From: Candidatus Omnitrophota bacterium
GTDB taxonomy: Bacteria > Omnitrophota > Gorgyraeia > DTHP01
Length of the DNA: 64,000 nucleotides
Direction of reading: 5' to 3'
Assembly: GCA_023819145.1 (NCBI GenBank)
Contig: JAMWCW010000003.1
Coordinates: 4,321 to 68,320, forward strand
Shown here: positions 1 to 64,000 of the stretch, one piece after another
How the letters are laid out: the number at the start of each line of letters is the position of its first letter
How positions within the stretch are numbered: position 1 is the first letter of the stretch
The notes under the pieces: generated by a model
What the model was told of the DNA's origin: nothing
Seen by the model: the letters and a program-made list of their open reading frames with translations, nothing else
Databases searched by the model: none
Made by a program: the position numbers and the translations under genes

Positions 1-9816: not shown

Positions 9817-11067
9817 ATGAATAAGGTTGTAGGAGTAGTTTTGGCAGCGGGTAAAGGCGTGAGGATGAAATCAGCATTCCCCAAAATGCTACATTCTCTT
9901 TGGGGAAAACCACTTATTAATTATCCCATAGAAACTTTAAGGAGAATAGGGGTAAATAAAATTTTTGTAGTGTTAGGGTATAAAAAAGAAACATTATTAC
10001 CCTATCTTAAAGAGGTAAAAATAATAGTCCAGAAGAGCTTGTTGGGAACAGGGCATGCTTTATTAACTACCGAACCTTATTTAAAAGATTTCAAAGGAAC
10101 AATACTTGTTATCTCAGGAGATGTTCCCTTAGTAAGGGAAGCGACGCTACAAAAATTAGTAAAACAGCATCAATCTTTGAATTCTACAGTTACAATTTTG
10201 GTGGCTAATATTCAGGAACCGTGGGGTTATGGTCGAATATTGCGTGATAAAAATAGCAAAGTTATAAAAATCTGTGAAGAAACGGATTTGGAAAAAGGTC
10301 TGAGTGGAATAGAAGAGGTAAATAGCGGAATCTATTGTTTTAAGGGTTCTTTACTATTCCGATACCTCAAAAAAATAAAGCTCAATCCAAGAAAAAAGGA
10401 ATATTATCTTACGGACATAATTGGTTTAATGGCAGGAGAAGGAGAAAAAATTTCTACACTATGCATAGAAGACAACGAAGAGCTTTTGGGTATTAATACA
10501 CGTGAAGATTTGAGCAGGGCGGAAAAAGTTCTTAATAAAAGAATGGTTAAGAGACTGATGGATGAAGGGATTACAATAGTTGACCCTTCAAATACCTATA
10601 TTGGAGAAGGAGTGGAAATTGGTCAAGATACAATTATCTTTCCTTTTACTGTGATTGAGTCAGGGGTTTCTATTGGGAGAAATTGCAGAGTTGGTCCATT
10701 TTGTCATTTAAGGGAAAAAACAGTAATTGGAGATAATGTAGAATTGGGAAATTTTGTAGAGTTGGTAAGAACGAGGATGGATAGCTTTAGTAAAGCGAAA
10801 CATTTGACTTACTTGGGAGACACTTGTGTAGGTAAAGATGTTAATATCGGTGCAGGGACAATCGTAGCTAATTTTGATGGCAAGAAGAAAAATAAAACTA
10901 TTATTTACGATAAAGCATTTATTGGGAGCGGAACAATCCTTATTTCTCCCGTTAAGGTAGGTAAAGGAGCAGTTACAGGTGCAGGAACAGTGGTTACGAG
11001 GAATAGAGATGTTCCTCCTGGCAAAACTGTAGTGGGAGTTCCCGCAAAGATTTTAACAAAGGAGTGA
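9817..11067 (+). CDS. glmU: bifunctional UDP-GlcNAc pyrophosphorylase / GlcN-1-P N-acetyltransferase
   Basis: 416 aa; N-terminal LAAGKGVRMKS nucleotidyltransferase motif and C-terminal left-handed beta-helix hexapeptide repeats. Confidence 0.9.
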   Translation: MNKVVGVVLAAGKGVRMKSAFPKMLHSLWGKPLINYPIETLRRIGVNKIFVVLGYKKETLLPYLKEVKIIVQKSLLGTGHALLTTEPYLKDFKGTILVISGDVPLVREATLQKLVKQHQSLNSTVTILVANIQEPWGYGRILRDKNSKVIKICEETDLEKGLSGIEEVNSGIYCFKGSLLFRYLKKIKLNPRKKEYYLTDIIGLMAGEGEKISTLCIEDNEELLGINTREDLSRAEKVLNKRMVKRLMDEGITIVDPSNTYIGEGVEIGQDTIIFPFTVIESGVSIGRNCRVGPFCHLREKTVIGDNVELGNFVELVRTRMDSFSKAKHLTYLGDTCVGKDVNIGAGTIVANFDGKKKNKTIIYDKAFIGSGTILISPVKVGKGAVTGAGTVVTRNRDVPPGKTVVGVPAKILTKE

Positions 11068-12008
11068 ATATGGCTAATGAGCTCTTGCTTTTTACAGGAA
11101 ATGCTCATCCCCTTTTGGCAAAAGAAATTTGTAAGATTCTTAAAATTTCCTTAGGCGATATGCTGGTTTCTCGTTTTAGTGAAGGAGAGATTAGGGTTAA
11201 GGTTAATGAAAACGTAAGAGGCAAGGATGTTTTTCTTATTCAACCTACTTGCCCTCCTACCAATGATAATATGATGGAGCTTCTCATTATCATTGATGCT
11301 CTTCGTCGGGCTTCTGCACGGCGTATCACTGCGGTTTTGCCTTACTTTGGTTATGCCCGTCAGGATAGAAAAGACCAACCGCGCGTTCCTATTACGGCAA
11401 AATTGGTAGCTAATCTCATTACCACCGCTGGTGCGGATAGAGTTTTGACTATAGACCTCCATGCAGGACAGATTCAGGGGTTCTTTGATATCCCTGTAGA
11501 CCATCTTTTTGCGGTAAAGGTATTTGAAGAGTATATCAGAAAAGAGAAGATGAGAGATTTAGTGATAGTTTCCCCCGATGTGGGCGGGATTAAGATGGCC
11601 CGTGCTTATGCAAAAAGGCTTGCAGCAGGACTAGCAATTGTAGACAAACGCCGCATAAGTCCCGAAGCAACGGAGGCAATGCATATTCTAGGTGAGGTCA
11701 AAGGGAAAAATGCGGTGATTGTGGATGATTTGATTGCTACAGGGGGGTCATTAATAGAGGCAAGTTTTGCCTTAAAGAAGGCGGGAGCAAAAAAGATTTA
11801 TGGTGCAATTACGCACGCCGTTCTTTCAGGAGATGCGGTGAGAAAGATTGATAATTCTCCCTTAGAAGAATTACTGGTTACCAATACTATCCCACTCGCT
11901 AACGAAAAAAAGCATCCTAAGATTCATGTATTAAGCATTGCGCCGCTTTTAGCAGAGGCAATTAAACGCATTCATCACGAGGAATCAGTAAGTTGTTTGT
12001 TTGAATAA
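11064..12008 (+). CDS. prs: ribose-phosphate pyrophosphokinase
   Basis: 314 aa; PYFGYARQDRK and VIVDDLIATGGS PRPP synthetase motifs; ATGA overlap with glmU. Confidence 0.9.
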   Translation: MNMANELLLFTGNAHPLLAKEICKILKISLGDMLVSRFSEGEIRVKVNENVRGKDVFLIQPTCPPTNDNMMELLIIIDALRRASARRITAVLPYFGYARQDRKDQPRVPITAKLVANLITTAGADRVLTIDLHAGQIQGFFDIPVDHLFAVKVFEEYIRKEKMRDLVIVSPDVGGIKMARAYAKRLAAGLAIVDKRRISPEATEAMHILGEVKGKNAVIVDDLIATGGSLIEASFALKKAGAKKIYGAITHAVLSGDAVRKIDNSPLEELLVTNTIPLANEKKHPKIHVLSIAPLLAEAIKRIHHEESVSCLFE

Positions 12009-12017
12009 GGAGGAATA

Positions 12018-12725
12018 ATGGAAGAAGTAAGTCTATTGGCAAAATCTAGAGAGGTAAAAGGTAAAAAAGTTAAAAATTTGAGAAAAGAAGGGTGGGTTCC
12101 TGGAGTAGTATATAAGAGGGGCGAAGAAAATGTCCTACTTCAGCTGAATAAAAAGGACCTACTGAAAATTTTGCATACTTCTCTGGGAGGGAATGTAATA
12201 ATATCTTTAAAAATTGATAAGGGTTCTCCTTCTGTTAAAAAAGGCAGAACGCAGGATGTTAAGACGGTGATTATCAAAGATATTCAGAAAGACCCCCTTT
12301 CGGATGAAATACTTCATGTGGATTTACAACAGATTTCTCTTACCGAGAACATTGTGGTTAATGTTCCTATTGCTCTGGTAGGTGAATCTTTAGGAGTTAA
12401 GAGAGATGGAGGCATATTAGAACATCTCATTTGGGAAATACAAGTGGAATGTCTTCCTACCAGTATCCCCGAAAAGATAGAGGTAGATATTACTCAGTTG
12501 GAACTGGGACATTCTGTATATGTAAAGGATTTAAGAATCCCCGAAGGGGTAAAGGTCCTTACCAATCCTGAACAAATGGTTGTTACTGTAAGTATGCCCA
12601 AAGAAGAGAAGATAGAAGAAAAAGTGGAAGAGGAACTTGTTGAACCAGAGGTGATTAAGCAGAAGAAACCAGAGACAGAGGAAGAAGCTCCAGAGAAGGG
12701 CAAGCGAGAGGAAGAGAAAAAATAG
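12018..12725 (+). CDS. rplY: 50S ribosomal protein L25 / general stress protein Ctc
   Basis: 235 aa; L25/Ctc fold with acidic/lysine-rich C-terminal extension; conserved position between prs and pth. Confidence 0.85.
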   Translation: MEEVSLLAKSREVKGKKVKNLRKEGWVPGVVYKRGEENVLLQLNKKDLLKILHTSLGGNVIISLKIDKGSPSVKKGRTQDVKTVIIKDIQKDPLSDEILHVDLQQISLTENIVVNVPIALVGESLGVKRDGGILEHLIWEIQVECLPTSIPEKIEVDITQLELGHSVYVKDLRIPEGVKVLTNPEQMVVTVSMPKEEKIEEKVEEELVEPEVIKQKKPETEEEAPEKGKREEEKK

Positions 12726-12782
12726 GTTTTATTTTGTTCTCTATTAATCGTCGGATGTGTAAATTTTATTTATTTTATATTT

Positions 12783-13334
12783 ATGAAGTTAGTTGTAGGA
12801 CTGGGTAATCCTGGTGAGAGATATAAACATACTCCGCACAATCTGGGGTTTTTAGTAATTGATGAGTTGGCAAAGGAAATTAAAATTAAGTTAAAAAAAG
12901 CAAATAAATTTGAATGGGGACAGTTTGAGTTTGATAAAGAAAAAATTTTTTTAATGAAACCCTTGACCTTCATGAATCTTTCCGGTAGAGCGGTAGTTGA
13001 CTTTGTAAATAAGAAAGGCATTAATGTAAAAGATATGCTTGTTATCTGTGATGATATAAACTTACCTTGGGGAAAGATTAGAATAAGACAAAAAGGCTCC
13101 GACGGAGGACATCTGGGTTTGCGGTCAGTTATTGGGGAAATAAAAACGCAGGATTTTCCGCGTTTAAGGATAGGGATAGGTAAACCAGGATTAGAAGATT
13201 TGTCAAAGTATGTTTTGGAAAAATTTACTCCTTCCGATGCAAGGGAGATTAAAAAGATACTGGGAGTTATTAGAGAAGTGATTTTCTTTTTTCTAAAAAA
13301 TGGTTTAGAAAAAACAATGAGTAGATTTAACTAA
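12783..13334 (+). CDS. pth: peptidyl-tRNA hydrolase
   Basis: 183 aa; LVVGLGNPG...HNLGF N-terminal motif. Confidence 0.9.
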   Translation: MKLVVGLGNPGERYKHTPHNLGFLVIDELAKEIKIKLKKANKFEWGQFEFDKEKIFLMKPLTFMNLSGRAVVDFVNKKGINVKDMLVICDDINLPWGKIRIRQKGSDGGHLGLRSVIGEIKTQDFPRLRIGIGKPGLEDLSKYVLEKFTPSDAREIKKILGVIREVIFFFLKNGLEKTMSRFN

Positions 13335-13361
13335 TTTAAAAGTAAAGGAAAAGTAAAGGAG

Positions 13362-13658
13362 ATGATGATGAGAAATTACGAAGCCCTGATTTTGGTAAGC
13401 CCAGATTTGAATGACGAATCTTTAGGGAAAGAAATTAAACGTCTTTCGCAAGCAATTACTAACAATAATGGTCAGATAGTCGGTTTTGAAAAATGGACAA
13501 AGAGACCACTTGCCTACAAGATTAAGAAATTTAAGGAAGGGATTTATCTTCTGGCAAATTTTAAAACAGATCCTCTTTCACTCAAGGAAATAGAGAAAAA
13601 CTGGAAATTGAATGAGAACGTTTTGCGAGTGATGATTATTTCTCAGGAAAGGAATTAG
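13362..13658 (+). CDS. rpsF: 30S ribosomal protein S6
   Basis: 98 aa; RNYEALILVSPDL start; rpsF-ssb-rpsR-rplI order. Confidence 0.85.
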   Translation: MMMRNYEALILVSPDLNDESLGKEIKRLSQAITNNNGQIVGFEKWTKRPLAYKIKKFKEGIYLLANFKTDPLSLKEIEKNWKLNENVLRVMIISQERN

Positions 13659-13677
13659 GATTAAGAGAGGAGGTAGA

Positions 13678-14112
13678 ATGGCGAGTCTAAATAAGGTTTT
13701 TTTAATCGGAAACCTAACCCGCGACCCAGAATTACGCTATACTCCCACAGGAACAGCGGTGGTAAATTTTGGAATAGCAGTCAACCGTCGTTTTACAGAT
13801 TCTTCAGGAGAGAAGAAAGAAGAAGCCTGTTTTGTGAGAATAGTGGTTTTTGGTAAACAGGCAGAAAGTTGCAATCAATATCTTGCCAAAGGAAGACTTG
13901 TTTTTGTGGAGGGTAGACTCCAATATCGCAGTTGGGAAGCAGGAGGTGAGAAAAAGAATAGTTTAGATGTAGTGGCAGAGCGTGTTCAATTCTTAGGAAC
14001 GCCCAAGGAAGAGGTAGAGGTTGTAAATGAAGAAGGTATAAATAGTGCTGCTACGGCTCATGCAGACGGGGGAAAAGAAGAGATTGTCGAGGAGGAGAAT
14101 CCTCCCTTTTAG
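13678..14112 (+). CDS. ssb: single-stranded DNA-binding protein
   Basis: 144 aa; OB-fold N-terminus and acidic C-terminal tail ending EEENPPF. Confidence 0.9.
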   Translation: MASLNKVFLIGNLTRDPELRYTPTGTAVVNFGIAVNRRFTDSSGEKKEEACFVRIVVFGKQAESCNQYLAKGRLVFVEGRLQYRSWEAGGEKKNSLDVVAERVQFLGTPKEEVEVVNEEGINSAATAHADGGKEEIVEEENPPF

Positions 14113-14124
14113 AAAAGGAGGGAT

Positions 14125-14370
14125 ATGGCTAAACCAGTTAGAAAAATAATCAGAACCGGGTTTGTACGTAAGAAGTATTGCCGTTTTTGTAGAAATAAAG
14201 TTAAAGACATTGATTATAAAGATGTAGAATTCTTGCAGAAATTTATTTCCGAAAGAGGTAAGATACTTTCTACGCGAATCAGCGGCAATTGCACCAAGCA
14301 TCAACGTAAAATAAGTCAGGCAATAAAGAGAGCACGGATTATGGCTCTTCTTCCTTTTATAGGAGAGTAA
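14125..14370 (+). CDS. rpsR: 30S ribosomal protein S18
   Basis: 81 aa; [24 protein letters not shown] motif. Confidence 0.9.
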
Positions 14371-14371
14371 A

Positions 14372-14815
14372 ATGAAAATTGTATTAAGGAGAGATATAGA
14401 TAAACTTGGTAAATTTGGAGACATTATTATTGTAAAAGATGGATATGCCAGAAACTATTTAATCCCGAAAGGTTTTGCTTTTGAAGCAACTGAAAGTAAT
14501 TTTAAGTTGATTGAAAAAGAGAAGGAAGAACTGAACAGAAGAAAAGAGAAAGAGAAACGGGAAGCTTATTCGCTGGCGGATAAGATAAAAAATTCCTCCT
14601 GCACTATTACGGTAGAAGTAGGAGAAGATGGCAAGATGTTTGGGGTAGTGACTAATCACGATATTGCTAAAGCTTATGAAGAAATGGGGATAAAGTTAGA
14701 TAAGCGGATGATTGAATTGAACGAACCCATTAAAGAGGTAGGAATTTTTTATGTTCCCATAAAATTACACTCTGAAGTTTCTGTAGAGGCGAAGGTATGG
14801 GTGGTTAAGAAATAA
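14372..14815 (+). CDS. rplI: 50S ribosomal protein L9
   Basis: 147 aa; MKIVLRRDIDKLGKFGDIIIVKDGYARNYLIPKGFA. Confidence 0.9.
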   Translation: MKIVLRRDIDKLGKFGDIIIVKDGYARNYLIPKGFAFEATESNFKLIEKEKEELNRRKEKEKREAYSLADKIKNSSCTITVEVGEDGKMFGVVTNHDIAKAYEEMGIKLDKRMIELNEPIKEVGIFYVPIKLHSEVSVEAKVWVVKK

Positions 14816-14848
14816 GTGCAAAATTTTGATATTTGGTTTTAGTATAGT

Positions 14849-16195
14849 ATGATGAACGAAAAAGAGATAAGTCTGGATAGAATGCCACCGCAGAACATAG
14901 AGGCGGAAATGGCTCTTTTGGGTTCGATGCTTATTGATGAACAGGCAGTGGCGATGGGCATTGAAAAAGTAGAGCCCGAATATTTTTATAAGGACAGTCA
15001 TAAGAAAATCTTTCAGATTATTGCTCAGTTATTTAATAACAATCAGGCAATAGATGTAGTTACAGTAGCGGATGCCTTAAAGAAAGCAAATCTTTTAGAG
15101 GAAATAGGAGGGCCTGCTTATTTAGCCAGCCTTGCTTCTCTTGTGCCTACATCTGCAAATGTAGGTTATTATGCAAAGATGATTAAAGAGAAATATATTT
15201 TAAGAAGTTTAATTCATGCATCAACCCGGATCATTAACGATTGTTATGAGTCTGTTACAGATGCAGATGAGCTTCTTGACCAAGCAGAATCTTCTATTTT
15301 TGAAATTGCCACTCACAAAGTAGAGGGGAGTTTTGTTTCTATAAAAGAGATTATAAAGAGTAGTATTGAAACCATCGATAACCTTTATCAAAGGAAAGCA
15401 AATATTACAGGAATTTCTACGGGTTTTATAGAATTTGATATTACAACTGCAGGACTTCAACCTTCTGATTTTATTGTTGTTGCAGGAAGGCCTTCAATGG
15501 GGAAATCGGCATTTGTGACCTCTATTGCCGAACATGTAGGAATTGCGGAGAAGAAACCTGTGGCAATTTTTAGCTTGGAGATGTCTAAAGAACAGCTTGT
15601 GCAACGCATGCTCTGTGCTCATGCAAGGGTTGATGCACACAAGGTAAGAACAGGATTTCTTACTCAATCGGATTGGCCCAAATTAACTAATGCAGCAGGA
15701 AAACTTTCCGAGGCTCCTATTTTTATTGATGATACACCTGCTATTTCTGTTTTGGAGTTAAGAGCCAAGGCGAGGAGACTTAAATCTACTAAAGATATTC
15801 AGCTACTTATTTTAGATTATCTTCAGTTAATGAGGGGACCTTCTAATATAGAAAATCGTCAACAGGAAATTGCAGAGATATCGCGTTCCTTAAAAGCTCT
15901 GGCAAGGGAATTGGGTATACCCGTGATAGCGGTAAGCCAACTCTCTCGGGCAGTAGAGACAAGAGCTGACCATCGGCCACAATTATCTGATTTGCGTGAG
16001 TCAGGAGCCATTGAACAAGATGCAGACGTAGTGGTTTTACTTCTGCGAGAAGAGTATTACAATCCTACGGAAGAGAATCGGGGGCTTGCGGAAATAAATA
16101 TTGCTAAACAAAGAAATGGTCCGACAGGAACAATTAGGCTTGCTTTCGTAAAGGAATATGCGCGTTTTGAAAATTTGGCGCGAGAAGAAATTTGA
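14849..16195 (+). CDS. dnaB: replicative DNA helicase
   Basis: 448 aa; Walker A GRPSMGKSAF, DnaB N-terminal domain; no intein. Confidence 0.9.
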   Translation: MMNEKEISLDRMPPQNIEAEMALLGSMLIDEQAVAMGIEKVEPEYFYKDSHKKIFQIIAQLFNNNQAIDVVTVADALKKANLLEEIGGPAYLASLASLVPTSANVGYYAKMIKEKYILRSLIHASTRIINDCYESVTDADELLDQAESSIFEIATHKVEGSFVSIKEIIKSSIETIDNLYQRKANITGISTGFIEFDITTAGLQPSDFIVVAGRPSMGKSAFVTSIAEHVGIAEKKPVAIFSLEMSKEQLVQRMLCAHARVDAHKVRTGFLTQSDWPKLTNAAGKLSEAPIFIDDTPAISVLELRAKARRLKSTKDIQLLILDYLQLMRGPSNIENRQQEIAEISRSLKALARELGIPVIAVSQLSRAVETRADHRPQLSDLRESGAIEQDADVVVLLLREEYYNPTEENRGLAEINIAKQRNGPTGTIRLAFVKEYARFENLAREEI

Positions 16196-16249
16196 AATTG
16201 ACATAACGGTCAATTTTTGCTAAACTTTTAACAAAATTAAATAAATAAA

Positions 16250-18535
16250 TTGAGAAAATTTTTTGTCATAATACTATTTGTATTTTCCTTCTTCCAGGAA
16301 GAGGTTGTTTTTGCTGAAGATAATCAACCCAAGGTCATCAGTTCTATCCAGGTCTTGGGTAATATCACCGTCAGTTCCTCAACCATCCTTTCCAAAATAA
16401 AATCAAAAGTAGGACAGGCTTTTTCTCAAAAAGAATTGGATGAGGATTTAAAAAGACTCTACGCTACGGGTTATTTTTCCGATATAAGAATTGATTTAAG
16501 GGAAACTGCAGAGGGATTGATGGTGATTTTTAATGTTAAGGAACGTCCGGTTGTAGAAAGTATCGTTTTTGAAGGTAATCGTATTTTTAAGAAAGAGAGA
16601 TTAGAAAAAGCAGTTGGTTCCAAACCAAATGATTTTTTAAATCCCCGTCAGATTAAACAGGATAAGGATGAAATTATACGGATGTATAAAGATAAAGGAT
16701 ATACTCAGGTAGAAGTAACGGATGCGGTGGAGGTAGATTCTCAAACAAATTATGCTAAAGTTAAGTTTGTAATTAATGAACAATTTAGGGCGCGGATTAG
16801 AAAGATTTCGGTGGAAGGAAACGACGCCTATAAACGAGGAAAGATTCTAAAACTGGTTAAGACCAAACCCGCCGGATTCTTTAGGTCGGGTGTTTTTAAG
16901 CCCGAGGTTCTTGAGGAGGATATTGAGCGAATTAAGGTATTTTATCAGAATTCAGGTTATATGGATGTGGAAGCAACTTCTTCGGTAGGATATGAAAAAC
17001 AGTGGATTTACATCACTTTGAAAATCAACGAAGGTAAAAAATATTTTGCTAACGAGGTAGCTATTGCTGGTAACAGCGTATATACTACCGAAGAGTTAAA
17101 AAAAGTACTTAAGATGGTTAAAGGTAAGCCATTTAGGCAGGAGGGCTTGCGCGAAGATATTGTTCGTATTCAGGAGTTATATTTTGATAAAGGATATATT
17201 CAGGCAGAGGTAGATGTGAAAACGCGGTTATTAGAAGGGACGGATAAGATAGATATAAATTACCTCATCACTGAACATGATGTGGCTTATGTAGAAAAGA
17301 TAGATATTCGGGGGAATGTAAGGACAAGAGATTTGGTTATCCGAAGAGAATTACGTCTCCATCCTGGGGAACGTTTTGATGGTAAGAAATTAAAGAGAAG
17401 CAGAGAGCGTCTCAATAATTTGGGGTATTTTGAGGAGATAAACTTCGATATAGAACCTGGAACTACAGCAGATAGAAAGAATTTGGTTGTTTCGGTAAAA
17501 GAGACCAAGACAGGAGAGTTTAGTTTTGGTGGAGGATATAGTTCAGTTGACCAATTCATTGGTTTTGTTGAAATTACCCAGCGCAATTTTGACCTGTTTA
17601 ACTTCCCTTATTTTACAGGTGCGGGGCAGTTTCTGAGACTAAGAGCTCAAATAGGAACGGTGAGGCAAGATTATGAATTGAGTTTCACTGAACCTTGGAT
17701 ATTAGGCTATCCTTATTCTTTCGGCTTTGACCTTTATCAAAGGACTAGAGATAAGGAACGCGACATCGGTTTTGCTTTTAATGAAAAAAGAAGAGGAGGT
17801 GCTCTGCGTTTGGGAAAGGAGTTTACAGATTATACCCGGGGAGATTTAGTGTATCGGATGGATAAGATAAAAATTTCGGATATTGATGCTGAAGAATCGA
17901 GTGACTTGAGACAAGAAGAAGGGGACAACACGGTTTCTGCGGTACTTTTCCGTCTCACCCAAGACACCCGTGATTACATATTCGACCCCACCAGTGGCTA
18001 TGTAATTTCTGGTTCCATAGAATGTGCGGGAGGGCCTTTTGGAGGAGACAAAGATTTCTTGCGTTACATTAGTAGTGGAAGTGTGTACTTTACACCTTTT
18101 GAAAAGATAGTATTAGAAATGAGAATTCGTGCGGGGATAGTGGATGAGTTTGGGAATTCAACTTATGTCCCTATTTATGAGCGCTTCTTCGCAGGGGGTG
18201 CTAATACTATTCGGGGATATAAAGAAAGACGCGTTGGTCCAAGAGACCCCAATACTGGAGATCCCATTGGTGGAGAAGCAATGTTATTGGGAGGGATGGA
18301 GTTTACTTTTCCCCTTGTAGAAAATATCAAAGGAGCGGTTTTTTATGATATGGGTAATGTATGGAAAGAAGCAGATGATTTTGGCTCAGGAGGAATGAAG
18401 TATTCTGTGGGAACGGGGCTTCGTATAAAAACCCCCATAGGCCCCATAAAATTGGATTTCGGATATCCTTTGGAGACCGAAGTTGGGGAAAGGAAGAGTG
18501 GACGATTCCATTTTAGCATGGGTCAGCGGTTTTAA
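16250..18535 (+). CDS. bamA: outer membrane protein assembly factor BamA (Omp85)
   Basis: 761 aa; signal peptide, POTRA repeats, C-terminal beta-barrel ending in F. Confidence 0.9.
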   Translation: MRKFFVIILFVFSFFQEEVVFAEDNQPKVISSIQVLGNITVSSSTILSKIKSKVGQAFSQKELDEDLKRLYATGYFSDIRIDLRETAEGLMVIFNVKERPVVESIVFEGNRIFKKERLEKAVGSKPNDFLNPRQIKQDKDEIIRMYKDKGYTQVEVTDAVEVDSQTNYAKVKFVINEQFRARIRKISVEGNDAYKRGKILKLVKTKPAGFFRSGVFKPEVLEEDIERIKVFYQNSGYMDVEATSSVGYEKQWIYITLKINEGKKYFANEVAIAGNSVYTTEELKKVLKMVKGKPFRQEGLREDIVRIQELYFDKGYIQAEVDVKTRLLEGTDKIDINYLITEHDVAYVEKIDIRGNVRTRDLVIRRELRLHPGERFDGKKLKRSRERLNNLGYFEEINFDIEPGTTADRKNLVVSVKETKTGEFSFGGGYSSVDQFIGFVEITQRNFDLFNFPYFTGAGQFLRLRAQIGTVRQDYELSFTEPWILGYPYSFGFDLYQRTRDKERDIGFAFNEKRRGGALRLGKEFTDYTRGDLVYRMDKIKISDIDAEESSDLRQEEGDNTVSAVLFRLTQDTRDYIFDPTSGYVISGSIECAGGPFGGDKDFLRYISSGSVYFTPFEKIVLEMRIRAGIVDEFGNSTYVPIYERFFAGGANTIRGYKERRVGPRDPNTGDPIGGEAMLLGGMEFTFPLVENIKGAVFYDMGNVWKEADDFGSGGMKYSVGTGLRIKTPIGPIKLDFGYPLETEVGERKSGRFHFSMGQRF

Positions 18536-18551
18536 TTGAGAGGAGAAAGAG

Positions 18552-19079
18552 ATGAGGAAAAATATTTTATTTTTAGCAAGCGTTGTGCTTCTGGGAGTTT
18601 CTTTATGTTATGCAGCAGATTTAAAAATAGGTTATATTGATGTTTCGCGGGTTTTTGATGAATATAACCGCACAAAAGAGGAAGATCAGATTCTGGAGAA
18701 GAAAGGCAGTGAGAAAGAGGCACAACGGGAAAAGATGGTTAATGAAATCAAAAAAATTAAAGAAGAATTAGACCTTGCTTCGGATAAAGTAAAACCCGAT
18801 AAACAAAAACTTTTGGATGAGAAGATAAAAAATCTACAGGGATATGACCGCACAACCCGGGAGGACCTCCGTAAAGAAAGAGATGGTATTGTAAGGGAAA
18901 TATTGAAAGAGATAGACGGAGTAATACAGGAATTAGGGAAGAAAGAAGGATATACCGTTATTGTTAATGAACGCTTGCTTCTCTATAGAGATGAATCTCT
19001 TGACCTTACGGGAAGAGTGATAAAGATTCTTAACGAGCAGTACGATAAGAAGAAGTCATCTGCTAAAGAGAAGAAATGA
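18552..19079 (+). CDS. skp: periplasmic chaperone Skp/OmpH
   Basis: 175 aa; signal peptide plus coiled-coil OmpH-like; canonical position between bamA and lpxD. Confidence 0.75.
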   Translation: MRKNILFLASVVLLGVSLCYAADLKIGYIDVSRVFDEYNRTKEEDQILEKKGSEKEAQREKMVNEIKKIKEELDLASDKVKPDKQKLLDEKIKNLQGYDRTTREDLRKERDGIVREILKEIDGVIQELGKKEGYTVIVNERLLLYRDESLDLTGRVIKILNEQYDKKKSSAKEKK

Positions 19080-20158
19080 GAAAGACACTTGCTGAGATAG
19101 CGGCGATTATTGAAGGAGAGGTAGTTGGAGACCCTAATACTATTATTACGGGAATATGCGGGATAAAGGAAGCAAAGGAAGGAGATATTACTTTCGTAGC
19201 AAATTCAAGATATCTCTCTTTGATGAATCAAACACACGCCTCTGCCATAATTACTTCACGCGAAGTCAAATCTGCACCTAAGCCAATTGTCCGCACCGAG
19301 AACCCCTCCCTTGCCTTTGTAAAAATGGTTTCACTTTTTGCCCCAAATGAGGTGCATCATCCCAAAGGTATTCATCCCACTGCAGTTATCGGTAAAGATG
19401 TGAAGATTGGCAAGAATGTTTCTATACATGCCTATGCGGTAATTGAGGATAAGGTAGAGCTGGGAGACAATACGGTGATTTATCCCTATGCTTATGTTGG
19501 GCATTATACAAAGATTGGTTTTGATTGTTTAATACATTCACACGTTTCTATAAGAGAGAGGGTTACGATTGGAAACAGGGTTTGTATTCATAGTGGAACA
19601 GTAATAGGTAGTGATGGATTTGGTTTCGCTACGGTTAAAGGTGTGCATCATAAAATTCCACAGATTGGAACGGTGGTGATAGAGGATGATGTGGAAATTG
19701 GTGCGAATGTAACAATTGATCGTGCTCGTTTTGGCAGGACATTTATTGGCAAGGGGACGAAGATTGATAATCTTGTACAGATTGCTCACAATGTAGAAAT
19801 TGGAGAGAATTCAATTATTGTTGCTCAAACAGGTATTTCCGGAAGTACGGTAATTGGTAAAGGAGTTACTTTAGCAGGTCAGTCGGGCATAGTAGGACAT
19901 ATTACGATAGGGGATAATGCAGTAATCGCTGCCCAAGCAGGGGTTACCAAATCGGTTCCTCCCAACACTTGCGTTTCAGGTTATCCTGCTAAGCCACACA
20001 GTTTGGCGAAAAGGATAAATGCCTGTATTCAGAGATTACCTAAATTGTTTGAAACGGTTGCGGAATTAAAGAATAAATTACAAGATTTATCTCAAGAGTT
20101 GTCCAACCTGACGGTAAAGGAGAATATAGATAATGGAGTATCAAAAGACAATCGGTAA
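19076..20158 (+). CDS. lpxD: UDP-3-O-acylglucosamine N-acyltransferase
   Basis: 360 aa; hexapeptide-repeat left-handed beta-helix; lpx cluster context. Confidence 0.9.
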   Translation: MRKTLAEIAAIIEGEVVGDPNTIITGICGIKEAKEGDITFVANSRYLSLMNQTHASAIITSREVKSAPKPIVRTENPSLAFVKMVSLFAPNEVHHPKGIHPTAVIGKDVKIGKNVSIHAYAVIEDKVELGDNTVIYPYAYVGHYTKIGFDCLIHSHVSIRERVTIGNRVCIHSGTVIGSDGFGFATVKGVHHKIPQIGTVVIEDDVEIGANVTIDRARFGRTFIGKGTKIDNLVQIAHNVEIGENSIIVAQTGISGSTVIGKGVTLAGQSGIVGHITIGDNAVIAAQAGVTKSVPPNTCVSGYPAKPHSLAKRINACIQRLPKLFETVAELKNKLQDLSQELSNLTVKENIDNGVSKDNR

Positions 20159-21458
20159 AGAGGTGGAATTGAAAGGAACGGGTTTACACACCGGAGAAGA
20201 AGTAAGAATTAAATTTAAACCTTCTTTACCGGACGCAGGAATAGTTTTTAAGCGTATAGACCTGCCAGGCAAGCCTTTTATTCAAGCCACGATGAATAAT
20301 ATAATCGATATAAACAAGAGTCCACGCCGGACTTCTATAGGGAGCAATGGCGGAGAAGTCCATACTATTGAACATTTGATGGCAGTTCTCTCTATTCTTA
20401 ATATCGATAATATCTTGATAGAGATTGATGGACCGGAAGTTCCGGGGATGGATGGCAGTGCGTTCCCTTTTCTGGAGGTTTTGGAAAATGCCCGCATAGA
20501 AACGCAGAATGCTTTACGAAAGCTTTTTCAGATTAGAGACCCTATTTGGATTAGTGAAGGAGATTCCAGTATAGTAATTTTACCCAGCCAAGAATTTAAA
20601 ATTTCCTATCTTCTTTCTTATGACCACCATCCCTATTTAAGACCTCAGTATTTAAATTTTGTGGTCAATAGAGATATCTTTATGAAAGAGATTGCTCCTG
20701 CGAGAACATTTTGTCTTAAGGAAGAAGTGGAAGTTTTAAAAAATCAAGGGTTAGGTTTGGGTGCTAATTATGAGAATACCGTAGTGGTGGGAGAGAAAGG
20801 AATATTGAAAAACAGATTGCGTTTTGAAGACGAATTTGCACGTCACAAGGTTCTCGATTTGATTGGAGACCTTTATCTCTTGGGATACTCTTTGAAGGGG
20901 CATGTAATTGCCATAAAGAGTGGGCATCCCCTCAATATAAAAGTGTTGCAAAAAATTGAACAGCAGCGAATTCGTCTTGTTGAAGGAGCAATAAAATCTG
21001 TTTCTACAAATTTTGAATTAGAGAAAGCCTATTTAGATATAAATGATATCCAAAAAATTTTGCCTCATCGCTATCCTTTCCTTTTTGTAGATAAGATAAT
21101 AGAAATCCAGGAGGACAAACGGGCGGTGGGTATAAAGAATGTGACCATCGACGATTACTACTTTCAAGGGCACTTTCCAGGAAGGCCGGTAATGCCAGGA
21201 GTGCTTATTGTAGAGGCGATGGCCCAGGTTGCAGGGGTGCTTATGCTTTCTAAGAAAGAGAATCAAGGGAAACTTGCTTATTTTATGAGCATAGACAATG
21301 TAAAGTTTAGACGTACTGTTCTTCCGGGAGACCAATTGCATTTAGAAGTAGAGGTGGTTCGATTAAAATCTAAAACAGGTCAAGTCCATACCAAGGCATT
21401 CGTGGATTCTAAGATTGTAGCGGAGGCTGATTTGATGTTTGCCTTGGTAGATGCTTGA
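20133..21458 (+). CDS. lpxC: fused UDP-3-O-acyl-GlcNAc deacetylase / 3-hydroxyacyl-ACP dehydratase (LpxC-FabZ)
   Basis: 441 aa; N-terminal LpxC domain, C-terminal FabZ hot-dog domain ([27 protein letters not shown]). Confidence 0.9.
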
Positions 21459-21525
21459 AACGATATATTTTGGGATACATAATGATTACAGTGATAGTAC
21501 ATTGTAATCAATTTTTTTATTGGAA

Positions 21526-22299
21526 ATGGTTAATATCCATTCTACCGCAATAGTTTCCCCCGGAGCGCGCTTAGCTAAAACAGTTAGTGTAGGAGCTTAC
21601 TCTTTTATTGGTCCCGATGTTATCATTGATGACAATACCGTTGTAGGAACATCTTGCGTAATTGAAGGAAATACAAAAATTGGTAAGAATTGTCGTATTT
21701 TTACGGGAGCGGTAATTGGCAGCATTCCTCAGGATTTGAAGTTTAAAGGAGAAAAAACTTTTCTGGAAATAGGCGATAATAATATTATCCGCGAATATGT
21801 CACCATTAATCTAGGGACCAAGGCTACGGGGAAAACGGTAATTGGTAATAACAATCTTATTATGGCTTACTCGCACATTGCACATGACTGCCGTATTGGC
21901 AACGGCGTAATTATTGCCAATGTAGGGACCTTGGCAGGACATGTGACTATTGAAGATAAGGTAGTGGTTGGAGGGATGGTAGCAATTCATCAATTTGTGC
22001 GTGTGGGAAAACTTGCGATTATTGGTGGTTGTTCAAAAGTAATTCAGGATATTCCTCCCTTTTCTATTTGCGATGGTCATCCGGCAAGGTTTTATGGATT
22101 AAACGTAGTAGGGCTAAGAAGGGCAGGAATGAAACCTGAAGTGAGGAATAGTTTAAAAACCGCATTGAAACTTCTTTTTCAATCAGGCCTATCCACTTCC
22201 CATGCCCTGGAGGAAATCAAGAAAAGATTGGCTCCCAATGAAGAGATAAAGCACCTTATAGATTTTGTGAAAAATTCTCAACGTGGAGTCTGTCGTTAG
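21526..22299 (+). CDS. lpxA: acyl-ACP--UDP-GlcNAc O-acyltransferase
   Basis: ATG at 21526 (MVNIHSTAIV); hexapeptide repeats and C-terminal helical domain; ORF track start 21520 is TTG inside T-run. Confidence 0.9.
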   Translation: MVNIHSTAIVSPGARLAKTVSVGAYSFIGPDVIIDDNTVVGTSCVIEGNTKIGKNCRIFTGAVIGSIPQDLKFKGEKTFLEIGDNNIIREYVTINLGTKATGKTVIGNNNLIMAYSHIAHDCRIGNGVIIANVGTLAGHVTIEDKVVVGGMVAIHQFVRVGKLAIIGGCSKVIQDIPPFSICDGHPARFYGLNVVGLRRAGMKPEVRNSLKTALKLLFQSGLSTSHALEEIKKRLAPNEEIKHLIDFVKNSQRGVCR

Positions 22300-22337
22300 G
22301 ATTATTCTTTCAAGAAGTTAAGTTACTGATAACTAAG

Positions 22338-23150
22338 ATGGAAAAAATGAGAAAAATCGGATTGATTGCCGGAAGGTCGCGTTATCCCTTGCTTCTTGCA
22401 GAAAAGGCAAGAGAACAGGGGTTTACTATTGTTGCTATAGGCATAAAGGGTGAAACTTTACCAGAGATAGTAAATTATGTTTCTGAGACTCACTGGTTAG
22501 AAGTTGGAGAATGGGGGAAATTGGTAGGCATATTAAAACGCGCAGGTATTAAAGAAGCAATCATGGCAGGAGGCATTAAGAAAACTCTTCTTTTCAGAAA
22601 CGATGTCCATATTGATAAAGCCGTTTTAGAGCTCATTGATTCTTTAAGGGACAAAAAAGACATGTCTATATTAAATGCTTTTGCACAACAGTTAAAGAGA
22701 GAAGGGATAGAACTCTTAGATTCTGCTTCTTTTCTGGAGGATCTTTTACCCTCCAAAGGATGTCTCACCGAACGCATCCCCAATTCTTTAGAATGGGAGG
22801 ATATAAAATTTGGTTGGGATATAGCTAAAGAAATAGCGCGGGTTGATATCGGTATGACTGTAGTAGTGAAAAATAAGGCCGTGTTGGCAGTAGAAGCGAT
22901 AGAAGGGACAGACGAGACAATAAAGAGAGGGGCTTTGTTGGGCGGAGAAGGGACAGTAGTAATAAAGGTTTCTCGTGTAGAACAGGATAGGAGGTTTGAT
23001 TTGCCAGTGATAGGATTGAATACCATTAAAATAATGGAAGAGGCTAAGGCAAGAGTTTTGGCTATCGAAGCAAACCAGGTGCTTTTTATTGATCAGGAAA
23101 GAGCAATTGAAGAAGCAAACAAAGCAAATATTTCTATTGTAGCTATATGA
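22338..23150 (+). CDS. lpxI: UDP-2,3-diacylglucosamine hydrolase, LpxI (DUF1009) type
   Basis: 270 aa; DUF1009-like size and position immediately after lpxA; no LpxH homolog seen in window. Confidence 0.7.
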   Translation: MEKMRKIGLIAGRSRYPLLLAEKAREQGFTIVAIGIKGETLPEIVNYVSETHWLEVGEWGKLVGILKRAGIKEAIMAGGIKKTLLFRNDVHIDKAVLELIDSLRDKKDMSILNAFAQQLKREGIELLDSASFLEDLLPSKGCLTERIPNSLEWEDIKFGWDIAKEIARVDIGMTVVVKNKAVLAVEAIEGTDETIKRGALLGGEGTVVIKVSRVEQDRRFDLPVIGLNTIKIMEEAKARVLAIEANQVLFIDQERAIEEANKANISIVAI

Positions 23151-23854
23151 AAGAAAAAAAACCCTTGTTTGTTAAACAACTTAAGGCATTATCAAAAATT
23201 AGTGAAGCCATTACCTCAGATTTATATTTAGAAGATATTTTAAAATTAATTGTTAATGTTACTGCGCAGGTAATGGATTCTAAAATTTGTTCCCTTTTTC
23301 TCTTAGATGAAAAGAAAAAAGAACTGGTCGTTAAGGCTACGCAGTCAATTTCTGAAGCCTATAACAAAAAACAAAATCTGAAATTGGGAGAGGGGATTGC
23401 GGGTAGGGTAGCACAAGAAGGACGGCCGATTATAGTTTTAGATGTACGTAAAGATCCACGTTATGTAAATCAATCGATTGCTAAGAAAGAGGGGCTCTGT
23501 TCTCTCCTTAGCGTTCCGTTAAAGGTTAAAGGGAGAGTAATTGGTGTGCTTAATATATATACTGCAAACCTTCACCGTTTTAGCAAGGAAGAGGTTGATA
23601 TTCTGATGACGGTAGCTAATCAGGCAGCAATTGTTATTGAGAATGCTTGTTTGATAGTGGAATCGAAAGTTATCCGCGAAGAATTAGAAGCACGTAAATT
23701 TATTGAGCGAGCAAAGGGAGTTTTAATGAAAGAAGAAAAACTTTCTGAAGAAGATGCTTATCGTAAAATACAGAAATTTGCGATGGACAATCGTCGGACC
23801 ATGCGCGAAGTAGCTGAGGTTATTTTACTTAGTTACAAGATGAAAAAAAGGTAA
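23147..23854 (+). CDS. GAF domain / ANTAR RNA-binding antitermination regulator
   Basis: 235 aa; N-terminal GAF-like region, C-terminal ANTAR-like helices (ELEARKFIERAKGVLM...AYRKIQKFAMDNRRTMREVAE). Confidence 0.75.
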   Translation: MKEKKPLFVKQLKALSKISEAITSDLYLEDILKLIVNVTAQVMDSKICSLFLLDEKKKELVVKATQSISEAYNKKQNLKLGEGIAGRVAQEGRPIIVLDVRKDPRYVNQSIAKKEGLCSLLSVPLKVKGRVIGVLNIYTANLHRFSKEEVDILMTVANQAAIVIENACLIVESKVIREELEARKFIERAKGVLMKEEKLSEEDAYRKIQKFAMDNRRTMREVAEVILLSYKMKKR

Positions 23855-23878
23855 TAGTTTTAGAAGAGATTATATCCA

Positions 23879-23911
23879 GCCCACAGAATAAAAAGTGGGC
23901 ATTTTGTTTTT
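23879..23911 (+). terminator. intrinsic terminator after GAF-ANTAR gene
   Basis: GCCCAC-agaataaaaa-GTGGGC then ATTTTGTTTTT. Confidence 0.65.
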
Positions 23912-23917
23912 GTTGAT

Positions 23918-25783
23918 ATGAATAAATTTGACATAATTGTAATTGGCGCAGGACATGCGGGTATTGAAGCCTCTTTAGCAGCAAGTAGAATGGGGCGTAG
24001 CGTTTTACTTATTACTTTAAAAAAGGAAACGATTGGTTTAATGTCCTGCAATCCCGCAATTGGCGGAGTGGGTAAAGGGCAGTTAGTAAAAGAGATAGAT
24101 GCGTTGGGTGGGGAGATGGCAAAAGCAGCAGATAATACAGGAATTCAATTTCGGATGCTTAACACATCCAAGGGGCCCGCGGTTTGGTCTTCTCGTTGCC
24201 AAGTAGATAGAAGGTTGTATCAAAAATATATGGAAAGCACGGTACTTAATCAAGAAAACCTTGTGGTTAAAGAGGGAGAAGTGGTGGGTTTAATAATAGA
24301 GCATAACAAAATTTTGGGTGTGGAGATGCTTAATGAGACAATATATGCAAAAGCGGTGGTTATTTCTACAGGAACTTTTTTAAATGGAGTTATCTATATC
24401 GGTTTAGATAGTTATCCTGCAGGAAGAATAAATGAACCTCCAAGCATAAGGTTAGCTCAAGCGCTTAGAAGTCTGGGTTTAGGAATGGGCCGGTTAAAAA
24501 CATGCACTACCGCTCGTTTGGATGGTAAGACAATAGATTTTTCTAAAATGATTGTTCAAGAAGGAGACGATGTTAGGAGGCCCTTTTCTTTTTTTACACT
24601 GGGTGCACAATTACCTCAAAAACCATGTTATTTGACTTACACAAATAAAAAGACCCATCGCATTATCTTAAAAGCCTTAAGAGACAAAAAACTTTTACAT
24701 ATTATAAGTCAAGGAGTAAATCCCCGGTATTGTCCTTCTATCGAAGAGAAAGTGTTGCGTTTTTCTGAGCGAGAAAGACACCAGATATTTGTTGAACCCG
24801 AGGGTTTAGATAGTGAAGAGTATTATACCAATGGATTATTCACTTTTTTGCCGAAAGAAGTGCAAAGAGAGTTTATTCAAACAATCCCAGGAATGGAAAA
24901 GGCAGAGATAACCAAATTTGGTTATGGGATTGAGTATGATTATGTTTATCCCACCCAGCTTTACCCAACATTAGAATCGAAATTAATCAAGAATCTATTT
25001 TTAGCAGGGCAAATCAATGGAACCACTGGTTACGAAGAGGCAGCCAGTCAAGGTTTAATTGCAGGTATTAATGCGGTTAAGAAAGTAGGGGGAGAAGAGC
25101 CATTCATTCTTGGACGTGACCAGGCATACATTGGGGTTTTAATTGATGATTTAGTAACCAAGGGAACAAACGAGCCGTATCGAATGTTTACCTCTCGTTG
25201 CGAGTATAGGCTCATTTTACGTGAGGGTAATGCGGATATTCGTTTAAGTGAGTTTGGCCATAAACTTGGCTTAATTAGAAAAGAGACATTTGGCAAAGTT
25301 AAAGAGAAAAAAGAGGCGATTCATAAAGGGATAGAATTACTTAAGAAGAAAAAACTTAAACCAAGTCCAGAGGTTAATCGTTTATTTAAAAATTTTGGTA
25401 TTCCTGAATTAAAAAAAGCCATTAGTTTTGCCCAATTGCTAAAAAGACCAGGGATTAATTGTGCTCATTTTAAAGAACTTGATATGAATCTTGAGAAAGT
25501 TATTTCCGAAAATGCTTTTTCTGAGATAGAAATTGAAATAAAGTACGAAGGCTATATTAATCGCCAGAAGGAAGAAGTGCGCCGGATGCAAAAGATAGAA
25601 AGAATTAAAATTCCTTCGGGATTTGAATATGCAAAAATTCCTGCTCTTTCAAGTGAAGTAAAAGAGAAACTTAATAAATTTAAGCCCTTAACCCTGGGGC
25701 AAGCCTCGAGAATATCCGGAGTTAATCCTTCTGCAATTTCTATTTTATGGGTATATTTAGAGAGAAAAAACTTAGTTAAATAA
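23918..25783 (+). CDS. mnmG: tRNA uridine-5-carboxymethylaminomethyl modification enzyme MnmG (GidA)
   Basis: 621 aa; FAD-binding FDIIVIGAGHAGIEA N-terminus and GidA-type C-terminal domain. Confidence 0.9.
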   Translation: MNKFDIIVIGAGHAGIEASLAASRMGRSVLLITLKKETIGLMSCNPAIGGVGKGQLVKEIDALGGEMAKAADNTGIQFRMLNTSKGPAVWSSRCQVDRRLYQKYMESTVLNQENLVVKEGEVVGLIIEHNKILGVEMLNETIYAKAVVISTGTFLNGVIYIGLDSYPAGRINEPPSIRLAQALRSLGLGMGRLKTCTTARLDGKTIDFSKMIVQEGDDVRRPFSFFTLGAQLPQKPCYLTYTNKKTHRIILKALRDKKLLHIISQGVNPRYCPSIEEKVLRFSERERHQIFVEPEGLDSEEYYTNGLFTFLPKEVQREFIQTIPGMEKAEITKFGYGIEYDYVYPTQLYPTLESKLIKNLFLAGQINGTTGYEEAASQGLIAGINAVKKVGGEEPFILGRDQAYIGVLIDDLVTKGTNEPYRMFTSRCEYRLILREGNADIRLSEFGHKLGLIRKETFGKVKEKKEAIHKGIELLKKKKLKPSPEVNRLFKNFGIPELKKAISFAQLLKRPGINCAHFKELDMNLEKVISENAFSEIEIEIKYEGYINRQKEEVRRMQKIERIKIPSGFEYAKIPALSSEVKEKLNKFKPLTLGQASRISGVNPSAISILWVYLERKNLVK

Positions 25784-25793
25784 TTACAAACAG

Positions 25794-26759
25794 ATGCAAG
25801 AAAAGATTATCAGTTTTCTACGCAAAAGTAAAGATTATATCTCAGGAGAAGAATTAAGTAAACTTACAGGAATTACCCGAGCGGAAGTTTGGAAACAAAT
25901 AGAGAGTCTGAGAAATCTTGGTTACGATATAGAAGCCTTACCACATTTGGGATATCGCTTGATAAGCCCTCCAGATAAGTTATTACCCGAGGAGATTACT
26001 TGGGATTTAGGGACAAAACTTATGGGAAAGAAGATTTTCTCATTTGAGGTTTTGGATTCCACTATGGATTTTACCCATGAATTAGGAATAAGGAACTTTC
26101 CCGAAGGAACAGTTGTTTGTAGTGAAACTCAGAAGAAAGGCAGGGGAAGAAGAGGCAGAGAGTGGTTTTCCCCAAAATATAAAGGATTATATTTTTCTAT
26201 TCTTTTGAAACCACAAATCTCTCCTAATCAAGCTCCACAGTTAACTATCCTTTCTGCGGTAGCGGTGAGAGAGGCCATATCTAACATTACGGGTTTAGAA
26301 TGCTTAATTAAATGGCCAAATGATATTTTAATTAGTGGGAAAAAGGTAGGGGGGATTCTTACGGAAATGGCGGAAATGGGGGCAGAAACCGAGAAAATTA
26401 AGTTTATTGTTCTAGGAATAGGCATAAATGTGAATACTGAAAAACACCTTCTTCCTACACAGGCAAGTTCTTTAAAAGAGGAAAGAAGGGAAAAATTTTC
26501 ACGCATTGAGTTATTGAAAGAAATTTTGCGTAAAATAGAAAGATACTATTTTTTATTTAAAGAGAAGGGCTTTTCTCCACTGGCTGAAGAGTGGAAGAAA
26601 TATTCTTGTATCCTTGGCCATCGGATAAAAATAATTTCCCAGCAAAAGGCCATAGAAGGAGAAGCAATTGACCTCGATAGAGAAGGCGCCCTTTTAGTGA
26701 GGAAGGATTCAGGATTTATAGAAAGAGTTTTTGCAGGAGATGTTGTAAAAATACGTTGA
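25794..26759 (+). CDS. birA: bifunctional biotin--[acetyl-CoA-carboxylase] ligase / biotin operon repressor
   Basis: 321 aa; N-terminal HTH, GRGRRGREW biotin-binding motif. Confidence 0.85.
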   Translation: MQEKIISFLRKSKDYISGEELSKLTGITRAEVWKQIESLRNLGYDIEALPHLGYRLISPPDKLLPEEITWDLGTKLMGKKIFSFEVLDSTMDFTHELGIRNFPEGTVVCSETQKKGRGRRGREWFSPKYKGLYFSILLKPQISPNQAPQLTILSAVAVREAISNITGLECLIKWPNDILISGKKVGGILTEMAEMGAETEKIKFIVLGIGINVNTEKHLLPTQASSLKEERREKFSRIELLKEILRKIERYYFLFKEKGFSPLAEEWKKYSCILGHRIKIISQQKAIEGEAIDLDREGALLVRKDSGFIERVFAGDVVKIR

Positions 26760-26840
26760 ATTTTTTTTGTTAAATTTTTATTCTTGCTTATAAAATGTAA
26801 ATGATGATTTAGAATTGTTTGATAAAAATTAAAAATTTTC

Positions 26841-26868
26841 TTGACATAAGTTTTAATTATCATAAAAT
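26841..26868 (+). promoter_or_regulatory. sigma70-like promoter upstream of ATP-grasp/kamA cluster
   Basis: TTGACA (26841-26846), 16-nt spacer, TAAAAT (26863-26868). Confidence 0.45.
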
Positions 26869-26937
26869 ATTAACAGAAATCCTTAAAAGTAAAGGAGGTT
26901 GTAGTTAATTAAAATTGGATAAATTGTATTTATTTTA

Positions 26938-26967
26938 AGAGGCAAAAAAGAGAGCCTCTTTTTTTTT
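26938..26967 (+). terminator. intrinsic terminator-like hairpin in leader of ATP-grasp gene (candidate attenuator)
   Basis: AGAGGC-aaaaaagaga-GCCTCT followed by nine T; sits between promoter and ATG 26996. Confidence 0.6.
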
Positions 26968-26995
26968 GCCAAAAGAATCAAAAGAAGGAAATAAA

Positions 26996-27985
26996 ATGGG
27001 GAAGGTTGTAGGATTAACTTATGATTTAAAACAGGAATACGTTTTTAAGGAAGACGACCCTCCTGATGCCAATGCTGAATTCGACCATTGGCAGACAATC
27101 GATGCGATAGAGAGCGCTTTGGCAAAAGGAGGGCACAAGGTAGTAAAAATTGGAAATGTTTGTAATCTTCTTAGAAAATTAGACAAGATAAAAGCAGATA
27201 TCGTTTTTAATATCGCGGAAGGCATTCAGGGGAGAAATAGAGAATCGCAGGTTCCTGTAATCTTAGAACTAAAAGGTATTCCCTTCGTTGGTTCGGACGG
27301 ATTAACTTTAGCCCTTACTTTGGATAAACTTTTTGCAAAAAAAATTTTTATTGCCGAAGGTATTCCTACCCCCCGCTTCTTAGAAATTTCCCAACCCGAT
27401 ACTATAGGAAAATTTAATCTCAATTTTCCGCTTATTGTTAAACCACGTTACGAGGGTTCGAGCAAAGGGCTTTCTTTCGATTCCATGGTTAGAGATGTAA
27501 GGAGTTTGCGTGAGAGAGCAAATTGGATAATAAAGGCATACCGCCAACCTGCAATAGCAGAAGAGTTTATAAAAGGCAAGGAGTTCACAGTGGTGGTCTT
27601 AGGAAACAATCCTCCTAAAGCCCTCCCGCCGGTGCAAATAAGTATTGATGGAAGACTCAACTTGGGAGAGAGATTCTATACTTTTGGACACATTCGTTCA
27701 CGTTCCTTAAAATACATCTGCCCTGCAAAAATTTCTCAACGATTGCTTAAGCGAATCGGGGATTTAGCGATAGAAGTTTATCGAGCAGTGGAGTGTCGAG
27801 ACTTTGGGAGGGTGGATATAAGGGTTAATGAAAACGACGAACCGTTTGTATTAGAAATAAATCCTCTTCCCAGTCTTTCTTTAGCGGATGTATTTCCTAT
27901 TGTAGGAAGGCAGGTTGGTATGAAATACAAAGATATGATTAACCAAATTCTTAACTGTGCTTTAGAAAGGTATGGACTTTTATGA
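26996..27985 (+). CDS. ATP-grasp ligase, D-Ala-D-Ala ligase family (paralog 1)
   Basis: ATG at 26996 (ORF track TTG 26966 lies inside terminator T-run); Ddl-like blocks FNIAEGIQG, IPFVGS, LIVKP..EGSSKG, EEFI.GKEFTV, LEINPLP. Confidence 0.8.
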   Translation: MGKVVGLTYDLKQEYVFKEDDPPDANAEFDHWQTIDAIESALAKGGHKVVKIGNVCNLLRKLDKIKADIVFNIAEGIQGRNRESQVPVILELKGIPFVGSDGLTLALTLDKLFAKKIFIAEGIPTPRFLEISQPDTIGKFNLNFPLIVKPRYEGSSKGLSFDSMVRDVRSLRERANWIIKAYRQPAIAEEFIKGKEFTVVVLGNNPPKALPPVQISIDGRLNLGERFYTFGHIRSRSLKYICPAKISQRLLKRIGDLAIEVYRAVECRDFGRVDIRVNENDEPFVLEINPLPSLSLADVFPIVGRQVGMKYKDMINQILNCALERYGLL

Positions 27986-29013
27986 ATATTCTTCTTGTTT
28001 ATAATCTTAAGAGAAAGAATCTTTCTAAAGGAGTCCCTCCTGATTTTTATTCTGAATTCGATTCATATAAAACAGTAGGTTCTATTGCCGAGGCTTTAAG
28101 GAAAAAGGGACACAAGGTTAATTTGGTAGAGGCTAACAACCAACTAATCGCTTATCTTTTAAGAAATAGAGAGAAGATAGATTTTGTTTTTAATATTGCC
28201 GAGGGCATAAATGGTTATTCCAGTCGAGAATCTCAAATTCCCGCTATTCTCGATTTCCTTAGAATTCCCTATACCGGTTCAAACGTCTTGGCTATGGCAG
28301 TTGCCTTGGATAAAGCCTATACTAAGAAACTGTGTCTTGCAGAAGGCATCCCTACTCCAAAATTTCAACTCTTTGTTACCGGAAGAGAAAAGTTAGATTC
28401 CGCTCTTCGTTTTCCTTTGATTGTTAAGCCTAATGCGGAAGGTTCTGCCAAAGGTATTTATCGAGATTCGGTTGTCTATGATAGAAAGAACCTTTTAGAG
28501 AAGATAAAAAGGGTAATGTGCAATTATAAACAGTCAGTATTAGTTGAAGAATTTATTGTTGGTAAAGAACTAACTGTAGGAATTATTGGTAATGATAGCC
28601 CATTAGTTCTTCCTATCCTTGAGATCGATTTTAGTTCCTGTCGTGGTTCAGGAGAATTTTTTTATTCTTGGAGGATGAAAGAGTTTCAAGGAAACCAAGA
28701 ACAACATCTTACTCCCACTTTTTACTGTCCCGCAAGATTAAAACCTGATACAGCAGCAGAAATTTCTCATTTAGCTTTGAAAGCTTACAAGGCTTTGGGA
28801 TGTTACGATTTCTGTCGTATAGATTTTAGGTTAGATAAAAAAAACAGGCCGTATCTTTTGGAGATAAATCCTCTACCGGGGCTAGATCCCCTGGAGAGTA
28901 ATTTACCTTTGATGGCAAGGACCGCGGGAATAAATTATAACCAGTTGATTAATAAAATATTAGAATCGGCAGTAAAAAGAGTAAATGGAAAGTTGAACAG
29001 GGGAAAGAAATGA
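27982..29013 (+). CDS. ATP-grasp ligase, D-Ala-D-Ala ligase family (paralog 2)
   Basis: 343 aa; IPYTGS, LIVKPNAEGSAKG, EEFIVGKELTV, YLLEINPLPG; ATGA overlap with paralog 1. Confidence 0.8.
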   Translation: MNILLVYNLKRKNLSKGVPPDFYSEFDSYKTVGSIAEALRKKGHKVNLVEANNQLIAYLLRNREKIDFVFNIAEGINGYSSRESQIPAILDFLRIPYTGSNVLAMAVALDKAYTKKLCLAEGIPTPKFQLFVTGREKLDSALRFPLIVKPNAEGSAKGIYRDSVVYDRKNLLEKIKRVMCNYKQSVLVEEFIVGKELTVGIIGNDSPLVLPILEIDFSSCRGSGEFFYSWRMKEFQGNQEQHLTPTFYCPARLKPDTAAEISHLALKAYKALGCYDFCRIDFRLDKKNRPYLLEINPLPGLDPLESNLPLMARTAGINYNQLINKILESAVKRVNGKLNRGKK

Positions 29014-29029
29014 AAGGAGGGAGGTTCAT

Positions 29030-30301
29030 TTGAATACGCTTATTTATAGCAATAGAGTGACCAGTCTATGGCAAGATGTCTCTGAAGAGGAGTGGGAAGA
29101 TTGGCATTGGCAGTTAAAGAATCGGATTACCACCTTAAATGAATTACGGCAGGTTATTCAAGTTGTTCCGGAGGAGGAAGAAGGAATAAAGGTTTCACGG
29201 GGAAGGCTTGCTATGGCCATTACTCCTTATTTTGCGAGCCTTATGGACCCTCTGAGACCAAATTGCCCTATCCGAAGACAGGCAGTTCCTTTACTTGATG
29301 AAACTTTTATTAGTTCTTATGATATGCTTGACCCTTGCGGAGAGGACAAATCTTCTCCTGTTCCGGGCCTCGTCCACCGCTATCCTGACCGAGTCCTTTT
29401 ATTAGTTACTGAACATTGTGCGATGTATTGCCGTCATTGTACCAGACGGAGGATGGTAGGAGAAAAAGAATCTTGCCTTGCCCCAAACCACCTTGTCCAG
29501 GCATATGATTATATCCGTTCCAACAAAAAAGTTCGCGATGTGCTTATTTCCGGTGGCGACCCCTTAATACTTTCCGATGAAAAGTTAGAGGAAATTATTA
29601 AGAATATCCGTGCCATACCTCATGTAGAATTTTTACGCATTGGAACACGTGTGCCCGTAACCTTGCCCATGCGTGTTAATTCTGAGTTAGTTTCCATGTT
29701 AAAACGTTATGCACCTATTTGGATAAGTCTTCATTTCAATCACCCCAAGGAAATAACTAAGAGGTGTAAGATTGCTTGTGATATGCTTACTGATAACGGA
29801 ATTCCTTTAGGTAGTCAGACGGTGCTTCTTAAGGGAATAAATGACCGTCCCTATATCATGAAAAAACTAATGCACGAACTTTTAAAGATTAGGGTCCGGC
29901 CTTATTACATCTATCAATGCGACCTCGCCCGCGGTACAAGTCACTTCCGCACGCCTGTTTCGGTAGGGATAAATATTATAGAAAAGTTGAGGGGGCATAC
30001 TACGGGTTATGCAGTGCCTACTTATGTTGTAGATGCTCCAGGGGGAGGCGGGAAAATTCCTGTGGCACCTAACTATATTATATCTCAGGCTAAAAACCAA
30101 TTTATCTTGCGTAATTACGAAGGCAAGGTATTTACTTATTTTGAAGATTCCACTAGTTATCTTACCGGGACAAGAAAATACTTTACAAACATCCCTTTTT
30201 TTGGTAGACTGAAATACAAACAGGAGACCTTGCAAAAACAATTCTTTTTTGATTTCTTAGAAACAAAGAAAGAAGAAAATTCCCTTTCCCGGGCGGCATA
30301 A
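29030..30301 (+). CDS. kamA: lysine 2,3-aminomutase (radical SAM, KamA family)
   Basis: 423 aa; CAMYCRHCTRRR 4Fe-4S motif, PVPGLVHRYPDRVLLL, VDAPGGGGK; TTG start with AGGAGGGAGG RBS. Confidence 0.9.
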   Translation: MNTLIYSNRVTSLWQDVSEEEWEDWHWQLKNRITTLNELRQVIQVVPEEEEGIKVSRGRLAMAITPYFASLMDPLRPNCPIRRQAVPLLDETFISSYDMLDPCGEDKSSPVPGLVHRYPDRVLLLVTEHCAMYCRHCTRRRMVGEKESCLAPNHLVQAYDYIRSNKKVRDVLISGGDPLILSDEKLEEIIKNIRAIPHVEFLRIGTRVPVTLPMRVNSELVSMLKRYAPIWISLHFNHPKEITKRCKIACDMLTDNGIPLGSQTVLLKGINDRPYIMKKLMHELLKIRVRPYYIYQCDLARGTSHFRTPVSVGINIIEKLRGHTTGYAVPTYVVDAPGGGGKIPVAPNYIISQAKNQFILRNYEGKVFTYFEDSTSYLTGTRKYFTNIPFFGRLKYKQETLQKQFFFDFLETKKEENSLSRAA

Positions 30302-30359
30302 GCAGGGCCCGTTTATATAGATTAATTCCTTTTAAAAGGGAAAAAGGAGGTGAAGTAAA

Positions 30360-31040
30360 ATGAACTGGAAAGAACTTTTGGTAGATCCGTTTAAAGAAAT
30401 GCTTGCACGGTTTTTTGGTTTTCTGCCTACCTTGGTAAAAGTTTTAGTAGTACTTATTGTAGGTTGGCTTCTCGCTAAGTTTATTCAGAGGCTTATTACC
30501 CGTGGGCTTAAGCTAGCAAGACTTGATGTTTTAGCAGAGCGCTGTGGAATTCACCGGTTTCTCTCTAAAGGGGAAATAAAACATACCCTCTCTGAGCTTT
30601 TGGGAATTCTTGTTTATTGGTTTATGCTTATTGCCGTGGGCATAACGGTGATAAACGTCTTGGGACTTACGGTAGCGCAGGACCTTTTTAGCAAAATAGT
30701 CCTCTATATCCCGAAAGTGGTCGCCTCCATATTTATTCTGGTTGTGGGAATATTTTTTGCCACTTTTATGAATACCAGTGTACGCACCGCTTCTACAAAT
30801 GCGGGAATTAGTCAAGCCAGATTATTAGGGCAACTCACCCAAATTGCCATTATCATTTTCTCAATAGCTATTGCTGCGGAGCAACTAAATATCGGAACCA
30901 GAATAATCAGTTCTTTGGTAACTATCCTTTTAGGTTCTATTGGACTGGCGGTAGGTCTGGCTTTCGGTTTGGGTTGTAAAGAAATGGCAGCCAGATTTCT
31001 TCAGGATTGGTTAGAAAAGACTAAAACAAAAACTTGGTAG
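30360..31040 (+). CDS. integral membrane protein with MscS-like conserved TM-helix repeats
   Basis: 226 aa; several hydrophobic helices with repeated basic-flanked segments; family assignment tentative. Confidence 0.6.
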   Translation: MNWKELLVDPFKEMLARFFGFLPTLVKVLVVLIVGWLLAKFIQRLITRGLKLARLDVLAERCGIHRFLSKGEIKHTLSELLGILVYWFMLIAVGITVINVLGLTVAQDLFSKIVLYIPKVVASIFILVVGIFFATFMNTSVRTASTNAGISQARLLGQLTQIAIIIFSIAIAAEQLNIGTRIISSLVTILLGSIGLAVGLAFGLGCKEMAARFLQDWLEKTKTKTW

Positions 31041-31066
31041 AGAAAATTTATTATTTATAGAAGAAA

Positions 31067-31098
31067 GGGAGAGCGAGAGCTCTCCCTTTTTGTATTTT
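31067..31098 (+). terminator. intrinsic terminator after membrane protein gene
   Basis: GGGAGAGC-gaga-GCTCTCCC hairpin followed by TTTTTGTATTTT. Confidence 0.75.
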
Positions 31099-31113
31099 GA
31101 AAGAGGTGAAGAT

Positions 31114-32169
31114 TTGAAAATAGGCATTATAGGTCCGCCCTTAAGTGGGAAAACGTTACTTTTCAATACTTTATTGGGTGGTGTTTCTTTTAAGAAAGGA
31201 GAGCATATGCCTGAAGGGATAACGCTCCATTTAGGAACAATAAAATTGGAAGACGAGCGTCTCTATAATCTTGCAAAGAAGGTTGGCTCAAAGAAAATAA
31301 CTTTTTCTGAAATAGGGATCATCGATTTGGCTTTGTACGAACAGAATAAGAAGAATTGTTTTGACTCTTCTTTCTTACGAGAAGCCGATGGTTTTGTAGT
31401 GGTTGTAAGATGTTTTGAGTATCCCGGCGCAATCTCTTTTAATCCTTTAAAGGATGCGAAAGGTATTGAGGAAGAATTAATCTTGAAAGATCTGGAAGTT
31501 ATTCAGAAAAGAATGGATAGGATTGAGCAAGATATTAAAAAAGGTAAAAAAGAAGAAAAAGAATTGGAAGTTTTAAGAAAGCTTAGCCAGCATCTGGAAG
31601 ATAATAAGGCGTTAAGGAATGTGCGACTTGAAGCGGGAGAAGAGAAGCAGCTGTGTGGTTTTAAATTTTTGAGCCAGAAACCCATATTTTTTGTTCTAAA
31701 CGTAGATGAAAGAATGGGCTTAACAGAGATAGAAGAAATAGGTAAGTCCTTTACTCAAGAGGGGTATAATTTTATTCTTACCTCATTGAAAATTGAGAAC
31801 GAGTTGAACGAAATGGAAGAAAAAGAACGCTTTGTTTTTTTGGAAACTTTTGGCTTTAAAGATTTGATAAAAGAACGCTTCCTTTCTGCCTGTCTGAGTT
31901 TTTTAAACTTAGTAAGTTTTTTTACAGTGAAAGGAGAAGAGGCAAAGGCATGGCTTATTGAGAAAAACACTCCTGCCATCAAGGCAGCAGGGAAGATTCA
32001 TTCAGATATAGAAAAGGGTTTTATAAAAGCAGAGGTTATAAACTATAAAGACTTCGTAGAGGTAGGTTTTTCTTTCAGCGAAGCCAGAGCAAAGGGGTTA
32101 GTCCATCTGGAATCAAAAGATTATATTGTTAATGATGGAGACATAATTGACTTTCGTTTTGCTATTTAG
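31114..32169 (+). CDS. ychF: ribosome-binding ATPase YchF-like (Obg-family P-loop NTPase with TGS domain)
   Basis: TTG at 31114 with AAGAGG RBS; GPPLSGKT P-loop, VVVRCFE, AGKIHSDIEKGFIKAEVI, KDYIVNDGDIIDFRF. Confidence 0.8.
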   Translation: MKIGIIGPPLSGKTLLFNTLLGGVSFKKGEHMPEGITLHLGTIKLEDERLYNLAKKVGSKKITFSEIGIIDLALYEQNKKNCFDSSFLREADGFVVVVRCFEYPGAISFNPLKDAKGIEEELILKDLEVIQKRMDRIEQDIKKGKKEEKELEVLRKLSQHLEDNKALRNVRLEAGEEKQLCGFKFLSQKPIFFVLNVDERMGLTEIEEIGKSFTQEGYNFILTSLKIENELNEMEEKERFVFLETFGFKDLIKERFLSACLSFLNLVSFFTVKGEEAKAWLIEKNTPAIKAAGKIHSDIEKGFIKAEVINYKDFVEVGFSFSEARAKGLVHLESKDYIVNDGDIIDFRFAI

Positions 32170-32182
32170 TAGGATATATAAT

Positions 32183-32767
32183 ATGAATAAACAGACGATA
32201 GGAAAGAATATTTTTTGGGGAGCAATATTTTTGTTATTTGCTTTTATGAATTTTTCTTGCGCCTTGAAGATAACGGAAGAGGATATTAAAAAAGTAGAAA
32301 ATTTTGACCCTCAGTTCAAAACACTTCTATCCCAAAAGAGAAATATCGCAGAAAAGGTTATGGTTTTAGAGCATAAGATTACTTTGGAAAAGTTAGAGAC
32401 AGATAAGCAAATAGAGGTAATTAGAGGTCAGTTTAGAGATAAGAAGAAAGAGATTGAAAAAGAAATTATTGAGGTTAGAAAAGGGCTTGATCCCGGAATG
32501 AATGGGATAAAGGACAAAATAAAAGAACTTAATCAGAGCCTTTCTTCTTTAATGAAGAGACTTTCTACTATAGAGAATATGCTTAAAAATACAAAAAACT
32601 TAATGAGAAAGTCTCAAGAGACAAGCATTGTCCTTAAAGATAAAACAGATTGGGAAAGGGAGATTAGCGTCTTAGAGAAAGAGAAAGAAGAAATTAATAC
32701 CAAGATTCAAGGGATTAGAGAAGAAATTGCTCTTTATGAACTAGAGTTGAGAATACTGAGACAATAA
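32183..32767 (+). CDS. secreted or membrane-anchored coiled-coil protein, hypothetical
   Basis: ATG at 32183 (MNKQ); hydrophobic N-terminus, then heptad-rich K/E sequence. Confidence 0.55.
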   Translation: MNKQTIGKNIFWGAIFLLFAFMNFSCALKITEEDIKKVENFDPQFKTLLSQKRNIAEKVMVLEHKITLEKLETDKQIEVIRGQFRDKKKEIEKEIIEVRKGLDPGMNGIKDKIKELNQSLSSLMKRLSTIENMLKNTKNLMRKSQETSIVLKDKTDWEREISVLEKEKEEINTKIQGIREEIALYELELRILRQ

Positions 32768-32826
32768 ATTTTATTGACAGGATATTTTATTTACAGTAAA
32801 CTTAAGAAAGAAATGAGGTGATTATT

Positions 32827-33006
32827 ATGGCAAAGGTAGTAGTAAGACCAGGGCAGTCTATTGAAGGAGCAATCCGAGCTTTTCGCAAAAAATGTCAAGA
32901 GGAGAGGATTATTCAAAACTATAAAAGAGCTTCACGTTATGAAAAACCTTCTGCTGCACGGCGCATAAAACAGAAAGAAAGTCGTATGCGCGGTAGGGGG
33001 AGGTAG
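32827..33006 (+). CDS. rpsU: 30S ribosomal protein S21
   Basis: MAKVVVRPGQSIEGAIRAFRKKC...; GAGGTG RBS; ORF track start 32818. Confidence 0.85.
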   Translation: MAKVVVRPGQSIEGAIRAFRKKCQEERIIQNYKRASRYEKPSAARRIKQKESRMRGRGR

Positions 33007-33068
33007 CTTTATAAAGATAGGCTTGACAACTTTGGAATTTTTGCTAAAATTTTAAAACCAAAAGACAA

Positions 33069-33108
33069 AGGCGTCTCTGTAGCAAAAGAAGACGCCTTTT
33101 TGTTTTTT
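33069..33108 (+). terminator. intrinsic terminator downstream of rpsU
   Basis: AGGCGTCT ... AGACGCCT stem followed by TTTTTGTTTTTT. Confidence 0.7.
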
Positions 33109-33124
33109 ATTGGGGAATAGTTAG

Positions 33125-33967
33125 ATGGTAGAGATAATTTGCAAGAAGATAATTGCTTATAGTTTAGGAACACGTATCGTCCAACTGGAGTTAAAGTCTC
33201 CTCTAATTGCAAAAAAAACTCTCCCGGGGCAATTTGTAGTGTTAATGGTTTCCGAGAAAGGAGAGCGCATTCCTCTGACAGTAGTAGATAAAGATGAAGA
33301 AAGAGGGACAATTACCTTAATTTTCCAAGAAGCAGGGTTTACCACACGGTCTTTAGGAAGTTTGAAAGAAGGGGATTTTTTATATGCTTTGGTAGGACCA
33401 TTAGGAAATTATACAGAGATAAAGAATTATGGAAAAGTAGCTTTGGTTGGAGGAGGGGTGGGAATTGCGGAAATTTATCCGGTAGCCAAGGCTTTGAGAA
33501 AGGAAAACAATCATCTTATTACCATATTAGGTGCAAGAACCAAAGATTTATTGATTTTAGAAAAAGAACTAAAACAAGTATCTCAGGAATTGTATGTTAC
33601 TACCGATGATGGTTCTTATGGTAGAAAAGGATTTGTTACCGATGTTTTGCAAGAATTATTAACTATACACTATGCGCTGAATGCTATAGAATTAATCTAT
33701 GCGGTCGGTCCTGTTCCTATGATGAAAGGGGTTTCTCAAATTGCTAAAGATAGGGGAATAAAAGCCATTGTTTCTTTGAATGCTTTAATGGTCGATGCTA
33801 CAGGAATGTGCGGATGCTGTAGAGTAACCGTTGATGGAAAGACAAAATTTAGTTGCATTGATGGGCCAGAGTTTGAAGCCCAAAGTATAGATTGGGAGGA
33901 ATTAGGGAAAAGAACAAAGATGTATCAGGATAAAGAAACTCATATTTGCAAACTATACAACCGATGA
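33125..33967 (+). CDS. NfnA/SudB-like FAD/NAD-binding electron-transfer subunit (PyrK family) with [2Fe-2S] site
   Basis: 280 aa; ferredoxin-NADP reductase-like fold and C-terminal CGCC..C cluster motif; paired with GltD-like subunit. Confidence 0.7.
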   Translation: MVEIICKKIIAYSLGTRIVQLELKSPLIAKKTLPGQFVVLMVSEKGERIPLTVVDKDEERGTITLIFQEAGFTTRSLGSLKEGDFLYALVGPLGNYTEIKNYGKVALVGGGVGIAEIYPVAKALRKENNHLITILGARTKDLLILEKELKQVSQELYVTTDDGSYGRKGFVTDVLQELLTIHYALNAIELIYAVGPVPMMKGVSQIAKDRGIKAIVSLNALMVDATGMCGCCRVTVDGKTKFSCIDGPEFEAQSIDWEELGKRTKMYQDKETHICKLYNR

Positions 33968-35412
33968 GAAAAGAGCCAGTTAAAGTAAAAGAAATTAATA
34001 TTGAGGAAAGAACCAAAAGTTTTAAAGAGGTGGTTTTGGGTTATACTGAAGAAGAGGCAATTCTTGAAGCAAAAAGGTGTTTACAGTGCAAAAATCCTAC
34101 CTGTATCCTGGGGTGTCCTGTAGGAATAGATATAAAGAAATTTATTAATCAGATTGCCCAAAAAGATTACGAAGGTGCATATTGTACAATTAGAGAAAAA
34201 AATAATTTTCCCTCTATCTGTGGAAGGGTTTGCCCTGCAGAATATCAGTGTAGAAAAGCTTGTGTTTTGACTAAACGAGGTTCTATTTTTGCCTCTTTTG
34301 AAGCGATAAATATTCATTTCTTGGAGAGATTTGTGGGAGATTGGGGAATGATAAATATAAATTCTAAATCCGAAGCTCTAAATCCGAAGGTAAAGGGAAT
34401 AAAGAATTTAAACTTGAAATTTAGAGATAAAAGAGTGGCAGTTGTGGGTTCCGGGCCTGCAGGGCTATGTTGTGCGGGAGAGCTTGCGCGTCGTGGAATT
34501 GCAGTAGATATCTATGAAAGTTTACACAAACCAGGAGGTGTTTTGCGTTACGGAATACCTAATTTTCGTTTACCTCAAGAGATTTTAGATAGCGAGATAA
34601 ATTACCTGAGAGAGTTAGGAGTAGAAATAATGACTAATTTTGTCATTGGGAAATTAAAAACCGTAGATGAACTTTTTAAAGAGGGTTATTCCGCTATTTT
34701 TTTAGGTTTGGGTGCAGGAATCCCTACTTTTTTAGGAATTAAAGGAGAAAATCTCTGCAACATCTACTCGGCAAATGAGTTTTTAACCCGCGTTAACCTT
34801 ATGTTTGCTTACAAATTTCCCGATTATCATACGCCTCTAAATATAGGAGAGAGAATTATAGTAATTGGTGGAGGAAATACGGCAATGGATGCGGCAAGGT
34901 CTGCTTTAAGACTTCAGGTAATGAATAGAATTAAACCCGATGTTACGATACTTTATCGACGTACAGAGAGTGAGATGCCTGCAAGGCGTTTAGAGATTGC
35001 TCATGCTCAAGAAGAGGGAGTTAAATTTAAATTTTTAGTCCAGCCGCAGGAATTTGTTTCTGATAAACAAGGGTTTCTTAAAGGGCTTGTTTGTTTAGAG
35101 TGCAAGTTAGGAGAACCTGATGATTCTGGAAGACCAAAATCTATTCCTGTTCCAGGAAGTGATTTTCTTTTGGAAACGGATTTAGTAATCGTGGCTGTGG
35201 GCTTAAGGGCAAATCAGTTGCTTACTAGGGTTACTCCTGAGCTTAAGGTTGATAAGTATGGCGATATCATTGTTAATCCGGAGACGATGGAAACTTCGTT
35301 AAAGAATGTTTTTGCTGGTGGAGATATTGTAGGCGGAGAAGGGACAGTAATTGAAGCAATGGGTATGGCAAAGAAGGCAAGCGCTTCTATAATTAATCTC
35401 CTTTTCCCCTAA
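33964..35412 (+). CDS. NfnB/SudA-like subunit (glutamate synthase small-subunit family; 2x[4Fe-4S], FAD, NADPH)
   Basis: ATG at 33964 (ATGA overlap with upstream gene); Cys clusters CLQCKNPTC..C and CGRVCPAEYQC; Rossmann VAVVGSGPAGL. Confidence 0.7.
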   Translation: MRKEPVKVKEINIEERTKSFKEVVLGYTEEEAILEAKRCLQCKNPTCILGCPVGIDIKKFINQIAQKDYEGAYCTIREKNNFPSICGRVCPAEYQCRKACVLTKRGSIFASFEAINIHFLERFVGDWGMININSKSEALNPKVKGIKNLNLKFRDKRVAVVGSGPAGLCCAGELARRGIAVDIYESLHKPGGVLRYGIPNFRLPQEILDSEINYLRELGVEIMTNFVIGKLKTVDELFKEGYSAIFLGLGAGIPTFLGIKGENLCNIYSANEFLTRVNLMFAYKFPDYHTPLNIGERIIVIGGGNTAMDAARSALRLQVMNRIKPDVTILYRRTESEMPARRLEIAHAQEEGVKFKFLVQPQEFVSDKQGFLKGLVCLECKLGEPDDSGRPKSIPVPGSDFLLETDLVIVAVGLRANQLLTRVTPELKVDKYGDIIVNPETMETSLKNVFAGGDIVGGEGTVIEAMGMAKKASASIINLLFP

Positions 35413-35429
35413 TTTTTTCCAGGATTGAT

Positions 35430-35457
35430 TTGACAGAACTGAAATTTAGGATATAAT
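35430..35457 (+). promoter_or_regulatory. sigma70-like promoter upstream of gdhA
   Basis: TTGACA (35430-35435), 16-nt spacer, TATAAT (35452-35457). Confidence 0.5.
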
Positions 35458-35494
35458 AGAGAATCTAATAAAAAACAAAATAAGGAGGGATAAG

Positions 35495-36832
35495 ATGTCT
35501 AAGTATGTAGAAGATTTTATGGCAAAGGTAATCAATAATAATCCTCAGGAACCGGAATTTCATCAGGCGGTAAGAGAAGTAGTGGAATCAGTGATAGATT
35601 ACATAGACAAAAATCCTAAATACAAAGAATACAAAATCTTGGAAAGAATGGTCGAAGCAGAGCGAATAATTATTTTCCGTGTACCTTGGTTGGATGATAA
35701 GGGAGAAATTCAAGTAAATCGTGGATACCGTGTAGAGATGAATAGTGCAATTGGTCCTTATAAAGGAGGGATACGTTTTCATCCCACAGTTAATTTAAGT
35801 ATTCTTAAATTTCTGGCCTTTGAACAGGTCTTCAAAAATGCCCTGACTACTCTTCCCATGGGAGGTGGCAAGGGGGGTTCTGATTTTGACCCCAAAGGAA
35901 AGTCTGACAATGAAGTGATGAAGTTTTGTCAAAGTTTTATGAACGAGTTGTTCAGACACATCGGTCCTGATACCGATGTTCCTGCAGGTGATATCGGCGT
36001 AGGTTTGCGTGAAATTGGCTATATGTTTGGGCAGTATAAAAAACTGCGTAATGAGTTTACAGGGGTTTTTACCGGTAAAGGTCTTAAATGGGGAGGGAGT
36101 TTAATTAGACCCGAAGCAACAGGATACGGTTGTGTATATTTTGCCCAGGAGATGTTGAAAACACGTAAGGAAGCATTAAAGGGTAAGGTTTGCGCTATTT
36201 CGGGTTCAGGCAATGTTGCGCAGTATACTGCAGAAAAACTTATCCAGTTAGGAGCCAAAGTAGTAACCATGTCGGATTCCAATGGATTTATTTATGATGA
36301 GAAAGGGATTGATAAGAAAAAATTAGATTTTATTTTTGAACTTAAGAATATAAAACGTGGAAGAATCAAAGAATATGCGCAGAAATTTAAATGCAAATAT
36401 TTCGAAAATCAAAAACCTTGGGGGATAAAATGTGATATTGCCTTTCCCTCTGCTACGCAGAACGAAATAAGCGGAGAAGAGGCAAAAACTTTGGTTAAGA
36501 ATGGTTGCTTCTTAGTAGCCGAGGGAGCAAATATGCCCACAACACCCCAAGGCATTGATGTTTTTCAAAAGGCAAAAATTCTATACGCTCCGGGTAAAGC
36601 GGCTAATGCGGGAGGAGTAGCTACCTCGGGATTAGAAATGACGCAGAATAGTATAAGACTTTCTTGGACACGCGAAGAGGTTGATAAAAAACTTCAGGAA
36701 ATAATGATTGCTATCCATGAACAGTGTGTGAAATACGGAAAAGAAGGTAACTACATCAACTATGTAAAGGGTGCTAATATTGCTGGTTTTGTAAAAGTAG
36801 CAGATGCGATGATAGAGCAGGGGTTGGTGTAG
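35495..36832 (+). CDS. gdhA: NADP-specific glutamate dehydrogenase
   Basis: 445 aa; GGGKGG active-site region (PMGGGKGGSDFDPKGKS) and Rossmann GSGNVAQY. Confidence 0.9.
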   Translation: MSKYVEDFMAKVINNNPQEPEFHQAVREVVESVIDYIDKNPKYKEYKILERMVEAERIIIFRVPWLDDKGEIQVNRGYRVEMNSAIGPYKGGIRFHPTVNLSILKFLAFEQVFKNALTTLPMGGGKGGSDFDPKGKSDNEVMKFCQSFMNELFRHIGPDTDVPAGDIGVGLREIGYMFGQYKKLRNEFTGVFTGKGLKWGGSLIRPEATGYGCVYFAQEMLKTRKEALKGKVCAISGSGNVAQYTAEKLIQLGAKVVTMSDSNGFIYDEKGIDKKKLDFIFELKNIKRGRIKEYAQKFKCKYFENQKPWGIKCDIAFPSATQNEISGEEAKTLVKNGCFLVAEGANMPTTPQGIDVFQKAKILYAPGKAANAGGVATSGLEMTQNSIRLSWTREEVDKKLQEIMIAIHEQCVKYGKEGNYINYVKGANIAGFVKVADAMIEQGLV

Positions 36833-36833
36833 C

Positions 36834-37313
36834 TTACTCTACAATTTCTCCGATGTAGCTGAATTGCCAGCATTCGATAGCAATCGCCCGTAAGTGCTCT
36901 ACGGTTCCGGGTTGATAGGTTACTGCATAGTCTATCGCTACTTCCTCTTTAACCTCTCCTCCCAGCGTAGAGTAGGGTTTTTCTAAGATTTCTTTTAGTT
37001 TCGGGTCAGTGACATTGATTACCAGTTTACCTCCTCTTAACTCCGCGGTTCCTAAAAACTCACCCTTGGTTGCTTTTTCGGGGTCAAGAGCATAAAAATT
37101 TACTCGCATTTCTACTTTCTCTTCTGGTTTTGTAGGTTCTGAAGAAGTGCTGGGTGAAAGAATAGGAGTAGGTTCTTCACGCGTATTTTGGATTACGGGA
37201 ATTTCTCTCTCAAGGGAAATATATTTTTTTTCCTTTTTGGGCAACCTTAGCACAAAAATAATAGCGCTGATAAGCAAGATGATTAAGATAAAATTTAACT
37301 TCTTCATTATCAT
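36834..37313 (-). CDS. hypothetical membrane-anchored protein
   Basis: Minus-strand ORF 36834..37346; ATG at 37313 preferred; N-terminal TM helix then Pro/Ser/Thr-rich linker; no family recognised. Confidence 0.45.
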   Translation of the reverse strand: MIMKKLNFILIILLISAIIFVLRLPKKEKKYISLEREIPVIQNTREEPTPILSPSTSSEPTKPEEKVEMRVNFYALDPEKATKGEFLGTAELRGGKLVINVTDPKLKEILEKPYSTLGGEVKEEVAIDYAVTYQPGTVEHLRAIAIECWQFSYIGEIVE

Positions 37314-37396
37314 TTTTAGTCTAAATCTTCCTTTACTGTTTGTCAAGATAAATCAAACTTGCAGAAAAAGAGTTGTTTTGTTAAGATAATTCTAAA

Positions 37397-38014
37397 ATGG
37401 TTGCGATTATCAATTATAGAATGGGCAATTTGAGAAGCGTAGCTAAAGCTTTTGAAAAAGTAGGCGCAGGAGTGTTAGTTACTTCTAAAATTAAAGATTT
37501 AAAAGAAGCAAAAGCGATAGTCTTACCAGGAGTAGGAGCTTTTGGGCAGGGAATGAAGCATCTTAAAGAATTGGGAATTATCTCAGTTCTAAAGGATGAG
37601 ATAAATAAAAGGAAACCTTTTTTGGGAATCTGTTTAGGAATGCAACTTTTACTTAGTTATAGCGAGGAACATGGGAAACACAAGGGTCTAGATATCATCA
37701 AGGGATTTGTAAAACGTTTCCCAGAAAATTTTAAAATTCCCCATATGGGATGGAATCAAGTAAAAATCCGAAATCCGAAATCCGAAATCCGAAACAAGAT
37801 TTTAAAAGGAATCCCAGATGGTTCTTATTTTTATTTTGTTCATTCCTATTATGTGGTGCCTGAGGATAAGAAGGTAATCGTAGCGACCACAGACTATGGG
37901 ATAGGATTTCCTTCAGTAATACAAAAAGAGAATATTTGGGGAGTGCAATTTCATCCGGAAAAGAGTCAAGAATGGGGGTTAAAGATAATTAAAAATTTTG
38001 TTAATTTTGTTTAA
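37397..38014 (+). CDS. hisH: imidazole glycerol phosphate synthase, glutamine amidotransferase subunit
   Basis: 205 aa; GICLGMQLL catalytic Cys, HMGWNQV, YFYFVHSY; contains in-frame heptamer repeat tract. Confidence 0.9.
   Translation: MVAIINYRMGNLRSVAKAFEKVGAGVLVTSKIKDLKEAKAIVLPGVGAFGQGMKHLKELGIISVLKDEINKRKPFLGICLGMQLLLSYSEEHGKHKGLDIIKGFVKRFPENFKIPHMGWNQVKIRNPKSEIRNKILKGIPDGSYFYFVHSYYVVPEDKKVIVATTDYGIGFPSVIQKENIWGVQFHPEKSQEWGLKIIKNFVNFV
37764..37794 (+). repeat. tandem heptanucleotide repeat (ATCCGAA x4) inside hisH
   Basis: aaatccgaaatccgaaatccgaaatccgaaac read directly; encodes KIRNPKSEIRNK. Confidence 0.9.
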
Positions 38015-38117
38015 TTAGTTAATTTCGTTTAATCGTTATGTTCGTTACTCTCGTGAGGGATAATCTATTTAGTTAAACGAACAAAACGAGCCACGCGTAC
38101 AAAAGAAAGGACCGGTT

Positions 38118-38942
38118 ATGTTAGCAAGAAGAATTATTCCCTGTCTGGATGTTAAAGATGGTCGCGTAGTAAAAGGGATAAATTTTGTTAATTTACGCGA
38201 TGCCGGAGACCCTGTGGAGCAGGCAAAGATTTACGATAAAGAAGGAGCGGATGAGTTGGTTTTTTTGGACATTACTGCCAGTTTTGAAAAACGCTCTCCC
38301 ATCATTGAGGTGATAAAGAAAACTGCGGAGGCGATTTTTATTCCTCTTGCAGTGGGAGGAGGAATAAGAAATTTGGAGGACATTCGCCTCTTGCTTTCTT
38401 CAGGAGCAGATAAGGTTTCTGTAAATACTTTTGCAGTAAAAAACCCCAAGTTGGTTAAAGAAGCAGCGAAGGAATTTGGTAGTCAGTGTATTGTGGTAGC
38501 GATAGATGCTAAGAGAAAAATGAAATCCTCACCCTTGCGAGATAAGGCGTGCCCAACAAAGTTAGGCGGTGAATCCCGAAATCCAAAATTAAAGTGGGAA
38601 GTGTATATTCATGGAGGCAGAACCCCTACTGGTCTTGATGTTATAGAGTGGGCAAAGCGTGTTTATGATTTAGGAGCAGGAGAAATTCTCTTAACCAGTA
38701 TGGATAGGGATGGGACAAAATTAGGATATGACTTAGAATTGACCAGGAAAGTTGTTGAAGCGGTTAGAATTCCCGTGATTGCTTCTGGTGGAGCAGGGAA
38801 CTTAAAGCATCTTTTTGAGGCGTTTAAATTCGCTTTTGTAGATGCGGTTTTAGCTGCTTCCATATTCCATTACGGAGAATATTCCATTTCCCAAGCAAAA
38901 GATTATTTAAAGAAAAGAGGTATTCCCATAAGAGGAAATTAA
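38118..38942 (+). CDS. hisF: imidazole glycerol phosphate synthase, cyclase subunit
   Basis: 274 aa; (beta/alpha)8 HisF motifs ([32 protein letters not shown]); about 20-aa insertion after AIDAKR. Confidence 0.9.
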
Positions 38943-38945
38943 GAG

Positions 38946-39638
38946 ATGAAAGAAAGAATTTTAATCATCGAAGATGACAAAAATATTTCTAAACTTATTA
39001 AATATAATTTAGAGAAAGAAGGATTTAATTGTTTTACTGCTTTAAAGGCAGAAGAGGCTTTAGAGACCCTGAAGAGATTTGCTATAGATTTAATCATTCT
39101 CGACATTATGCTTCCGGATATGGACGGATTTGAGTTGTGTCGTTTGATAAAGGAAGAGAAAAAATTAAAAAGTATTCCTGTTATTATGCTTACCGCTAAG
39201 GGCGAAGAAGTTGATAAAGTGGTGGGATTTCAGTTGGGAGCAGACGACTACATGGTTAAACCTTTTAGTCCGCGGGAGTTAATTATGAGGATAAAAGCGG
39301 TGTTACGCCGGGGTAAAAAAGAAGAGGATAAAAAAGAAATTCTTCAGAGTGGAAATTTATTAGTGGATATTCCTCGGCACAAAGTTTTTATAAATGATAG
39401 AGAAGTTGAGCTTACTGCTTTAGAATTTAAACTCTTAGCTACACTTATGGAAAGGCGCGGTAGGGTCCAATCAAGAGAACTCCTTCTTTCTGATGTCTGG
39501 GGTATTTATACCCAAGTAAATACACGCACCGTAGATACACACATAAAACGTTTACGTCAGAAATTAGGAAAACTCGGGAAATTAATTGAAACAGTAATTG
39601 GACTTGGTTATCGGTTTAAGGAAGAAGATGAGAATTAA
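38946..39638 (+). CDS. OmpR-family response regulator, likely PhoB-like
   Basis: 230 aa; receiver domain (LILDIMLPDMDG) and winged-helix output; adjacent to kinase and pst operon. Confidence 0.85.
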   Translation: MKERILIIEDDKNISKLIKYNLEKEGFNCFTALKAEEALETLKRFAIDLIILDIMLPDMDGFELCRLIKEEKKLKSIPVIMLTAKGEEVDKVVGFQLGADDYMVKPFSPRELIMRIKAVLRRGKKEEDKKEILQSGNLLVDIPRHKVFINDREVELTALEFKLLATLMERRGRVQSRELLLSDVWGIYTQVNTRTVDTHIKRLRQKLGKLGKLIETVIGLGYRFKEEDEN

Positions 39639-41400
39639 TGTCCATTGGAAATTAACTTTTGTTTTTTTCTTTTTAATAACCCTTATACTTTTTATAACTT
39701 ATTTTTATCTTAATAAAAATCTTAGCGTCTTTTTGGAGAATCGCCTTCAAGATAATTTGAAAAAAGAGTTATTTTTGAGTAAAAAATTAATAGAAACTAA
39801 TCTTATAGAAAAACAAGAGACCTTAGATTGGGATAGTTTGGCAGATGAGATAGGTAAGCTCTTGGAGTTGAGGGTGACCCTTGTGGATTTAAAAGGGGTT
39901 GTTCTGGGAGATTCCGAACTAAATAAGAAAGAGTTGGAAGAAGTAGAAAGTCATCTTAGCCGGCCAGAGATTCAGTCGGCAATTAAAGAGGGATTTGGCC
40001 AGAGCAAAAGATTCAGTTCTACGCTTGGCAAGGATATGCTTTATGTAGCTATGCCTTTCGGTAAGCCCGAACCCTACGGCATAGTTAGACTATCGCTACC
40101 TGTATTAGAGGTAGAGTTATTAGAGGCCAATTTAAAGAAAATAGTCTTATTATCCATTTTCCTCGTATTTATTTTATCTGCGCTATTTAGTTTTCTCTTA
40201 GCCAAAATGGTCTCCCGCCCCATTTTACGTATGTCTAATCTAGCAAAAGAAATAGCCAAAGGTAATTATCCTCACCAACCGCTATTCTATGCACACGATG
40301 AGATAGGCGAGTTGGCTAAATCTCTGCAACAGATGTCAGAAGAGATAAGGAATAAGATTGCTTATATCAGTTCCGAGGAGGCAAAATTAAAAACAGTGCT
40401 TTCCAGCATAGTTGAAGGTTTAATGGTGATGGATAAAAAGGGAGAGGTAGTTTTGGTTAACGATAGTCTAAGAAAGATGTTTTGTTTAGATGCTCAGATT
40501 ATGGGAAAAAGGCCGTTGGAGTTAATCCGCAACAATAAAGTTCAGAAAATAACCGACGGTATCTTAAAAGAAGGGCATAGATTTTTGAGTGATGAGATAG
40601 AAGTAAATTTTCCTCAAGAGAAAATAGTGCGTATCAATGGAACTCCAATTATAAAAAATGGAGAGATAGAGGGAGTAGTTATTGTTTTTCATGATATTAC
40701 AGAACTGAAGCGCTTAGAGAAAATAAGACAGGATTTTGTTGCTAACGTATCTCATGAATTGCGCACCCCTTTAACGAGTATAAAGGGATATGCGGAAACG
40801 CTTTTAGAGGGTGCGTTGGAAGATAAAAAAAACGCCAAAGAGTTTTTAGAGATTATTTATCGGGACGCAGAACGTCTTTCCCGTCTGATTGACGACCTCT
40901 TAGACCTTTCGCGGATAGAATCGGGTAAACTAAAGATGCATTTTTCAAAGGTTGATTTAGCTAAAATTATAAAACACTCGCTAAGAATAATGGATGAGCA
41001 ATTGAATAATAGAAATATTACTGTTGAATTAAATTTGCCAGAAAATTTATCCCCGGTATTAGCAGATGAGGCAAGAATTACCCAAGTTATGCTTAATCTT
41101 TTAGATAATGCTATTAAATATAATGTAGATAGAGGTAAAATAGAGATTTCTGTTCTGGAAAAAGATAATTTTATGGAAGTAAATATTAAGGATACAGGCA
41201 TCGGCATTCCCGAGAAGGACCTCCTTCGCCTATTTGAAAGATTCTATCGCGTGGATAAGGCACGTTCACGCGAATTAGGCGGAACAGGTCTGGGACTATC
41301 TATTGTGAAACATATTGTGCAAGCCCACCAAGGAGAAGTTTTTGCTAAATCGGAATTTGGTAAAGGTTCCACTTTTTCTTTTACCCTTCCCAAAGCATAA
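39628..41400 (+). CDS. sensor histidine kinase, likely PhoR-like (TM, HAMP, PAS, HisKA, HATPase)
   Basis: ATG at 39628 in frame with ORF 39598; H-box SHELRTPLTSIKGY; G-boxes GTGLGLSIV. Confidence 0.85.
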   Translation: MRINVHWKLTFVFFFLITLILFITYFYLNKNLSVFLENRLQDNLKKELFLSKKLIETNLIEKQETLDWDSLADEIGKLLELRVTLVDLKGVVLGDSELNKKELEEVESHLSRPEIQSAIKEGFGQSKRFSSTLGKDMLYVAMPFGKPEPYGIVRLSLPVLEVELLEANLKKIVLLSIFLVFILSALFSFLLAKMVSRPILRMSNLAKEIAKGNYPHQPLFYAHDEIGELAKSLQQMSEEIRNKIAYISSEEAKLKTVLSSIVEGLMVMDKKGEVVLVNDSLRKMFCLDAQIMGKRPLELIRNNKVQKITDGILKEGHRFLSDEIEVNFPQEKIVRINGTPIIKNGEIEGVVIVFHDITELKRLEKIRQDFVANVSHELRTPLTSIKGYAETLLEGALEDKKNAKEFLEIIYRDAERLSRLIDDLLDLSRIESGKLKMHFSKVDLAKIIKHSLRIMDEQLNNRNITVELNLPENLSPVLADEARITQVMLNLLDNAIKYNVDRGKIEISVLEKDNFMEVNIKDTGIGIPEKDLLRLFERFYRVDKARSRELGGTGLGLSIVKHIVQAHQGEVFAKSEFGKGSTFSFTLPKA

Positions 41401-41489
41401 TTTCCCTTTATTTTAATTTCACTTAAATTTTTCTTTTCCTTAACTTTTCTGTCATATTAGGTTTTTATAATTTCTCCCAAATAGAAAAG

Positions 41490-41798
41490 ATGATAAAAGA
41501 TATTTTAGTGATATTTTTGGGTCTTTTAATTTTAGGAATAGTTCTTTTTTCTCTACGTTTGGTAAAGGCCAAGAGGAACTATGAGTTTATAACTGATTTG
41601 TTCAACCAATTAGATATTGATAATGGAGAAAAAGAGCCAGATAAAGTTCACCAAAAATTCACAAAGATGCAACCGTGTTGTAAAGGCGGTAGTGTAGAAT
41701 TTCCCAAAAGAAAGGAGGTGAGAGACAAGCAAAAAAGATGGGAATTTAGCTATAAAGCACGCAAATATCTTTTAAACGAAAGGAGGAGAGTGAAATGA
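41490..41798 (+). CDS. small membrane-anchored basic protein, hypothetical
   Basis: 102 aa; single N-terminal TM helix; no recognisable domain. Confidence 0.4.
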   Translation: MIKDILVIFLGLLILGIVLFSLRLVKAKRNYEFITDLFNQLDIDNGEKEPDKVHQKFTKMQPCCKGGSVEFPKRKEVRDKQKRWEFSYKARKYLLNERRRVK

Positions 41799-43057
41799 AA
41801 AAATTTTTCTGGTTGTTAGGAGTTTCAAGTGTAGCCTTTGTTTGGGTAGTTTCTAATTTATTTGCAGGAGAAATTGATATCTTGGTGCAGAAATTGGTGG
41901 AAAAAGGGATTTTGACCCCTGGCGAAGCTCAGGAGATTATCGTGGAGACAAAAGAAGAAATCAAAAAAGAGATTGCCATGGGAAAACACGAGACCCTTCC
42001 CACTTGGCTCCAGACGATTAAACTAAAGGGTGATTTTCGTGCCCGTTATCAGTTCACCGATAAGAAAGGTCAAGAGGATAGGCACCGGGAAAGAATTAGA
42101 CTGAGATTAGGTGCGGATGCTATGGTTAATGAACAGATGAAAGTGGCATTAGGTTTGGCTACCATGGGAAAATCAAATGACCCGCGTTCGACCAATGTTA
42201 CCTTAGGCCAGGGGAGAGATGAAGCCGCGGGCAATCCCGGAACATTTAAGGATATAGGTTTAGACTATGCTTATGCCGAGTATTATCCCTTTAGTTGGCT
42301 AACTTTGAGTGCGGGAAAGATTAAAAATGCGCTCTGGGAGCCTTCAGATTTACTCTGGGATACAGATATTAATCCTGATGGAGGAGCAATAAGACTTGGT
42401 TATAAAGTCAATTCCGGGGTAGAGTTTTTTATGAATAATATGGTTTATGTTTTGAGCGAATCGTCCTCGGATACCTCTGACCCTTTTATGCTTGCGTTTC
42501 AGCCAGGTTTAGACTGGAGAATCAACGATAATCTTAACCTTAAATCTGCTCTTAGCTTCTATTATTTTAATAGTGTTAAGAATAAAACTAAATATACACA
42601 TCAAGCCACTAACACCTTGGTGGGGAGTATGTACAAATATGACTACAATGTGTGGAGTCCGGCAGTGGAATTAAGAATCAAAGAACCCTTTTGGGGATTT
42701 TTTCCTTCCTTAGCTTTTTTTGGAGAATATGTAAACAATCCTGACCCGGAGGATAATAATCAAGGTTACGCGTTTGGATTGAAATTTGGGGCAGAAAGAA
42801 TCAGGGATAAAGGAGAATGGCAGGTAACTGCTTTGTATACCAAATTAGAGAAAGATTCTTGGTTAGATATTTTCCCGGATTCTGACCGCTATAGCGGGAG
42901 GACGCGGATGAAGGGTTATGAGGCAATCTTTTCCTATGGATTAGGTAAGAATACAAGTTTAGGGATAGATTATTATTACACCAAGGATTTGCAAAAAACT
43001 GGTAATACTTATGTTCCCGAGCAGCTTTTGCAGATTGATTGGAATCTTAAATTTTAA
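41795..43057 (+). CDS. outer-membrane beta-barrel porin, possibly phosphate-selective (OprO/P-like)
   Basis: 420 aa; signal peptide, alternating amphipathic strands, C-terminal ...NLKF; immediately upstream of pstS. Confidence 0.55.
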   Translation: MKKFFWLLGVSSVAFVWVVSNLFAGEIDILVQKLVEKGILTPGEAQEIIVETKEEIKKEIAMGKHETLPTWLQTIKLKGDFRARYQFTDKKGQEDRHRERIRLRLGADAMVNEQMKVALGLATMGKSNDPRSTNVTLGQGRDEAAGNPGTFKDIGLDYAYAEYYPFSWLTLSAGKIKNALWEPSDLLWDTDINPDGGAIRLGYKVNSGVEFFMNNMVYVLSESSSDTSDPFMLAFQPGLDWRINDNLNLKSALSFYYFNSVKNKTKYTHQATNTLVGSMYKYDYNVWSPAVELRIKEPFWGFFPSLAFFGEYVNNPDPEDNNQGYAFGLKFGAERIRDKGEWQVTALYTKLEKDSWLDIFPDSDRYSGRTRMKGYEAIFSYGLGKNTSLGIDYYYTKDLQKTGNTYVPEQLLQIDWNLKF

Positions 43058-43074
43058 GGGAAAGGAGGAGAGAA

Positions 43075-43887
43075 ATGAATAAGTTTTTGAAGATTTTATT
43101 AATCGGCTTTTTGAGTTTAGCGTGTTCTTCTTTGGTGTATGCCGAAAGAATCGTTTTAGAAGGCTCAACCACCGTGTTACCCATTGCCCAGAAGATTGCC
43201 GAGGTTTTTATGCAGAGGAATAAAAACGCCGAAGTTATTGTGCGCGGAGGAGGTTCAGGAGTAGGCATTGCTTCGCTCATCGATGGAAACTGTGATATTG
43301 CCAATTCCTCGCGCTCCATAAAAGATACCGAGATTCAAAAAGCAATGAGCCGGAAAGTAGAGCCTAAAGCCCACGTCATTGCTATGGATGGAATTGCGGT
43401 GGTGGTGCATCCTTCTAACCCCATTAAAGGTTTGAGCAAAAAACAGATAAAGGATATTTATACGGGAAAAATTTCTGATTGGTCACTCTTAGGCGGAGAA
43501 AAGGGTAAAATTGTAGTAATTTCGCGGGATACTGCAAGTGGAACTTATGAAGCTTTTAATGAACTTGCTTTGAGCAAAGCGAAAGTAAGGCGGGATGCTT
43601 TGATGCAAGCCTCAAATCAGGCAGTTGCCTCTACCGTTGCTAAAACGCCTCAGGCAATAGGCTATGTTGGTCTGGCTTATCTCTCCGATAGCGTGAAAGC
43701 AATTGAAGTGGAGGGAGTTCCGCCAAAAAAAGAAACTGTACTTGCCAATAAATATCCTATTTCTCGACCGTTGTTTATGTACACCAACGGTACTCCGCGG
43801 GGTTTGGTGAAGGAGTTTATTGATTTTATTAAAAGTCCTGTAGGGCAGAAGTTGGTAGAAGAGATAGGATATGTGGGTCTAAAATAG
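43075..43887 (+). CDS. pstS: phosphate ABC transporter substrate-binding protein
   Basis: 270 aa; signal peptide; GSTTVLP...RGGGSGVG PstS motifs. Confidence 0.9.
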   Translation: MNKFLKILLIGFLSLACSSLVYAERIVLEGSTTVLPIAQKIAEVFMQRNKNAEVIVRGGGSGVGIASLIDGNCDIANSSRSIKDTEIQKAMSRKVEPKAHVIAMDGIAVVVHPSNPIKGLSKKQIKDIYTGKISDWSLLGGEKGKIVVISRDTASGTYEAFNELALSKAKVRRDALMQASNQAVASTVAKTPQAIGYVGLAYLSDSVKAIEVEGVPPKKETVLANKYPISRPLFMYTNGTPRGLVKEFIDFIKSPVGQKLVEEIGYVGLK

Positions 43888-43893
43888 GTTAGC

Positions 43894-44784
43894 ATGATAG
43901 TAGGATTGATAAAAGAAAAGGTTTATTGCTGGTTATTTAGAATCTTGGCTTTTTCCTCGCTTTTTTTCTTGACAGGAATAGCCACCGTGATATTTATCGA
44001 GGGGATACCGGTATTTAAGGAAGTTTCTTGGTTAAATTTTATTTTTGGTAAAGAGTGGTATCCTACCTATGAACCCCCGGAATTTGGAATTTTGCCCCTT
44101 ATCCTGGGTTCATTCTGGGTGACTATCGGTGCTCTTTTTATTTGTGTTCCTTTAGGTATAGGGAGTGCTTTGTATATCAATGAACTTGCTAATCCTCTTC
44201 AGAGGGCAATCTTGAAGCCCTTGGTAGAAATTTTAGCCGGTATTCCCTCGGTAGTTTACGGATTTTTTGGCATGGTGATACTTAGCCCTTTTCTGCAAAG
44301 GTTCTTTAAGCTCCCGGTGGGGTTGTGTGCTCTTAATGCCAGCATCATCTTGGGGATAATGGCGACTCCGTTTATCTGTAGTATTGCTGAGGATGCCTTA
44401 AGCTTTGTTCCCCGGTCTTTTCGTGAAGCCTCTTTTTCTTTGGGAGCTAATCGTTGGCAGACTTTAACGAAAGTAGTAATTCCTTCTGCGGGTTCCGGGC
44501 TTTCTACCGCGGTAATCTTGGGTATGAGTAGGGCAATTGGAGAAACGATGACCGTGCTTATGGTTGCGGGGGGTGCAGCAGTAATTCCCAAATCTTTTTT
44601 TGACCCCGTGAGGCCAATGACCGCTACCATTGCAGCAGAAATGGGCGAAGCTCCCATGGGAAGCGCCCATTATCATTCACTTTTTGCCATTGCTATCTTT
44701 TTGTTTTTGATTACTTTTGTCTTTAATATTTTAGCCGAAATTGTAAGTAAGAGATTTAGAATAAAATTAGGTTTGGCAGGATGA
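43894..44784 (+). CDS. pstC: phosphate ABC transporter permease PstC
   Basis: 296 aa; multi-TM with EAA-like loop (SFREASFSLGANRWQT). Confidence 0.9.
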   Translation: MIVGLIKEKVYCWLFRILAFSSLFFLTGIATVIFIEGIPVFKEVSWLNFIFGKEWYPTYEPPEFGILPLILGSFWVTIGALFICVPLGIGSALYINELANPLQRAILKPLVEILAGIPSVVYGFFGMVILSPFLQRFFKLPVGLCALNASIILGIMATPFICSIAEDALSFVPRSFREASFSLGANRWQTLTKVVIPSAGSGLSTAVILGMSRAIGETMTVLMVAGGAAVIPKSFFDPVRPMTATIAAEMGEAPMGSAHYHSLFAIAIFLFLITFVFNILAEIVSKRFRIKLGLAG

Positions 44785-45632
44785 AAAAACAAATTGTGCA
44801 AAAATTAGGATTTTCTCTTATTTTTTTATGTATGCTCATCACTTTGTTTTTTCTATTTCTAATCATCTATTTTATTACCACAAGAGGTATAAAAGTAATT
44901 TCTTGGGAATTTCTTACTGCTCTCCCCCACGAAGAGATGACGAAAGGGGGCATTGCTCCTGCTATTTTGGGAACTTTTTACCTTACTCTGGGAGCAATTC
45001 TTGTCTCTTTGCCTCTGGGTATAGCTTGTGCTATTTATCTTTGCGAATATACCCCCCAGGGTTTTTTATTAAATATTATTCGGATGAGCATCAATAATCT
45101 TGCCGGAGTTCCTTCGGTGGTTTTTGGGCTGTTTGGTTTAGCAATTTTTGTAAAATTTTTTGGTTTTGGAGTTTCTATCATTTCTGGTAGTTTAACCTTA
45201 GGAATTTTAATCCTTCCTTTAATTATTTCTGCGGTTCAGGAAGCGCTTATGGCGGTGCCGGTTTCTTTGAGAGAGGCTTCTTTTGCTTTGGGAGCAACTA
45301 AATGGCAGACGATTAAAAAAGCCGTTCTGCCCAACGCTTTATCCGGTATTCTTACGGGAACAATTTTAAGTATTGGAAGGGCCGCGGGAGAGACCGCCCC
45401 CATAATTTTTACAGCGGTTGCTTTTTATACTAAGGGCTATCCCAAATCTTTATTTTCAGAAGTGATGGCCCTTCCTTATCATATCTACGCTTTAATGACA
45501 GAAGGAATATATCCGGAGGCACAAACCTCTATTGCTTACGGTTGTAGTCTAATTCTTTTATTTTTGGTTTTGTCGCTTTCTTCCGTAGCAATTCTGATTA
45601 GGCAGAGAAGAAGGAGTTTGCATTATGGATAA
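44781..45632 (+). CDS. pstA: phosphate ABC transporter permease PstA
   Basis: 283 aa; multi-[18 protein letters not shown] motif. Confidence 0.9.
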
Positions 45633-46380
45633 AGTTATAAGAATTAGAACCGAGGGTGTAAATTTCTTTTATGGAGAGAAACGGGTTCTTAACGATATCA
45701 ATATGGACATTTTTGCTAATAAAGTTACCGCTATTATCGGACCTTCCGGTTGTGGTAAATCTACATTTATTCGACTTCTTAATCGGATGAATGAACTTAT
45801 TCCCCATACGCGTTTTGAGGGGAAAATTGAACTCGATGGAAGAAGTATTCATAATGTAGATGTGGTAGAAGTTAGAAGAAAAATAGGGATGGTTTTCCAG
45901 AAACCTAATCCTTTTCCAAAGTCCATTTTTCATAACATAAGTTATGGGTTAGAGATAAATGGCATAAGCGATAAAGCGCTTATGGAGCAAAAGGTAATGC
46001 TTGCGCTTAAGAAAGCGTTTCTCTGGGAAGAAGTGAAGGATAGGTTAAAGGAAAATGCTTTAAAACTTTCAGGAGGCCAGCAACAACGGCTCTGCATTGC
46101 CCGTGCCTTGGTAGTAGAACCAGAAGTAATTCTTTTTGATGAACCTTGCGCCAGCCTTGACCCCATTTCTACTGCCAAGATAGAAGAGTTGATTTTGGAA
46201 CTCAAAAAGGATTATACTATAATAATTGTTACCCATAATATGCAACAAGCAGCACGTGTTTCCGATTACACTGGATTTTTCTTGCTGGGAGAGTTAGTTG
46301 AGTTTGGAGAGACAGAAGATATTTTTAAAGCGCCACGAGATAAAAAGACAGAGGACTACATTACCGGTAGGTTTGGTTAA
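45625..46380 (+). CDS. pstB: phosphate ABC transporter ATP-binding protein
   Basis: 251 aa; Walker [10 protein letters not shown], signature LSGGQQQRL, Walker B ILFDEP. Confidence 0.9.
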
Positions 46381-46775
46381 TGGATAAGAAGAAAATTCTC
46401 TTTGTCTGTGTCGAGAATTCCTGTCGTAGTCAGATTGCAGAAGGTTTTGCCAATCATTTAGGAAAAGATAAGTTGGTAGCTTATAGTGCGGGCTCAAAAC
46501 CTGCTTATACCATAGAACCAAAGGCGGTAACAGTGATGCGAGAACTGGGTATAGATATTTCTCAACAAAATTCAAAGGGTTTTAACGACCTCACAGTTAA
46601 AAACTTCGACTATGCAATCACCTTGGGTTGTAAAGATATCTGTCCCTTTGTTCCGGCAGAAAAACACATCCACTGGGACATTGAAGACCCTAAGGGAAAA
46701 AGTATAGAATTTTTCCGAAAAGTGCGTGATGAGCTTAAGCAAAAGATAGAAGATTTAATTAAAAATTTAGCTTAA
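46380..46775 (+). CDS. arsC: arsenate reductase (thioredoxin-coupled ArsC) / LMW phosphotyrosine phosphatase family
   Basis: 131 aa; CVENSCRS C-x5-R P-loop and downstream GCKDIC cysteine pair; TAATG overlap with pstB. Confidence 0.65.
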   Translation: MDKKKILFVCVENSCRSQIAEGFANHLGKDKLVAYSAGSKPAYTIEPKAVTVMRELGIDISQQNSKGFNDLTVKNFDYAITLGCKDICPFVPAEKHIHWDIEDPKGKSIEFFRKVRDELKQKIEDLIKNLA

Positions 46776-46796
46776 TTTATTAGAGAAAGGATAGAA

Positions 46797-47462
46797 ATGG
46801 AAAGACATTTGGACAACGAGTTAAAAGAATTAACAAAAAAACTTTTAGAGATGGCGGGGCTTGTAGAAGAATCGATTTATAAAGCTATTGATTCTTTGAA
46901 AACGCAGAATAAAGATAAGGCAGAAGAGATAATAAACAACGACAAGAATATCGATGAACTGGAACTTGTTATTGAGGATAAATGTTTAAGCTTACTCTCG
47001 CTTTTTCAGCCCCAGGCAAGCGATTTAAGATTTATTACCAATGCCACAAAGATAAATGCGGAATTGGAACGCATTGCGGATTTATCAGTAGACATTGCTC
47101 AACGGGTTATAGAGTTGGTGGATAAGCCTTTGATTAAGCCGCTTGTGGATATTCCTAAATTAGCAGAAGTTGCTCAGAAGATGGTTAAGGAAGCAATAGA
47201 CGCTTTTGTAAATCGCGATGAAGAGCTGGCTAAAAAAGTAGTACTTTCTGACCGCGAAGCGGATTCTTTGCGCAACCTTGTGCACCGCGAGTTGGTTTAT
47301 GACTATATAGTAAAGGATGGAACTACCGCTCCTCGTGCTGTTCCTCTTTTGTTAGTTGCTCGGCACTTAGAACGGATATGCGACCATGCTACCAATATTG
47401 CTGAAGATGTAATTTATATGGTTTCTGCTAAAGTAGTTAAGCACCATCCTGAGAAATTATAA
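46797..47462 (+). CDS. phoU: phosphate signalling complex protein PhoU
   Basis: 221 aa; two PhoU repeats (ELERIADLSVDIAQ / LERICDHATNIAEDVIYM). Confidence 0.9.
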   Translation: MERHLDNELKELTKKLLEMAGLVEESIYKAIDSLKTQNKDKAEEIINNDKNIDELELVIEDKCLSLLSLFQPQASDLRFITNATKINAELERIADLSVDIAQRVIELVDKPLIKPLVDIPKLAEVAQKMVKEAIDAFVNRDEELAKKVVLSDREADSLRNLVHRELVYDYIVKDGTTAPRAVPLLLVARHLERICDHATNIAEDVIYMVSAKVVKHHPEKL

Positions 47463-48590
47463 CATCATCTCTAAGATTATTTTTGCTGCTTGCTCTACTG
47501 CTCCGGATGTTCCCAGCCTGTTTTTAACCATCCTTAATTTTTCTTTCATTTTTTTTAGTTCTTCAGGGTTATTTAAGATTTCCATTACTTTTTGGGAGAT
47601 TTTCTCTGGCTTTGTTTTATGTTGAATAAATTCAGGAACTATCCTTTCTCCCGCAACAATATTTACCATTCCAATATAAGGGATTCTTATCTGTGGTCTA
47701 ATTATAAGCCATGTTAAAAAAGATGTTTTGTAAATGACAAACATTGGTTTTTCTAAAATAGCGGTTTCTAAAGTGGCAGTTCCTGAGGAGACAAGAACAA
47801 AATCTGCCAGTTCAATACAGTCGTAACTATTTTTTATAATTTTAATGTTAAACGCACAATGTTTAAGGTGAGGATAAAAGAGATTTTCCGGAAGGTTTGA
47901 TGATTGGGAAAGGGCGAATTGAATATTAGGGAATTTCTTAGAAATTAATTTTGCAGTTTTTAACAATATTGGTAAATGTCTTTTAACCTCTATTTCCCTT
48001 GAACCGGGAAGTAAAGAAATGATTCTTTTTGAGGGGTCAAATTTATATTTTTCCAACAGTTCGCTCTTTTTCTCTATGGGTTTGACAATGTCCAATAACG
48101 GATGACCTACAAATACGGCATCGATGTTATGAGCCTTGTAGAGGTTTTCTTCAAATTTAAAGATTACAATCATTTTATCTACCAATTTTTTTATCAATTT
48201 AATTCTATTTTTTCCCCAAGCCCAGACCTGAGGCGAGATGTAATAAGCCAATTTAATGTTTCTTTTTTTTACCTCTTTTGCAAAGCGGAGGTTAAATCCT
48301 GGATAATCAATGAGTATAACCAAATCGGGTTTTGTTTCATCAAGTTTTCTCACCAGAAGATTGAAAATTTCTTTAATTTTTCTAAGATTCTTAAGCACTT
48401 CCCAAAACCCCACAACTGCTAAATCTAAAAAATTATAAAAAATTTCTACACCTTGGGATTTCATCAATAGTCCCCCCGCACCGCAGATTCTTATCTTTGG
48501 GTCTATTTCTTTTATGGCTTTGGCCAAGCTTGCTCCGTGGAGGTCTCCTGAAGACTCACCGGCAACGATGAAAATTGTTTTTTCGCTCAT
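47457..48590 (-). CDS. lpxB: lipid-A-disaccharide synthase
   Basis: Minus ORF 47457..48623; ATG at 48590 (MSEKTIFIVAGESSGDLHG) preferred; GT-B LpxB motifs. Confidence 0.85.
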   Translation of the reverse strand: MSEKTIFIVAGESSGDLHGASLAKAIKEIDPKIRICGAGGLLMKSQGVEIFYNFLDLAVVGFWEVLKNLRKIKEIFNLLVRKLDETKPDLVILIDYPGFNLRFAKEVKKRNIKLAYYISPQVWAWGKNRIKLIKKLVDKMIVIFKFEENLYKAHNIDAVFVGHPLLDIVKPIEKKSELLEKYKFDPSKRIISLLPGSREIEVKRHLPILLKTAKLISKKFPNIQFALSQSSNLPENLFYPHLKHCAFNIKIIKNSYDCIELADFVLVSSGTATLETAILEKPMFVIYKTSFLTWLIIRPQIRIPYIGMVNIVAGERIVPEFIQHKTKPEKISQKVMEILNNPEELKKMKEKLRMVKNRLGTSGAVEQAAKIILEMML

Positions 48591-49503
48591 TTTCTTTAAT
48601 CTTCTCAAGAATCTGAAAAGCAAGTTTTAAGGCAAGATAGGCTTCTTCTCCGGAGACAATAGGATTTGATTTCTTATGCAGGCAATTTATGAAAGAAGTT
48701 ATTTCTGCTTTTAAAGGTTCTTCTTTTTTTACAGAAAGTAAGCGAGACACAATTCTTTTCTTCTCTTTACGATAAACCATTACCTCCTGCTTGAAGTAAT
48801 CTAAGGAGATATAAGCACTCTCTTTGAAAATACGTATCTTACGCATTATCTCATCGGAAACACGGCTGGCAGTAAGATTACAGATTGTTCCGTCAGTAAA
48901 TTTAATTCTTGCGTTGGCAATGTCTTCATATTTAGTAAGAATTTTTACTCCCATCGCATCGATTGTTTCGATACTTGCTTTAACTAAAGTGAGGATGATA
49001 TCGATATCATGAATCATTAAATCTAAGACTACGCCCACATCTTTTATGCGTGGACTAAATTTGCCTAAGCGATGGCACTCAATAAACCGCGGTTTCCCCG
49101 GCAGTTTCATTATAGTTTGGATTGCTGGGTTAAAACGTTCAATATGACCTACCTGGAGAATGCATTTTTTTTCTTTAGCAATTTTAAGAAGCTCTTCTGC
49201 TTCTTTTATATCTGCCGTAAGCGGTTTTTCTATGAGACAATGGACGCCATTTCTCAAAAAATCTTTCCCAATAGCATAATGGATAGTGGTAGGAACAGCA
49301 ATGCTTACTGCTTCCACCAGAGGGATTATTTTATGGTATTGGGGATAATAGTTTGTTTTTAATAATCGGGCAAGTTTTTTCGCCTTTTCTGGGTTTATAT
49401 CACATACGCCTACCAATTCTACATTCTTCATCTCAGAATATACCCGCGCATGGATAGAACCCAGTTTCCCTACTCCAATAACCGCAACTTTTATCTTATG
49501 CAT
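48556..49503 (-). CDS. Gfo/Idh/MocA family NAD(P)-dependent oxidoreductase (possibly GnnA-like)
   Basis: 315 aa; N-terminal Rossmann KVAVIGVGKLGSIHA; directly upstream of lpxB on same strand. Confidence 0.75.
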   Translation of the reverse strand: MHKIKVAVIGVGKLGSIHARVYSEMKNVELVGVCDINPEKAKKLARLLKTNYYPQYHKIIPLVEAVSIAVPTTIHYAIGKDFLRNGVHCLIEKPLTADIKEAEELLKIAKEKKCILQVGHIERFNPAIQTIMKLPGKPRFIECHRLGKFSPRIKDVGVVLDLMIHDIDIILTLVKASIETIDAMGVKILTKYEDIANARIKFTDGTICNLTASRVSDEIMRKIRIFKESAYISLDYFKQEVMVYRKEKKRIVSRLLSVKKEEPLKAEITSFINCLHKKSNPIVSGEEAYLALKLAFQILEKIKENERKNNFHRCR

Positions 49504-49829
49504 AATGGATAAAATTTTTTATATTATACTACAAACATTTGGATGAATAAAGTCATTTTATCTTAAGTTGGAATGAGATTATTTATTAGAGATATAATTT
49601 CTATTTTCCTAAGATTGAGCTTGACAGAATGTTTTTTTCTTTTCTATAATAAATTTGCTTTTAAAGCGGAAGGAATTTTAGAGTAAACTGTATTTATAGT
49701 TTTAATAACCGTTTTTTAAAATAGTTTTTGCTGAAGTAAATCTTTTTCTAATCCTTCCGCCATTTTTACCTCCAAACACAAATTGTCGTGCATTGGTAAG
49801 TTGATTAATACAAAATGTTGTGTTTTTTC

Positions 49830-49858
49830 TTGACAGTTTTTTTGATGTCTGTTATGAT
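49830..49858 (+). promoter_or_regulatory. sigma70-like promoter proximal to nrdJ
   Basis: TTGACA (49830-49835), 17-nt spacer, TATGAT (49853-49858); flanked upstream by two NrdR-box-like 16-mers. Confidence 0.45.
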
Positions 49859-49900
49859 TTCCCTATAGTTTTTTCGCAAAATGAATAAAGGAGATGAAAA

Positions 49901-52177
49901 ATGGAATATCCTGAGCCAAAACTGAGCGAAAATGCACTGAAGGTTTTAGAGAAGCGCTATCTCTCAAAGAACGAGGAAGGCAAGGTTGTGGAAACGCCGC
50001 GTGAAATGTTTATCCGTGTGGCTAAATATATTGCCTCGGCAGATAGATTGTATGGGAAATCTATAGAAGATACGGATAATCTCTCCGCAAAATTTTATGA
50101 AGTAATGGCTGAAGGTGAATTTATGCCCAATTCTCCCACTTTGATGAATGCTGGAAAGGAGCTTGGGCAACTTTCTGCCTGTTTTGTGCTTCCTGTAGAA
50201 GATTCTATGGAGAGTATTTTTGGAGCAGTGAAGTCAACGGCTTTAATCCACAAGACAGGCGGAGGCACGGGTTTTGATTTCTCAAAACTCCGTCCGAAGA
50301 ATAGTCCGGTGAGGACAACCGGAGGAGTTTCTTCAGGGCCTGTTTCTTTTATGAAAGTATTTAATGCTGCTACGCAGGCGATTAAGCAGGGTGGAACACG
50401 TCGGGGAGCAAATATGGGAATTTTAAGAGTTGACCATCCGGATATTTTGGAGTTTATTACCTGTAAACAGGAAGATAAAGAAATTACCAACTTTAACATC
50501 TCCATTGCGCTCACCGAAGATTTTATGGATAAAGTAAAGAATAGTGAAGAGTATGATTTGGTTGACCCGCGTACCGGCAAAATGGTAAAGAAACTTCCGG
50601 CGCGCGAGGTCTTTGAGCTGATTGTTAAACAGGCCTGGAAAAATGGTGAACCAGGAATCATTTTTATTGACAGAATGAACAAAGACAATCCCACTCCCCA
50701 TTTAGGAAAGATTGAATCAACAAATCCCTGCGGAGAACAGCCCCTTCTTCCTTACGAAAGTTGCAATTTAGGAAGCATCAATTTAGCAAAGATGCTGAGG
50801 TTGGGTGAGGGGAAAACTGAAGTTGACTGGGAAAAATTACGTACCGTTGCCCATGTGGCGGTACATTTTTTGGATAATGTCATTGATATGAATAGATTTC
50901 CTTTACAGGAGATTGAAGAGCGGACAAAACTTACCCGAAAAATTGGTTTAGGAGTGATGGGTTGGGCAGACATGCTTGTAGAATTGGGAATTCCCTATAA
51001 TTCGGAAGAAGCCCTTACTCTTGCAGATAAAATAATGGGTTTTGTTTTAGAGGAAGCGGAGCATAAATCGCAGCAATTGGCAGAGGAGCGGGGGGTGTTT
51101 CCTGCTTTTGAGGGGAGTAGAATTGCCCAACAGGGAAAAAGATTACGTAACGCCACGCTTACTACCATCGCCCCTACAGGAACTATCAGTATCATCGCAG
51201 GAGCCTCAAGTGGGATAGAACCACTTTTTGCCCTCGCCTACACCAGGCACGTTATGGATAATGATAAATTGGTAGAAATAAATCCTTATTTTGAAAAAGT
51301 CGCCCGCGAAAAAGGTTTTTATTCCCGAGAACTAATGGAAAAAATTGCGGAAAAAGGTTCTTGTCAGGATATACCGGAGATTCCCGATGATGTGAGGAAG
51401 GTTTTTGTTACTGCTCACGATATTTCTCCCGAGTGGCATATCCGCATGCAGGCAGTATTTCAAAAATACACGCATAATGCAGTTTCTAAGACGGTAAATT
51501 TCCCTCATCAGGCCACAGTTGAGGATGTTAAAAAAGTTTATCTTCTGGCATATCAATTAGGATGTAAAGGAGTAACTATTTATCGCGATAAAAGTAGAGA
51601 GGAACAGGTTTTAAATATCGCTTCTTCAAAATCGGAAAAACAGGGAAATTCTAAAGAACAAGAAGAACGTTTTACCCCTCGCCCCCGTCCGGAGGTAATG
51701 CGTGGAAGCACTACCAAGATTAATACCGGTTGCGGCAATCTTTACATTACCATCAACGAAGATGAAGAAAAACATCCTTTTGAGGTATTTATGCAGATGG
51801 GAAAAGCAGGAGGTTGTGCTGCTTCGCAACTGGAGGCGATTGGGAGATTGGTTTCTCTGGCACTTCGTTCGGGAATAGACCCGGTACCAATTATTGAACA
51901 GTTAAGGGGAATCAGGTGTCCCTCTCCTTCTTGGGAGAGTGGAGGAACACGTATCTTCTCTTGCGGAGATGCTATTGCCCGAGTTTTGGAACGGCGATTG
52001 GCACAGATGAAAAAATCTTCTCCAGAGATAAAAGTGAAAGTTCTTCATTCCGTTGAAGAAAATAATGTTTATTCGAGAAGGGTTAATATTGTGGGTGTTT
52101 GTCCTGACTGCGGCGAGCCACTAAAGCACGAAGAGGGTTGTGCCAAATGTGAAGCCTGTGGATATGCAAAGTGCTAA
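49901..52177 (+). CDS. nrdJ: adenosylcobalamin-dependent ribonucleoside-diphosphate reductase (class II)
   Basis: 758 aa; NPCGEQPL active-site region, C-terminal Cys-rich zinc finger CPDCGEPLKHEEGCAKCEACGY. Confidence 0.9.
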   Translation: MEYPEPKLSENALKVLEKRYLSKNEEGKVVETPREMFIRVAKYIASADRLYGKSIEDTDNLSAKFYEVMAEGEFMPNSPTLMNAGKELGQLSACFVLPVEDSMESIFGAVKSTALIHKTGGGTGFDFSKLRPKNSPVRTTGGVSSGPVSFMKVFNAATQAIKQGGTRRGANMGILRVDHPDILEFITCKQEDKEITNFNISIALTEDFMDKVKNSEEYDLVDPRTGKMVKKLPAREVFELIVKQAWKNGEPGIIFIDRMNKDNPTPHLGKIESTNPCGEQPLLPYESCNLGSINLAKMLRLGEGKTEVDWEKLRTVAHVAVHFLDNVIDMNRFPLQEIEERTKLTRKIGLGVMGWADMLVELGIPYNSEEALTLADKIMGFVLEEAEHKSQQLAEERGVFPAFEGSRIAQQGKRLRNATLTTIAPTGTISIIAGASSGIEPLFALAYTRHVMDNDKLVEINPYFEKVAREKGFYSRELMEKIAEKGSCQDIPEIPDDVRKVFVTAHDISPEWHIRMQAVFQKYTHNAVSKTVNFPHQATVEDVKKVYLLAYQLGCKGVTIYRDKSREEQVLNIASSKSEKQGNSKEQEERFTPRPRPEVMRGSTTKINTGCGNLYITINEDEEKHPFEVFMQMGKAGGCAASQLEAIGRLVSLALRSGIDPVPIIEQLRGIRCPSPSWESGGTRIFSCGDAIARVLERRLAQMKKSSPEIKVKVLHSVEENNVYSRRVNIVGVCPDCGEPLKHEEGCAKCEACGYAKC

Positions 52178-52278
52178 AGTTTCGTTAATAAGCGAAACAT
52201 AACCCCAGAGGAAGGGGAGAGATATTTTTTTATTTTTGGTTCTTTTGGTCTTTTAAAAAATTTTTATTAACCCCCCCC

Positions 52279-52307
52279 TTGACAATTTAGGAAAAGTATG
52301 CTATAAT
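52279..52307 (+). promoter_or_regulatory. sigma70-like promoter driving structured leader and small-ORF cassette
   Basis: TTGACA (52279-52284), 17-nt spacer, TATAAT (52302-52307). Confidence 0.5.
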
Positions 52308-52314
52308 TAGCTTG

Positions 52315-52440
52315 GAAGTTTTAAAAAGGGAGCCGGCCTAAGAGTAATTCCGGTGCAAGGTAGCCGGGGTATTATACGGTTATCCCGGCGAAGGAGATAG
52401 ATGTGCAGAGAAACAAGTTTAACCAAAAAGGAGGTGTAAG
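52315..52440 (+). promoter_or_regulatory. GC-rich structured 5' leader (two CCGG-based hairpins), candidate cis-regulatory RNA
   Basis: GCCGG...CCGGU and GCCGGG...CCCGGC stems read from sequence; RBS AAAGGAGG before ATG 52441; no family assigned. Confidence 0.3.
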
Positions 52441-52641
52441 ATGAAGAAGGGAATTTTGATTTTGGCGGTGATTTTGGTAACGAGTTTGATGGTTGGTTCA
52501 GTCCACGGTGTCACCCCTAATAATGATAAGAAAGAAATTGGTGTTCTGCCACCATATGATCCAAAGGCAATAGAAAGAGGATTAGATAGTATTAGGAATA
52601 AACAACTTTTCAACTTTATCTTGATTCACCAGATAATATAA
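52441..52641 (+). CDS. small secreted protein (signal peptide), hypothetical; possibly 5' part of a frameshifted gene
   Basis: 66 aa; MKKGILILAVILVTSLMVGSVHG signal-like N-terminus; downstream ORF frame open from 52602 and overlaps this ORF's end. Confidence 0.4.
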   Translation: MKKGILILAVILVTSLMVGSVHGVTPNNDKKEIGVLPPYDPKAIERGLDSIRNKQLFNFILIHQII

Positions 52642-52673
52642 CAAGAGTATTAGAATTATTAGCATTATTTAAG

Positions 52674-52741
52674 GAAAAATTTGTGCCACCGAATCAAAAA
52701 CAAGCTTATTTCTATTTAAATCATTTAGAGGAGCCCCCAAC
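52674..52741 (+). repeat. 68-nt exact direct repeat, copy 1
   Basis: gaaaaatttgtgccaccgaatcaaaaacaagcttatttctatttaaatcatttagaggagcccccaac; identical copy 147 nt downstream. Confidence 0.9.
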
Positions 52742-53330
52742 AGATTACAAAATATATGAAAAACTGGAGCAGAAATCACTACTGACAGAACAATTTATAC
52801 AAGAACTAATAAAAGCGTTTGAAAAATTTGTGCCACCGAATCAAAAACAAGCTTATTTCTATTTAAATCATTTAGAGGAGCCCCCAACTAAAGCCGATGT
52901 TCTAGATTTTTTAAAAGGTTTAGGAGGATTTGATCAAGCCAGTGAGTCGGCAATCAAAAGTTTTATAGCAGACTTAGAGAATGGTAAGGTAGTACTGGGA
53001 GATGTTATACTTACTGGCCATCTTGATCGCCCAGACACAACCGCCGGCGGTGATTTTACCGGGAGTTTTCCCGTATCGACCCTCACTTTGACCATTAATG
53101 TGAGTCCAGTTGGGCTCGATGTTCCCGGTGGCAAACTTGAGATAACATTCGGTAGCCACGGAATGGATGGAAAAATTTCCGAGGGAGTATATGGTCTTTT
53201 GGCATCGGCTCCTAAAGGGCAAATATGGGTTTCTCCTGTATTATTAGCTCTTGTAGGGGAAGGGATAAAGAGTGCACAAGATTCTCGTCGCGCTACCTAT
53301 ACCACGGTACCAATGGGAACAAACGAATAG
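52683..53330 (+). CDS. hypothetical protein with tandem duplicated N-terminal segment (VPPNQKQAYFYLNHLEEPP x2)
   Basis: 215 aa, GTG start; internal 147-nt period with 68 nt identical; C-terminal half Gly/Thr-rich and GC-richer; followed by terminator. Confidence 0.45.
   Translation: MPPNQKQAYFYLNHLEEPPTDYKIYEKLEQKSLLTEQFIQELIKAFEKFVPPNQKQAYFYLNHLEEPPTKADVLDFLKGLGGFDQASESAIKSFIADLENGKVVLGDVILTGHLDRPDTTAGGDFTGSFPVSTLTLTINVSPVGLDVPGGKLEITFGSHGMDGKISEGVYGLLASAPKGQIWVSPVLLALVGEGIKSAQDSRRATYTTVPMGTNE
52821..52888 (+). repeat. 68-nt exact direct repeat, copy 2
   Basis: Identical to 52674..52741 by direct reading; in-frame (147 nt = 49 codons) within the same ORF. Confidence 0.9.
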
Positions 53331-53357
53331 TATTTTACCTTAACTAATTTCCCATCG

Positions 53358-53398
53358 ACCCCCGGAATTTATTTAGCGCAGGTTCCGGGGGTTTTTTA
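53358..53398 (+). terminator. intrinsic terminator closing the 52.3-53.3 kb cassette
   Basis: ACCCCCGGAA ... TTCCGGGGGT stem followed by TTTTTTA. Confidence 0.8.
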
Positions 53399-53399
53399 T

Positions 53400-53428
53400 T
53401 TGCCAACTTCTCTTTTATTTGGTATAAT
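53400..53428 (+). promoter_or_regulatory. sigma70-like promoter upstream of apgM
   Basis: TTGCCA (53400-53405), 17-nt spacer, TATAAT (53423-53428). Confidence 0.45.
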
Positions 53429-53450
53429 ATTTTCATAAAATAATCTAAGG

Positions 53451-54722
53451 ATGAGAAAGATTCTTTACATTGTTTTAGATGGTTTAGGCGACCGGCCACA
53501 TCCAAATTTTGGGGACCAGACTCCTTTGGAGTCAGCAGCTATTCCTTACCTTAATCGGCTGGTAGAAGCAGGGCAGTCAGGTTTGGTTTATACGGTGGGG
53601 AAGAACATTGCTCCTGAATCTGATGTGGCGGTAATTAGTATATTGGGTTATGATGCGCATAAATATTATACCGGTCGTGGTCCCTTAGAGTGTTTTGCCG
53701 AAGGTTTAAAAGTAAAGGATGGAGATTTGGCTTATCGCGTCAATTTTGCGACACTGGGGGAGAAAAGAGAGATAATTGACCGGCGAGTAGGGAGAAACCT
53801 TACTACTCCGGAAGCTACTCTTTTGGCAAAAGAGATAAATGAAAAAGTAAAACTCAGGGAAGCCGAGTTTGTTTTCAAAAATACCATTGGGCACCGCGGG
53901 GTACTACTTATCCGCTCTAAAAAAGGGAAATTGTCCGCCAAAGTTACCAACACTGACCCCGCCTATGGTAAAGAAGGAGTTTTTGGGGTTGCAAAAGAAG
54001 AATTTGAGAACTTTGTACAGAAATGCCTTCCCGAAGATTCTACCCAAGAGGCAAAATTAGCAGCAGAACTTACTAATGAGTTTATGGAGAAAAGTCAGGA
54101 GGTTCTTGCTAAATCAGAGATAAATAGGAAGAGAGTAAAGGAAAATAAGCTACCTGCCAATGTAATTTTAACCCGGGATGCTGGAGATAAACTGCCAAAA
54201 TTTCCCTCCCTAAAAGAGAAATTTGGGATAAATTTTGGTTGTTTTGTGGAGATGCCTGTAGAGAAGGGAATTGCTTTGCTTACGGGAATGGAGATTATAG
54301 ATTTGCCTCTTCCTACTGGAGATCTAAAGAACGATTATACTCTACGTGCTTCTCGGACTTTAGAAGCGATTAATAAATTTGATGGCCTCTATATCCATCT
54401 CAAGGGTCCCGATGAACCCGCCCATGATGGGAATTTTCTTAAGAAGAAGGAAATCATTGAAGCGATAGATCGATTTTTCTTTGGAAGGCTATTAACCTCC
54501 CTTGAACTTAAGGATTGTGTTATCGCGGTTACTGCTGACCATTCCACGCCCTGTATCCTTAAAGCGCATTCCGCTGACCCCGTACCGCTAGTTATCTCAG
54601 GTGGAAATATCCCAAGCGATGAAGTAAAGTTGTTTTCAGAGAATCAGGCTCGAAACGGAGCATTGGGAGAGTTGGAGGGAAGGGAGGTTCTTTCCAAGAT
54701 TATAGAGTTTGCTTCTCGTTAA
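53451..54722 (+). CDS. apgM: 2,3-bisphosphoglycerate-independent phosphoglycerate mutase, archaeal type
   Basis: 423 aa; LYIVLDGLGDRP N-terminus and C-terminal ADHSTP metal-binding motif. Confidence 0.85.
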   Translation: MRKILYIVLDGLGDRPHPNFGDQTPLESAAIPYLNRLVEAGQSGLVYTVGKNIAPESDVAVISILGYDAHKYYTGRGPLECFAEGLKVKDGDLAYRVNFATLGEKREIIDRRVGRNLTTPEATLLAKEINEKVKLREAEFVFKNTIGHRGVLLIRSKKGKLSAKVTNTDPAYGKEGVFGVAKEEFENFVQKCLPEDSTQEAKLAAELTNEFMEKSQEVLAKSEINRKRVKENKLPANVILTRDAGDKLPKFPSLKEKFGINFGCFVEMPVEKGIALLTGMEIIDLPLPTGDLKNDYTLRASRTLEAINKFDGLYIHLKGPDEPAHDGNFLKKKEIIEAIDRFFFGRLLTSLELKDCVIAVTADHSTPCILKAHSADPVPLVISGGNIPSDEVKLFSENQARNGALGELEGREVLSKIIEFASR

Positions 54723-54822
54723 TTTTTTTTCTTGCCATTTACCTTATTTTTAAGATAGAATTATAAAATAAAATAATAATTTTAGAGAGCAGAGTTTTTA
54801 ATTCTGCAAACCCCGGAGGTGA

Positions 54823-55983
54823 ATGATGGAAAAGAAAGATTTGGCTAAATTTACAAAAGAAGAACTTCTGGAACTGGCCAAGAAACTGAAAATTGTTGGC
54901 AGGTATGCGTATACTAAAGATGAGTTGATGGATAAGATTGTTAAAAGATATAAAACTCTGAATAAAAATAAGGCTAAACCTGCCCCTGAGAGGAAACTGC
55001 CACGGATAATTGAGAAAGTAAAAAAGGTTATTACTCGGGGAAGGAAGAAGAAAGAAGTTAGCCCTGTTGTTTTAGGAGAAAAAAGAGTAGAAGAAAGGGC
55101 CCCCCGGCCATATTGGGAGGCACCGGTAGAACCTGCTCAAACAGTTCCTCAGCCACAAAAGGAAGAAATTTCTGTAGCCGTTGCCCCTGCGCGAGAGGAA
55201 ATGTTTACCTTCCCTCGTGCATATGGTGATACTAAAATTGTTCTTTTAGTACGCGACCCTTGGTGGTTACATGCCTACTGGGAGATCAATAGGGAAAAAG
55301 AGGAAGAACTGAGGAAGAAATTGGGAGATTTATATGCTCGTTCAAAATACCTTTTAAGAGTTTATGATATTACGGATATTATTTTTGATGGGACAAATGC
55401 CCACTCCTATTTTGATATTGAGATTAATGGTGGAGCAGACAACTGGTATATTGAAGTGGGGAAACCCAATCGTTCCTGGTGTGTAGATTTGGGATTGTTG
55501 ACTCCCGACAAAAAATTCTTCTTAGTCTGTCGTTCCAACGTAGTGCGCACCCCCCGTTTTGGAATGTCGGAGATTACCGATGAAGAATGGATGAGTCTGG
55601 AAGAGGATTATTGGAAGTTATTTGGGGTAGCCGGCGGGTTTGGTTTAGGTAGTTCGCCTGTTCAGGCAAAGCGTGCCTTTAAACGTCGTTTCAAAGAAGA
55701 CATTTCTTCGGGTGCTCCCTGGAGTCTTTTTAGTCTGCTGGAGAAAGAGAAGGAACGCAAATTCTGGTTGGTAGTGAATACCGAGTTGATTGTCTATGGA
55801 GCAACCGAGCCCGATGCCAAGGTTACAGTGCAGGGGAAGCTAATTAAACTGCGCAATGATGGGACATTTACTCTGCGTTTTGCTTTGCCCGATGGAATGC
55901 AATACATCCCGGTAGAAGCAGTTTCTTCTGATGGAGTAGACAAGCGGAAAGTTACTCCGGTAGTTTCCCGTCGCACCGAATAG
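54823..55983 (+). CDS. DUF4912-like protein with Rho-N-like N-terminal domain
   Basis: 386 aa; N-terminal FTKEELLELAKKLKIVG motif; partner of downstream GH57 gene. Confidence 0.55.
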   Translation: MMEKKDLAKFTKEELLELAKKLKIVGRYAYTKDELMDKIVKRYKTLNKNKAKPAPERKLPRIIEKVKKVITRGRKKKEVSPVVLGEKRVEERAPRPYWEAPVEPAQTVPQPQKEEISVAVAPAREEMFTFPRAYGDTKIVLLVRDPWWLHAYWEINREKEEELRKKLGDLYARSKYLLRVYDITDIIFDGTNAHSYFDIEINGGADNWYIEVGKPNRSWCVDLGLLTPDKKFFLVCRSNVVRTPRFGMSEITDEEWMSLEEDYWKLFGVAGGFGLGSSPVQAKRAFKRRFKEDISSGAPWSLFSLLEKEKERKFWLVVNTELIVYGATEPDAKVTVQGKLIKLRNDGTFTLRFALPDGMQYIPVEAVSSDGVDKRKVTPVVSRRTE

Positions 55984-56051
55984 AAGAAAGCAAACTCAAA
56001 TTGCAAAAATCAAAAAAGTAAGAGGATTCTTGTTTTTCAAAAATTTACCAA

Positions 56052-57644
56052 ATGAATGAGAAAGGTTATCTTGCTTTAGTTTTACACGCCCATCTTCCTT
56101 TTGTCCGCCATCCGGAATACGAAGACTTCTTGGAAGAGCGTTGGTTATTTGAAGCCATTACGGAAACCTATATCCCTCTTTTAAATGTTTTTGAGCGTTT
56201 ATTAGAGGAGAATATGGATTATTGTCTTACCATGTCTATAACCCCGACACTTGCCTCTATGCTTACCGACCCCCTTTTACAGCAAAAATATTTAAGGAAT
56301 TTAGAAAAACTGATTGAGCTTGCCGATAAAGAAGTTACCCGCACCCGTTGGCAGAGTGATTTTCACCAGCTTGCACTGATGTATTATCACCGTTTTACCC
56401 ATACCCGCTATGTATTTGTAGATAAGTATAAAATGAATCTTATACCCGTCTTTCGCAGACTTCAGGAAGCAGGAAGGCTGGAGATTATTACCTGTGCAGG
56501 AACCCATGCTTATTTACCTCTGGCTTTACATCGTCAGGCAGTAAGGGCACAGATAAAGACAGGGGTAGATTTATATCAGAAGTTGTTTGGAACGCGTCCA
56601 AAGGGAATTTGGCTTCCAGAATGCGGTTATAATCCCGGTGACGATGAAATTCTTAAAGAGGAGGGTATAAAATATTTTATTATGGATACACATGGGATAC
56701 TTTTTGGCTCTCCCCGGCCAAAATATGGAGTTTATGCACCCTGCTATTGCAAATCAGGAGTGGCTGCTTTTAGCAGGGATATGGAATCTTCTAAATCTGT
56801 TTGGTCTTCTATTGAAGGTTATCCCGGAGATTATAATTACCGTGAATTTTATCGCGATGTGGGATATGACTTGGATTATGAATATATTAGACCCTATATA
56901 AATCCCGATGGAACAAGAGTAAATACCGGTATAAAATATTATCGGATTACCGGAAAAACCGACGATAAACAGCCGTATGTTCCAAGTTGGGCAACTGCCA
57001 AGGCAGCCGAACACGCCGGTAATTTTATGTTTAACCGGGAAAAACAAGTAGAGTACCTCTATAGCATTATGCATCCACGCAAACCCATTATTATTTCCCC
57101 TTACGATGCCGAGCTATACGGCCACTGGTGGTTTGAAGGACCACAGTGGCTTGACTTTCTTATTCGTAAAATAAATTTTGACCAGAAGACTATCAAATTG
57201 ATTACTCCTTCTCGCTATTTAGAAATTTATCCCAAGAATCAGGTGCTTACTCCTTCAATGTCTAGCTGGGGCTGGAAAGGTTATTCCGAGGTTTGGTTAG
57301 AGGGGTCCAATGATTGGATATATAGACATCTACATAAGGCAGCCGAGAGAATGGCGGAACTTGCAAAGGCAAACAATCATCCTCATGTGGATGGTCTTAA
57401 ACAGCGCGCTTTGAATCAGATGGCACGTGAACTGATGCTTGCTCAATCAAGCGACTGGGCCTTCATCTTGAAAACCGGAACTTTTACCACTTATGCAGTA
57501 AGGAGGATTCGCGACCACATTGCCCGCTTTACCTACCTTTATGAACAGGTCAAAGAAAACCGCATAGATGAGGGATGGCTGAAGTCAATTGAGGATAAAG
57601 ACAATCTCTTTCCGGAAATTAACTATCGAATCTATGCAGAGTAA
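56052..57644 (+). CDS. glycoside hydrolase family 57 alpha-glucan branching/processing enzyme
   Basis: 530 aa; LALVLHAHLPFVRHPE N-terminal GH57 signature. Confidence 0.8.
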   Translation: MNEKGYLALVLHAHLPFVRHPEYEDFLEERWLFEAITETYIPLLNVFERLLEENMDYCLTMSITPTLASMLTDPLLQQKYLRNLEKLIELADKEVTRTRWQSDFHQLALMYYHRFTHTRYVFVDKYKMNLIPVFRRLQEAGRLEIITCAGTHAYLPLALHRQAVRAQIKTGVDLYQKLFGTRPKGIWLPECGYNPGDDEILKEEGIKYFIMDTHGILFGSPRPKYGVYAPCYCKSGVAAFSRDMESSKSVWSSIEGYPGDYNYREFYRDVGYDLDYEYIRPYINPDGTRVNTGIKYYRITGKTDDKQPYVPSWATAKAAEHAGNFMFNREKQVEYLYSIMHPRKPIIISPYDAELYGHWWFEGPQWLDFLIRKINFDQKTIKLITPSRYLEIYPKNQVLTPSMSSWGWKGYSEVWLEGSNDWIYRHLHKAAERMAELAKANNHPHVDGLKQRALNQMARELMLAQSSDWAFILKTGTFTTYAVRRIRDHIARFTYLYEQVKENRIDEGWLKSIEDKDNLFPEINYRIYAE

Positions 57645-57775
57645 AGGCGGTATAAGACCATAATCGAGCAAATCCCATCCTCTCTTTTCAGCTTTATTTC
57701 CCCTAAGCTATTAAATTGATTTGACAGCATTAATTTTTAATGATAATATTATTCCCTAAAGAAAGGAGATTGAGC

Positions 57776-58729
57776 ATGGTTAAGAAAATTTTATGGTTTA
57801 TGGTTATTTCTCTCTTCTTTATTAATCAAGGTGTTCAAGCATACTGGATTTGGACACCTAAAACCGGAAAGTGGGTTAATCCGAAATATGCGGTAAAAGA
57901 CTCTCCCCAGGAACAATTAGAGTGGGCAATGAATTTATATATGAATAAGAATTACGAAGGGGCTATTGGCGAGTTTAAAAAATTAATCAAATATTATCCC
58001 AATTCTCCTCAAGCCTGTGATGCCCAGTATTTTATTGGTAAAGGGTATGAGGAGCTGGGTAAGTTTTACGAAGCTTTTAAGGCTTATCAAAAGGTAATTG
58101 ATACCTATCCGTATACACAAAAGGTAGAAGAAGTTATTGAGCGAGAGTATCGTATAGGAGACCTTTATTTCACTGGGCATCGAGATAAAATCTTAGGGAT
58201 GGGAATAGCTTCTCCGCTGGAACGTGCTCTGGAGATATTCCAAAAGGTAGTAGATAATGCCCCCTATGGCCAATATGCACCCCCCAGTCAGTATAAAATA
58301 GGTATCATTTTGGGGAAATTGGGGAGGAATGAAGAGGCAAAGCAGGCATTCTTGAAGCTGGAGAAAAACTATCCAGATTCAGAATTTGCCAAGGAGGCAA
58401 AATACCAGATCGGTCTTTTGGGCTATAAAGCTTCTCCCAAGTCTTTTTACTCCCAGGAAGAAACGGAGACTTCCATTAAAGAGGTAGAGGAATTCTTGCG
58501 CACCAATCCTTCCTCTTCCCTTAAAGACGATGCCCAGAAAATTCTGGGTGATTTAAGGAATAAGAAGGCAGAAAGCCTTTTTAAGACCGCGCAATTCTAT
58601 GAACGTCAGAAGTATTTTGATTCCGCAGTGTTATACTACGATGATATTGTTAATAATTATGCAGACACAGAATGGGCAGCTAAGTCATTGGAGCGTATTT
58701 CTATTATTAAAGAAAAGAGAAATAAATGA
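57776..58729 (+). CDS. TPR-repeat outer-membrane assembly protein, BamD/YfiO-like
   Basis: ATG at 57776 with AAAGGAG RBS; signal peptide; TPR pairs; promoter-like TTGACA at 57721. Confidence 0.55.
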   Translation: MVKKILWFMVISLFFINQGVQAYWIWTPKTGKWVNPKYAVKDSPQEQLEWAMNLYMNKNYEGAIGEFKKLIKYYPNSPQACDAQYFIGKGYEELGKFYEAFKAYQKVIDTYPYTQKVEEVIEREYRIGDLYFTGHRDKILGMGIASPLERALEIFQKVVDNAPYGQYAPPSQYKIGIILGKLGRNEEAKQAFLKLEKNYPDSEFAKEAKYQIGLLGYKASPKSFYSQEETETSIKEVEEFLRTNPSSSLKDDAQKILGDLRNKKAESLFKTAQFYERQKYFDSAVLYYDDIVNNYADTEWAAKSLERISIIKEKRNK

Positions 58730-59283
58730 ACAAAGATTTCAAACATTGTATTACAGAGGTTTTTCTATTCGTTGGAATTTACTGTTTACTGGTTACGGGA
58801 TTTAGTGGCTGTGGTTACACCACCCGTTCTGTTTTACCCTCTTCTTTTAAAACTATCTACATCCCTACTTTTGTAAATAGCATAAGATTTGACGACACTG
58901 GTTCAGAATATCGGACATACTACCCTGGTTTAGAAATAAAAATCACCAATGCAGTGGTAGACCGTTTCGTTTATGATGGTAATCTTCGTGTTGTCAGAGA
59001 AGAAAATGCAGATTTGAAATTAGAAGGGGATTTGGTAGATTATCTTAAACAGCCCTTGCGATATTCAGAGTCTGATGAAATTGAAGAATACAGAATCTCT
59101 CTTGTTGTAAATTTGGTTTTAAAAGATAGAGAAGGTAACATTGTTTGGGAAGAGAAAAATTTTATGGGAGATACGACCTATCGTCTTTCCGGTTCCTTAG
59201 CGAAGACTGAACAAGAAGCCTTGGGGGATGCTGCGGAAGATTTAGCGCGTCGAATAGTTAACCGGACCATAGAGCATTGGTAA
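58726..59283 (+). CDS. lptE: LPS-assembly lipoprotein LptE-like
   Basis: 185 aa; lipobox FSGC; conserved position directly upstream of holA. Confidence 0.6.
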   Translation: MNKDFKHCITEVFLFVGIYCLLVTGFSGCGYTTRSVLPSSFKTIYIPTFVNSIRFDDTGSEYRTYYPGLEIKITNAVVDRFVYDGNLRVVREENADLKLEGDLVDYLKQPLRYSESDEIEEYRISLVVNLVLKDREGNIVWEEKNFMGDTTYRLSGSLAKTEQEALGDAAEDLARRIVNRTIEHW

Positions 59284-59326
59284 AATCCTTTCTTTCTAAT
59301 CCTTTCGTACGACTTGCTAAGATAAA

Positions 59327-60283
59327 ATGGGGAGAGTTTTTCTCTATTTAGGGGAAGAAGATTTTCTTAAAAGAGAGGCTTTAATAAAATTAAGAGATTC
59401 TTATGGAGAGAAAACTGCTTATTTTTCATTTTGTCCAGAGGATGATGGTTTTAGGATGGAAGAAGTCATACGTTTAGCAAGGACCAATAATCTTTTTTCC
59501 CCCCACCAGATAATCGTGATAAAAGACATTGATAAGGTTTCACCATCAGATAAAGAGGTTCTTCTTTCTTATATAAAAAATCCCACCCATTATACCGATT
59601 TAGTTTTACTTACAAGATTGAAGATTAAAAAGTTGGATAATGAGGATAATCTCTGGATAAAAAAACTCTGTAATGAGCCAGGTGTAAAATTTAGAGAATT
59701 TTCTCCCCTTTCCGAAGAAGAACTTCGAAATTGGATAGTTGCTGAGGTTGATAAATGCGGTAAGAAAATTTCTCCTCCCGCTTTAGCTCTTTTGTTTAAC
59801 AAATTAGGCAATAATACCTTTCTTATCTCTCAGGCGATAGAGAAGGCTATTCTTTATATCAAGGATAAGAAAACAATAGAATGGGGGGATTTGGAACAGA
59901 CGGTCGGCAAGGAAATTTCTCTTGATGTGTACAAAATGCTTGGTGCATTTCTTAATGGAAAGATTTATGAAGGGATGGAGATATTACGGGATATACGGGA
60001 TTTTAATGTGAAACCGGATAAAATATTAGGAATATTAGTAGCAGAATGGAGGAAATTCTATCAGGCAAAGAAACTTCTCCGAAAAGGGCTATTACCTGCC
60101 CAGATTAAAAAAGAACTAAATTTATTTTACGCTGATATTTTCTTCTCTAATTTAAAAAAGATTACGCTAGATAAGATAGAGAAATCTCTGCGCGAGCTTC
60201 TTACTATAGATTACGCGATAAAAACAGGGAAATCAAAACCATTTTTTGCTCTGGAGTTGTGGTTCTTGAAGAATTTTAGTTAG
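59327..60283 (+). CDS. holA: DNA polymerase III delta subunit
   Basis: 318 aa; AAA+ clamp-loader delta-like layout; lptE-holA linkage. Confidence 0.8.
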   Translation: MGRVFLYLGEEDFLKREALIKLRDSYGEKTAYFSFCPEDDGFRMEEVIRLARTNNLFSPHQIIVIKDIDKVSPSDKEVLLSYIKNPTHYTDLVLLTRLKIKKLDNEDNLWIKKLCNEPGVKFREFSPLSEEELRNWIVAEVDKCGKKISPPALALLFNKLGNNTFLISQAIEKAILYIKDKKTIEWGDLEQTVGKEISLDVYKMLGAFLNGKIYEGMEILRDIRDFNVKPDKILGILVAEWRKFYQAKKLLRKGLLPAQIKKELNLFYADIFFSNLKKITLDKIEKSLRELLTIDYAIKTGKSKPFFALELWFLKNFS

Positions 60284-60560
60284 TTTTGTCTTTAGGCGAT
60301 ATTGCCTGGTTGAGTTTTTTATAAAGGCGAGAAATCTTGCGGCGAGCATTGTTTTTGTGGATGATGCCCTTTGTTTTTGCTTTACTGATTTTTGAAATAA
60401 GGAATTGAAGATATTTCTTTGCTTCCTCGGTTTTCTGTTCAGCAAGTAAGACGTTGAACTTTTTTATATAGGTTTTAAGGGCTGATTTTATCTGTTTGTT
60501 TTGCAGAGTTCTTTTTCTGTCTTTTTTTATTTGTTTATAGGCAGAATGGTGCACGGGCAT
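60276..60560 (-). CDS. rpsT: 30S ribosomal protein S20
   Basis: 94 aa basic helical protein; AYKQIKKDRKRTLQNKQIKSALKTYIKK; divergent from murJ. Confidence 0.85.
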   Translation of the reverse strand: MPVHHSAYKQIKKDRKRTLQNKQIKSALKTYIKKFNVLLAEQKTEEAKKYLQFLISKISKAKTKGIIHKNNARRKISRLYKKLNQAISPKDKTN

Positions 60561-60609
60561 AAGTACCTCCTATTTTTTATTTTTAATACTATAACATAAC
60601 TTACCTTTT

Positions 60610-62187
60610 TTGTCAAATATAATTATGGGAGAACTTGGTAAAGTCCATAGGAAATTAGCTAATTCGGCGGTAATAATTGGCATAGGGACAGCTATTAGCC
60701 GTTTCTTGGGTTTGATAAGGGATATAATCATTGCCCGTGTTTTTGGCACCTCAATTTTAGCAGATAGTTTTTTTGTTGCTTTTAGGATACCCAATCTTCT
60801 CCGCGACTTTGTAGGGGAGGGAGCGACCAATTCCGCTTTTGTTCCCGTTTTTAGTGAGTATTTGGTAAGAAAAGAATTTAATGAGTATCAGCGGTTGGTC
60901 AATGCTTTGTTCAAAATTGCTGTATTGATTCTCTTAACAGTAAGTATTCTAGGGATAATTTTTTCTCCGTTTATTGTAAGTATTATTGCCCCTGGTTTTA
61001 AATTAACGCTTAATAAATATCAAATTACTGTAAGCCTTACGAGAATAATTTTCCCTTACATATTTTTTATTGGTCTTACTTCCTTCTTTATGGGGATATT
61101 GCACTCCCATCAGCTTTTTGCCTCCTCTGCGTTCTCCCCTTGTATGTTAAATCTTGCTTTGATTATGGGAGCTGTTTGGTGGGTAAAGTACATTGGCGTT
61201 TATGGTCTTGCTTGGGCAGTAATTTTAGGTGGTATTCTACAGGTTCTAATTCAGATTCCTTCACTTAAAAGGACGAATTTTAAATTTAAATTAAAGGATT
61301 GCTTCAAACACCCCGGCGTAAATAAAATAGGTAAGCTTCTTCTTCCACGGGTCTTAGGTTCAGGTGTCTATCAGATAAATTTATTTGTGGATACTATTTT
61401 GGCTTCACTTTCTAAGATAGTAGGCGAGGGAGGAGTTTCTGCTCTATATTATTCCAACCGACTCGTTCAATTACCTTTAGCCATCTTTGGCATTTCCGTT
61501 GCTCAAGCAGCTCTGCCTACAATGGCGATTGAGTCTCAAGAGAATAATTTTGATAAATTGTCACAGACGATTTTATTCTCCTTGAGGAATGTTTTTTTTA
61601 TTACCCTACCTTCTGCGGTGGGCTTAATAGCACTCTCTGTTCCCATTACCCGCATCCTTTTTCAGCGAGGGGAGTTTGGGATATATTCTACCCAAATTAC
61701 TTCTTCGGCTTTGTTATTTTATTCTTTAGGGCTGTTCGCTTATGTAGGAATAAAAATTCTTGTTTCTGCTTTTTACTCACTCCAGGATACTTTTACGCCG
61801 GTAAAGATTTCCAGCCTTTCCTTACTTATAAATATAATCCTTAATGTTATTTTAATGTTTCCTTTGAAGGTTTCTGGTTTAGCTTTAGCCACTGCCCTTT
61901 CTGCCTCGTTTAATTTTTCTTTGCTTTTTAAACACCTTAGAAAGAGAATTGCGTCTTTAGAAGCAAAAGATTTGTTATTTTCTTCAATGCGCATTCTTCT
62001 TGCATCCCTGTGCATGGGAATAATGGTTAAGATTTCCTTTTATATTCTAAATTATCTTCTGAAAAACGAAATTTTACAAGTTTTGTTAGCAATTGGCATA
62101 GGTATAGTTTTTTATATTGTTTTTTGTTTTATCTTTAGGGTGAGAGAATTGTACCAGGTGAAGAAATGGATATTAGGGAGAAGATAA
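60610..62187 (+). CDS. murJ: lipid II flippase MurJ
   Basis: 525 aa; 14-TM MOP-superfamily protein; N-terminal AVIIGIGTAISRFLGLIRDIIIARVFG. Confidence 0.85.
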   Translation: MSNIIMGELGKVHRKLANSAVIIGIGTAISRFLGLIRDIIIARVFGTSILADSFFVAFRIPNLLRDFVGEGATNSAFVPVFSEYLVRKEFNEYQRLVNALFKIAVLILLTVSILGIIFSPFIVSIIAPGFKLTLNKYQITVSLTRIIFPYIFFIGLTSFFMGILHSHQLFASSAFSPCMLNLALIMGAVWWVKYIGVYGLAWAVILGGILQVLIQIPSLKRTNFKFKLKDCFKHPGVNKIGKLLLPRVLGSGVYQINLFVDTILASLSKIVGEGGVSALYYSNRLVQLPLAIFGISVAQAALPTMAIESQENNFDKLSQTILFSLRNVFFITLPSAVGLIALSVPITRILFQRGEFGIYSTQITSSALLFYSLGLFAYVGIKILVSAFYSLQDTFTPVKISSLSLLINIILNVILMFPLKVSGLALATALSASFNFSLLFKHLRKRIASLEAKDLLFSSMRILLASLCMGIMVKISFYILNYLLKNEILQVLLAIGIGIVFYIVFCFIFRVRELYQVKKWILGRR

Positions 62188-63563
62188 AGAATATTCCCGA
62201 TGCTCCGGGGGTTTATCTTTTTAAAGATAAAGAGGGAAAAGTGATTTACATCGGTAAAGCCTCTTCTTTGCGTAAGCGGGTAATGAGCCATTTTTCTCAG
62301 AAAGATTCTTTAAAAGAAGAAATCTTAAAGCATAAGGTTAGAGATGTAGAATATTTGCCCACCGTTGATGAAGCTTTCGCCTTGCTTTGGGAGGCAGCAT
62401 TGATTAGAGAAAAACAACCTACTTATAATGTTAATTATAGAGATGATAAGAGTTATCCCTTTCTGAAGATTAGCATAGCGGAAAAATTTCCCCGTATTTT
62501 TATCGGGAGGGGCAAGGGAGAAAAAAAGTGGTTGTATTTTGGCCCATATAGCAATGTTAAACTTCTTAGAGAAGCGGTAAAAACAATCCGCAAAATATTC
62601 CCCTTCCGTTCCTGTCGTGTTCTGCCTAAGAAACCCTGCCTCTATTATGCTTTGAGACTCTGTCCTGGACCTTGTGTAGGAAAGGTTAGCGAAGAAGAGT
62701 ATAGAAAAATAATTTCTCAGATAGTTCTTCTGTTAGAAGGAAGACGAGAAGAATTGGAGAAAGAGTTGATAAAAAAGATGCAAGAGAAAGCAGCACTACA
62801 CAATTTTGAAGAGGCAGCCCAAATAAGGGACCAGATTCAAGGTCTTTCCCAGCTGAAAGCCCTACGCCTGGGAACCGAAACTGTTTTAAAAGAGTTGAAA
62901 GATGTTTTGGGACTGAAGCGGTTTCCTTATCGTATTGAAGCCTTTGACCTTTCTCATCTTTCAGGCTCGGAGGCTGTGGGGGCAATGGTGAGTTTTTATA
63001 GAGGAGTTCCGGATAAAAATAATTATCGAAGGTTTAGAATCAAAACCGCACATCCTCAAGACGATTTATCGATGTTAAAAGAAGTTATCTGGCGTCGTTT
63101 TAGAAGACTTAGCGAAGAGAAAAAAGAACTACCGGAATTGGTTATTATTGATGGAGGGAAAACGCATCTGGAAACAGCTTTTAAGGAAATAGAGAAATTA
63201 GGTATAGAAATAGAGCTTATATCTTTAGCCAAGGGTGAAGAATTGATTTATACTTTAAAGAAAAAAGCGCCTTTAATTCTTCCTCGGGATTCAGTTGTTC
63301 TTAGATTTATCCAGCGCATTAGAGATGAAGTCCATCGTTTTGCGATAAATTATCATAAAAGATTGCATCGCAAAAATTTTCTTTTATCAAAACTGGACAG
63401 GATAAAGGGGATAGGTGATAAAAGAAAGAAAGAGTTACTGAAACATTTTGGTTCAGTAGAGATTCTTGAAAAAGCCAATCTGGATGAAGTTGCTAAAGTT
63501 AAAGGAATGAACCGGAAGATAGCCGAAACTTTGCTGAACTCTCTTAAGACTAATGAAAAGTAA
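62166..63563 (+). CDS. uvrC: excinuclease ABC subunit C (compact form)
   Basis: 465 aa; GIY-YIG (GVYLFKDKEGKVIYIGKA), UVR motif (EEAAQIRDQIQGL), C-terminal HhH pair. Confidence 0.8.
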   Translation: MDIREKIKNIPDAPGVYLFKDKEGKVIYIGKASSLRKRVMSHFSQKDSLKEEILKHKVRDVEYLPTVDEAFALLWEAALIREKQPTYNVNYRDDKSYPFLKISIAEKFPRIFIGRGKGEKKWLYFGPYSNVKLLREAVKTIRKIFPFRSCRVLPKKPCLYYALRLCPGPCVGKVSEEEYRKIISQIVLLLEGRREELEKELIKKMQEKAALHNFEEAAQIRDQIQGLSQLKALRLGTETVLKELKDVLGLKRFPYRIEAFDLSHLSGSEAVGAMVSFYRGVPDKNNYRRFRIKTAHPQDDLSMLKEVIWRRFRRLSEEKKELPELVIIDGGKTHLETAFKEIEKLGIEIELISLAKGEELIYTLKKKAPLILPRDSVVLRFIQRIRDEVHRFAINYHKRLHRKNFLLSKLDRIKGIGDKRKKELLKHFGSVEILEKANLDEVAKVKGMNRKIAETLLNSLKTNEK

Positions 63564-63849
63564 GTTAGATAATCATAAGCTAACTCCGTTTCAAAAAGAA
63601 GTTTATAAGGTGGTAAAGAAGATTCCTTTTGGGGAAGTGCGTAGTTATAAATGGGTAGCCGAGAGAATTGGTAAACCGCGGGCCTATCGTGCAGTGGGTC
63701 AGGCTTTAAAAAAGAATCCCTATACCCAAGTAATTCCCTGTCATCGAGTTATCTGTTCCAACGGTTCTTTAGGAGGATATGTAGAGGGATTGAAGAAAAA
63801 ACTCCTTCTTTTAGAAAAAGAAGGAGTTGACATAAAGCAAAGAAAGTAA
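63553..63849 (+). CDS. ogt: methylated-DNA--protein-cysteine methyltransferase, DNA-binding/active-site domain only
   Basis: 98 aa; IPCHRV active-site motif; overlaps uvrC stop. Confidence 0.8.
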   Translation: MKSKLDNHKLTPFQKEVYKVVKKIPFGEVRSYKWVAERIGKPRAYRAVGQALKKNPYTQVIPCHRVICSNGSLGGYVEGLKKKLLLLEKEGVDIKQRK

Positions 63850-63906
63850 TTTCGTTGTTTTTATTGTTTTCTTGTAATAAAATAAAATGGTAAAAAAGGA
63901 GTGGAA

Positions 63907-64000
63907 ATGCGTGAAGAATTAAAGTCACAGTGGAAAGATTTAGAGAAGAAATTGGAAGAACTAAGGGGGTATCTTTGAAGTAGATAAACGTTTTGAAGAG
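63907..64000 (+). CDS. prfB: peptide chain release factor 2, N-terminal fragment with programmed +1 frameshift (continues beyond window)
   Basis: ATG 63907; frame 0 ends LRGYL-TGA at 63976-63978; internal SD AGGGGG (63964-63969) plus CTT TGA site; +1 frame open to window end. Confidence 0.8.
63964..63978 (+). promoter_or_regulatory. prfB +1 ribosomal frameshift site (internal Shine-Dalgarno + CUU UGA)
   Basis: AGGGGGTATCTTTGA, matching the classical autoregulatory prfB frameshift element. Confidence 0.8.

Follow-up and report, generated by a model that had tools for sequence, protein, structure and literature searches.

Within the window analysed here (the whole stretch of 64,000 nucleotides), we found an ordinary lipid A operon that ends in a gene for a GAF-ANTAR regulator. 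This regulator probably belongs to a family of nitrogen-assimilation antiterminators, and its target in the window would be the leader at 33063-33109, upstream of a pair of NADPH oxidoreductase genes and gdh, and not the envelope genes.

The lipid A operon and its last gene

The genes bamA-skp-lpxD-lpxC/fabZ-lpxA-lpxI are a standard Raetz-pathway lipid A operon of an Omnitrophota bacterium (Table 1). The first-pass annotation had called these genes and the regulator correctly, as the open reading frames and their Pfam and NCBIfam matches confirmed. The order skp-lpxD-(lpxC)fabZ-lpxA is the usual one for such clusters, and the two variants of the operon, an LpxC-FabZ fusion and LpxI instead of LpxH, are both already catalogued. 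The fusion is a single polypeptide with LpxC at the N-terminus (Pfam, residues 4-275) and FabZ at the C-terminus (FabA-like, residues 310-432); its alignment to the bifunctional equivalog spans residues 2-440 with a score above the cutoff, and the fusion is common to all lpx-linked relatives examined. The expected homology of LpxI to the Caulobacter enzyme was borne out by a full-length alignment with C. crescentus LpxI (PDB 4ggm; residues 3-266, E=9e-22). Its score against the curated equivalog NF047836 (108 bits) falls below the cutoff of 400, and it is a divergent member of the family, an assignment that its position between lpxA and the end of the operon supports. Compared with Raetz-pathway clusters that have the NF009667 fusion and the C. 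crescentus type of LpxI there is no essential difference, and the sole unusual feature is the regulator gene appended after lpxI.

Table 1. Features of the window discussed in the text
Feature	Position	Strand	Basis
bamA, Omp85 with 5 POTRA	16250..18535	+	Pfam: Omp85 255 bits, POTRA 224 bits
skp/ompH periplasmic chaperone	18552..19079	+	Pfam OmpH 89.9 bits
lpxD	19076..20158	+	NCBIfam TIGR01853 379 bits (cutoff 242.5)
lpxC-fabZ fusion, 441 aa	20133..21458	+	NCBIfam NF009667 bifunctional equivalog 488.6 bits (cutoff 465)
Terminator-type hairpin, fabZ/lpxA gap	21483..21519	+	11-bp stem, hexaloop AUAGUA, U7 tail
lpxA	21520..22299	+	NCBIfam NF003657 363.5 bits (cutoff 226)
lpxI, UDP-2,3-diacylglucosamine hydrolase, LpxI type	22338..23150	+	Pfam LpxI_N 112 bits, LpxI_C 163 bits
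GAF-ANTAR one-component RNA-binding regulator (predicted)	23147..23854	+	Pfam GAF_2 90 bits, ANTAR 70.9 bits
Intrinsic terminator closing the lpx/regulator unit	23879..23912	+	GCCCAC...GUGGGC then AUUUUGUUUUUG; fold
Sigma-70-like promoter, nfnAB-gdh leader	33023..33050	+	TTGACA, 16-nt spacer, TAAAAT; read from sequence
Candidate ANTAR-binding antiterminator hairpin	33063..33076	+	AGAC-AAAGGC-GUCU; hexaloop 33067-33072, A1, G4
Intrinsic terminator	33070..33109	+	5' arm 33070-33078, 3' arm 33088-33096, U-run 33097-33109
nfnA-like (FAD/NAD/Fe-S subunit) and nfnB/gltD-like (Fer4_20 + Pyr_redox_2) NADPH oxidoreductase pair	33125..35412	+	Pfam
gdh, glutamate dehydrogenase	35495..36832	+	Pfam ELFV_dehydrog

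The start codon of the regulator (23147-23149) overlaps the lpxI stop codon (23148-23150) in the sequence ATGA, as had been annotated, and the same 4-nt overlap occurs in three other loci (L054, L055, L075). Since a conserved terminator lies right behind the regulator gene, in the window and also in L006, L007 and L009, the regulator is the last gene of the operon. The overlap and the terminator uphold the proposed co-transcription of the regulator with lpxI.

From this arrangement the annotation had gone on to suggest that the regulator acts at the RNA level on envelope biosynthesis, and the hairpin between fabZ and lpxA is one possible site for such an activity. The hairpin, with its T-run, is indeed present (stem-loop 21483-21510, U-run up to 21519); the description of it as weak did not hold, as its predicted stability is -12.2 kcal/mol (z=-5.05), equalled by 0 of 200 shuffles. 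Its six-nucleotide loop has A1 and G4, lpxA-lpxI and the regulator share a transcript, and 10 related loci keep the regulator in this place. However, the hairpin scored only -10.1 bits against the RNA motif of the regulator family described below, ranking 750 of 3179. It is also itself the terminator, and no fold competing with it was found, so that binding to it would not antiterminate. Moreover, the A1/G4 hexaloop upstream of lpxA is not conserved: in L007 the arms are almost identical but enclose a tetraloop, the hairpins in the gap of L006 and L009 are different ones, and a search upstream of lpxA in L011 found none. We rejected this hairpin as an ANTAR target, and it is probably an internal attenuator. 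An alternative start codon of lpxA may be the ATG at 21526.

Domains and neighbours of the regulator

The regulator consists of an N-terminal GAF_2 domain (residues 28-165), a linker that is conserved in the alignment (residues 166-176) and a C-terminal ANTAR domain (PF03861, residues 177-227), the latter scoring far above its cutoff of 27.3 bits. The ANTAR domain matches those of Rv1626 (1s8n, 8e-11) and of the homologous antiterminators EutV (6wsh, 6e-9) and NasR (4akk, 3e-6). The nearest relative of the GAF domain in the PDB is that of PtsP/EI-Ntr (3trc, 3e-18), and its best NCBIfam matches are NF008283 (3e-22) and TIGR01817, which is nifA (5e-18). The GAF domains of PtsP/EI-Ntr and NifA are sensors of glutamine and 2-oxoglutarate, and glutamine is bound by EI-Ntr's GAF domain (PMC4848567). 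By analogy with these relatives the ligand is most likely glutamine or 2-oxoglutarate. The outputs differ, being a phosphotransferase or an AAA+ activator in the known proteins and an RNA-binding ANTAR domain here.

Homologues of the regulator number in the thousands, at about 70% identity, and they make up a single, strongly conserved family of orthologues (55-79% identity, more than 10 phyla). On the protein tree the lpx-linked members do not form a separate paralogue. We surveyed the gene context in 84 non-redundant loci from many phyla, scoring neighbours within 3 kb. Genes for nadE, gdh, glnA, gltB or a glutamine amidotransferase were found in 38 of the 84, a count to be read with the fact that this first set of loci was picked by presence of the regulator, so that the enrichment of nitrogen genes and that of the motif described below are partly coupled in it. 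Lpx genes alone were the neighbours in 5 loci and lpx genes together with glnA in another 5, while 36 loci had unclassified neighbours. In L001, for example, the regulator stands between hisH-hisF-guaA-pyrG-purF and nadE-glnA-gltB. Outside two Omnitrophota clades the orthologue sits mostly beside nitrogen genes, which speaks against an envelope function.

Hexaloop hairpins in nitrogen-gene leaders

Across the family, one hexaloop hairpin, (R)GAC-AAAGGC-GUC(Y), recurs in the leaders of nitrogen genes. A strong terminator takes up its loop and 3' arm, and as judged by sequence this is the layout of ANTAR antitermination. In 1.29 Mb we counted 196 motif matches that scored 13 bits or more. Of these, 169 share the strand of the gene and 27 lie on the opposite strand, and 126 of the 196 overlap a terminator. 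The position weight matrix (PWM) and the terminator criteria were derived from these same loci; the window and a set of nfnA-like metagenome loci are independent of them, and in the latter the same hairpin and terminator were found in 31 of 79. Among 241 hexaloop hairpins overlapping terminators, A..G.. was the largest loop class (47), followed by G..G.. (26). Over 56 family matches, in which the loop G4 was set by the search filter and not free, A1 occurred in 42 and A2 in 39. Stem pair 4-17 is GC (52), AU (35) or GU (13), and covariation of the stem was 0.340 as against 0.258+/-0.013 in shuffles, a value that none of 500 shuffles attained and that is higher than in all slid registers. The genes behind the motif include hisH, gltB, gdh, nadE, glnA, nfnA-like genes, three amtB and a Glu_synthase-like gene, with gdh among the commonest both as a motif-preceded gene and as a neighbour of the regulator in relatives.

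The top PWM match of the window, obtained with a matrix trained without the window, is the hairpin at 33063, about 9 kb from the regulator gene; it scored 19.5 bits, whereas the maximum of 200 simulated windows was 18.5. Folded alone it is worth only -3.0 kcal/mol. The terminator that follows reaches -20.9 kcal/mol (z=-4.91; 0 of 200 shuffles as stable), and its 5' arm is built from the hairpin's loop and 3' arm, making the two folds mutually exclusive. The same hairpin precedes nfnA-like genes in L067 and L089, and similar promoters, equally close to the hairpin, were seen in L089, L067, L130, L146, L147 and L151. A second hexaloop (P1) upstream of the hairpin was looked for in the window leader and not found; 12 nt lie between the end of the -10 box and the hairpin. 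The nfnA-like and nfnB genes are the predicted regulated genes of this leader. Farther downstream, gdh is probably controlled by it in part, and it also has a promoter-like site of its own; the window gdh is 80% identical to that near the regulator in L002.

These data bear directly on whether envelope RNA is a target. The first-pass annotation had proposed looking for ANTAR targets above all in the leaders of envelope or nitrogen genes, and only the latter were found: in the window and the surveyed loci all targets map to operons unrelated to lpx. No intergenic match was found in the 11 lpx-linked operons, where only scattered matches of 13-16.5 bits occur, in coding sequence and at non-homologous positions. 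Together with the score of the lpxA hairpin and the lack of a separate lpx-linked paralogue, this leaves an action on lipid A or envelope RNA highly improbable, and we regard it as largely refuted.

ANTAR targets in general are A1/G4 hexaloops that overlap terminators, mostly upstream of nitrogen genes (PMC3369931). Those of EutV/EutW, NasR and AmiR (PMC3369931, PMC8934654) resemble the hairpins described here in their A1/G4 hexaloop, short weak stem, 3' arm shared with the terminator and nitrogen-related theme. The sensor domains of those systems (REC, NIT, AmiC partner) differ from GAF, and canonical targets carry two hairpins in tandem, whereas most leaders here, that of the window included, have one; about one third have two (43 of 126, against 13.9 expected). 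A closer parallel is GnfK/GnfR of Geobacter sulfurreducens, a REC-ANTAR antiterminator system acting on the nif, glnK and amtB leaders, in which GnfR recognises CAGGCAANGGCGCC, overlapping terminators (PMC2995071). Both systems join an ANTAR output to control of nitrogen genes, amtB among them, through leader terminators. Compared as a published consensus, CAGGCAANGGCGCC forms a GGC-AANGGC-GCC hexaloop hairpin whose loop matches the AA(A/U)GGC found here, and the window loop AAAGGC, which in its nitrogen-gene leader likewise overlaps a terminator, fits it. They differ in the stem (GGC/GCC in the GnfR site, GAC/GUC here), in the promoters (RpoN-dependent as opposed to sigma-70-like), in the regulon (nitrogenase as opposed to assimilation, with gdh, glnA, gltB, nadE, nfnAB and amidotransferases) and in the regulator, which for GnfR is a phosphorylated response regulator and here a GAF sensor with no kinase partner.

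This likeness raises the alternative that the leaders are real but are read by a GnfR-type REC-ANTAR response regulator, or sense a metabolite directly, with the GAF-ANTAR protein having other targets. The loop AA(N)GGC is identical to that of the GnfR site, the nfnA-like loci were collected without regard to the presence of GAF-ANTAR in their genomes, and, with the genome seen within a 64-kb window of a 144-kb contig, a GnfR-like protein encoded elsewhere could be the binder. However, the 64-kb window has no further ANTAR gene, and the motif immediately follows the GAF-ANTAR gene in seven loci (L001, L005, L016, L020, L022, L031, L088) and immediately precedes it in three (L017, L027, L044), the latter being what a cognate, autoregulated pair would show. 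Direct sensing is opposed by the size of the hairpin, since 14-20 nt do not suffice for a riboswitch aptamer, and by an Rfam search that found no family for it. We consider a different reader quite improbable.

A model for the regulator and the meaning of its position

If the GAF-ANTAR protein is the reader, target-operon leaders would by default fold as a strong intrinsic terminator. The GAF domain would report nitrogen status, upon which an ANTAR dimer would bind and stabilise the weak hexaloop hairpin. As the loop and 3' arm of this hairpin are needed for the 5' arm of the terminator, the terminator would be blocked and RNA polymerase would read through, in the window into nfnAB and then gdh. 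What we infer here is that this protein binds RNA, which ligand it senses and in which direction it responds.

Conservation of the regulator beside lpx was seen in part. Its adjacency to lpxI is kept in close relatives (L006-L011) and occurs in two separate Omnitrophota clades, 10 loci in all, and is missing in most Omnitrophota loci and in every locus of other phyla. The place after lpxI is lineage-specific synteny, and at most it gives steady housekeeping expression of the regulator. An unlikely alternative is that the position ties the dosage of the regulator to envelope growth, with no action on lpx RNA. The ATGA coupling in four loci, the terminator that makes the regulator the last gene and the occurrence of the adjacency in clades that lie apart on the protein tree would all agree with this, although its absence elsewhere would not. 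In addition, because clade B has queF and glnA after the regulator, the position is explained by simple shared ancestry beside a nitrogen gene, and an NJ tree built on a 225-aa protein is compatible with one origin and losses or with two origins. The nitrogen model leaves the translational coupling of lpxI and the regulator in two clades unexplained, and this coupling may be meaningful. If dosage were so tied, the cell would adjust nitrogen assimilation to the demand of the envelope, since lipid A and peptidoglycan use glutamine via UDP-GlcNAc. The regulator itself is an uncharacterised addition to the ANTAR nitrogen regulators.

Lipid A operon and the hairpin upstream of lpxA

The coordinates and gene identities that the first-pass annotation had given for the lipid A (lpx) block and the GAF-ANTAR regulator gene at its end were confirmed by an ORF check, Pfam and NCBIfam. 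The call of LpxI was upheld by a full-length alignment to the Caulobacter crescentus enzyme (4ggm, E=9e-22), with a score of 108 bits for the window's protein, under the strict NCBIfam equivalog cutoff of 400. As had also been described, the lpxI stop and the regulator start overlap, as ATGA; a terminator follows 3' of the regulator gene. The LpxC-FabZ fusion and LpxI are variants already catalogued, and the block is ordinary. A GlmU-like gene lies approximately 9 kb 5' of it. In two related loci, L009 (6578-6961) and L010, lpxA and lpxI are separated by an insertion of 384 nt that is absent from the window, L006, L007 and L011. The insertion in L009 encodes a 79-aa GIY-YIG nuclease-domain ORF (Pfam PF01541, 5e-11), and these insertions may represent a small mobile element of the GIY-YIG kind that is lodged in the lipid A operon.

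Positions of features in the window
Feature	Position	Basis or remark
GlmU-like gene	9817-11067	NTP_transferase plus hexapeptide repeats
BamA	16250-18535	Pfam and NCBIfam
Skp/OmpH	18552-19079	Pfam and NCBIfam
LpxD	19076-20158	Pfam and NCBIfam
Bifunctional LpxC/FabZ	20133-21458	curated equivalog NF009667, 488.6 bits (cutoff 465)
Hairpin upstream of lpxA	21483-21519	-12.2 kcal/mol, z=-5.05
LpxA	21520-22299	Pfam and NCBIfam
LpxI	22338-23150	both Pfam domains present
GAF plus ANTAR protein (regulator)	23147-23854 (+), 235 aa	Pfam and NCBIfam
Terminator 3' of regulator gene	23879-23912	
rpsU	32827-33005	ribosomal protein S21
Best motif match	33063-33076	AGAC-AAAGGC-GUCU, 19.5 bits
nfnA leader (candidate target)	33063-33109	5' of nfnAB-gdh
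Gap between gdh and hisH	36833-37396	565 nt
Sole ORF in gdh-hisH gap	36834-37346 (-)	170 aa, no Pfam match

An RNA-level regulation by this protein, linked to envelope biosynthesis, had been suggested, and a weak hairpin had been pointed out between fabZ and lpxA. The hairpin exists, but its folding energy shows that it is not weak; it consists of an 11-bp stem, a hexaloop (AUAGUA) and a U7 tail. The idea that it is an ANTAR site, prompted by its A1/G4 hexaloop, was rejected on a score of -10.1 bits (rank 750 of 3179) with the position weight matrix (PWM) of the motif described below. Further reasons for the rejection were the lack of a competing terminator, the hairpin being itself the terminator, and the lack of conservation: the same position holds a tetraloop fold in L007, different structures in L006 and L009, and none in L011. 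Our search for ANTAR targets located the motif in the leaders of nitrogen genes, but a PWM scan found no intergenic match within 11 lpx operons. Regulation of envelope genes by the regulator is therefore not supported, and without this link the lipid A block amounts to routine annotation.

Genomic context and distribution of the regulator

The position of the regulator gene beside lpxI is conserved in two clades of Omnitrophota, but not in the wider family. Close relatives, loci L006-L011 (70-77% protein identity), keep the order dnaB-bamA-skp-lpxD-lpxC/fabZ-lpxA-lpxI-regulator-mnmG, and the second clade (L054, L055, L065, L069 and L075) has lpxD-lpxC/fabZ-lpxA-lpxI-regulator-queF-glnA. The QueF-like gene between regulator and glnA (approximately 120 aa; PF14489, 1e-31; L054:6750-7110) occupies the same position in the other four loci. 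The regulator is thus followed by mnmG in the window's clade and by queF in the second, both being tRNA-modification genes.

Regulator homologues near 70% identity number in the thousands. In reference genomes, a scan picked up 80 loci that span many groups, among them Omnitrophota, Atribacterota, Aerophobetes, Firestonebacteria, Desantisbacteria, Planctomycetia, Thermodesulfobacteriota, Elusimicrobia and Margulisiibacteriota. Across loci L011-L090 the regulator is 55-79% identical over more than 10 phyla; for a signal-sensing regulator this is an unusually high value. For some of the contigs the bin is assigned to Actinomycetota, Clostridia or Patescibacteria, which could reflect mis-binning or horizontal transfer. 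Two loci (L004:8001-9224 and L005:584-1807) encode a 407-aa variant in which two GAF domains precede ANTAR; one such protein, P0023, is assigned to Deltaproteobacteria in its NCBI name and is flanked by a Crp-family gene 5' and by a hairpin-terminator leader plus nadE 3'.

Neighbours within 3 kb were classified with reference proteins in 84 non-redundant loci. A nitrogen-assimilation gene (nadE, gdh, glnA, gltB, purF, pyrG, guaA, hisH or carB) was found in 38 of them, lpx genes only in five and lpx genes plus glnA in another five; in 36 the neighbours fell outside the classification. The clearest nitrogen context was that of L001, where hisH-hisF-guaA-pyrG-purF and nadE-glnA-gltB flank the regulator. 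Neighbour-joining placed the two lpx-linked clades apart, both nested among nitrogen-linked orthologues, and because of this nesting the idea that the lpx-linked regulators are a specialised paralogue was dropped. The place of the gene at the end of the lpx operon is best explained by lineage-specific synteny; that it couples regulator dosage to envelope growth is a weaker possibility.

The hairpin-terminator element in relatives and in the window

In relatives, the leaders beside the regulator have a promoter followed by small hexaloop hairpins, one or two in number, and end in a strong terminator, of which the 3' arm of the final hexaloop hairpin forms part. A formal scan of 0.95 Mb yielded 241 hexaloop hairpins overlapping terminators, the commonest loop class being A..G.. 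(47), followed by G..G.. (26), and the [A/G]NNGNN matches had in common the core (R)GAC-A-A-(A/U)-G-(G/A)-C-GUC(Y). The genes behind this motif were hisH, gltB, gdh, nadE, glnA, nfnA-like genes, three amtB genes and one glutamate-synthase-like gene; it also occurs 5' of the regulator's own gene in three loci and 5' of an OmpL-type porin gene. At a threshold of at least 13 bits, the PWM matched 196 sites in 1.29 Mb, 169 of them on the same strand as the gene and 27 on the opposite one, with an overlapping terminator at 126. Stem pair 4-17, which the filter did not force to pair, was GC (52), AU (35) or GU (13), and the stem covariation score exceeded all 500 shuffles and all slid registers. A further hexaloop hairpin lies upstream in about one third of the leaders (43, against 13.9 expected), and the others have a single one.

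Three gdh leaders (L022:6720-6830, L031:6730-6840 and L088:6760-6840) contain an extra conserved region 5' of the antiterminator hairpin, reading GCAC..GUGCUUGGC.GAAAGAAAGC..., which had no Rfam match and may form another regulatory structure. Motif matches or nadE are followed by genes for small proteins (173-194 aa) at L070:~6850-7400, L077:~3300-3900 and L005:3673-4194. Weak matches to Sigma70_r2 and GerE in the first, and to GerE in the last, hint at a transcription factor in the same regulon.

Since terminator overlap alone gives approximately 1.1 matches per window by chance, the match at 33063 needed comparative support; a second such match, at 60807, lies inside an ORF and was taken as chance. 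With a PWM trained without the window, the 33063 hairpin was the best match in the window, its score being reached by none of 200 simulated windows (maximum 18.5 bits). In an independent set, the same hairpin and terminator were present in 31 of 79 nfnA-like metagenome loci, and a 3-bp version in several more. The hairpin alone is worth only -3.0 kcal/mol, whereas the terminator it overlaps reaches -20.9 kcal/mol (z=-4.9), a pattern to be expected if the hairpin depends on a protein for its stability. A TTGACA-16-TAAAAT promoter ends 12 nt 5' of the hairpin; single promoter calls carry little weight, because a generic scan for terminators and promoters gave site counts no higher than those in shuffled sequence. 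On the 3' side lie an NfnAB/GltD-type NADPH oxidoreductase pair, gdh, hisH and hisF. The nfnAB-gdh leader is likely to be the regulator's target in the window.

A gathering-threshold Rfam scan of the whole window returned one tRNA and nothing else, and when the nfnA leader, the lpx region and five related loci were scanned permissively, nothing rose above sub-threshold noise (best relevant match narK RNA, 17.9 bits, cutoff 43); Rfam holds no family for the hairpin-terminator element. Two lesser look-alikes, AGGC-AAAGGA-GUUU at 7172 (15.0 bits; inside ORF 6441-7268, with no T-run in the 56 nt 3' of it) and AGAU-AAAGAG-GUUC at 59548 (13.5 bits), are sub-threshold and consistent with a chance maximum of ~13.8 bits per window. 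The rpsU gene lies directly 5' of the nfnA leader promoter. The only ORF in the gdh-hisH gap is either spurious or an unannotated element, nearly every gene in the window being on the plus strand. Every 2-kb bin of positions 1-64000 except one has a positive GC skew, and long ORFs are almost all plus-strand; the whole window appears to lie on the leading strand of one replichore.

Relation to known ANTAR and GAF systems

According to Ramesh et al., an ANTAR target is a pair of hexaloop hairpins with A1 and G4 in which the second hairpin overlaps a terminator, and such targets are strongly associated with nitrogen genes; no GAF-ANTAR protein had been characterised at the time of that 2012 study (PMC3369931). 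A 2025 review mentions GAF only as one sensor domain combined with ANTAR (PMC12591593). In the nif, glnK and amtB leaders of Geobacter, the sequence recognised by the REC-ANTAR protein GnfR is CAGGCAANGGCGCC, which overlaps terminators (PMC2995071), and this site has the same AANGGC loop as our motif. The domains nearest to the regulator's GAF domain were those of PtsP/EI-Ntr (3trc, 3ci6), with the NifA GAF more distant; glutamine is a ligand of the EI-Ntr GAF (PMC4848567).

Our best explanation of the regulator is a nitrogen-status antiterminator, for which we infer RNA binding, ligand identity and response direction. A wider reading, tentative and rather doubtful when taken as a whole, is that the GAF-ANTAR family would be an uncharacterised one-component master regulator of nitrogen assimilation in Omnitrophota and a dozen mostly uncultivated phyla. 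Its GAF domain would sense glutamine or 2-oxoglutarate directly, it would mostly use a single hexaloop hairpin and not the canonical pair, and in two Omnitrophota lineages its integration into the lipid A operon would make its supply track envelope synthesis. What is gained is a concrete predicted regulon for the GAF-ANTAR class, defined by an RNA site, (R)GAC-AAAGGC-GUC(Y), that a terminator overlaps, and by a gene set: amtB, glnA, gltB, gdh, nadE, nfnAB and glutamine amidotransferases. The candidate natural single-hairpin substrates would be useful for learning how an ANTAR dimer reads RNA, and the broad spread of the family in phyla without cultured representatives offers a handle on nitrogen sensing in Omnitrophota and similar bacteria.

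Follow-up and report, generated by a model that had tools for sequence, protein, structure and literature searches.

A candidate attenuator-controlled operon joining a lysine 2,3-aminomutase to two Ddl-like ATP-grasp ligases in a Candidatus Omnitrophota genome

What might a lysine 2,3-aminomutase produce when its gene directly follows two genes for ligases that resemble D-alanine-D-alanine ligase (Ddl)? This question is raised by positions 26841-31098 of the stretch analysed here (64 kb of a 144-kb contig, hereafter the window), which hold a single operon composed of a promoter, a leader with an internal terminator, two ATP-grasp ligase genes (graspA and graspB), kamA, a membrane-protein gene and a strong terminator:

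26841..26868, + strand: sigma-70-type promoter, TTGACA-16 nt-TAAAAT, 11/12 matches
26894..26936, + strand: conserved leader block, GGAGG at 26894-26898, then AAAATTGGATAAA, TTG at 26915
26937..26967, + strand: leader hairpin and run of 9 T, arms 26937-26943 and 26954-26960, resembling an intrinsic terminator
26996..27985, + strand: graspA, Ddl-fold ATP-grasp ligase, 329 aa
27982..29013, + strand: graspB, Ddl-fold ATP-grasp ligase paralogous to graspA, 343 aa
29030..30301, + strand: kamA/ablA-type lysine 2,3-aminomutase, 423 aa, TTG start
30360..31040, + strand: membrane protein gene, 226 aa, two PF05552 (MscS-type conserved TM helix) repeats
31062..31098, + strand: operon terminator, with a 13-bp-stem terminator structure at 31062-31091, 6 of its pairs G-C, and a T-run behind the stem

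The layout given in a preliminary description of this DNA was borne out in full: two paralogous Ddl-like ATP-grasp genes lie 5' of kamA, they overlap by ATGA (27982-27985), a 16-nt spacer with a strong Shine-Dalgarno sequence (AAGGAGGGAGG) precedes the kamA TTG, and the unit is bracketed by a promoter/leader and a strong terminator. The ATGA overlap translationally couples graspB to graspA. For the start of graspA, the TTG at 26966 suggested by a mechanical ORF call was replaced by the ATG at 26996, which matches NCBI's own call (P0121); the start of YchF is most likely the TTG at 31116, past the operon terminator. A Pfam survey of the ~60 window ORFs detected no GNAT, EpmA, efp, canonical ddl or mur ligase, or lysine-fermentation gene, in keeping with the earlier statement that kamA has no such acetyltransferase, EpmA-type ligase or fermentation genes beside it, with the result for canonical ddl applying to the 64 kb of the window. 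The window does encode MurJ (60610-62187), which indicates that the source organism makes peptidoglycan.

The assignment of KamA draws on motifs, family models and active-site residues. The protein carries CAMYCRHCTRRR, PVPGLVHRYPDRVLLL and DAPGGGGK, passes the NCBIfam model for AblA lysine 2,3-aminomutase (TIGR03820, 539 bits against a cutoff of 525.4) and fails the models for EpmB (TIGR03821, 233.7 against 369.3), glutamate 2,3-aminomutase (474 against 650) and arginine 2,3-aminomutase (418 against 600), while comparison with PDB 2A5H gave 504 bits. It is thus of the KamA/AblA type, as first proposed, rather than the shorter EpmB type, and with the EpmB model failed and no epmA or efp nearby, the alternative of an EpmB served by an EpmA encoded elsewhere falls away. 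The radical-SAM CxxxCxxC motif is present as CAMYCRHC (Cys125, Cys129 and Cys132 of 2A5H) and is kept in 70 of 70 locus homologs, as are the PLP-binding Lys337 and the lysine-binding Arg134, Asp293 and Asp330, the two aspartates being the contacts of the lysine epsilon-amine. The clostridial inter-subunit Zn site is absent, with Arg, Lys or Asp at position 268 in all 70 homologs and no C-terminal Cys motif; this site (Cys268 plus a C-terminal CxCxxC) is a feature of the C. subterminale structure and not of the family model. Isomerisation of L-lysine to beta-lysine is accordingly a strongly supported prediction for KamA.

Profile-HMM and structure comparisons, which had been proposed as checks on the two ligases, place both within the Ddl fold but outside the Ddl families. 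GraspA and GraspB are 41% identical to each other, and Ddl is the best structural match for both (predicted models with pLDDT of 88 and 93; TM 0.75-0.86 to Ddl for GraspB). The residues equivalent to DdlB K97, K144, E180, E187, R255, D257, E270 and N272 are 100% kept among 72 A-type and 56 B-type sequences; with this complete set of ATP/Mg and catalytic residues, both ligases are predicted to be competent. Nevertheless, both score under every NCBIfam Ddl, VanA and VanG cutoff (for TIGR01205 and PRK01372, 172 and 139 bits for GraspA and 209 and 185 bits for GraspB, against cutoffs of 243 and 246), and residues of the D-Ala site are replaced. As judged by alignment to DdlB, in which the N-terminal Glu15 region is not reliably alignable, H63 is replaced by Glu and E68 by Arg in both clades; Y216 is an invariant Glu in B (Glu234 of GraspB) and variable in A; S281 is an invariant Asp in A, where K215 is also replaced; and L282 is Asn in B and Val in A. 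Ser150 is kept in both clades, and GraspB retains Lys233 and Ser306. On this alignment the pockets are remodelled with new invariant acidic residues, and the low scores and the replaced D-Ala-site residues support the view that both proteins are Ddl-fold paralogs rather than bona fide Ddl.

The association of these ligases with kamA extends well beyond the window. In about 50 of 80 related genome loci the three genes stand side by side in one orientation while their flanks differ; MAGs labelled Elusimicrobia, Margulisiibacteriota and Deltaproteobacteria are among the sources. Most loci, however, come from one phylum, where synteny alone inflates such counts. All of these relatives are uncultured organisms, and their record titles commonly refer to groundwater, lake or peat MAGs. 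Other arrangements of a lysine-type KamA beside Ddl-like ligases occur in Chloroflexi, Dehalococcoidales and a Methanosarcinales archaeon. In two-gene cassettes it is graspA that is left with kamA, and fusion proteins join KamA to a ligase (P0461), a ligase to an aminomutase (P0429) and, in 35 representatives, one ligase to another. Neighbourhood conservation, a check suggested at the outset, is therefore strong and is reinforced by the KamA-ligase fusions, which runs counter to the possibility that one ATP-grasp is simply the only Ddl of the genome in an unconserved position next to kamA.

Additional genes accompany the cassette in some lineages. An M20 deacylase of the ArgE/DapE family recurs upstream of it in 29 loci, none being present beside the window cassette, and variant cassettes carry an LD-carboxypeptidase homolog and a weakly MurL-like protein. 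Upstream PAC2, HAD and PRK04334 genes were not adopted as pathway members: neither the window nor the cassettes from outside Omnitrophota contain them, so they probably reflect synteny at the level of the phylum, and the M20, PAC2 and HAD neighbours may all represent plain synteny. No AblB-type GNAT was found in the window or in core cassettes. The second ligase of one locus (L087) carries a fused GNAT and adjoins CPA2/Kef-type cation transporters; this domain is generic rather than AblB-type, and it was rejected as an AblB-like candidate.

The leader contains a feature that the preliminary description did not include: between the promoter and graspA, 29 nt ahead of the graspA ATG, the unit holds a hairpin followed by a T-run. 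Per-sequence folding found such a hairpin and T-run in 68 of 70 graspA upstream regions, and a promoter-like site lies 5' of the hairpin in 54 of 70 related loci; the window promoter itself is kept in L007 and L008, the sequence farther upstream not being kept. The stems vary yet remain complementary (GAGGC/GCCTC in the window, GGGGC/GCCCC in L008, and GGGCTC/GAGCCC, GAGACAC/GTGTCTC and GGGATAG/CTATCCC in other loci), and the arms covary. In addition, 947 kb of related loci contain 35 copies of the motif GGAGG-N10-18-TTGRAAAA, each directly 5' of graspA. Apart from a tRNA and noise below threshold, Rfam searches of the whole window and a permissive search of the leader found nothing, and the leader has no match. 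When 24 leaders were aligned with MAFFT, RNAalifold predicted zero pairs because the hairpin arms are out of register in the alignment, and the upstream portion of the window leader is no more stable than its shuffles (z -1.0). We regard the conserved leader as a candidate new cis-regulatory element.

Two more specific readings of the leader were considered. A possible mini-ORF at 26915-26938 would encode MDKLYLF before its stop codon, and among leader ORFs Lys codons are frequent at positions 2-3. Against this, these ORFs are unconserved in length and sequence, some ending before the hairpin and others reading through it, and Shine-Dalgarno and TTG are 12-16 nt apart; a leader peptide (TTG-Lys-Lys) was not adopted and may be regarded as a candidate only. 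Inspection by eye revealed no ANTAR-type dual hexaloop hairpins in the leader, and a GAF-ANTAR gene 3 kb upstream in the window is unlinked to the cassette in other loci.

The membrane protein encoded at 30360-31040 matches PF05552 alone, in two stretches (E 5e-19). The MscS-like TM-helix repeats of the preliminary description are present, but the product contains no PF00924 MS_channel domain, and its NF033912 score is 78.8, the cutoff being 100. Given the lack of the channel domain, we refer to it as MscS-helix-like rather than as an MscS. Homologs lie 3' of the cassette in L007 and L008 and directly 5' of it in L009, L023, L051 and L052; overall the gene accompanies the cassette in 7 loci, on either side, and is missing from the remaining cassettes. 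It is therefore co-transcribed here as an accessory gene outside the conserved core. Its presence in 7 loci, the L087 GNAT fusion beside CPA2/Kef-type transporters and the deacylase that recurs in 29 loci are hints of a connection to solutes or stress.

Taking gene content and conservation together, we consider it probable, if only narrowly so, that this attenuator-controlled operon builds a small amide derived from beta-lysine by two-step ATP-dependent ligation. KamA would convert free L-lysine to beta-lysine by radical-SAM and PLP chemistry, and each ATP-grasp would then use ATP to phosphorylate a carboxylate that is attacked by an amine, yielding a pseudo-di- or tripeptide of beta-lysine with another amino acid or with further lysine or beta-lysine units. 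We infer that beta-lysine is the substrate of ligation because of the strict gene linkage, the gene fusions and the remodelled pockets with invariant acidic residues; the amide joining originally suggested for this locus thus gains comparative-genomic support while keeping its conditional standing. GraspA would be the core ligase, since two-gene cassettes retain it, and not GraspB, beside KamA; GraspB would append a second group. Expression would depend on read-through of the intrinsic terminator in the cassette-specific leader. As to the role of the product, our preferred guess, and the least certain part of the proposal, is that it acts in the cytoplasm as a stress solute or compatible solute, much like N-epsilon-acetyl-beta-lysine; the ligases would then perform the amine capping that AblB acetyltransferase performs in methanogens. 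The case for this role is weak: many MAGs with the cassette are titled as coming from groundwater, lakes or peat, only 7 cassettes have the MscS-like gene beside them, and the GNAT of L087 is not AblB-type.

A product of another kind, with another role, would be a sub-case of this explanation: a cationic oligo-beta-lysine or beta-lysyl-lysine isopeptide, in which the carboxylate of beta-lysine is joined to the epsilon-amine of lysine or beta-lysine to give a polyamine-like or antimicrobial polycation. Such a product would follow the logic of PylC in pyrrolysine synthesis or of the poly-beta-lysine tail of streptothricin. We regard it as unlikely: PylC matches far less well than Ddl, exporter or immunity genes show no consistent linkage, and two distinct, non-interchangeable paralogs suggest two bonds instead of one repeated polymerisation. 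Still less likely is the modification of a protein or peptide, in which beta-lysine would be placed on a side chain or terminus in analogy to EpmA/EpmB or in the manner of RimK/LysX/TTL. Searches for EF-P by tblastn gave zero matches in the window and 86 loci, and no aaRS-like gene is adjacent.

To a similarly low degree of likelihood, one or both enzymes could be divergent Ddl-type ligases that build an unusual stem-peptide terminus or a beta-lysine-containing bridge of the cell wall. The retained Ddl fold and catalytic residues, the peptidoglycan synthesis indicated by MurJ, and the LD-carboxypeptidase homolog and weakly MurL-like protein of variant cassettes are compatible with this role. 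However, both ligases miss all Ddl, VanA and VanG cutoffs with D-Ala-site residues replaced, and their tight linkage is to kamA and a conditional attenuator; no mur/fts genes adjoin the cassette in any locus examined, in agreement with the initial observation that the ATP-grasp genes lie outside any mur/fts cluster. Moreover, conservation of dcw genes including a COG-level ddl has been reported in Omnitrophota (PMC12283558), although that ddl could be these same paralogs. Finally, a meaningless adjacency of ordinary Ddl paralogs and kamA through inherited synteny, to which the supply of most loci by one phylum lends some substance, is close to refuted by the recurrence of the trio with unrelated flanks, by other gene orders in other phyla and an archaeon, by translational coupling, by fusions in both orders and by a leader found exclusively in front of graspA.

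Four fates of beta-lysine are known: it serves as a precursor of osmolytes, as an intermediate of fermentation, as a modifier of EF-P and as a building block of antibiotics. If the amide pathway proposed here is correct, its combination with two Ddl-derived ligases would constitute a fifth fate, and would assign a role to genes that, across a large uncultured phylum, now routinely carry the label 'D-alanine-D-alanine ligase' or 'ATP-grasp domain protein'. Cassette ligases of this kind can inflate ddl counts in COG-level surveys, and their retuned pockets (Tyr216 to Glu, Ser281 to Asp) suggest that a cell-wall enzyme scaffold may be repurposed. More tentatively, and with doubt about the proposal as a whole, the cassettes could define a class of beta-lysine pseudopeptides not described before, assembled without the ribosome by tandem ligases derived from Ddl, whether these are separate proteins, fused to one another or joined to KamA. 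The class would be widespread in Omnitrophota and also present in Elusimicrobia, Chloroflexi and Methanosarcinales, and its production would be controlled by a new cassette-specific attenuator RNA whose effector is perhaps lysine, beta-lysine or the product. As the three genes are small and self-contained, the pathway is directly testable by heterologous expression.

A literature search gave no publication on an aminomutase with an ATP-grasp, on KamA with Ddl or on Omnitrophota with an aminomutase, consistent with the first impression that this combination is not a characterised pathway; the cassette is a variant of known beta-lysine pathways that is itself unreported in the literature found. 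From Ddl, VanA and VanG its ligases differ in being 21-29% identical, in a longer omega-loop, in the lack of a dcw context and in their linkage to kamA. The L-amino-acid ligases (BL00235, BacD/YwfE and RizA) are farther from them than Ddl is and differ in the N-terminal domain, and we know of no aminomutase partnership for these enzymes. EpmB/EpmA likewise pairs a KamA-family aminomutase with a ligase that uses ATP to form a beta-lysyl amide, as we infer for the cassette, but the cassette ligase is an ATP-grasp rather than a class II aaRS paralog and has no efp or epmA nearby. The yodT-yodS-yodR-yodQ-yodP-kamA operon of B. subtilis combines kamA with an M20 ArgE/DapE-type deacylase (yodQ), a GNAT (YodP) and CoA-transferase genes, and has no ATP-grasp ligases; the similar deacylase upstream of the cassette in 29 loci, with none by the window cassette, recalls this arrangement.

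Two further parallels are AblA/AblB, the N-epsilon-acetyl-beta-lysine pathway of methanogens and some bacteria, and pyrrolysine synthesis. The cassette aminomutase passes the AblA equivalog model, the solute logic of making beta-lysine and then modifying its amine would be shared, and the occasional mechanosensitive-channel-type neighbour has a published parallel in an ablA-ablB pair adjoining a mechanosensitive channel gene (PMC11201294). The cassette differs in having two ATP-grasp ligases in place of the AblB GNAT, which points to the ATP-driven attachment of a carboxylic or amino acid through an amide bond instead of acetyl-CoA transfer. In pyrrolysine synthesis, the radical-SAM enzyme PylB isomerises lysine and PylC, an ATP-grasp of the Ddl superfamily, ligates the isomer to an amine. 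The cassette is not itself a PylBCD system (methylornithine synthase, PylC ligase and PylD dehydrogenase), but PylB/PylC, in which isomerisation of lysine is followed by ATP-grasp ligation, is its closest mechanistic precedent.

The window derives from a Candidatus Omnitrophica MAG and carries nearly all of its genes on the + strand. The surroundings are housekeeping, with BamA, OmpH, LpxD, LpxC-FabZ, LpxA, LpxI, GAF-ANTAR, MnmG and BirA encoded upstream and YchF, a GltD-like protein and GDH downstream. Within this setting the cassette (graspA and graspB, encoding Ddl-fold ATP-grasp proteins, then kamA) belongs to one transcription unit delimited by a promoter/leader and a terminator (26841-31098), as the preliminary description had proposed; the ATGA overlap of the ligase genes and the 16 nt before kamA (27982-29030) were likewise confirmed. 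The features are:

26841-26868, + strand, promoter
between promoter and graspA, leader of 128 nt
26996 (ATG) to 27985, + strand, graspA
27982-29013, + strand, graspB, overlapping graspA by ATGA
between graspB and kamA, 16-nt spacer with a strong SD
29030 (TTG) to 30301, + strand, kamA
30360-31040, + strand, membrane protein of 226 aa
31062-31091, + strand, terminator with a 13-bp stem

The 58-nt gap between kamA and the membrane-protein gene contains no terminator, and YchF probably starts at TTG 31116, past the terminator. NCBI holds protein entries 100% identical to GraspA and GraspB.

GC skew is above 0 in almost every 2-kb bin of window positions 1-64000 and, like the + strand gene bias, is consistent with a window lying entirely within one leading-strand replichore; the only sizeable minus-strand genes are those for LpxB and a GFO/IDH/MocA oxidoreductase (47457-49503). 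The lpx cluster contains a fused LpxC-FabZ (FabA-like) gene (20133-21458), and a SpoVG domain at 9168-9620 appears to be split by a zinc-ribbon insertion, the match to PF04026 (a model of 82 positions) spanning residues 23-145 with a Zn_ribbon match at 80-101. ORFs without a Pfam match lie at 2496-4433, 52683-53330, 36834-37346 (minus strand) and 41490-41798, one of them encoding 645 aa. A 206-aa coiled-coil protein (32147-32767), predicted to be lipoprotein-like and also without a Pfam match, has homologues beside the cassette in 6 related loci, immediately 3' of kamA in L009 and L023.

Against the structurally solved lysine 2,3-aminomutase of Clostridium subterminale (2A5H), KamA (423 aa) reaches 504 bits, and against the NCBIfam AblA-type lysine 2,3-aminomutase model 539 (cutoff 525.4); it retains the CxxxCxxC cluster, Arg134, Asp293, Asp330 and the PLP lysine Lys337. 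It failed the EpmB model, which agrees with its earlier assignment to the KamA rather than the EpmB type, and also the NCBIfam glutamate and arginine aminomutase models. The clostridial zinc-site cysteines are absent from KamA and from all 70 of the 70 homologues examined. We accept KamA as a predicted lysine 2,3-aminomutase.

GraspA and GraspB are paralogues (41% identity) whose families are each tightly conserved, with an invariant signature of their own. In an alignment of 143 cassette ligases against E. coli DdlB (reference checked as identical to 2DLN/1IOV), the ATP, Mg and catalytic residues are all invariant, and both proteins should therefore be active ligases. Both score under every NCBIfam Ddl, VanA and VanG cutoff, and both carry Glu in place of DdlB His63 and Arg in place of Glu68. 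At the position of Tyr216, the determinant of second-substrate specificity across the Ddl/Van family, GraspB has an invariant Glu, its residue 234, and GraspA varies; at that of Ser281, which holds the D-Ala2 carboxylate in place, GraspA has an invariant Asp, its residue 298. Together, the sub-cutoff scores and these four altered positions indicate that GraspA and GraspB are not Ddl. The new acidic residues at substrate positions would suit cationic substrates, for example a diamino acid.

The trio is kept with wholly different flanks in the three relatives sampled, whose contigs come from an unlabelled lineage, an Elusimicrobia-labelled MAG and a Deltaproteobacteria-labelled MAG. A genome-collection scan gave 80 loci, about 50 with the full trio and 11 with graspA and KamA in the absence of graspB, the latter pointing to graspA as the core ligase. 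Gene order is KamA-ligase-ligase in Chloroflexia and Dehalococcoidales; KamA, Ddl-like ligase, weakly RimK/LysX-like protein and S66 LD-carboxypeptidase in other Omnitrophota; and ligase, ligase, faintly MurL-like protein, Orn/DAP-type decarboxylase and KamA in a Methanosarcinales MAG. KamA is of the lysine type throughout these loci, and the close relatives are uncultured without exception.

Several of these loci have further features. In the second Omnitrophota cassette type (L068 3293-7294, L073 4871-8949 and L076), the lysine-type KamA is 45-48% identical and the RimK/LysX-like protein, of faint similarity, has 329 aa. The Methanosarcinales cluster (L058 6001-12722) encodes a 441-aa protein with faint similarity to MurL (peptide-glutamate epimerase), the Orn/DAP-type PLP decarboxylase, a PEBP protein and a lysine-type KamA just under the AblA cutoff (510 vs 525); AblB is absent from it. 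Upstream of the cassette, some 29-35 Omnitrophota loci share a gene set (in L005, for instance, at 2189-5766) comprising an M20 deacylase of the ArgE/DapE family, a PAC2-family protein, a HAD hydrolase and a protein of PRK04334/UPF0280 type, usually parted from graspA by a leader of roughly 200 nt; this set could reflect synteny or be a salvage and turnover module.

A conserved, cassette-specific leader region (26886-26967), with counterparts 5' of graspA in L001-L085, ends in a hairpin and T-run (26937-26967) between promoter and graspA. Its order of elements is promoter, GGAGG-N12-16-TTGRAAAA and a covarying hairpin with T-run. The two closest relatives keep the promoter, a 'GGAGG ... AAATTG(G/A)A(A/T)AA' block and the hairpin, with a compensatory change in the stem relative to the window; the DNA and gene upstream of the promoter are not conserved in them. 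A hairpin with T-run is present in 68 of 70 graspA upstream regions, the stems varying with complementarity kept, and is preceded by a sigma-70-like promoter in 54 of the 70. In many loci the hairpin ends just 10-17 nt from the graspA ATG, leaving no space for a second promoter. The motif GGAGG-N10-18-TTGRAAAA occurs 35 times in 947 kb of loci, always a short way 5' of graspA. From these features we conclude that cassette expression would be under transcription attenuation. The leader has no match in Rfam and may represent a new attenuator or riboswitch, with sensing possibly by a leader peptide, a small riboswitch or a protein; a TTG-started mini-ORF of variable length within it usually opens Met-(Lys/Glu)-Lys. 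A GAF-ANTAR protein, combining a small-molecule sensor with an RNA-binding antiterminator domain, is encoded 3 kb upstream of the operon (23147-23854) and is a possible trans-acting regulator; in other loci its gene shows no linkage to the cassette, and no ANTAR-type dual hexaloops were seen by eye in the leader.

An exhaustive graspA-family profile search (E of 1e-30 or better) returned 2584 representatives, of which the best 150, plus P0511 (a twin of P0429), were examined for fusions. Two Ddl-like modules are fused in 35 of these 151 sequences, and two are fusions with an aminomutase: P0461 is KamA then ligase, its translation from its own contig being correct, and P0429, from two independent sources, is ligase then aminomutase. 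Because the aminomutase half of P0429 has Gln at position 293 (the lysine-binding Asp293 in KamA), it may use another substrate. In L088 (3852-8088) the P0429 fusion adjoins a GntC/VioD-like PLP cyclodehydratase homologue and a radical SAM protein resembling RaSEA, a setting that suggests a separate pathway, perhaps one derived from arginine. L087 (195-6306) encodes a KamA/Ddl-like ligase fusion (702 aa) and then a Ddl-like ligase/GNAT fusion (518 aa), followed by FKBP, DUF8156 and two CPA2/Kef-type cation-proton antiporter genes, and is by domain content a compact variant with a putative added acetylation step. An AblB-type identity for this GNAT was ruled out, the domain being generic. The several gene orders, the translational coupling and the fusions both ways make a functional partnership of beta-lysine synthesis with Ddl-like ligases very likely.

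On sequence grounds, the cassette is a conserved, co-regulated unit in which a lysine 2,3-aminomutase is accompanied by two competent ligases that have the Ddl fold but are not Ddl. KamA would make beta-lysine, and the ligases, acting on beta-lysine or the first ligation product, would then yield a small pseudopeptide. A cytoplasmic solute or stress role is speculative: it is hinted at by the AblA type of the aminomutase, by an MscS-helix protein flanking the cassette, on either side, in 7 loci, by the ion transporters and GNAT of L087, and by the published adjacency of ablAB to a mechanosensitive channel gene (PMC11201294), but the cassette is common among freshwater and groundwater MAGs.

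Among the rivals to the favoured small beta-lysine amide, oligo-beta-lysine polycations are an unlikely product, and protein beta-lysylation is regarded as very improbable. Across the 64 kb surveyed, efp was not found and the absences described earlier (GNAT, EpmA and lysine-fermentation genes) held. MurJ in the window implies that the organism makes peptidoglycan, and no canonical ddl or mur ligase was found in the 64-kb window. In a published survey, conservation across Ca. Omnitrophota is reported for dcw genes, ddl among them (PMC12283558); since that survey is COG-based, its ddl may be GraspA/GraspB-type paralogues. A cell-wall role, a third rival, is highly unlikely for ligases that are not Ddl.

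Full-text literature searches found no description of a pathway pairing KamA with ATP-grasp ligases; the cassette is widespread, compact and open to direct testing. Among the nearest known systems are EpmA/EpmB and AblA/AblB, the latter sharing the first enzyme but using a GNAT for the second step where the cassette has ligases, while PylB/PylC shares the logic of radical-SAM lysine isomerisation followed by Ddl-superfamily ligation.

Follow-up and report, generated by a model that had tools for sequence, protein, structure and literature searches.

The window, by which the whole 64-kb stretch of DNA analysed here is meant, carries around the site under study a run of genes that all lie on the + strand: mnmG, birA, two ATP-grasp genes, a KamA-family gene, an MscS-TM-like gene and ychF. 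The intergenic region between birA and the first ATP-grasp gene measures 236 nt, and in it are found a promoter, a leader with a Shine-Dalgarno (SD) sequence and a mini-ORF, and an intrinsic terminator. The four genes that follow are taken as the putatively controlled operon. The coordinates of all features are presented in Table 1.

Table 1. Features of the leader and of its surroundings in the window.
Feature	Position	Strand	Details
mnmG	23918-25783	+	
birA	25794-26759	+	Directly upstream of the leader in the window
Sigma-70-type promoter	26841-26868	+	-35 TTGACA 26841-26846, 16-nt spacer, -10 TAAAAT 26863-26868
Conserved leader module	26889-26969	+	SD, spacer, NTG, A-rich tract and terminator; covariance model R1
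SD-like sequence	26891-26898	+	AAAGGAGG; GGAGG conserved in relatives
Mini-ORF	26915-26938	+	TTG GAT AAA TTG TAT TTA TTT TAA (MDKLYLF*); conserved NTG start
Intrinsic terminator	26937-26967	+	5' arm AAGAGGC 26937-26943, 10-nt loop 26944-26953, 3' arm GCCTCTT 26954-26960, T9 26959-26967
SD of ATP-grasp 1	26984-26989	+	GAAGGA, followed by ATG 26996-26998; read from the sequence
Putatively controlled operon	26996-31040	+	ATP-grasp 1, ATP-grasp 2, aminomutase, MscS-TM-like
Ddl-like ATP-grasp 1	26996-27985	+	Pfam
Ddl-like ATP-grasp 2	27982-29013	+	Pfam
AblA-type lysine 2,3-aminomutase	29030-30301	+	KamA-family radical-SAM; Pfam, NCBIfam
MscS-TM-like protein	30360-31040	+	Pfam
Probable operon-end terminator	31068-31093	+	GGAGAGC gaga GCTCTCC CTTTTTGTA; hairpin-plus-T-run scan; just before ychF

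Downstream operon

The aminomutase scores 539 bits against the NCBIfam equivalog model TIGR03820 (lys_2_3_AblA) and thereby passes its cut-off of 525.4; its nearest solved structure is that of an L-lysine 2,3-aminomutase (2a5h). Both ATP-grasp ligases score below all Ddl cut-offs in NCBIfam, and an exact-sequence look-up of the ATP-grasp protein, with either start, returned no record. The N-terminus of the first ligase, M(x)K(x)VGLTYDLK, is kept in its orthologues. The order first ligase, second ligase, AblA is kept in every related locus with a long enough contig, and the more distant loci L006-L009 have one ligase only. The MscS-like gene lies downstream in the window and in loci L001 and L002, and directly upstream of the module in about eight loci.

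Read from the gene content, the pathway probably leads from lysine to beta-lysine and then through two Ddl-like ligations, the product being a beta-lysine-containing solute or peptide. This lysine-consuming operon is probably tied to osmotic stress. In Dehalobacter, ablA stands behind terminator-type riboswitches (a tandem of Na+-I/DUF1646 and c-di-AMP riboswitches), a form of control that fits a role of the gene in the synthesis of the osmolyte beta-lysine (PMC9337991).

Promoter and terminator

The promoter matches 11 of the 12 hexamer positions. Sites with at least 11 of 12 matches number nine in the window, whereas dinucleotide shuffles have 1.7 on average; the coding (+) strand carries eight of the nine. 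TTGACA-N17-TGnTAAAA stands at the homologous position in about 65 related loci. The promoter is absent in the roughly eight loci with the MscS-like gene directly upstream, and the unit of SD, NTG and terminator is still there. In the window, transcription is predicted to start at about 26875-26876.

The hairpin starts 69 nt downstream of the -10 element, and its T-run ends 28 nt before the ATG of the first ATP-grasp gene. The stem has 7 bp, of which four are G-C pairs, its canonical fold reaches -8.8 kcal/mol, and seven T of the T9 run fall beyond it. The preliminary description had read a TTGACA-16-TAAAAT promoter, an AGAGGC/GCCTCT stem, nine T and the distance to the ATG from the letters, and each of these was recovered to within 1-2 nt.

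Two terminator scans were considered, a built-in one that allows loops of at most 8 nt and a wider one that allows loops of up to 12 nt. The former missed the hairpin only because of its cap, given the 10-nt loop. With the latter, the hairpin is among ten terminators on the plus strand of the window, where about two are expected. Since promoter sites and hairpins with T-runs are both enriched in the window, the organism seems to use both types of signal. Terminator-like hairpins also stand right before other genes of the window, at 23879-23900 and 31068-31085.

Aligned across its relatives, the hairpin singled out in the preliminary description proved to be conserved. In a model-fitted alignment of 79 sequences, the stem is paired in 91% of cells, and seven of the nine stem pairs are altered on both sides by compensatory changes; the covariation score was reached by none of 500 shuffles, and pairing falls to 11-64% in controls with slid partners. 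In locus L003 the stem differs in sequence (GGGGCATA/TATGCCTC).

The preliminary description had listed among its refuting conditions that the hairpin might belong to a convergent transcript. Read in the minus orientation, the hairpin lacks a U-tract, and every neighbouring gene is on the + strand; hence, it is not the terminator of a convergent transcript. Neither sequence reading nor the hairpin scan revealed any other terminator between the birA stop at 26759 and the hairpin, so transcripts coming from mnmG and birA probably also end there. The 3' ends of the RNA would fall in the U-tract, at about 26964-26967, giving an RNA of about 90 nt.

Conservation of the leader module

ATP-grasp relatives were taken from genomes and metagenomes, which gave 90 orthologous loci with 50-82% protein identity. 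The best genome matches are metagenome-assembled genomes of Candidatus Omnitrophota (82, 81, 75, 61 and 58% identity), and 80 metagenomic loci have an ATP-grasp identity of 57-63%. The closest loci (L001-L003) present another upstream gene (outer-membrane-like), a near-identical promoter, the same GGAGG...TTAATTAAAATTGGAYAAAT tract, and the hairpin with its U-tract. The order in the metagenomic loci is CTTGACA-N17-TGnTAAAA, a variable stretch, GGAGG, about 14 nt, TTG with an A run, about 20 nt, hairpin with U-tract, and ATG.

A covariance model, R1, was built from 53 related leader sequences. In the window, the model yields a single significant match, at the position of the module (53.1 bits, E = 2.6e-7), the next best having E = 0.32. 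Of the 90 orthologous loci, 79 gave exactly one match each, in every case just ahead of the ATP-grasp gene and in its orientation. No match was obtained in loci L010-L080, which hold distant Ddl homologues, and neither the window nor the locus flanks contain a second copy of the module. Given this conservation across orthologous loci, the layout is not due to chance.

The gene upstream of the module varies: it is birA in the window, an outer-membrane-like gene in L001-L003 and the MscS-like gene in about eight loci. As judged from the arrangement of the loci, the module follows the ATP-grasp operon and not the upstream gene. The same locus comparison revealed no regulator gene kept beside the module.

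Leader Shine-Dalgarno sequence and mini-ORF

GGAGG is present in 77 non-redundant loci, 12-16 nt (mode 14) upstream of the NTG, the distance in the window being 16 nt; in the relatives it is preceded by U-rich sequence. The ordinary genes of the window mostly have their SD 5-10 nt from the start, and the long spacing in the leader means that initiation at the NTG may be poor. The start codon of the mini-ORF is TTG in 70 loci, GTG in six, ATG in one and CTG in none. The surrounding sequence reads AAA-NTG-RAAAAA, and A accounts for at least 90% at each of positions -2, +4, +6 and +7; the third codon positions +5 and +8 are more variable, so that the variation from +3 to +8 is codon-like. A real start codon at the NTG is thus supported by a first position that is T, G or A and never C, by the flexible SD spacing and by the codon-like variation. 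On these grounds the mini-ORF is presumably translated.

The NTG lies 19-28 nt before the hairpin in the 77 loci (mode 22-25; 22 nt in the window), whereas the distance from the hairpin to the ATP-grasp ATG ranges from 6 to 278 nt across loci, with a mode of 13-16. Hence, the constrained spacing is that between start codon and terminator.

The mini-ORF itself varies greatly in length: among the 77 loci it has three codons in 16, five in 18, seven in 10 and 18-26 in about 23, and it does not exceed eight codons in 48 (seven in the window). The encoded peptide ranges from 1 to more than 40 residues, and only residues 1-3 are alike. Its frame shifts even among the closest relatives (MDKLYLF*, MDKCFVL* and MDKLYFLKRQKKEPLFFCQ*), and a conserved leader peptide is ruled out by this variation in length and frame. 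The preliminary description had seen no convincing leader-peptide ORF, which goes too far: the conserved TTG start at 26915 with its SD had been overlooked. Insertions or deletions of 1 nt occur between loci in the A run after the NTG, which indicates that the tract is kept as nucleotides rather than as codons.

A stop codon ahead of the hairpin is found in frame 0 in 48 of the 77 loci and in the other two frames in 34 and 43; this frame comparison detected no selection on ORF length or stop position. In the window, the ORF ends with TAA at 26936-26938, and the terminator stem has its first two bases within this codon. Relative to the stem, the stop is at -4 or later in 41 of the 77 loci and at -19 to -7 in the remaining 36, where the edge of a terminating ribosome would only abut the stem rather than cover it. 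Lysine is encoded at codon 2 or 3 (one or two codons) in 63 of the 77 loci and at neither in 14, the A-rich context being also that of a strong start. The three-codon ORFs of 16 loci read MEK, MKK, MKN or MEN, and the ORF of the window begins with MDK. From the pattern of conservation, the conserved unit is a ribosome-loading site with the first two to three codons, held at a fixed distance from the terminator, and not the peptide.

Known RNA families and alternative structures

The preliminary description had offered a riboswitch as one version of the attenuator layout, and a covariance-model scan for known families lends it no support. At the gathering score, Rfam 15 yielded only a tRNA in the whole window. 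Between 26700 and 27100, up to E = 10, only unrelated families appeared, with E values of at least 0.4 and scores far under the gathering scores, and 20 related loci gave no matches; no leader family was thus found in any of these searches. The lysine, Na+-I/DUF1646 and c-di-AMP riboswitch families, which are contained in Rfam 15, had no match at the gathering score.

Structure prediction led to the same outcome. Applied to 79 core sequences, RNAalifold returned the terminator helix only, with no aptamer, antiterminator or pause hairpin. For the 5' parts of 61 leaders RNAalifold gave no consensus fold, and their mean folding z-score is 0.09; the leader of the window (26870-26995) folds no better than its shuffles (z = -1.2). 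The part of that leader ahead of the hairpin comprises only about 60 nt and is A/U-rich. Since the leader has no Rfam match and, ahead of the hairpin, no conserved structure, it is unlikely to contain a riboswitch aptamer or an antiterminator of the classical kind.

Several specific candidates were considered and rejected. The only plausible alternative pairing, that of the A run or UAGG with the 3' arm or the U-tract (CCUUAUUUUU) as an antiterminator, is complementary, but the variants do not covary. Sequestration of the SD by pairing of UCCUU (26880-26884) with AAGGA (26892-26896) applies to the window and is absent in L001-L003 and elsewhere, and no conserved pairing that hides the SD was found. 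A tail resembling that of preQ1-I riboswitches (AAAAACUAGG) has neither a P1 helix nor an Rfam match. As for GGA sites for CsrA, UUGAAAAAA occurs in a third of the loci, without GGA. A -1 frameshift cassette like that of dnaX (SD, A run and hairpin) has no incoming ORF, and a bypass like that of T4 gene 60 is inconsistent between loci. A sigma-54 promoter and a G-quadruplex were considered from the sequence and dropped.

Proposed mechanism

The leader is very probably a cis-acting transcription attenuator of some kind. The preliminary description had called a terminator within a leader the classic layout of attenuation control, and this part of it is upheld by the compensatory changes in the hairpin, by the module following the operon and by the 13-16 nt to the ATG. 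In most loci this distance leaves no room for a promoter, which implies that the operon is transcribed only by read-through. Given that the module also travels with the operon and that the spacing between start codon and hairpin is tight, premature termination probably has to be overcome for the operon to be expressed. The module is an undescribed leader, conserved at the phylum level in the uncultivated Omnitrophota, and most likely an on/off switch that acts through premature termination.

What sets the read-through is far less certain, and we give a mechanism based on the position of a ribosome on the mini-ORF an even chance of being correct. In this mechanism, the strong promoter would fire into a leader of about 60 nt without stable structure, which offers a strong SD, a UUG in A-rich context and a very short ORF. 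By default, most transcripts would stop at the U-tract (about 26964-26967) as the RNA of about 90 nt, and read-through transcripts alone would carry the operon of two ATP-grasp genes, lysine 2,3-aminomutase and MscS-like gene. The position of the first ribosome would decide between these outcomes. A ribosome initiating on the UUG would cover the RNA to about +16, so that the stem, at +22, stays free; one that has moved at least two codons further would extend onto or into the 5' arm with its leading edge, and a ribosome that stands at the stop codon of the window (26936-26938) would cover the whole 5' arm. There it would block the stem base and RNA polymerase would read through. We infer that the ribosome acts in this direction. 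Ribosome progress through the first codons (Asp-Lys in the window, Glu/Lys-Lys in most relatives) would hence set the level of the lysine-consuming operon. For ORFs of three codons, whose stop is at -13, the edge of the terminating ribosome would be at the first stem base, provided that the toeprint lies at +16 as determined for a tripeptide uORF (PMC9226507).

Possible signals are the supply of lysine, translation stress in general, and the osmotic or ionic state of the cell's surroundings. Lysine supply is a candidate since lysine is encoded at codon 2 or 3 in most loci, upstream of an operon that consumes it. A specific version of the model would be a structure-free, inverted amino-acid attenuator, in which charged Lys-tRNA lets the ribosome advance and thereby allows read-through into the beta-lysine operon. 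Here a ribosome held at codons 2-3 would end just short of the stem, and one that has advanced would overlap its beginning, so that with scarce lysine or an arrest at initiation the terminator would form, without any antiterminator RNA. This version appears unlikely.

Four results weaken the ribosome-position model. The spacing between SD and start is longer than in ordinary genes. There is no detectable selection on ORF length or stop, and the stem would be merely touched in about half of the loci. No pause or alternative structure exists to synchronise the ribosome with RNA polymerase. Finally, the tract is conserved as nucleotides, and only 63 of 77 loci encode lysine at codon 2 or 3.

Alternative explanations

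Some of these same results would fit an attenuator that responds to a trans-acting factor or to a physical signal rather than to translation of the uORF. A protein, a small RNA, or K+, Na+ or temperature would act on the single-stranded U-rich/GGAGG/AAAUUGRAAAAA tract or directly on the weak hairpin and alter how efficiently transcription terminates; the NTG would then belong to a binding site. Nucleotide-level conservation of the tract with its 1-nt indels, an SD spacing atypical for a genuine start and the unconstrained ORF length all agree with this, as does an operon context linked to osmotic stress (AblA, MscS-like); elsewhere, moreover, ablA is under terminator riboswitches that sense ions and second messengers (PMC9337991). 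However, no conserved fold or pocket and no match to a known family was found, no regulator gene is conserved beside the module, the gap of 12-19 nt between GGAGG and NTG suits an SD and start codon better than a rigid bipartite site, and the first position of the NTG varies just as start codons do. We therefore regard such a factor or signal as improbable. A functional micropeptide (MDKLYLF in the window) would account for the conserved SD and start codon, but a product that ranges from 1 to more than 40 residues, with frame shifts between close relatives, makes this explanation barely worth entertaining.

Two further explanations dispense with a regulated switch in the leader. The RNA of about 90 nt (26875-26967) might come from a free-standing sRNA gene that acts in trans, read-through into the operon being incidental; the preliminary description had named this as its other option. 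The unit brings a strong promoter and a terminator of its own, its conserved single-stranded, purine-rich tract could act as a seed or sponge up proteins, and terminated attenuator RNAs can act in trans, as is reported for rnTrpL (PMC7968998). Yet wherever it occurs the module shares the strand of the ATP-grasp gene and stands immediately before it; the gap to the ATG is usually 13-16 nt, and there is no second promoter. That distance leaves no room for a promoter, and on this count the free-standing version is quite unlikely. In about eight loci, in addition, the module has no promoter of its own and lies inside a transcription unit from the MscS-like gene to the ATP-grasp gene, and it is present as a single copy in the 64-kb window, with none elsewhere in the flanks of the loci. 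The terminated RNA could hold a second role beside attenuation. Alternatively, the hairpin might simply be the terminator of the upstream unit (mnmG-birA), with a promoter ahead of it by chance and a constitutive leak that tunes expression. This would agree with the absence of another terminator between the birA stop at 26759 and the hairpin, and with the similar hairpins before other genes of the window (23879-23900 and 31068-31085). It is at odds with the promoter-first order, the SD-NTG tract and the spacing of 19-28 nt, which are kept in about 80 loci with differing upstream genes, and an insulator would need no ribosome-binding site and start codon at a fixed distance; we consider it as doubtful as the sRNA.

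Significance

The Omnitrophota are uncultivated and their gene regulation is barely known. The module provides a clearly delimited and widely conserved element (79 loci) that is absent from Rfam, and it points to conditional control of an uncharacterised beta-lysine pathway beside an MscS-like protein. It may also represent a minimal type of attenuator, with the ribosome as its sole antiterminator and with a uORF that can be reduced to three codons. If the inverted, structure-free version were true, it would amount to a new design principle for attenuators in an uncultivated phylum.

Comparison with known attenuators

In the E. coli pyrBI leader and in rph-pyrE, a ribosome that translates up to or into the hairpin blocks the terminator, and no alternative fold is needed. 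The pyr leaders have longer ORFs, and UTP-sensitive pausing couples the ribosome to RNA polymerase. The module studied here likewise has a leader terminator, with a uORF stop that overlaps the stem base in the window and U-rich sequence before the hairpin. It differs in that the ORF may have only three codons and, in about half of the loci, ends 7-19 nt short of the stem, and no nucleotide-sensing logic is evident.

The trp, his, leu and thr attenuators share with the module a leader ORF before a terminator, upstream of genes of amino-acid metabolism. The lysine codons at positions 2-3 in 63 of 77 loci, ahead of an operon that consumes lysine, add to this likeness. However, the module has no tandem regulatory codons, no 2:3 antiterminator and no Rfam leader family, and its logic would be inverted, with read-through when lysine is plentiful.

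The Dehalobacter ablA riboswitches control the same kind of gene, a lysine 2,3-aminomutase, from behind an intrinsic terminator in the leader (PMC9337991). Unlike them, the module has no aptamer and no Rfam family, and its leader is unstructured upstream of the hairpin.

For vmlR, an ABCF resistance gene of B. subtilis, the tripeptide uORFs MIN, MDN, MDK and MRK were shown experimentally to control an intrinsic terminator (PMC9226507). In both systems an SD and a very short uORF stand shortly before an intrinsic terminator in the 5' leader, and MIN, MDN, MDK and MRK resemble the MEK, MKK, MKN, MEN and MDK... found here. The sequence past the first codons matters little, and ribosome position is the proposed input in both. 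On the other hand, vmlR uses mutually exclusive anti-antiterminator, antiterminator and terminator hairpins together with a NusG pause hairpin, whereas only the terminator is conserved in the present module: the anti-antiterminator hairpin that holds the uORF is not conserved here, nor is the antiterminator. The SD spacing in the module is 12-16 nt, its operon is one for beta-lysine (Ddl-like ligases, AblA and MscS-like) and not an ABCF gene of the vmlR/lmo0919 type, which is induced by PTC-targeting antibiotics, and there is no evident sequence homology. Although it lacks the alternative structures of the trp and vmlR types, the module belongs functionally with the uORF-dependent or translation-coupled attenuators.

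Start region and second -10-like hexamer of the leader

In most of the related loci L082-L160, which carry orthologues of the ATP-grasp 1 gene, a -10-like hexamer (TACAAT, TATAAT or TATGAT) followed by TTTAGG is conserved approximately 8-14 nt 3' of the promoter -10. This hexamer and its TTTAGG are absent from the window. Its bases in part mirror ATATTGTG, which lies directly 5' of the first -10. The hexamer may represent either a second promoter that overlaps the first (TTGTGA-17-TACAAT) or a promoter-proximal pause element that depends on sigma.

In the window, L001, L002 and L135, an NTG with an immediate stop codon (TTG TAG, TTG TGA, GTG TAG or TTG TAA) begins 0-1 nt 3' of the leader's GGAGG. 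In this group the pair cannot serve as a start, given that the Shine-Dalgarno sequence is too near. The leader core of another four loci (L105, L110, L112 and L121) contains a small hairpin, AGUUGGA-N4-UUCAACU, which has the TTG start in its 5' arm and a variable loop of 4 nt (UAGA, UAAU, CAUC or UAUU). Because M-D-x-F-N-stop is encoded by these very bases, a hairpin that sequesters the start and a five-codon upstream reading frame are indistinguishable in these loci.

Predicted alternative fold of the terminator region

When the terminator region of the window is folded in isolation, the minimum-free-energy structure is not the canonical terminator but a helix of 12 bp, GGCAAAAAAGAG/UUUUUUUUUGCC (-12.4 kcal/mol), in which the A-rich loop pairs with the U-tract and with the GCC 3' of it. 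This helix can form in read-through transcripts only. Its GGC...GCC arrangement is also present in L002.

Downstream operon and other signals in the window

The operon order of ATP-grasp 1, ATP-grasp 2 and the AblA-type gene is kept in approximately 70 Omnitrophota-like loci among L001-L009 and L081-L160, and the MscS-TM-like gene adjoins it either upstream or downstream, depending on the locus. Neither Ddl-like ligase reached any D-Ala-D-Ala ligase cut-off. The product is perhaps a beta-lysine-containing peptide or solute, and appears to be uncharacterised.

Eight additional near-consensus sigma-70 promoters (11-12/12 matches), nearly all on the + strand, are found in the window, versus 1.7 expected in shuffles.

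Features of the window
Feature	Position	Strand	Remark
NTG-stop pair	26899-26904
Region folded in isolation	26940-26969
Operon	26996-31040		Ddl-like ATP-grasp 1, Ddl-like ATP-grasp 2, AblA-type lysine 2,3-aminomutase, MscS-TM-like
Terminator-like hairpin, T-run	23879-23900		directly before mnmG start (23918)
Terminator-like hairpin, T-run	31068-31085		directly before ychF start (31090); reads as terminator on minus strand too
Sigma-70 promoter	8891	+
Sigma-70 promoter	33023	+	TTGACA-16-TAAAAT, identical to leader promoter
Sigma-70 promoter	35430	+
Sigma-70 promoter	49621	+
Sigma-70 promoter	49830	+
Sigma-70 promoter	52279	+
Sigma-70 promoter	53400	+
Sigma-70 promoter	60616	-

Insertions between terminator and ATP-grasp gene

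Insertions of 100-280 nt separate the U-tract from the ATP-grasp ATG in L083, L092, L102, L103, L116, L119, L138, L153 and L160, and also in L005. Rfam yielded no match in the insertion-bearing loci L005, L083, L092, L102, L103, L119, L138 and L160. The insertions share the ends AATGAG...CTCATT and contain long hairpins with compensatory changes (e.g., GCGCATAACTTACG/CGTAAGTTATATGCGC versus GGGCATAACTTATG/CATAAGTTATATGCCC), which are followed by GAATTAATCCC... modules. They resemble palindromic elements of the MITE or REP type.

Follow-up and report, generated by a model that had tools for sequence, protein, structure and literature searches.

Features found in three neighbouring genes of an Omnitrophota genome, hisH, hisF and a gene encoding an NfnB-like oxidoreductase, probably belong to one family of heptanucleotide tandem-repeat arrays, having AAATCCG as sense unit, and represent copies of different ages. 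The genes reside in a window of 64 kb, which is the whole stretch of DNA analyzed. In all three the unit is read on the sense strand. The arrays are repeats at the DNA level, of the same class as cyanobacterial STRRs and long simple sequence repeats, and not selected peptide motifs. They are hosted at sites which tolerate extra residues: a surface loop in HisH, the interdomain linker in NfnB, the loop just past the AIDAK strand in HisF. In-frame coding location is the respect in which they vary from known heptanucleotide repeats, since the latter are mainly intergenic, and the three window features all coding. The positions assigned to the three sequences in an earlier note on this DNA are correct.

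The hisH gene (37397..38014, + strand) encodes the glutamine amidotransferase subunit of imidazole glycerol phosphate synthase (Pfam GATase, E = 5e-22). The protein is 100% identical to P0121, a HisH from an NCBI Omnitrophica MAG. A perfect heptanucleotide array, (AAATCCG)x4.4, is located at 37764..37794 (+ strand; TRF period 7, 100% matches), and is the sole clear period-7 array in the 64-kb window. Dispersed heptanucleotide repeats feature at least 3 head-to-tail 7-nt copies; the hisH array has 4.4, all perfect. The AAATCCG unit contains a stop codon in no frame of either strand, and the array is translated as K-I-R-N-P-K-S-E-I-R-N, in the loop following PHMGWNQV. The HisH loop is about 5 aa longer than in relatives outside Omnitrophota.

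The NfnB / GltD-like NADPH-dependent oxidoreductase gene spans positions 33946..35412 (+ strand), the ATG at 33965 being the likelier start. The product includes Pfam domains Fer4_20 (aa 22-135) and Pyr_redox_2 (aa 163-474), and homologues are named 'NADPH-dependent glutamate synthase' in the sources. The DNA encoding the interdomain linker (34345..34434, + strand) is 7-nt periodic along its full length. Identity at lag 7 is 53% (p < 0.0002), and ranges from 17 to 37% at most other lags, with 48% at lag 6. The linker measures 31 aa, vs 21 aa in 94 of 110 homologues, a gain of 10 aa. The 13-nt direct repeat described earlier is present in two copies spaced by 14 nt. It corresponds to a two-unit 14-nt tandem duplication, TCTAAATCCGAAGC x1.9 (34363..34389, + strand; TRF period 14, 100% matches), which contains two copies of AAATCCGAA and reads S-K-S-E-A-L-N-P-K. 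In L209, a relative sharing about 95% DNA identity, the duplication has the same length and one substitution. Being a period-14 duplication within a 90-nt stretch periodic at lag 7, this feature also has the three or more head-to-tail copies of dispersed heptanucleotide repeats. The insert measures 30 nt, a multiple of neither 7 nor 21, so that more than one event is required, which counts against the family reading.

The hisF gene (38118..38942, + strand) encodes the cyclase subunit of the same synthase (Pfam His_biosynth, E = 4e-88), and the product matches solved HisF structures, the strongest at E = 5e-108. The insertion of about 20 aa reported after AIDAKR measures 21 aa. It is a 63-nt in-frame insert (38517..38579, + strand), located immediately after AIDAKR and missing in the short-loop relatives P0003-P0009 and P0057. 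The segment from AIDAK to WEVY is 27 aa long, vs 5–7 aa in 52 of 114 homologues. Residues 134-159 remain unaligned to the solved (PDB) HisF structures according to HMMER, and are modelled as disordered coil by AlphaFold2, with pLDDT <50 at 137-155. The insert differs from its counterpart in L001 at 25% of the positions, the flanks at 6.5% (p = 2e-5), which corresponds to a rate about 4 times faster. As anticipated by the earlier note, the three inserts are gains relative to homologues, and not conserved loops.

Taken as a whole, the hisF insert lacks 7-nt periodicity (p = 0.31). Two degenerate units, GAATCCC GAAATCC (38571..38584, + strand), are found at its 3' edge, and run into ancestral NPK codons. 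The motif at 38571..38594 had been placed inside the insert, but its last 15 nt (AAT CCA AAA TTA AAG, NPKLK) are part of the ancestral loop, with NPKGR and NQKLG as counterparts in short-loop relatives. By rotation, GAAATCC is identical to the hisH unit, and the correspondence between hisF loop and hisH unit is found also in two related genomes. The motif has 5 mismatches to (AAATCCG)3 and, consisting of two degenerate units only, falls short of three head-to-tail copies. Membership of hisF in the family would come mainly from the position of the insert, a site of recurrent arrays in other lineages, and not from similarity of the motif. A 12-mer, AAATCCTCACCC, common to the hisF insert of the window and to array flanks in L117 and L135 was inseparable from chance, and was dropped.

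The three segments might be ordinary loops, fast-evolving and biased in composition, the common motif being a coincidence in an AT-rich genome which favours Lys, Asn and Ile codons. This is quite unlikely overall, and for hisH and nfnB is already refuted. The AAATCCGAA sequence occurs 6 times in the window, vs 1.24 expected, at two loci only, and none of 100 shuffles reached 6. Clusters resembling (AAATCCG)3 with up to 4 mismatches are 2 in 64 kb (hisH and nfnB), vs 0.18 expected; an array of 31 nt and a duplication of 27 nt, both perfect and having a 9-mer in common, are at odds with ordinary loops. The resemblance to the hisH heptamer claimed in the past holds for nfnB, and is marginal for hisF. 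The hisF motif has 5 mismatches in 21 positions; at this level (up to 5 mismatches) the window contains 5 clusters, vs 1.2 expected, and taken alone the resemblance of hisF does not reach significance. Frequency of the motif is thus above chance in hisH and nfnB, at chance level for the window in hisF. The chance-level match of hisF, its aperiodic insert and the ancestral NPK residues of HisF speak for ordinary loops, as does the lack of a general period-7 excess in the 64-kb window at relaxed thresholds. The same-unit loci of the window are two clear and one marginal, all within 4.2 kb, and no AAATCCG array was found elsewhere in the 64 kb.

Analyses of other loci argue further against ordinary loops, and for one family of heptanucleotide arrays. 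Across loci both related and unrelated, about 1.7 Mb in total, hardly any tandem period other than 7 is present. The window contains one array at period 7, none at other periods. L082 and L084 likewise are period-7 loci, with one stray match each (period 10 and 9). Eighty loci found by HisH similarity (1.2 Mb), which served as unselected control set and, among the matches listed, come mostly from other phyla rather than close relatives, and share 45–60% identity, host 22 period-7 arrays, vs 0–1 for periods 4–6, 8–13 and 15. In 80 loci chosen for AAATCCG arrays, 132 period-7 arrays were counted vs 3 or fewer at other periods, and at least 13 of the 80 contigs carry a second AAATCCG array. (AAATCCG)3 or longer stretches mark at least 120 metagenome contigs, a number in line, by rough estimate, with how abundant heptamer arrays are overall, once divided among about 1170 unit classes. 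Contigs bearing the unit span 32–70% GC, a range which speaks against compositional coincidence. In 90 arrays, perfect AAATCCG stretches measure at most 34 nt, and end at about five units. Read in frame, arrays of the unit give KSEIRNP in seven further families or domains of metagenome proteins: amidase, UppS, class-III aminotransferase, DNA ligase, SecA, CHAT and protein kinase. That one unit gives the same peptide in many unrelated proteins adds to what is known of heptameric repeats.

The HisH and HisF sites bear arrays made by other units in Omnitrophota, Methylomirabilota, Ignavibacteria, and in one contig labelled Planctomycetia. According to the lineage, units at the same sites are AAATCCG, AAATTCA, AAAATCA, CTAACCG, CCCTCAG or AAGTTCA. 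Arrays in the HisH loop include (AAATTCA)n in L087, (AAAATCA)n in L219, (CTAACCG/CAAACCG)n in L082, (AAGTTCA)n in L046, and (AGAAGTC)n in L008. Arrays at the HisF AIDAKR site were identified in L082, L084 and L045, and L046 has an 86-aa insert at this site. The NfnB linker of L086 hosts (AAATTCA)x4.5. Periodicity is visible also in the peptides: at lag 7, HisF inserts show 17.8% identity and HisH loops 15.1%, compared with 4–10% at other lags. Repeated settlement of arrays, in frame, in the same core-enzyme loops across several phyla is a further addition. The small in-frame insertion element once proposed is not borne out: there is no discrete fixed sequence, units at the same sites differ by lineage, and the common feature is the 7-nt tandem period. 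An apparent difference in HisF length between L082 and L083 was discarded, as only gene-start calls differ.

Loops of neighbouring genes in one genome have sequence in common, which adds to the picture as well. The sharing of 7-mers between hisH and hisF loops within one genome reached the observed level in 10 of 5040 permutations only. This concordance is not expected of ordinary loops, and supports the suggestion that neighbouring genes carry a common motif. In the two related genomes of L086 and L087, nfnB and hisH have different units, hence genome-wide sharing is not general. A concerted unit change in one genome, based on AAATTCA in nfnB (L086) and hisH (L087), was rejected, as L086 and L087 are different MAGs.

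If the three features are one family of arrays, replication slippage or unequal exchange may expand, contract and homogenise them. Intragenic survivors would be those which keep the frame, lack stop codons, and encode a hydrophilic peptide in a permissive loop. Point mutation would then degrade the arrays, the youngest being hisH, still perfect, followed by nfnB, with hisF as the oldest. Nearby arrays may have come to share a unit by exchange or re-seeding. The arrays of the close strains L084 and L085 differ in length by exactly 49 nt, or 7 whole units; the nfnB duplication of the window has the same length in L209. Slippage alone explains neither the period of 7 nor the spread of one unit to different loci. 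The repeat is slippage-prone, as implied by the idea of a local slippage hot-spot, but is not peculiar to the 4-kb stretch, and belongs to a heptanucleotide class found across phyla.

Arrays may also have been inserted, rather than made in place, as gene-less MITE-like derivatives of cassettes encoding PF05635 (S23p) proteins and flanked by inverted heptamer arrays. This origin is possible, though rather unlikely; it overlaps with the explanation given above, and concerns only how arrays are seeded. PF05635 corresponds to S23p, known as 'four helix bundle protein' or 23S rRNA intervening-sequence protein. Inverted heptamer arrays flank S23p genes in L149, L113 and L084 (two genes), and period-7 arrays were found on the flanks in 6 of 8 plasmid loci picked by S23p similarity alone. 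In 5 of the 8 plasmid loci, complementarity between the upstream flank and the downstream one is higher than in any shuffle. The array following S23p gene 1 in L084 is of the unit family of one arm of the L084 hisF insert. In L082 and L084 the hisF insert is itself an inverted array pair, and folds (z = -3.81 and -3.98); inverted pairs without a gene are frequent in metagenome contigs. Against an insertion, no S23p gene was detected in the 64-kb window by jackhmmer searches with three S23p proteins, the hisH and nfnB arrays of the window are single and not inverted pairs, and the hisF insert does not fold. S23p genes are moreover absent near most arrays of the fetched loci, and neither a target-site duplication nor a transposition enzyme was found. 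The S23p loci looked at are 14 only.

In a wider version, which we regard as doubtful, heptanucleotide arrays are the stem-forming ends of widespread small PF05635 (S23p, bAvd-like) cassettes, a module of 23S rRNA intervening sequences, gene-less pairs and single arrays being non-autonomous derivatives or remnants. This would take in the arrays translated in HisH, HisF, NfnB, GatA, SecA and DNA ligase. If true, it accounts for the period of 7, the unit common to several loci, and the limit of about five units. bAvd is a pentamer, and the length of about five units might, as a speculation, match binding by a pentameric protein. The S23p association, if true, offers a testable handle on the origin and spread of the repeats. 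A parallel is the Coxiella burnetii 23S rRNA intervening sequence, a stem-forming element in which tandem GACAGAT heptamers, variable in copy number among strains, precede the S23p ORF (PMC4990558). Similarly, GACAGAC/GACAGAA units are found upstream of an S23p gene in L084, and their reverse complement downstream. In contrast to Coxiella, the window has neither S23p gene nor rRNA context, and the link to the window arrays is indirect. In the S23p loci looked at, inverted heptamer arrays typically reside on the flanks of the genes for the small PF05635 protein. The long HisF homologues P0067 and P0068 were checked for an S23p gene inside hisF, and turned out to be HisA-HisF fusions or merged gene calls.

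The arrays could alternatively be functional, as a phase-variable switch in hisH, where adding or removing one unit changes the reading frame, or as arrays in mRNA which bind a protein or structure the RNA to regulate his and nfn genes. Contingency loci are built in this way, with a perfect repeat within an ORF; regulators have been suggested to bind heptamer repeats located before start codons (PMC4679880); and strong hairpins are seen in the hisF inserts of both L082 and L084. Such a role is very improbable for the arrays of the window. Contingency loci have a long repeat tract in or before a gene of surface or variable function, and out-of-frame alleles in the population. The genes here are housekeeping and biosynthetic, the tract measures just 4.4 units, the relatives examined are all in frame, and the unit sequence varies between lineages. 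None of the three window segments folds significantly (z = -0.23 for hisF, +1.37 for hisH, -0.24 for nfnB). Rfam covariance models gave only two sub-threshold matches in the 33000-39500 region, both outside the features. Inserts of this kind are a source of disordered loops in conserved proteins, and distort alignments, orthology calls based on length, and predicted structures.

Over-representation of heptameric repeats in bacteria has been known since 2007, cyanobacterial STRRs since 1990. To our knowledge, neither mechanism nor function has been established for heptameric repeats, which are treated as intergenic. The bacterial excess has been described along with a polymerase-slippage hypothesis, and long heptameric SSRs include GGGAATC in Xanthomonas and GGGGA(T/C)T in Nostoc (PMC4692102). 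Like the arrays described here, STRRs and long SSRs are made by head-to-tail 7-nt copies, a few to tens in number. In STRRs and long SSRs one or a few units are dispersed over many genome loci, inverted pairs are frequent, and length and sequence vary among close relatives; the counterparts seen here are second AAATCCG arrays in other contigs, inverted pairs in L082, L084 and metagenome contigs, and the 7-unit difference between L084 and L085. STRRs and long SSRs have been described mainly in intergenic regions, whereas the window arrays are translated in frame in catalytic domains or linkers of conserved enzymes; the host, an Omnitrophota, and the AAATCCG unit are different as well. Literature searches on Omnitrophota or S23p with heptanucleotide repeats retrieved nothing beyond the papers cited.

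Rickettsia palindromic elements are selfish or neutral DNA sequences of 100–150 bp, with a conserved family sequence, inserted in frame into housekeeping proteins, at tolerant positions exposed on the surface. The ability to form hairpins is common to these palindromic insertion elements and to the hisF inserts of L082 and L084. In contrast, inserts analyzed here measure 20–80 nt and feature a 7-nt period rather than a conserved sequence, and the window copies, not palindromic, have neither the stable hairpin nor the family consensus of in-frame palindromic elements.

TAACTGA direct repeats have been identified in Beggiatoaceae, Cyanobacteria and Bacteroidetes, and their possible mobility was raised by the author (MacGregor 2015, PMC4679880). 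As the arrays described here, they are heptamer direct repeats. They occur in sets of 2–6 copies dispersed in the genome, and a few are located within ORFs, where the stop-free strand gives the 7-aa periodic LSVISYQ (PMC4679880). TAACTGA contains stop codons in all forward frames, and the repeats therefore reside mostly upstream of start codons or at ORF ends. AAATCCG differs from TAACTGA in being stop-free on both strands and lying in the middle of enzyme domains.

Perfectly matched tandem repeats are found in hisH and in the nfnB/gltD-like gene of the window. The hisH array (37764-37794) is made by 4.4 units of AAATCCG, all matching at 100%, and the direct repeat already reported in nfnB at 34363-34389 is confirmed as 1.9 perfectly matched copies of TCTAAATCCGAAGC. 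The motif AAATCCGAA occurs 6 times in the window vs 1.24 expected, and is confined to two loci. Clusters resembling (AAATCCG)3 number 2 vs 0.18 expected in the window at up to 4 mismatches, and 5 vs 1.2 at up to 5 mismatches, the level of the hisF motif. The hisH-nfnB link therefore exceeds chance, and the resemblance of hisF alone does not. The nfnB linker DNA has a period of 7 nt across 90 nt (lag-7 identity 53%, p < 0.0002). Tested in the hisF insert, 7-nt periodicity was not significant (p = 0.31). The arrays are real in hisH and nfnB, and hisF is by its position a plausible member of the family.

The genes lie in the order nfnA (33125-33967), nfnB (33946-35412), gdhA (35495-36832), a small ORF on the minus strand, hisH (37397-38014) and hisF (38118-38942). 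The window has a GC content of 38%, and its best protein matches are in MAGs labelled Candidatus Omnitrophica or Omnitrophota; the HisH homologue P0121, from a 144,176-nt NCBI contig, is 100% identical. The mechanical NfnB-like ORF starts at a TTG and overlaps nfnA (33946-33967); homologues suggest that the true start is the ATG at 33965 (MRKEPVKVKE...). A second imperfect tandem repeat (AATTTTGTT-like, period 9-10, about 4 copies) spans the last hisH codons and the hisH-hisF spacer at 37994-38033. The contig of the ~95% identical relative GCA_023818815.1 begins inside hisF, so that assembly evidently broke near this repeat.

Comparison with homologues delimits the inserts. The AIDAK-to-WEVY segment of HisF measures 27 aa; 52 of 114 homologues have 5-7 aa here. 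The nearest short-loop relatives read K-NPKGR-W or K-NQKLG-W, and hence the insertion after AIDAKR, put at about 20 aa in the earlier note, is 21 aa long (38517-38579), the NPKLK part being ancestral loop. HisF residues 134-159 stay unaligned to solved HisF structures in HMMER searches, and are modelled by AlphaFold2 (mean pLDDT 85) as a coil flanked by strands 125-133 and 160-164, with pLDDT < 50 at 137-155. The NfnB linker, which joins the Fer4_20 and Rossmann domains, exceeds that of 94 of 110 homologues by 10 aa, an extension found again only in P0241 (97% identical). The HisH loop after PHMGWN measures 23 aa, as in many Omnitrophota, vs 17-18 aa in e.g. Thermodesulfovibrio and Nitrospirae.

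Arrays recur at the same sites in other lineages, with different units. At the DNA level, the HisH loop is made by (CTAACCG/CAAACCG)x2 in locus L082, (AAATTCA)3.5 in L087, about four AAAATCA units in L219, (AAGTTCA)n in the Ignavibacteria contig L046 and (AGAAGTC)n in L008; in L045 (Methylomirabilota) and L047 (Nitrospirota) it is the HisH loop before this one that contains arrays. In L086 the nfnB linker consists of (AAATTCA)x4.5. Arrays were found at the HisF AIDAKR site in L082, L084, L045 and L046, where the insert reaches 86 aa. The HisF inserts of L082 and L084 are inverted pairs of arrays, and fold at -30.3 and -28.3 kcal/mol, respectively (z = -3.8 and -4.0; 0/200 shuffles as stable); the window's own inserts show no significant fold. 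Insert peptides of homologues have a 7-aa period, with lag-7 identities of 17.8% for HisF and 15.1% for HisH (other lags: 4-10%), as expected from a 7-nt repeat translated across all three frames. In all three genes, the feature is a heptanucleotide repeat array that lies in frame at a permissive position, hisF being included on positional grounds.

HisH and HisF are identical between loci L084 and L085, whose intergenic (CTGTTTT)n arrays differ by exactly 49 nt, or 7 units. Whole-unit turnover is shown by this related array, and we infer it for the arrays of the window. Relative to GCA_023818815.1, the hisF insert has the same length but differs at 16/63 nt, vs 27/415 in the flanks (p = 2e-5); the nfnB duplication differs at one base. 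The hisH array would be young in this scheme, that of nfnB intermediate, that of hisF old and mostly decayed. The first HisF-loop unit tracks the neighbouring hisH unit in three close genomes: GAAATCC and GAAATCC in the window, GAAATTC and AAAATTC in GCA_023819455.1, AAAAATC and AAAAATC in GCA_023818945.1. Units are common to hisH and hisF in L082 and L045, not in L084 and L046. The observed 7-mer sharing was reached by 10/5040 permutations over seven genomes, a proportion to which base composition and relatedness contribute. The nfnB and hisH units match in the window only, where the genes are 3 kb apart; in the other two of these close genomes the genes reside on separate contigs and the units differ. 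In this tiny sample, the pattern hints at exchange between arrays depending on proximity.

Lag scans found period-7 arrays almost exclusively among tandem periods. The window contains one, and none of other periods. Across 80 loci (1.2 Mb, mostly from other phyla) that were retrieved by HisH similarity, 22 were counted, vs 0-1 for other periods (period 14: 11), and in 80 loci retrieved for AAATCCG arrays 132, vs at most 3 (period 14: 43). Heptameric repeats are in excess in bacteria, inverted pairs are known, and polymerase slippage has been hypothesised (PMC4692102); TAACTGA heptamers are occasionally read within ORFs (PMC4679880).

(AAATCCG)3 is present in at least 120 metagenome contigs, 80 of which (GC 32-70%) were analyzed. 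Among 90 arrays, perfect stretches reach 34 nt at most, 32 nt being the mode; this looks like a ceiling at about five units, and imperfect arrays can be longer. Arrays often occur in inverted pairs, and at least 13/80 contigs carry a second array with this unit some kb away. The unit is stop-free in all six frames. Seven Pfam-confirmed proteins (amidase, UppS, class-III aminotransferase, ATP-dependent DNA ligase, SecA, CHAT domain, protein kinase) contain it translated as KSEIRNP, and one P-type ATPase has it translated from the opposite strand as RISDFGF. In four soil contigs (L099 ~2529; L100 ~1472 and ~2825; L136 ~719; L144 ~2201) the array lies in the loop of a conserved ~25-bp inverted repeat (GTAGCAGCCGAGGTAACGAGGCTCT ... 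AGAGCCTCCTCACGTCGGCTGCTAC), which looks like a REP- or MITE-like carrier element. GGTGG or GGGTGG often precedes the base directly 5' of the array in GC-rich contigs (L092, L093, L110, L147, L150, L156, L164).

Inverted heptamer arrays also flank genes for S23p (PF05635), the 23S rRNA intervening-sequence protein or 'four helix bundle protein', in L149 (2872-3345), L113 (1289-2111) and both genes of L084 (2956-3361, 3990-4548). Eight plasmid loci (L210-L217, ~2000 each), mostly from Nostoc and relatives, plus Riemerella, were picked by S23p similarity alone; period-7 arrays lie beside the gene in 6/8, and flank complementarity exceeds all shuffles in 5. In Coxiella, (GACAGAT)n lies upstream of the S23p ORF within the 23S intervening sequence (PMC4990558); one S23p gene of L084 has GACAGAC/GACAGAA upstream and the reverse complement downstream. 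Apart from the Coxiella description, no paper linking S23p genes with heptamer arrays was found in the literature searched. No S23p gene was found in the 64-kb window, and the association thus concerns the array class, not directly the repeats of the window. In L216 (Anabaena sp. 90 plasmid pANA02, ~1640-2477) an S23p cassette, made by ~270 nt of heptamer arrays, the gene and an inverted array, separates cas6 from cas4 in a CRISPR-cas operon of type I-D.

The hisH and hisF genes adjoin in the window and in L082; in L084 (2204-5383) and L085 (5099-8327) two inserted S23p genes precede and separate them, and several toxin-antitoxin pairs (PemK/ParD, BrnT/CopG) lie downstream. Very long glycolytic gene calls mark L086 (11557-21434) and L085 (1-4948): iPGM of 844 aa, PGK of 1053 aa, FBPase_3 of 1033 aa, plus one product of 1648 aa that matches FBPase_glpX, aldolase and TIM. 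Either genuine fusions or merged calls may underlie these lengths. In L082 (13810-17436) and L083 (4210-7824) the large subunit of ribonucleotide reductase hosts an intein with a LAGLIDADG domain; the orthologue of L087 and L219 (754 aa) is intein-free.

Follow-up and report, generated by a model that had tools for sequence, protein, structure and literature searches.

An in-frame heptanucleotide array in the hisH gene of an Omnitrophota bacterium, probably a tolerated coding microsatellite

The hisH gene of a Candidatus Omnitrophota bacterium carries a perfect heptanucleotide tandem array within its coding sequence, and related genomes carry arrays of other heptamers at the same codons. We analyzed the gene in its genomic setting, a 64,000-nt stretch of DNA (the window), and we conclude that the tract is probably a coding heptanucleotide microsatellite, composed of a short seed plus 21 nt and tolerated in a permissive loop. 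The tract belongs to a known class of repeats. What is new is that it lies in frame in a conserved enzyme loop, is shared by orthologues and evolves among them, and that both subunits of imidazole glycerol phosphate (IGP) synthase have array hot spots. The gene is intact and the tract is real, and annotation of hisH as a pseudogene, as misassembled or as phase-variable would be unwarranted.

Prokaryotic genomes have been recognized since 2007 to contain heptanucleotide repeats in excess, and neither the mechanism nor the function of this excess has an accepted account. Orthologous in-frame arrays of ~1.4 + 3 units, with units that change by single substitutions, offer a comparative handle on how such arrays are born, homogenized and lost. 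Two of our observations would be new if they hold: arrays recur across phyla in the same loops of the two IGP synthase subunits, and hisH and hisF have units in common.

The hisH gene and its repeat tract

The features of hisH that bear on the array are as follows.
37397 to 38014, + strand: hisH, an intact ORF of 205 aa encoding the glutaminase subunit of IGP synthase.
37631 to 37633, 37952 to 37954 and 37958 to 37960, + strand: codons of the HisH catalytic residues C79, H186 and E188, respectively, in invariant alignment columns.
37739 to 37762, + strand: codons of the conserved strand P-H-M-G-W-N-Q-V, directly 5′ of the array (from the alignment and the AlphaFold2 model).
37764 to 37794, + strand: perfect heptanucleotide tandem array (AAATCCG)x4.4, from codon 123 base 2 to codon 133 base 2 of HisH (K-IRNPKSE-IRN).
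37763 to 37798, + strand: codons K123 to K134; removal of any three units leaves AAA ATC CGA AAC AAG (K-I-R-N-K).

The ORF encodes a class-I glutamine amidotransferase (Pfam GATase, E = 5e-22). Its product has a 100% identical NCBI entry, annotated as HisH, in a Candidatus Omnitrophica MAG, and the next relatives are 75% identical; it matches HisH entries of the PDB with E values down to 1.5e-33. Across 35 aligned homologues C79, H186 and E188 do not vary, and the AlphaFold2 model built on this alignment has a mean pLDDT of 93.7. The protein is identified as HisH by its class-I GATase fold, its Cys-His-Glu triad and its hisF partner gene.

Tandem Repeats Finder (TRF) describes the tract as period 7, 4.4 copies, 100% matches and 0 indels. 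Its sequence is AAATCCGAAATCCGAAATCCGAAATCCGAAA, which reads as AAATCCG four times followed by AAA. The preliminary description had reported four copies of ATCCGAA in frame within hisH, and this is accurate: the unit is a rotation of the AAATCCG repeat, found at 37766 to 37793, and the encoded peptide KIRNPKSEIRNK (K123 to K134) agrees with the ORF translation. The two-unit 14-mer has three overlapping matches within the tract and, when up to 2 mismatches are allowed, 6 matches in the window versus 0.89 expected, a count reached by none of 100 dinucleotide-preserving shuffles. A lag scan over periods 4 to 12 that allowed imperfect arrays returned the hisH tract as the sole short-period array in the 64 kb. 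The shuffles and the lag scan together place the tract beyond chance, and, with head-to-tail 7-nt units and a total length above chance expectation, it qualifies as a long heptanucleotide simple sequence repeat (SSR). The single heptamer AAATCCG is not enriched in the window (13 occurrences versus 11.6 expected), which is what the preliminary description had anticipated for an unusual but fixed coding feature. No Rfam family was found at the tract, nor any RNA or DNA structure (z = −0.13 and +0.93; no hairpin), and promoter and terminator scans around it gave no signal above chance. A literature search on the exact repeat and its peptides found nothing relevant.

In the HisH model, residues 125 to 133 form a coil that follows strand 117 to 124 and lies in the lowest-confidence part of the structure (blocks of 81). 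The array-encoded residues K123 to N133 make up this coil, which is 5 to 11 residues shorter in solved HisH structures; the alignment gaps fall exactly at NPKSE and span 5 (4gud), 9 (1ka9) and 11 (1gpw) residues. Given these gaps and the coil in the model, the initial picture of an in-frame repeat in a loop that is shorter elsewhere is correct with respect to 4gud, 1ka9, 1gpw, Thermodesulfovibrio and Nitrospirae, but it does not extend to many Omnitrophota relatives, whose loops are equally long.

We determined the consequences of unit changes for the reading frame. As had been predicted, gain or loss of one unit frameshifts hisH, with products of 157 aa (+1) and 133 aa (−1). Changes of −2 and +2 units yield 150 and 140 aa, and all four products lack H186 and E188. 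In this one respect, a unit change that shifts the frame and brings premature stops at 133 to 157 aa, the tract resembles a contingency locus. Removal of three units (21 nt) leaves a 198-aa protein with the 18-aa loop WNQVKIRNKILKGIPD, in which the canonical KIRNKIL is found. This loop equals that of Omnitrophota locus L006 in length and resembles KIRKENPLL of the Nitrospirae HisH P0116. Thus, we read the tract as a 1.4-unit seed (AAA ATC CGA AAC) plus 21 nt. For the +21-nt reading to hold, the ancestral loop has to have measured 18 aa, as it does in L006; measured against the 20-aa loop, which is the commonest, the loop in the window is longer by 5 aa and not by 7.

Heptamer arrays in related genomes and other genes

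The DNA of related loci was retrieved by exact protein look-up, by which frameshifted alleles are undetectable. The preliminary description had called for comparison with hisH of related genomes, and this comparison reveals the array as a lineage-wide, evolving loop feature with varying units. Period-7 arrays occupy the same codons, directly after GWNx[V/I], in at least 10 related Omnitrophota hisH genes. The HisH loops contain the following.
Window: GAAATCC x4.4.
L092 (75% identity): the degenerate series AAAATTC GAAATTT GAGATTC GAAACTC.
L081: AAAATTC x3.9.
L087: AAAAATC x4.4, with one mismatch.
L093: AAAAGTC x2, then AAAAATC x2.
L085 and L091: AAAAGTC x4.4 and x4.7.
L089: AAAAATC-like, exactly 21 nt longer than the loop of L087.
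L083: a degenerate array.
L086: GCTACAG x4 plus degenerate heptamers.
L216: AAGCCAG x3.3.
L215: a 31-nt AAATCCG tract identical to that of the window, in a different reading frame (KSEIRNPKSE).

In most of these loops matches at lag 7 run unbroken for up to 13 to 26 positions, compared with 2 to 6 at any other lag. The periodicity is also visible in the proteins: among 111 HisH homologues, 23 have at least three consecutive residues matching at offset 7 in this loop, and the count is 0 to 3 at offsets 4 to 6 and 8 to 10. The main units can be ordered so that each differs from the next by one substitution (AAAAATC, AAAAGTC, AAAATTC, GAAATTC, GAAATCC). Within a genome the units of an array are identical, whereas between genomes the same position differs in every unit, and the loop peptides of different lineages are wholly different (IRNPKSE, IQNSKFK, KSKVKSQ, SYRLQAT). 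These results indicate concerted evolution of a DNA repeat rather than conservation of a peptide, and therefore that the array turns over while remaining in frame.

The loops keep to a length of 69 or 63 nt (75 or 69 nt when six more bases are counted). In a neighbor-joining tree computed without the loop, sister taxa have different units, and P0010, a protein with a short loop, branches within the array bearers. The 2 + 2 mixture in L093, the additional 21 nt of L089 relative to L087, and the short loop of P0010 are the gains and losses of units expected of an SSR. Three array-bearing pairs with at least 90% identity (P0005/P0121, P0043/P0124 and P0103/P0126) have identical arrays; P0043 and P0124 share their array and differ elsewhere in the protein. 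The P0019/P0149 pair differs mainly in the loop.

Related heptamers were found in two neighboring genes of the window.
38118 to 38942, + strand: hisF, an ORF of 274 aa encoding the partner subunit, 103 nt downstream of hisH.
38517 to 38579, + strand: an insertion of 63 nt (21 aa) in hisF, absent from the closest relatives L081, L092, L083 and L087; its exact placement is ambiguous.
34363 to 34389, + strand: a 14-nt tandem duplication, TCTAAATCCGAAGC x1.9, with AAATCCGAAG twice, in frame in the linker of a GltD-like oxidoreductase (ORF 33946 to 35412).

The unit of the hisH array, GAAATCC, is also present in the HisF loop that connects AIDAKR to WEVYIHGGR, and it encodes RNPK in both proteins. 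Copies of GAAATCC lie just inside the left end of the hisF insertion (38522 to 38528) and across its right end (38578 to 38584), 56 nt apart. The 63-nt insertion itself contains no clean period 7, and its interpretation as a dispersed element was rejected, as the window holds no second copy of the inner sequence. The duplication in the gltD-like gene may belong to the same heptamer family as the hisH array, and the equivalent linker in L089 contains CAAAAAA x3. The 64 kb contain one array, plus AAATCCG-containing sites in the gltD-like gene and hisF, all within 4.5 kb.

Units common to the hisH array and the hisF loop also occur in L092 and L081 (GAAATTC or AAAATTC), L087 (AAAAATC), L083 (AAAAACC), L216 (GAAGCCA) and L044 (18 identical bases); no sharing was found in L085, L091, L093 or L215. 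In a permutation test on the longest common substring, which ignores phylogeny, the observed sharing was matched in 8 of 5000 permutations.

Both loops that flank the PHMGWNQV strand host heptamer arrays in other lineages, the second hot loop, just before KxPHMGWN, carrying CACTGGC (L008), CCCTCAG (L044) and ATGGACT (L046). Among 29 HisF proteins, the loop from AIDAKR to WEVYxHGGR has arrays in L002, L009, L044, L045 and L091; further HisF-loop arrays are present in L085, L086 and L216. Across 78 non-Omnitrophota loci, perfect arrays occur in ~7 of ~140 his genes versus ~5 of ~1000 other genes, where the gene totals were estimated from the lengths of the loci. Our preferred account does not explain why the HisH and HisF loops should be array hot spots across phyla.

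Period 7 stands out beyond these genes. A 1.38-Mb sample of hisH-centered loci from many phyla contained 79 perfect period-7 arrays with 2.3 or more copies, compared with 4 of period 8 and 3 of period 9, and period 7 alone had a tail reaching 4 to 5 copies. An outgroup control of loci matched through the generic patterns YFYFVHSY and HMGWNQVK, mostly from other phyla, contained 21 period-7 arrays compared with 0 to 3 for periods 5, 6, 8 and 9. This excess reproduces published work: as cited from Mrazek 2007 in PMC4679880 and PMC4692102, most prokaryotic genomes have more heptanucleotide repeats than long SSRs of any other class, for which polymerase slippage was put forward as an explanation. 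In coding sequence, SSR unit lengths tend to be multiples of three (PMC4679880). The GGGNATC arrays of Xanthomonas and Nostoc prefer four units (PMC4692102; Rehm 2015), and Beggiatoaceae have a genome-specific favorite heptamer, TAACTGA (PMC4679880).

We found (AAATCCG)3 in at least 120 metagenome contigs, and the 80 that were analyzed range in GC from 0.32 to 0.70. The flanks of 87 such arrays (45 nt on each side) have an information content of ~0, with no terminal repeats, which argues that the hisH tract is not part of a larger mobile element; it has none of the conserved flanks, terminal inverted repeats or target duplication of MITE-, REP- or RPE-like elements. Of the 87 arrays, 48 start in the phase AAATCCG, and the modal length is 32 nt, features that simple slippage explains only partly. 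Contigs selected for one AAATCCG array often have a second one kilobases away. In viral contigs AAATCCG arrays were found at 25 loci, two composition-matched permutations at 13 and 7, and AAAGTCA at 18. AAATCCG was accordingly rejected as an exceptional unit, the composition-matched permutations being just 2 to 4 times rarer.

In unrelated organisms, many AAATCCG arrays are in frame in genes for housekeeping enzymes, namely GatA, SecA, BioA, RluD, a P-type ATPase, MtnA, NuoD and UppS; the GatA, RluD and BioA cases were confirmed. In BioA the array adds exactly 7 aa, changing SPK|KL (Bacillus subtilis) to NPK-SEIRNPK-LEK, and in GatA and RluD the same +7-aa comparison places it in a region that is also length-variable among PDB homologues; of the three, BioA alone showed a clean +7 aa. 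Arrays inside long open frames measure at most 35 nt, and longer ones (38 to 81 nt) are confined to sites where the spanning open frame is below 200 aa. A hard limit of ~34 nt for all heptamer arrays is ruled out by these longer arrays in short frames, and composite heptamer arrays of 6 to 9 units were also detected by TRF. The size of coding arrays, ~1.4 + 3 units, is accounted for if, in coding DNA, only net 21-nt changes survive.

Origin of the array

Together, these data favor the suggestion of a tolerated microsatellite insertion made in the preliminary description: the array encodes a coil in an otherwise conserved, high-confidence HisH fold, and loss of 21 nt restores a canonical loop. 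The array would have started from a pre-existing 1.4-unit seed, AAA ATC CGA AAC (K-I-R-N), in an exposed coil after the PHMGWNxV strand. Slipped-strand mispairing may then have expanded this seed by three units (21 nt, 7 aa), and purifying selection on the reading frame would hold the array at ~4.4 copies, the extra IRNPKSE being merely tolerated. Seven is not a multiple of three and functional copy numbers differ by three units, which explains why the array stays near 4.4 copies. In this loop the array is presumably either old or recurrent within one Omnitrophota clade. Its turnover, through collapse and re-expansion in 21-nt steps or through unit-by-unit slippage, could keep the units of a genome identical while the unit sequence drifts across genomes. 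The anatomy of the tract, the effects of unit changes on the frame, its place in the loop, the comparative pattern and the overall surplus of period-7 arrays are observed, whereas slippage as the mechanism, the 21-nt step and the neutrality of the added residues are what we infer. Weighing against this account are the +5-aa difference from the commonest loop and the preferred start phase and length of AAATCCG arrays, both noted above, and the following. Stepwise gain of units would pass through frameshifted null alleles, and the one-step gain of three units is itself a supposition. The sharing of units between hisH and hisF is not predicted by in situ slippage from random seeds, and neither is a second AAATCCG array kilobases away on the same contig.

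A tentative extension, which we think possible though doubtful, is that heptanucleotide arrays are made by a one-event, frame-neutral addition of three units (21 nt), and that genome-specific units spread nearby, as the units common to the hisH and hisF loops suggest. If true, this three-unit process would be a widespread and unrecognized source of 7-residue loop insertions in bacterial enzymes, including those in the essential proteins SecA and GatA. The hisH tract would then be one visible instance, and the series of Omnitrophota orthologues a natural time course.

An unlikely alternative is that the array acts at the nucleic-acid level, its units in the his mRNA or DNA forming a multimeric platform to which a coevolving, genome-specific protein or small RNA would bind. 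We know of no candidate factor that binds the heptamer array. The hisH unit matches the hisF loop seed genome by genome and both change together between genomes, as such a platform would require, and the copy number is fairly constant at ~4.4; genome-specific favorite heptamers have also been reported (TAACTGA; GGGNATC, with four units; PMC4679880, PMC4692102). However, the covariation test ignores phylogeny and four array-bearing loci (L085, L091, L093 and L215) show no hisH/hisF sharing. The unit is not enriched in the rest of the 64-kb window, the collection scan found AAATCCG arrays just 2 to 4 times more common than composition-matched permutations, and the tract has neither structure nor an Rfam match.

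It is quite unlikely that a ready-made block of ~31 nt was inserted from another locus by copy-paste or templated repair. Such an origin would fit the preferred start phase and the 31- to 32-nt mode of AAATCCG arrays on contigs with GC of 0.32 to 0.70, the several contigs with multiple or inverted copies, the identical 31-nt tract in the same loop of L215 in another reading frame, and the three AAATCCG-containing sites that lie within 4.5 kb of one another in the window. Nevertheless, the flanks are unconserved and lack terminal repeats, and it is removal of 21 nt, not of 30 to 33 nt, that yields a canonical loop, as in BioA. The one-substitution variants of neighboring lineages in the same register fit descent better, and arbitrary heptamer units are about equally frequent.

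We consider it very unlikely that the tract is a contingency (phase-variation) locus, in which gain and loss of units would reversibly switch histidine biosynthesis in a lineage that may live off hosts or neighbors. Units of 7 nt, which is not divisible by three, shift the frame, and HisH is cut short when one or two of them are gained or lost. Perfect unit identity and turnover between genomes imply repeated changes in copy number, and both IGP synthase genes are hot spots for arrays. These features notwithstanding, the contingency-type switch put forward in the preliminary description is unsupported. The array has 4.4 units and lies in the middle of a housekeeping gene, not many units in a surface gene, and the three pairs of relatives with at least 90% identity have identical arrays. 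No frameshifted hisH was found among the loci fetched, by a look-up of exact proteins that is blind to such alleles. Equivalent in-frame arrays lie in the essential genes secA and gatA, where an off state would be lethal. A switch as the general function is disfavored by the arrays in essential genes, by the small number of units, by their location in mid-gene and by the enzyme's housekeeping role.

Adaptation of the protein, with a longer Lys/Arg-rich loop selected for HisH function or for HisH–HisF assembly and the repeat incidental, is a highly improbable explanation. The long loop is kept across the clade at 60 to 75% identity and follows the interface strand PHMGWN, but the peptides of different lineages are unrelated and the conserved feature is the DNA period. 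Relatives with short loops are nested within the clade, and the loop is modeled as a low-confidence coil.

An assembly or sequencing artefact, which the preliminary description had also raised and which the single MAG contig as source and the lack of an independent record of the exact gene might suggest, can be dismissed, because the 31-nt tract is well below read length and in frame in an otherwise intact gene, analogous arrays at the same codons recur in more than 10 independent assemblies (NCBI, ENA, JGI, Logan), and L215 carries the identical tract.

Comparison with known repeat systems

Rickettsia palindromic elements (RPEs) are mobile elements of 100 to 150 bp with a conserved, palindromic sequence that occur in frame in protein-coding genes. 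The hisH tract resembles them in being short repetitive DNA tolerated in frame, in surface loops of housekeeping or essential proteins. Unlike RPEs, it has no conserved flanks or palindrome, and it looks as if grown from a local seed.

Heptanucleotide SSRs in which the number of units alters gene output include (ATCTTTC)n in the hmw1A and hmw2A promoters of Haemophilus influenzae, a switch studied at 13 to 24 units (PMC8262952); in hisH, too, a change of one unit would abolish the product. The known switches are polymorphic among isolates and, in contrast to the hisH tract, have many units, act on surface or restriction-modification genes and lie in promoters or at 5′ ends.

The short tandem arrays known as STRR in heterocystous cyanobacteria, GGGNATC (PMC4692102) and TAACTGA (PMC4679880) are alike in preferring about four units, and a favored unit recurs in each genome. 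These arrays are mostly intergenic with hundreds of copies per genome, whereas the AAATCCG array of hisH is translated and its unit is not enriched in the window. The G-quadruplex or translational roles proposed for the genome-specific arrays depend on sequence, and AAATCCG is not G-rich.

Another parallel is the class of long prokaryotic heptanucleotide SSRs surveyed by Mrazek, Guo and Shah (2007). As that survey is represented in PMC4679880 and PMC4692102, its repeats are, like the hisH tract, perfect 7-nt tandems, are far more common than repeats of periods 5, 6, 8 and 9, and are present in nonpathogens. The surveyed SSRs, as described there, are mainly intergenic, whereas the hisH array is in frame inside a conserved enzyme. 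In further contrast to the repeats reported from that survey, the hisH array matches a seed and three further units in copy number and is common to orthologues among which the unit turns over.

Heptamer arrays in the HisF loop

One loop of the HisF protein of the window is exactly 21 residues longer than in its closest relatives, an addition that corresponds to 63 nt, or nine times seven.

38517-38579, + strand, 63-nt hisF insertion in the loop bounded by AIDAKR and WEVYIHGGR

GAAATCC, the repeat unit of the hisH array, lies just within the left end of this insertion (38522-38528), and a second copy straddles its right end (38578-38584). Between them is a small hairpin-like sequence, CACCCTT-GCGAGAT-AAGGCGTG; the inner part of the insertion occurs only once in the window. 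Across phyla, heptamer arrays have a second hot spot in the HisF loop flanked by AIDAKR and WEVYxHGGR, as seen at the following hisH-centered loci.

L002, 2381-2407, hisF loop array
L009, 7407-7440, hisF loop array
L044, 11942-11963, hisF loop array
L045, 11849-11989, hisF loop array
L085, L086, L091 and L216 (relatives), hisF loop arrays

The L045 loop carries an insertion of ~85 amino acids built from ACAGAGG arrays. In L002, L009, and L045, a further array that is roughly the reverse complement of the first comes after it, such that a hairpin could form. The same loop in L059 (Rokubacteria) contains approximately three tandem copies of a ~45-nt unit (GTGGCAGTGCGAAGCGAGCCGAAGGCGAGCGGAGCGCAC...), and it thus also tolerates other in-frame tandem repeats.

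HisH loops and the units they share with hisF

In-frame heptamer arrays with unrelated units were also observed in hisH of Deltaproteobacteria, Methylomirabilota, Nitrospirota, Ignavibacteria, and Planctomycetia metagenome-assembled genomes, where they occupy either of the two loops bordering the conserved strand motif PHMGWN. In the L052 locus, the loop beside PHMGWN is masked with N.

L008, 4317-4343, hisH loop array
L044, 10340-10367, hisH loop array
L046, 10354-10376, hisH loop array
L045, 10360-10393, hisH loop array
L007, array in a hisH loop

In the relative L215, whose HisH is only 62% identical to that of the window, the 31-nt AAATCCG tract recurs unchanged in the same loop (8985-9015); relative to the tract of the window, it lies 8 nt deeper into hisH and is read in a different frame (KSEIRNPKSE).

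Within a genome, the hisH array unit is also the heptamer of the hisF loop ~0.9 kb away in the window, in its relatives L081, L083, L087, L092, and L216, and in L044, and the two units vary jointly between genomes (permutation test, 8 of 5000, with kinship ignored). This sharing suggests either that the two sites exchange sequence or that a unit is favored in a genome-specific manner.

The spacer between the two genes is AT-rich and 103 nt long. Repeats in this region are as follows.

37997-38032, 18-nt direct repeat, end of hisH and spacer (region 37994-38117)
38033-38046/38076-38089, arms of an imperfect inverted repeat, 93% complementary
38024-38032/38073-38081, further arms of the same inverted repeat, 100% complementary

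GC skew is positive in all 4-kb blocks of the window (1-64000; 0.07-0.28), and the + strand holds nearly all long ORFs, consistent with a single replichore with strong gene-strand bias.

Heptamers in other genes

A GltD-like ORF of the window (33946-35412) contains the hisH heptamer twice within an in-frame duplication located in the linker that joins the Fer4_20 domain to the FAD-binding domain; the equivalent linker of the relative L089 carries three copies of CAAAAAA (4917-4937).

34363-34389, 14-nt tandem duplication, TCTAAATCCGAAGC x1.9

In unrelated organisms, the genes for GatA, a P-type ATPase, RluD, BioA, SecA, MtnA, NuoD, and UppS carry in-frame (AAATCCG)3-4.9 arrays (among the metagenome matches listed, contigs L102, L155, L164, L126, L165, L110, L163, and L114). 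The array directly follows DKTGTLT in the P-type ATPase and adds exactly seven residues to BioA. Several longer arrays (L101, L117, L129, and L136) are composites with AAGG as the joint. Pairs of AAATCCG arrays in inverted orientation, spaced 40 to 200 nt apart, were also observed among the metagenome matches listed, some of them within long open frames.

L096, 2292-2389, inverted pair
L099, 3100-3197, inverted pair
L101, 9196-9316, inverted pair
L123, 2134-2277, inverted pair
L172, 10588-10804, inverted pair
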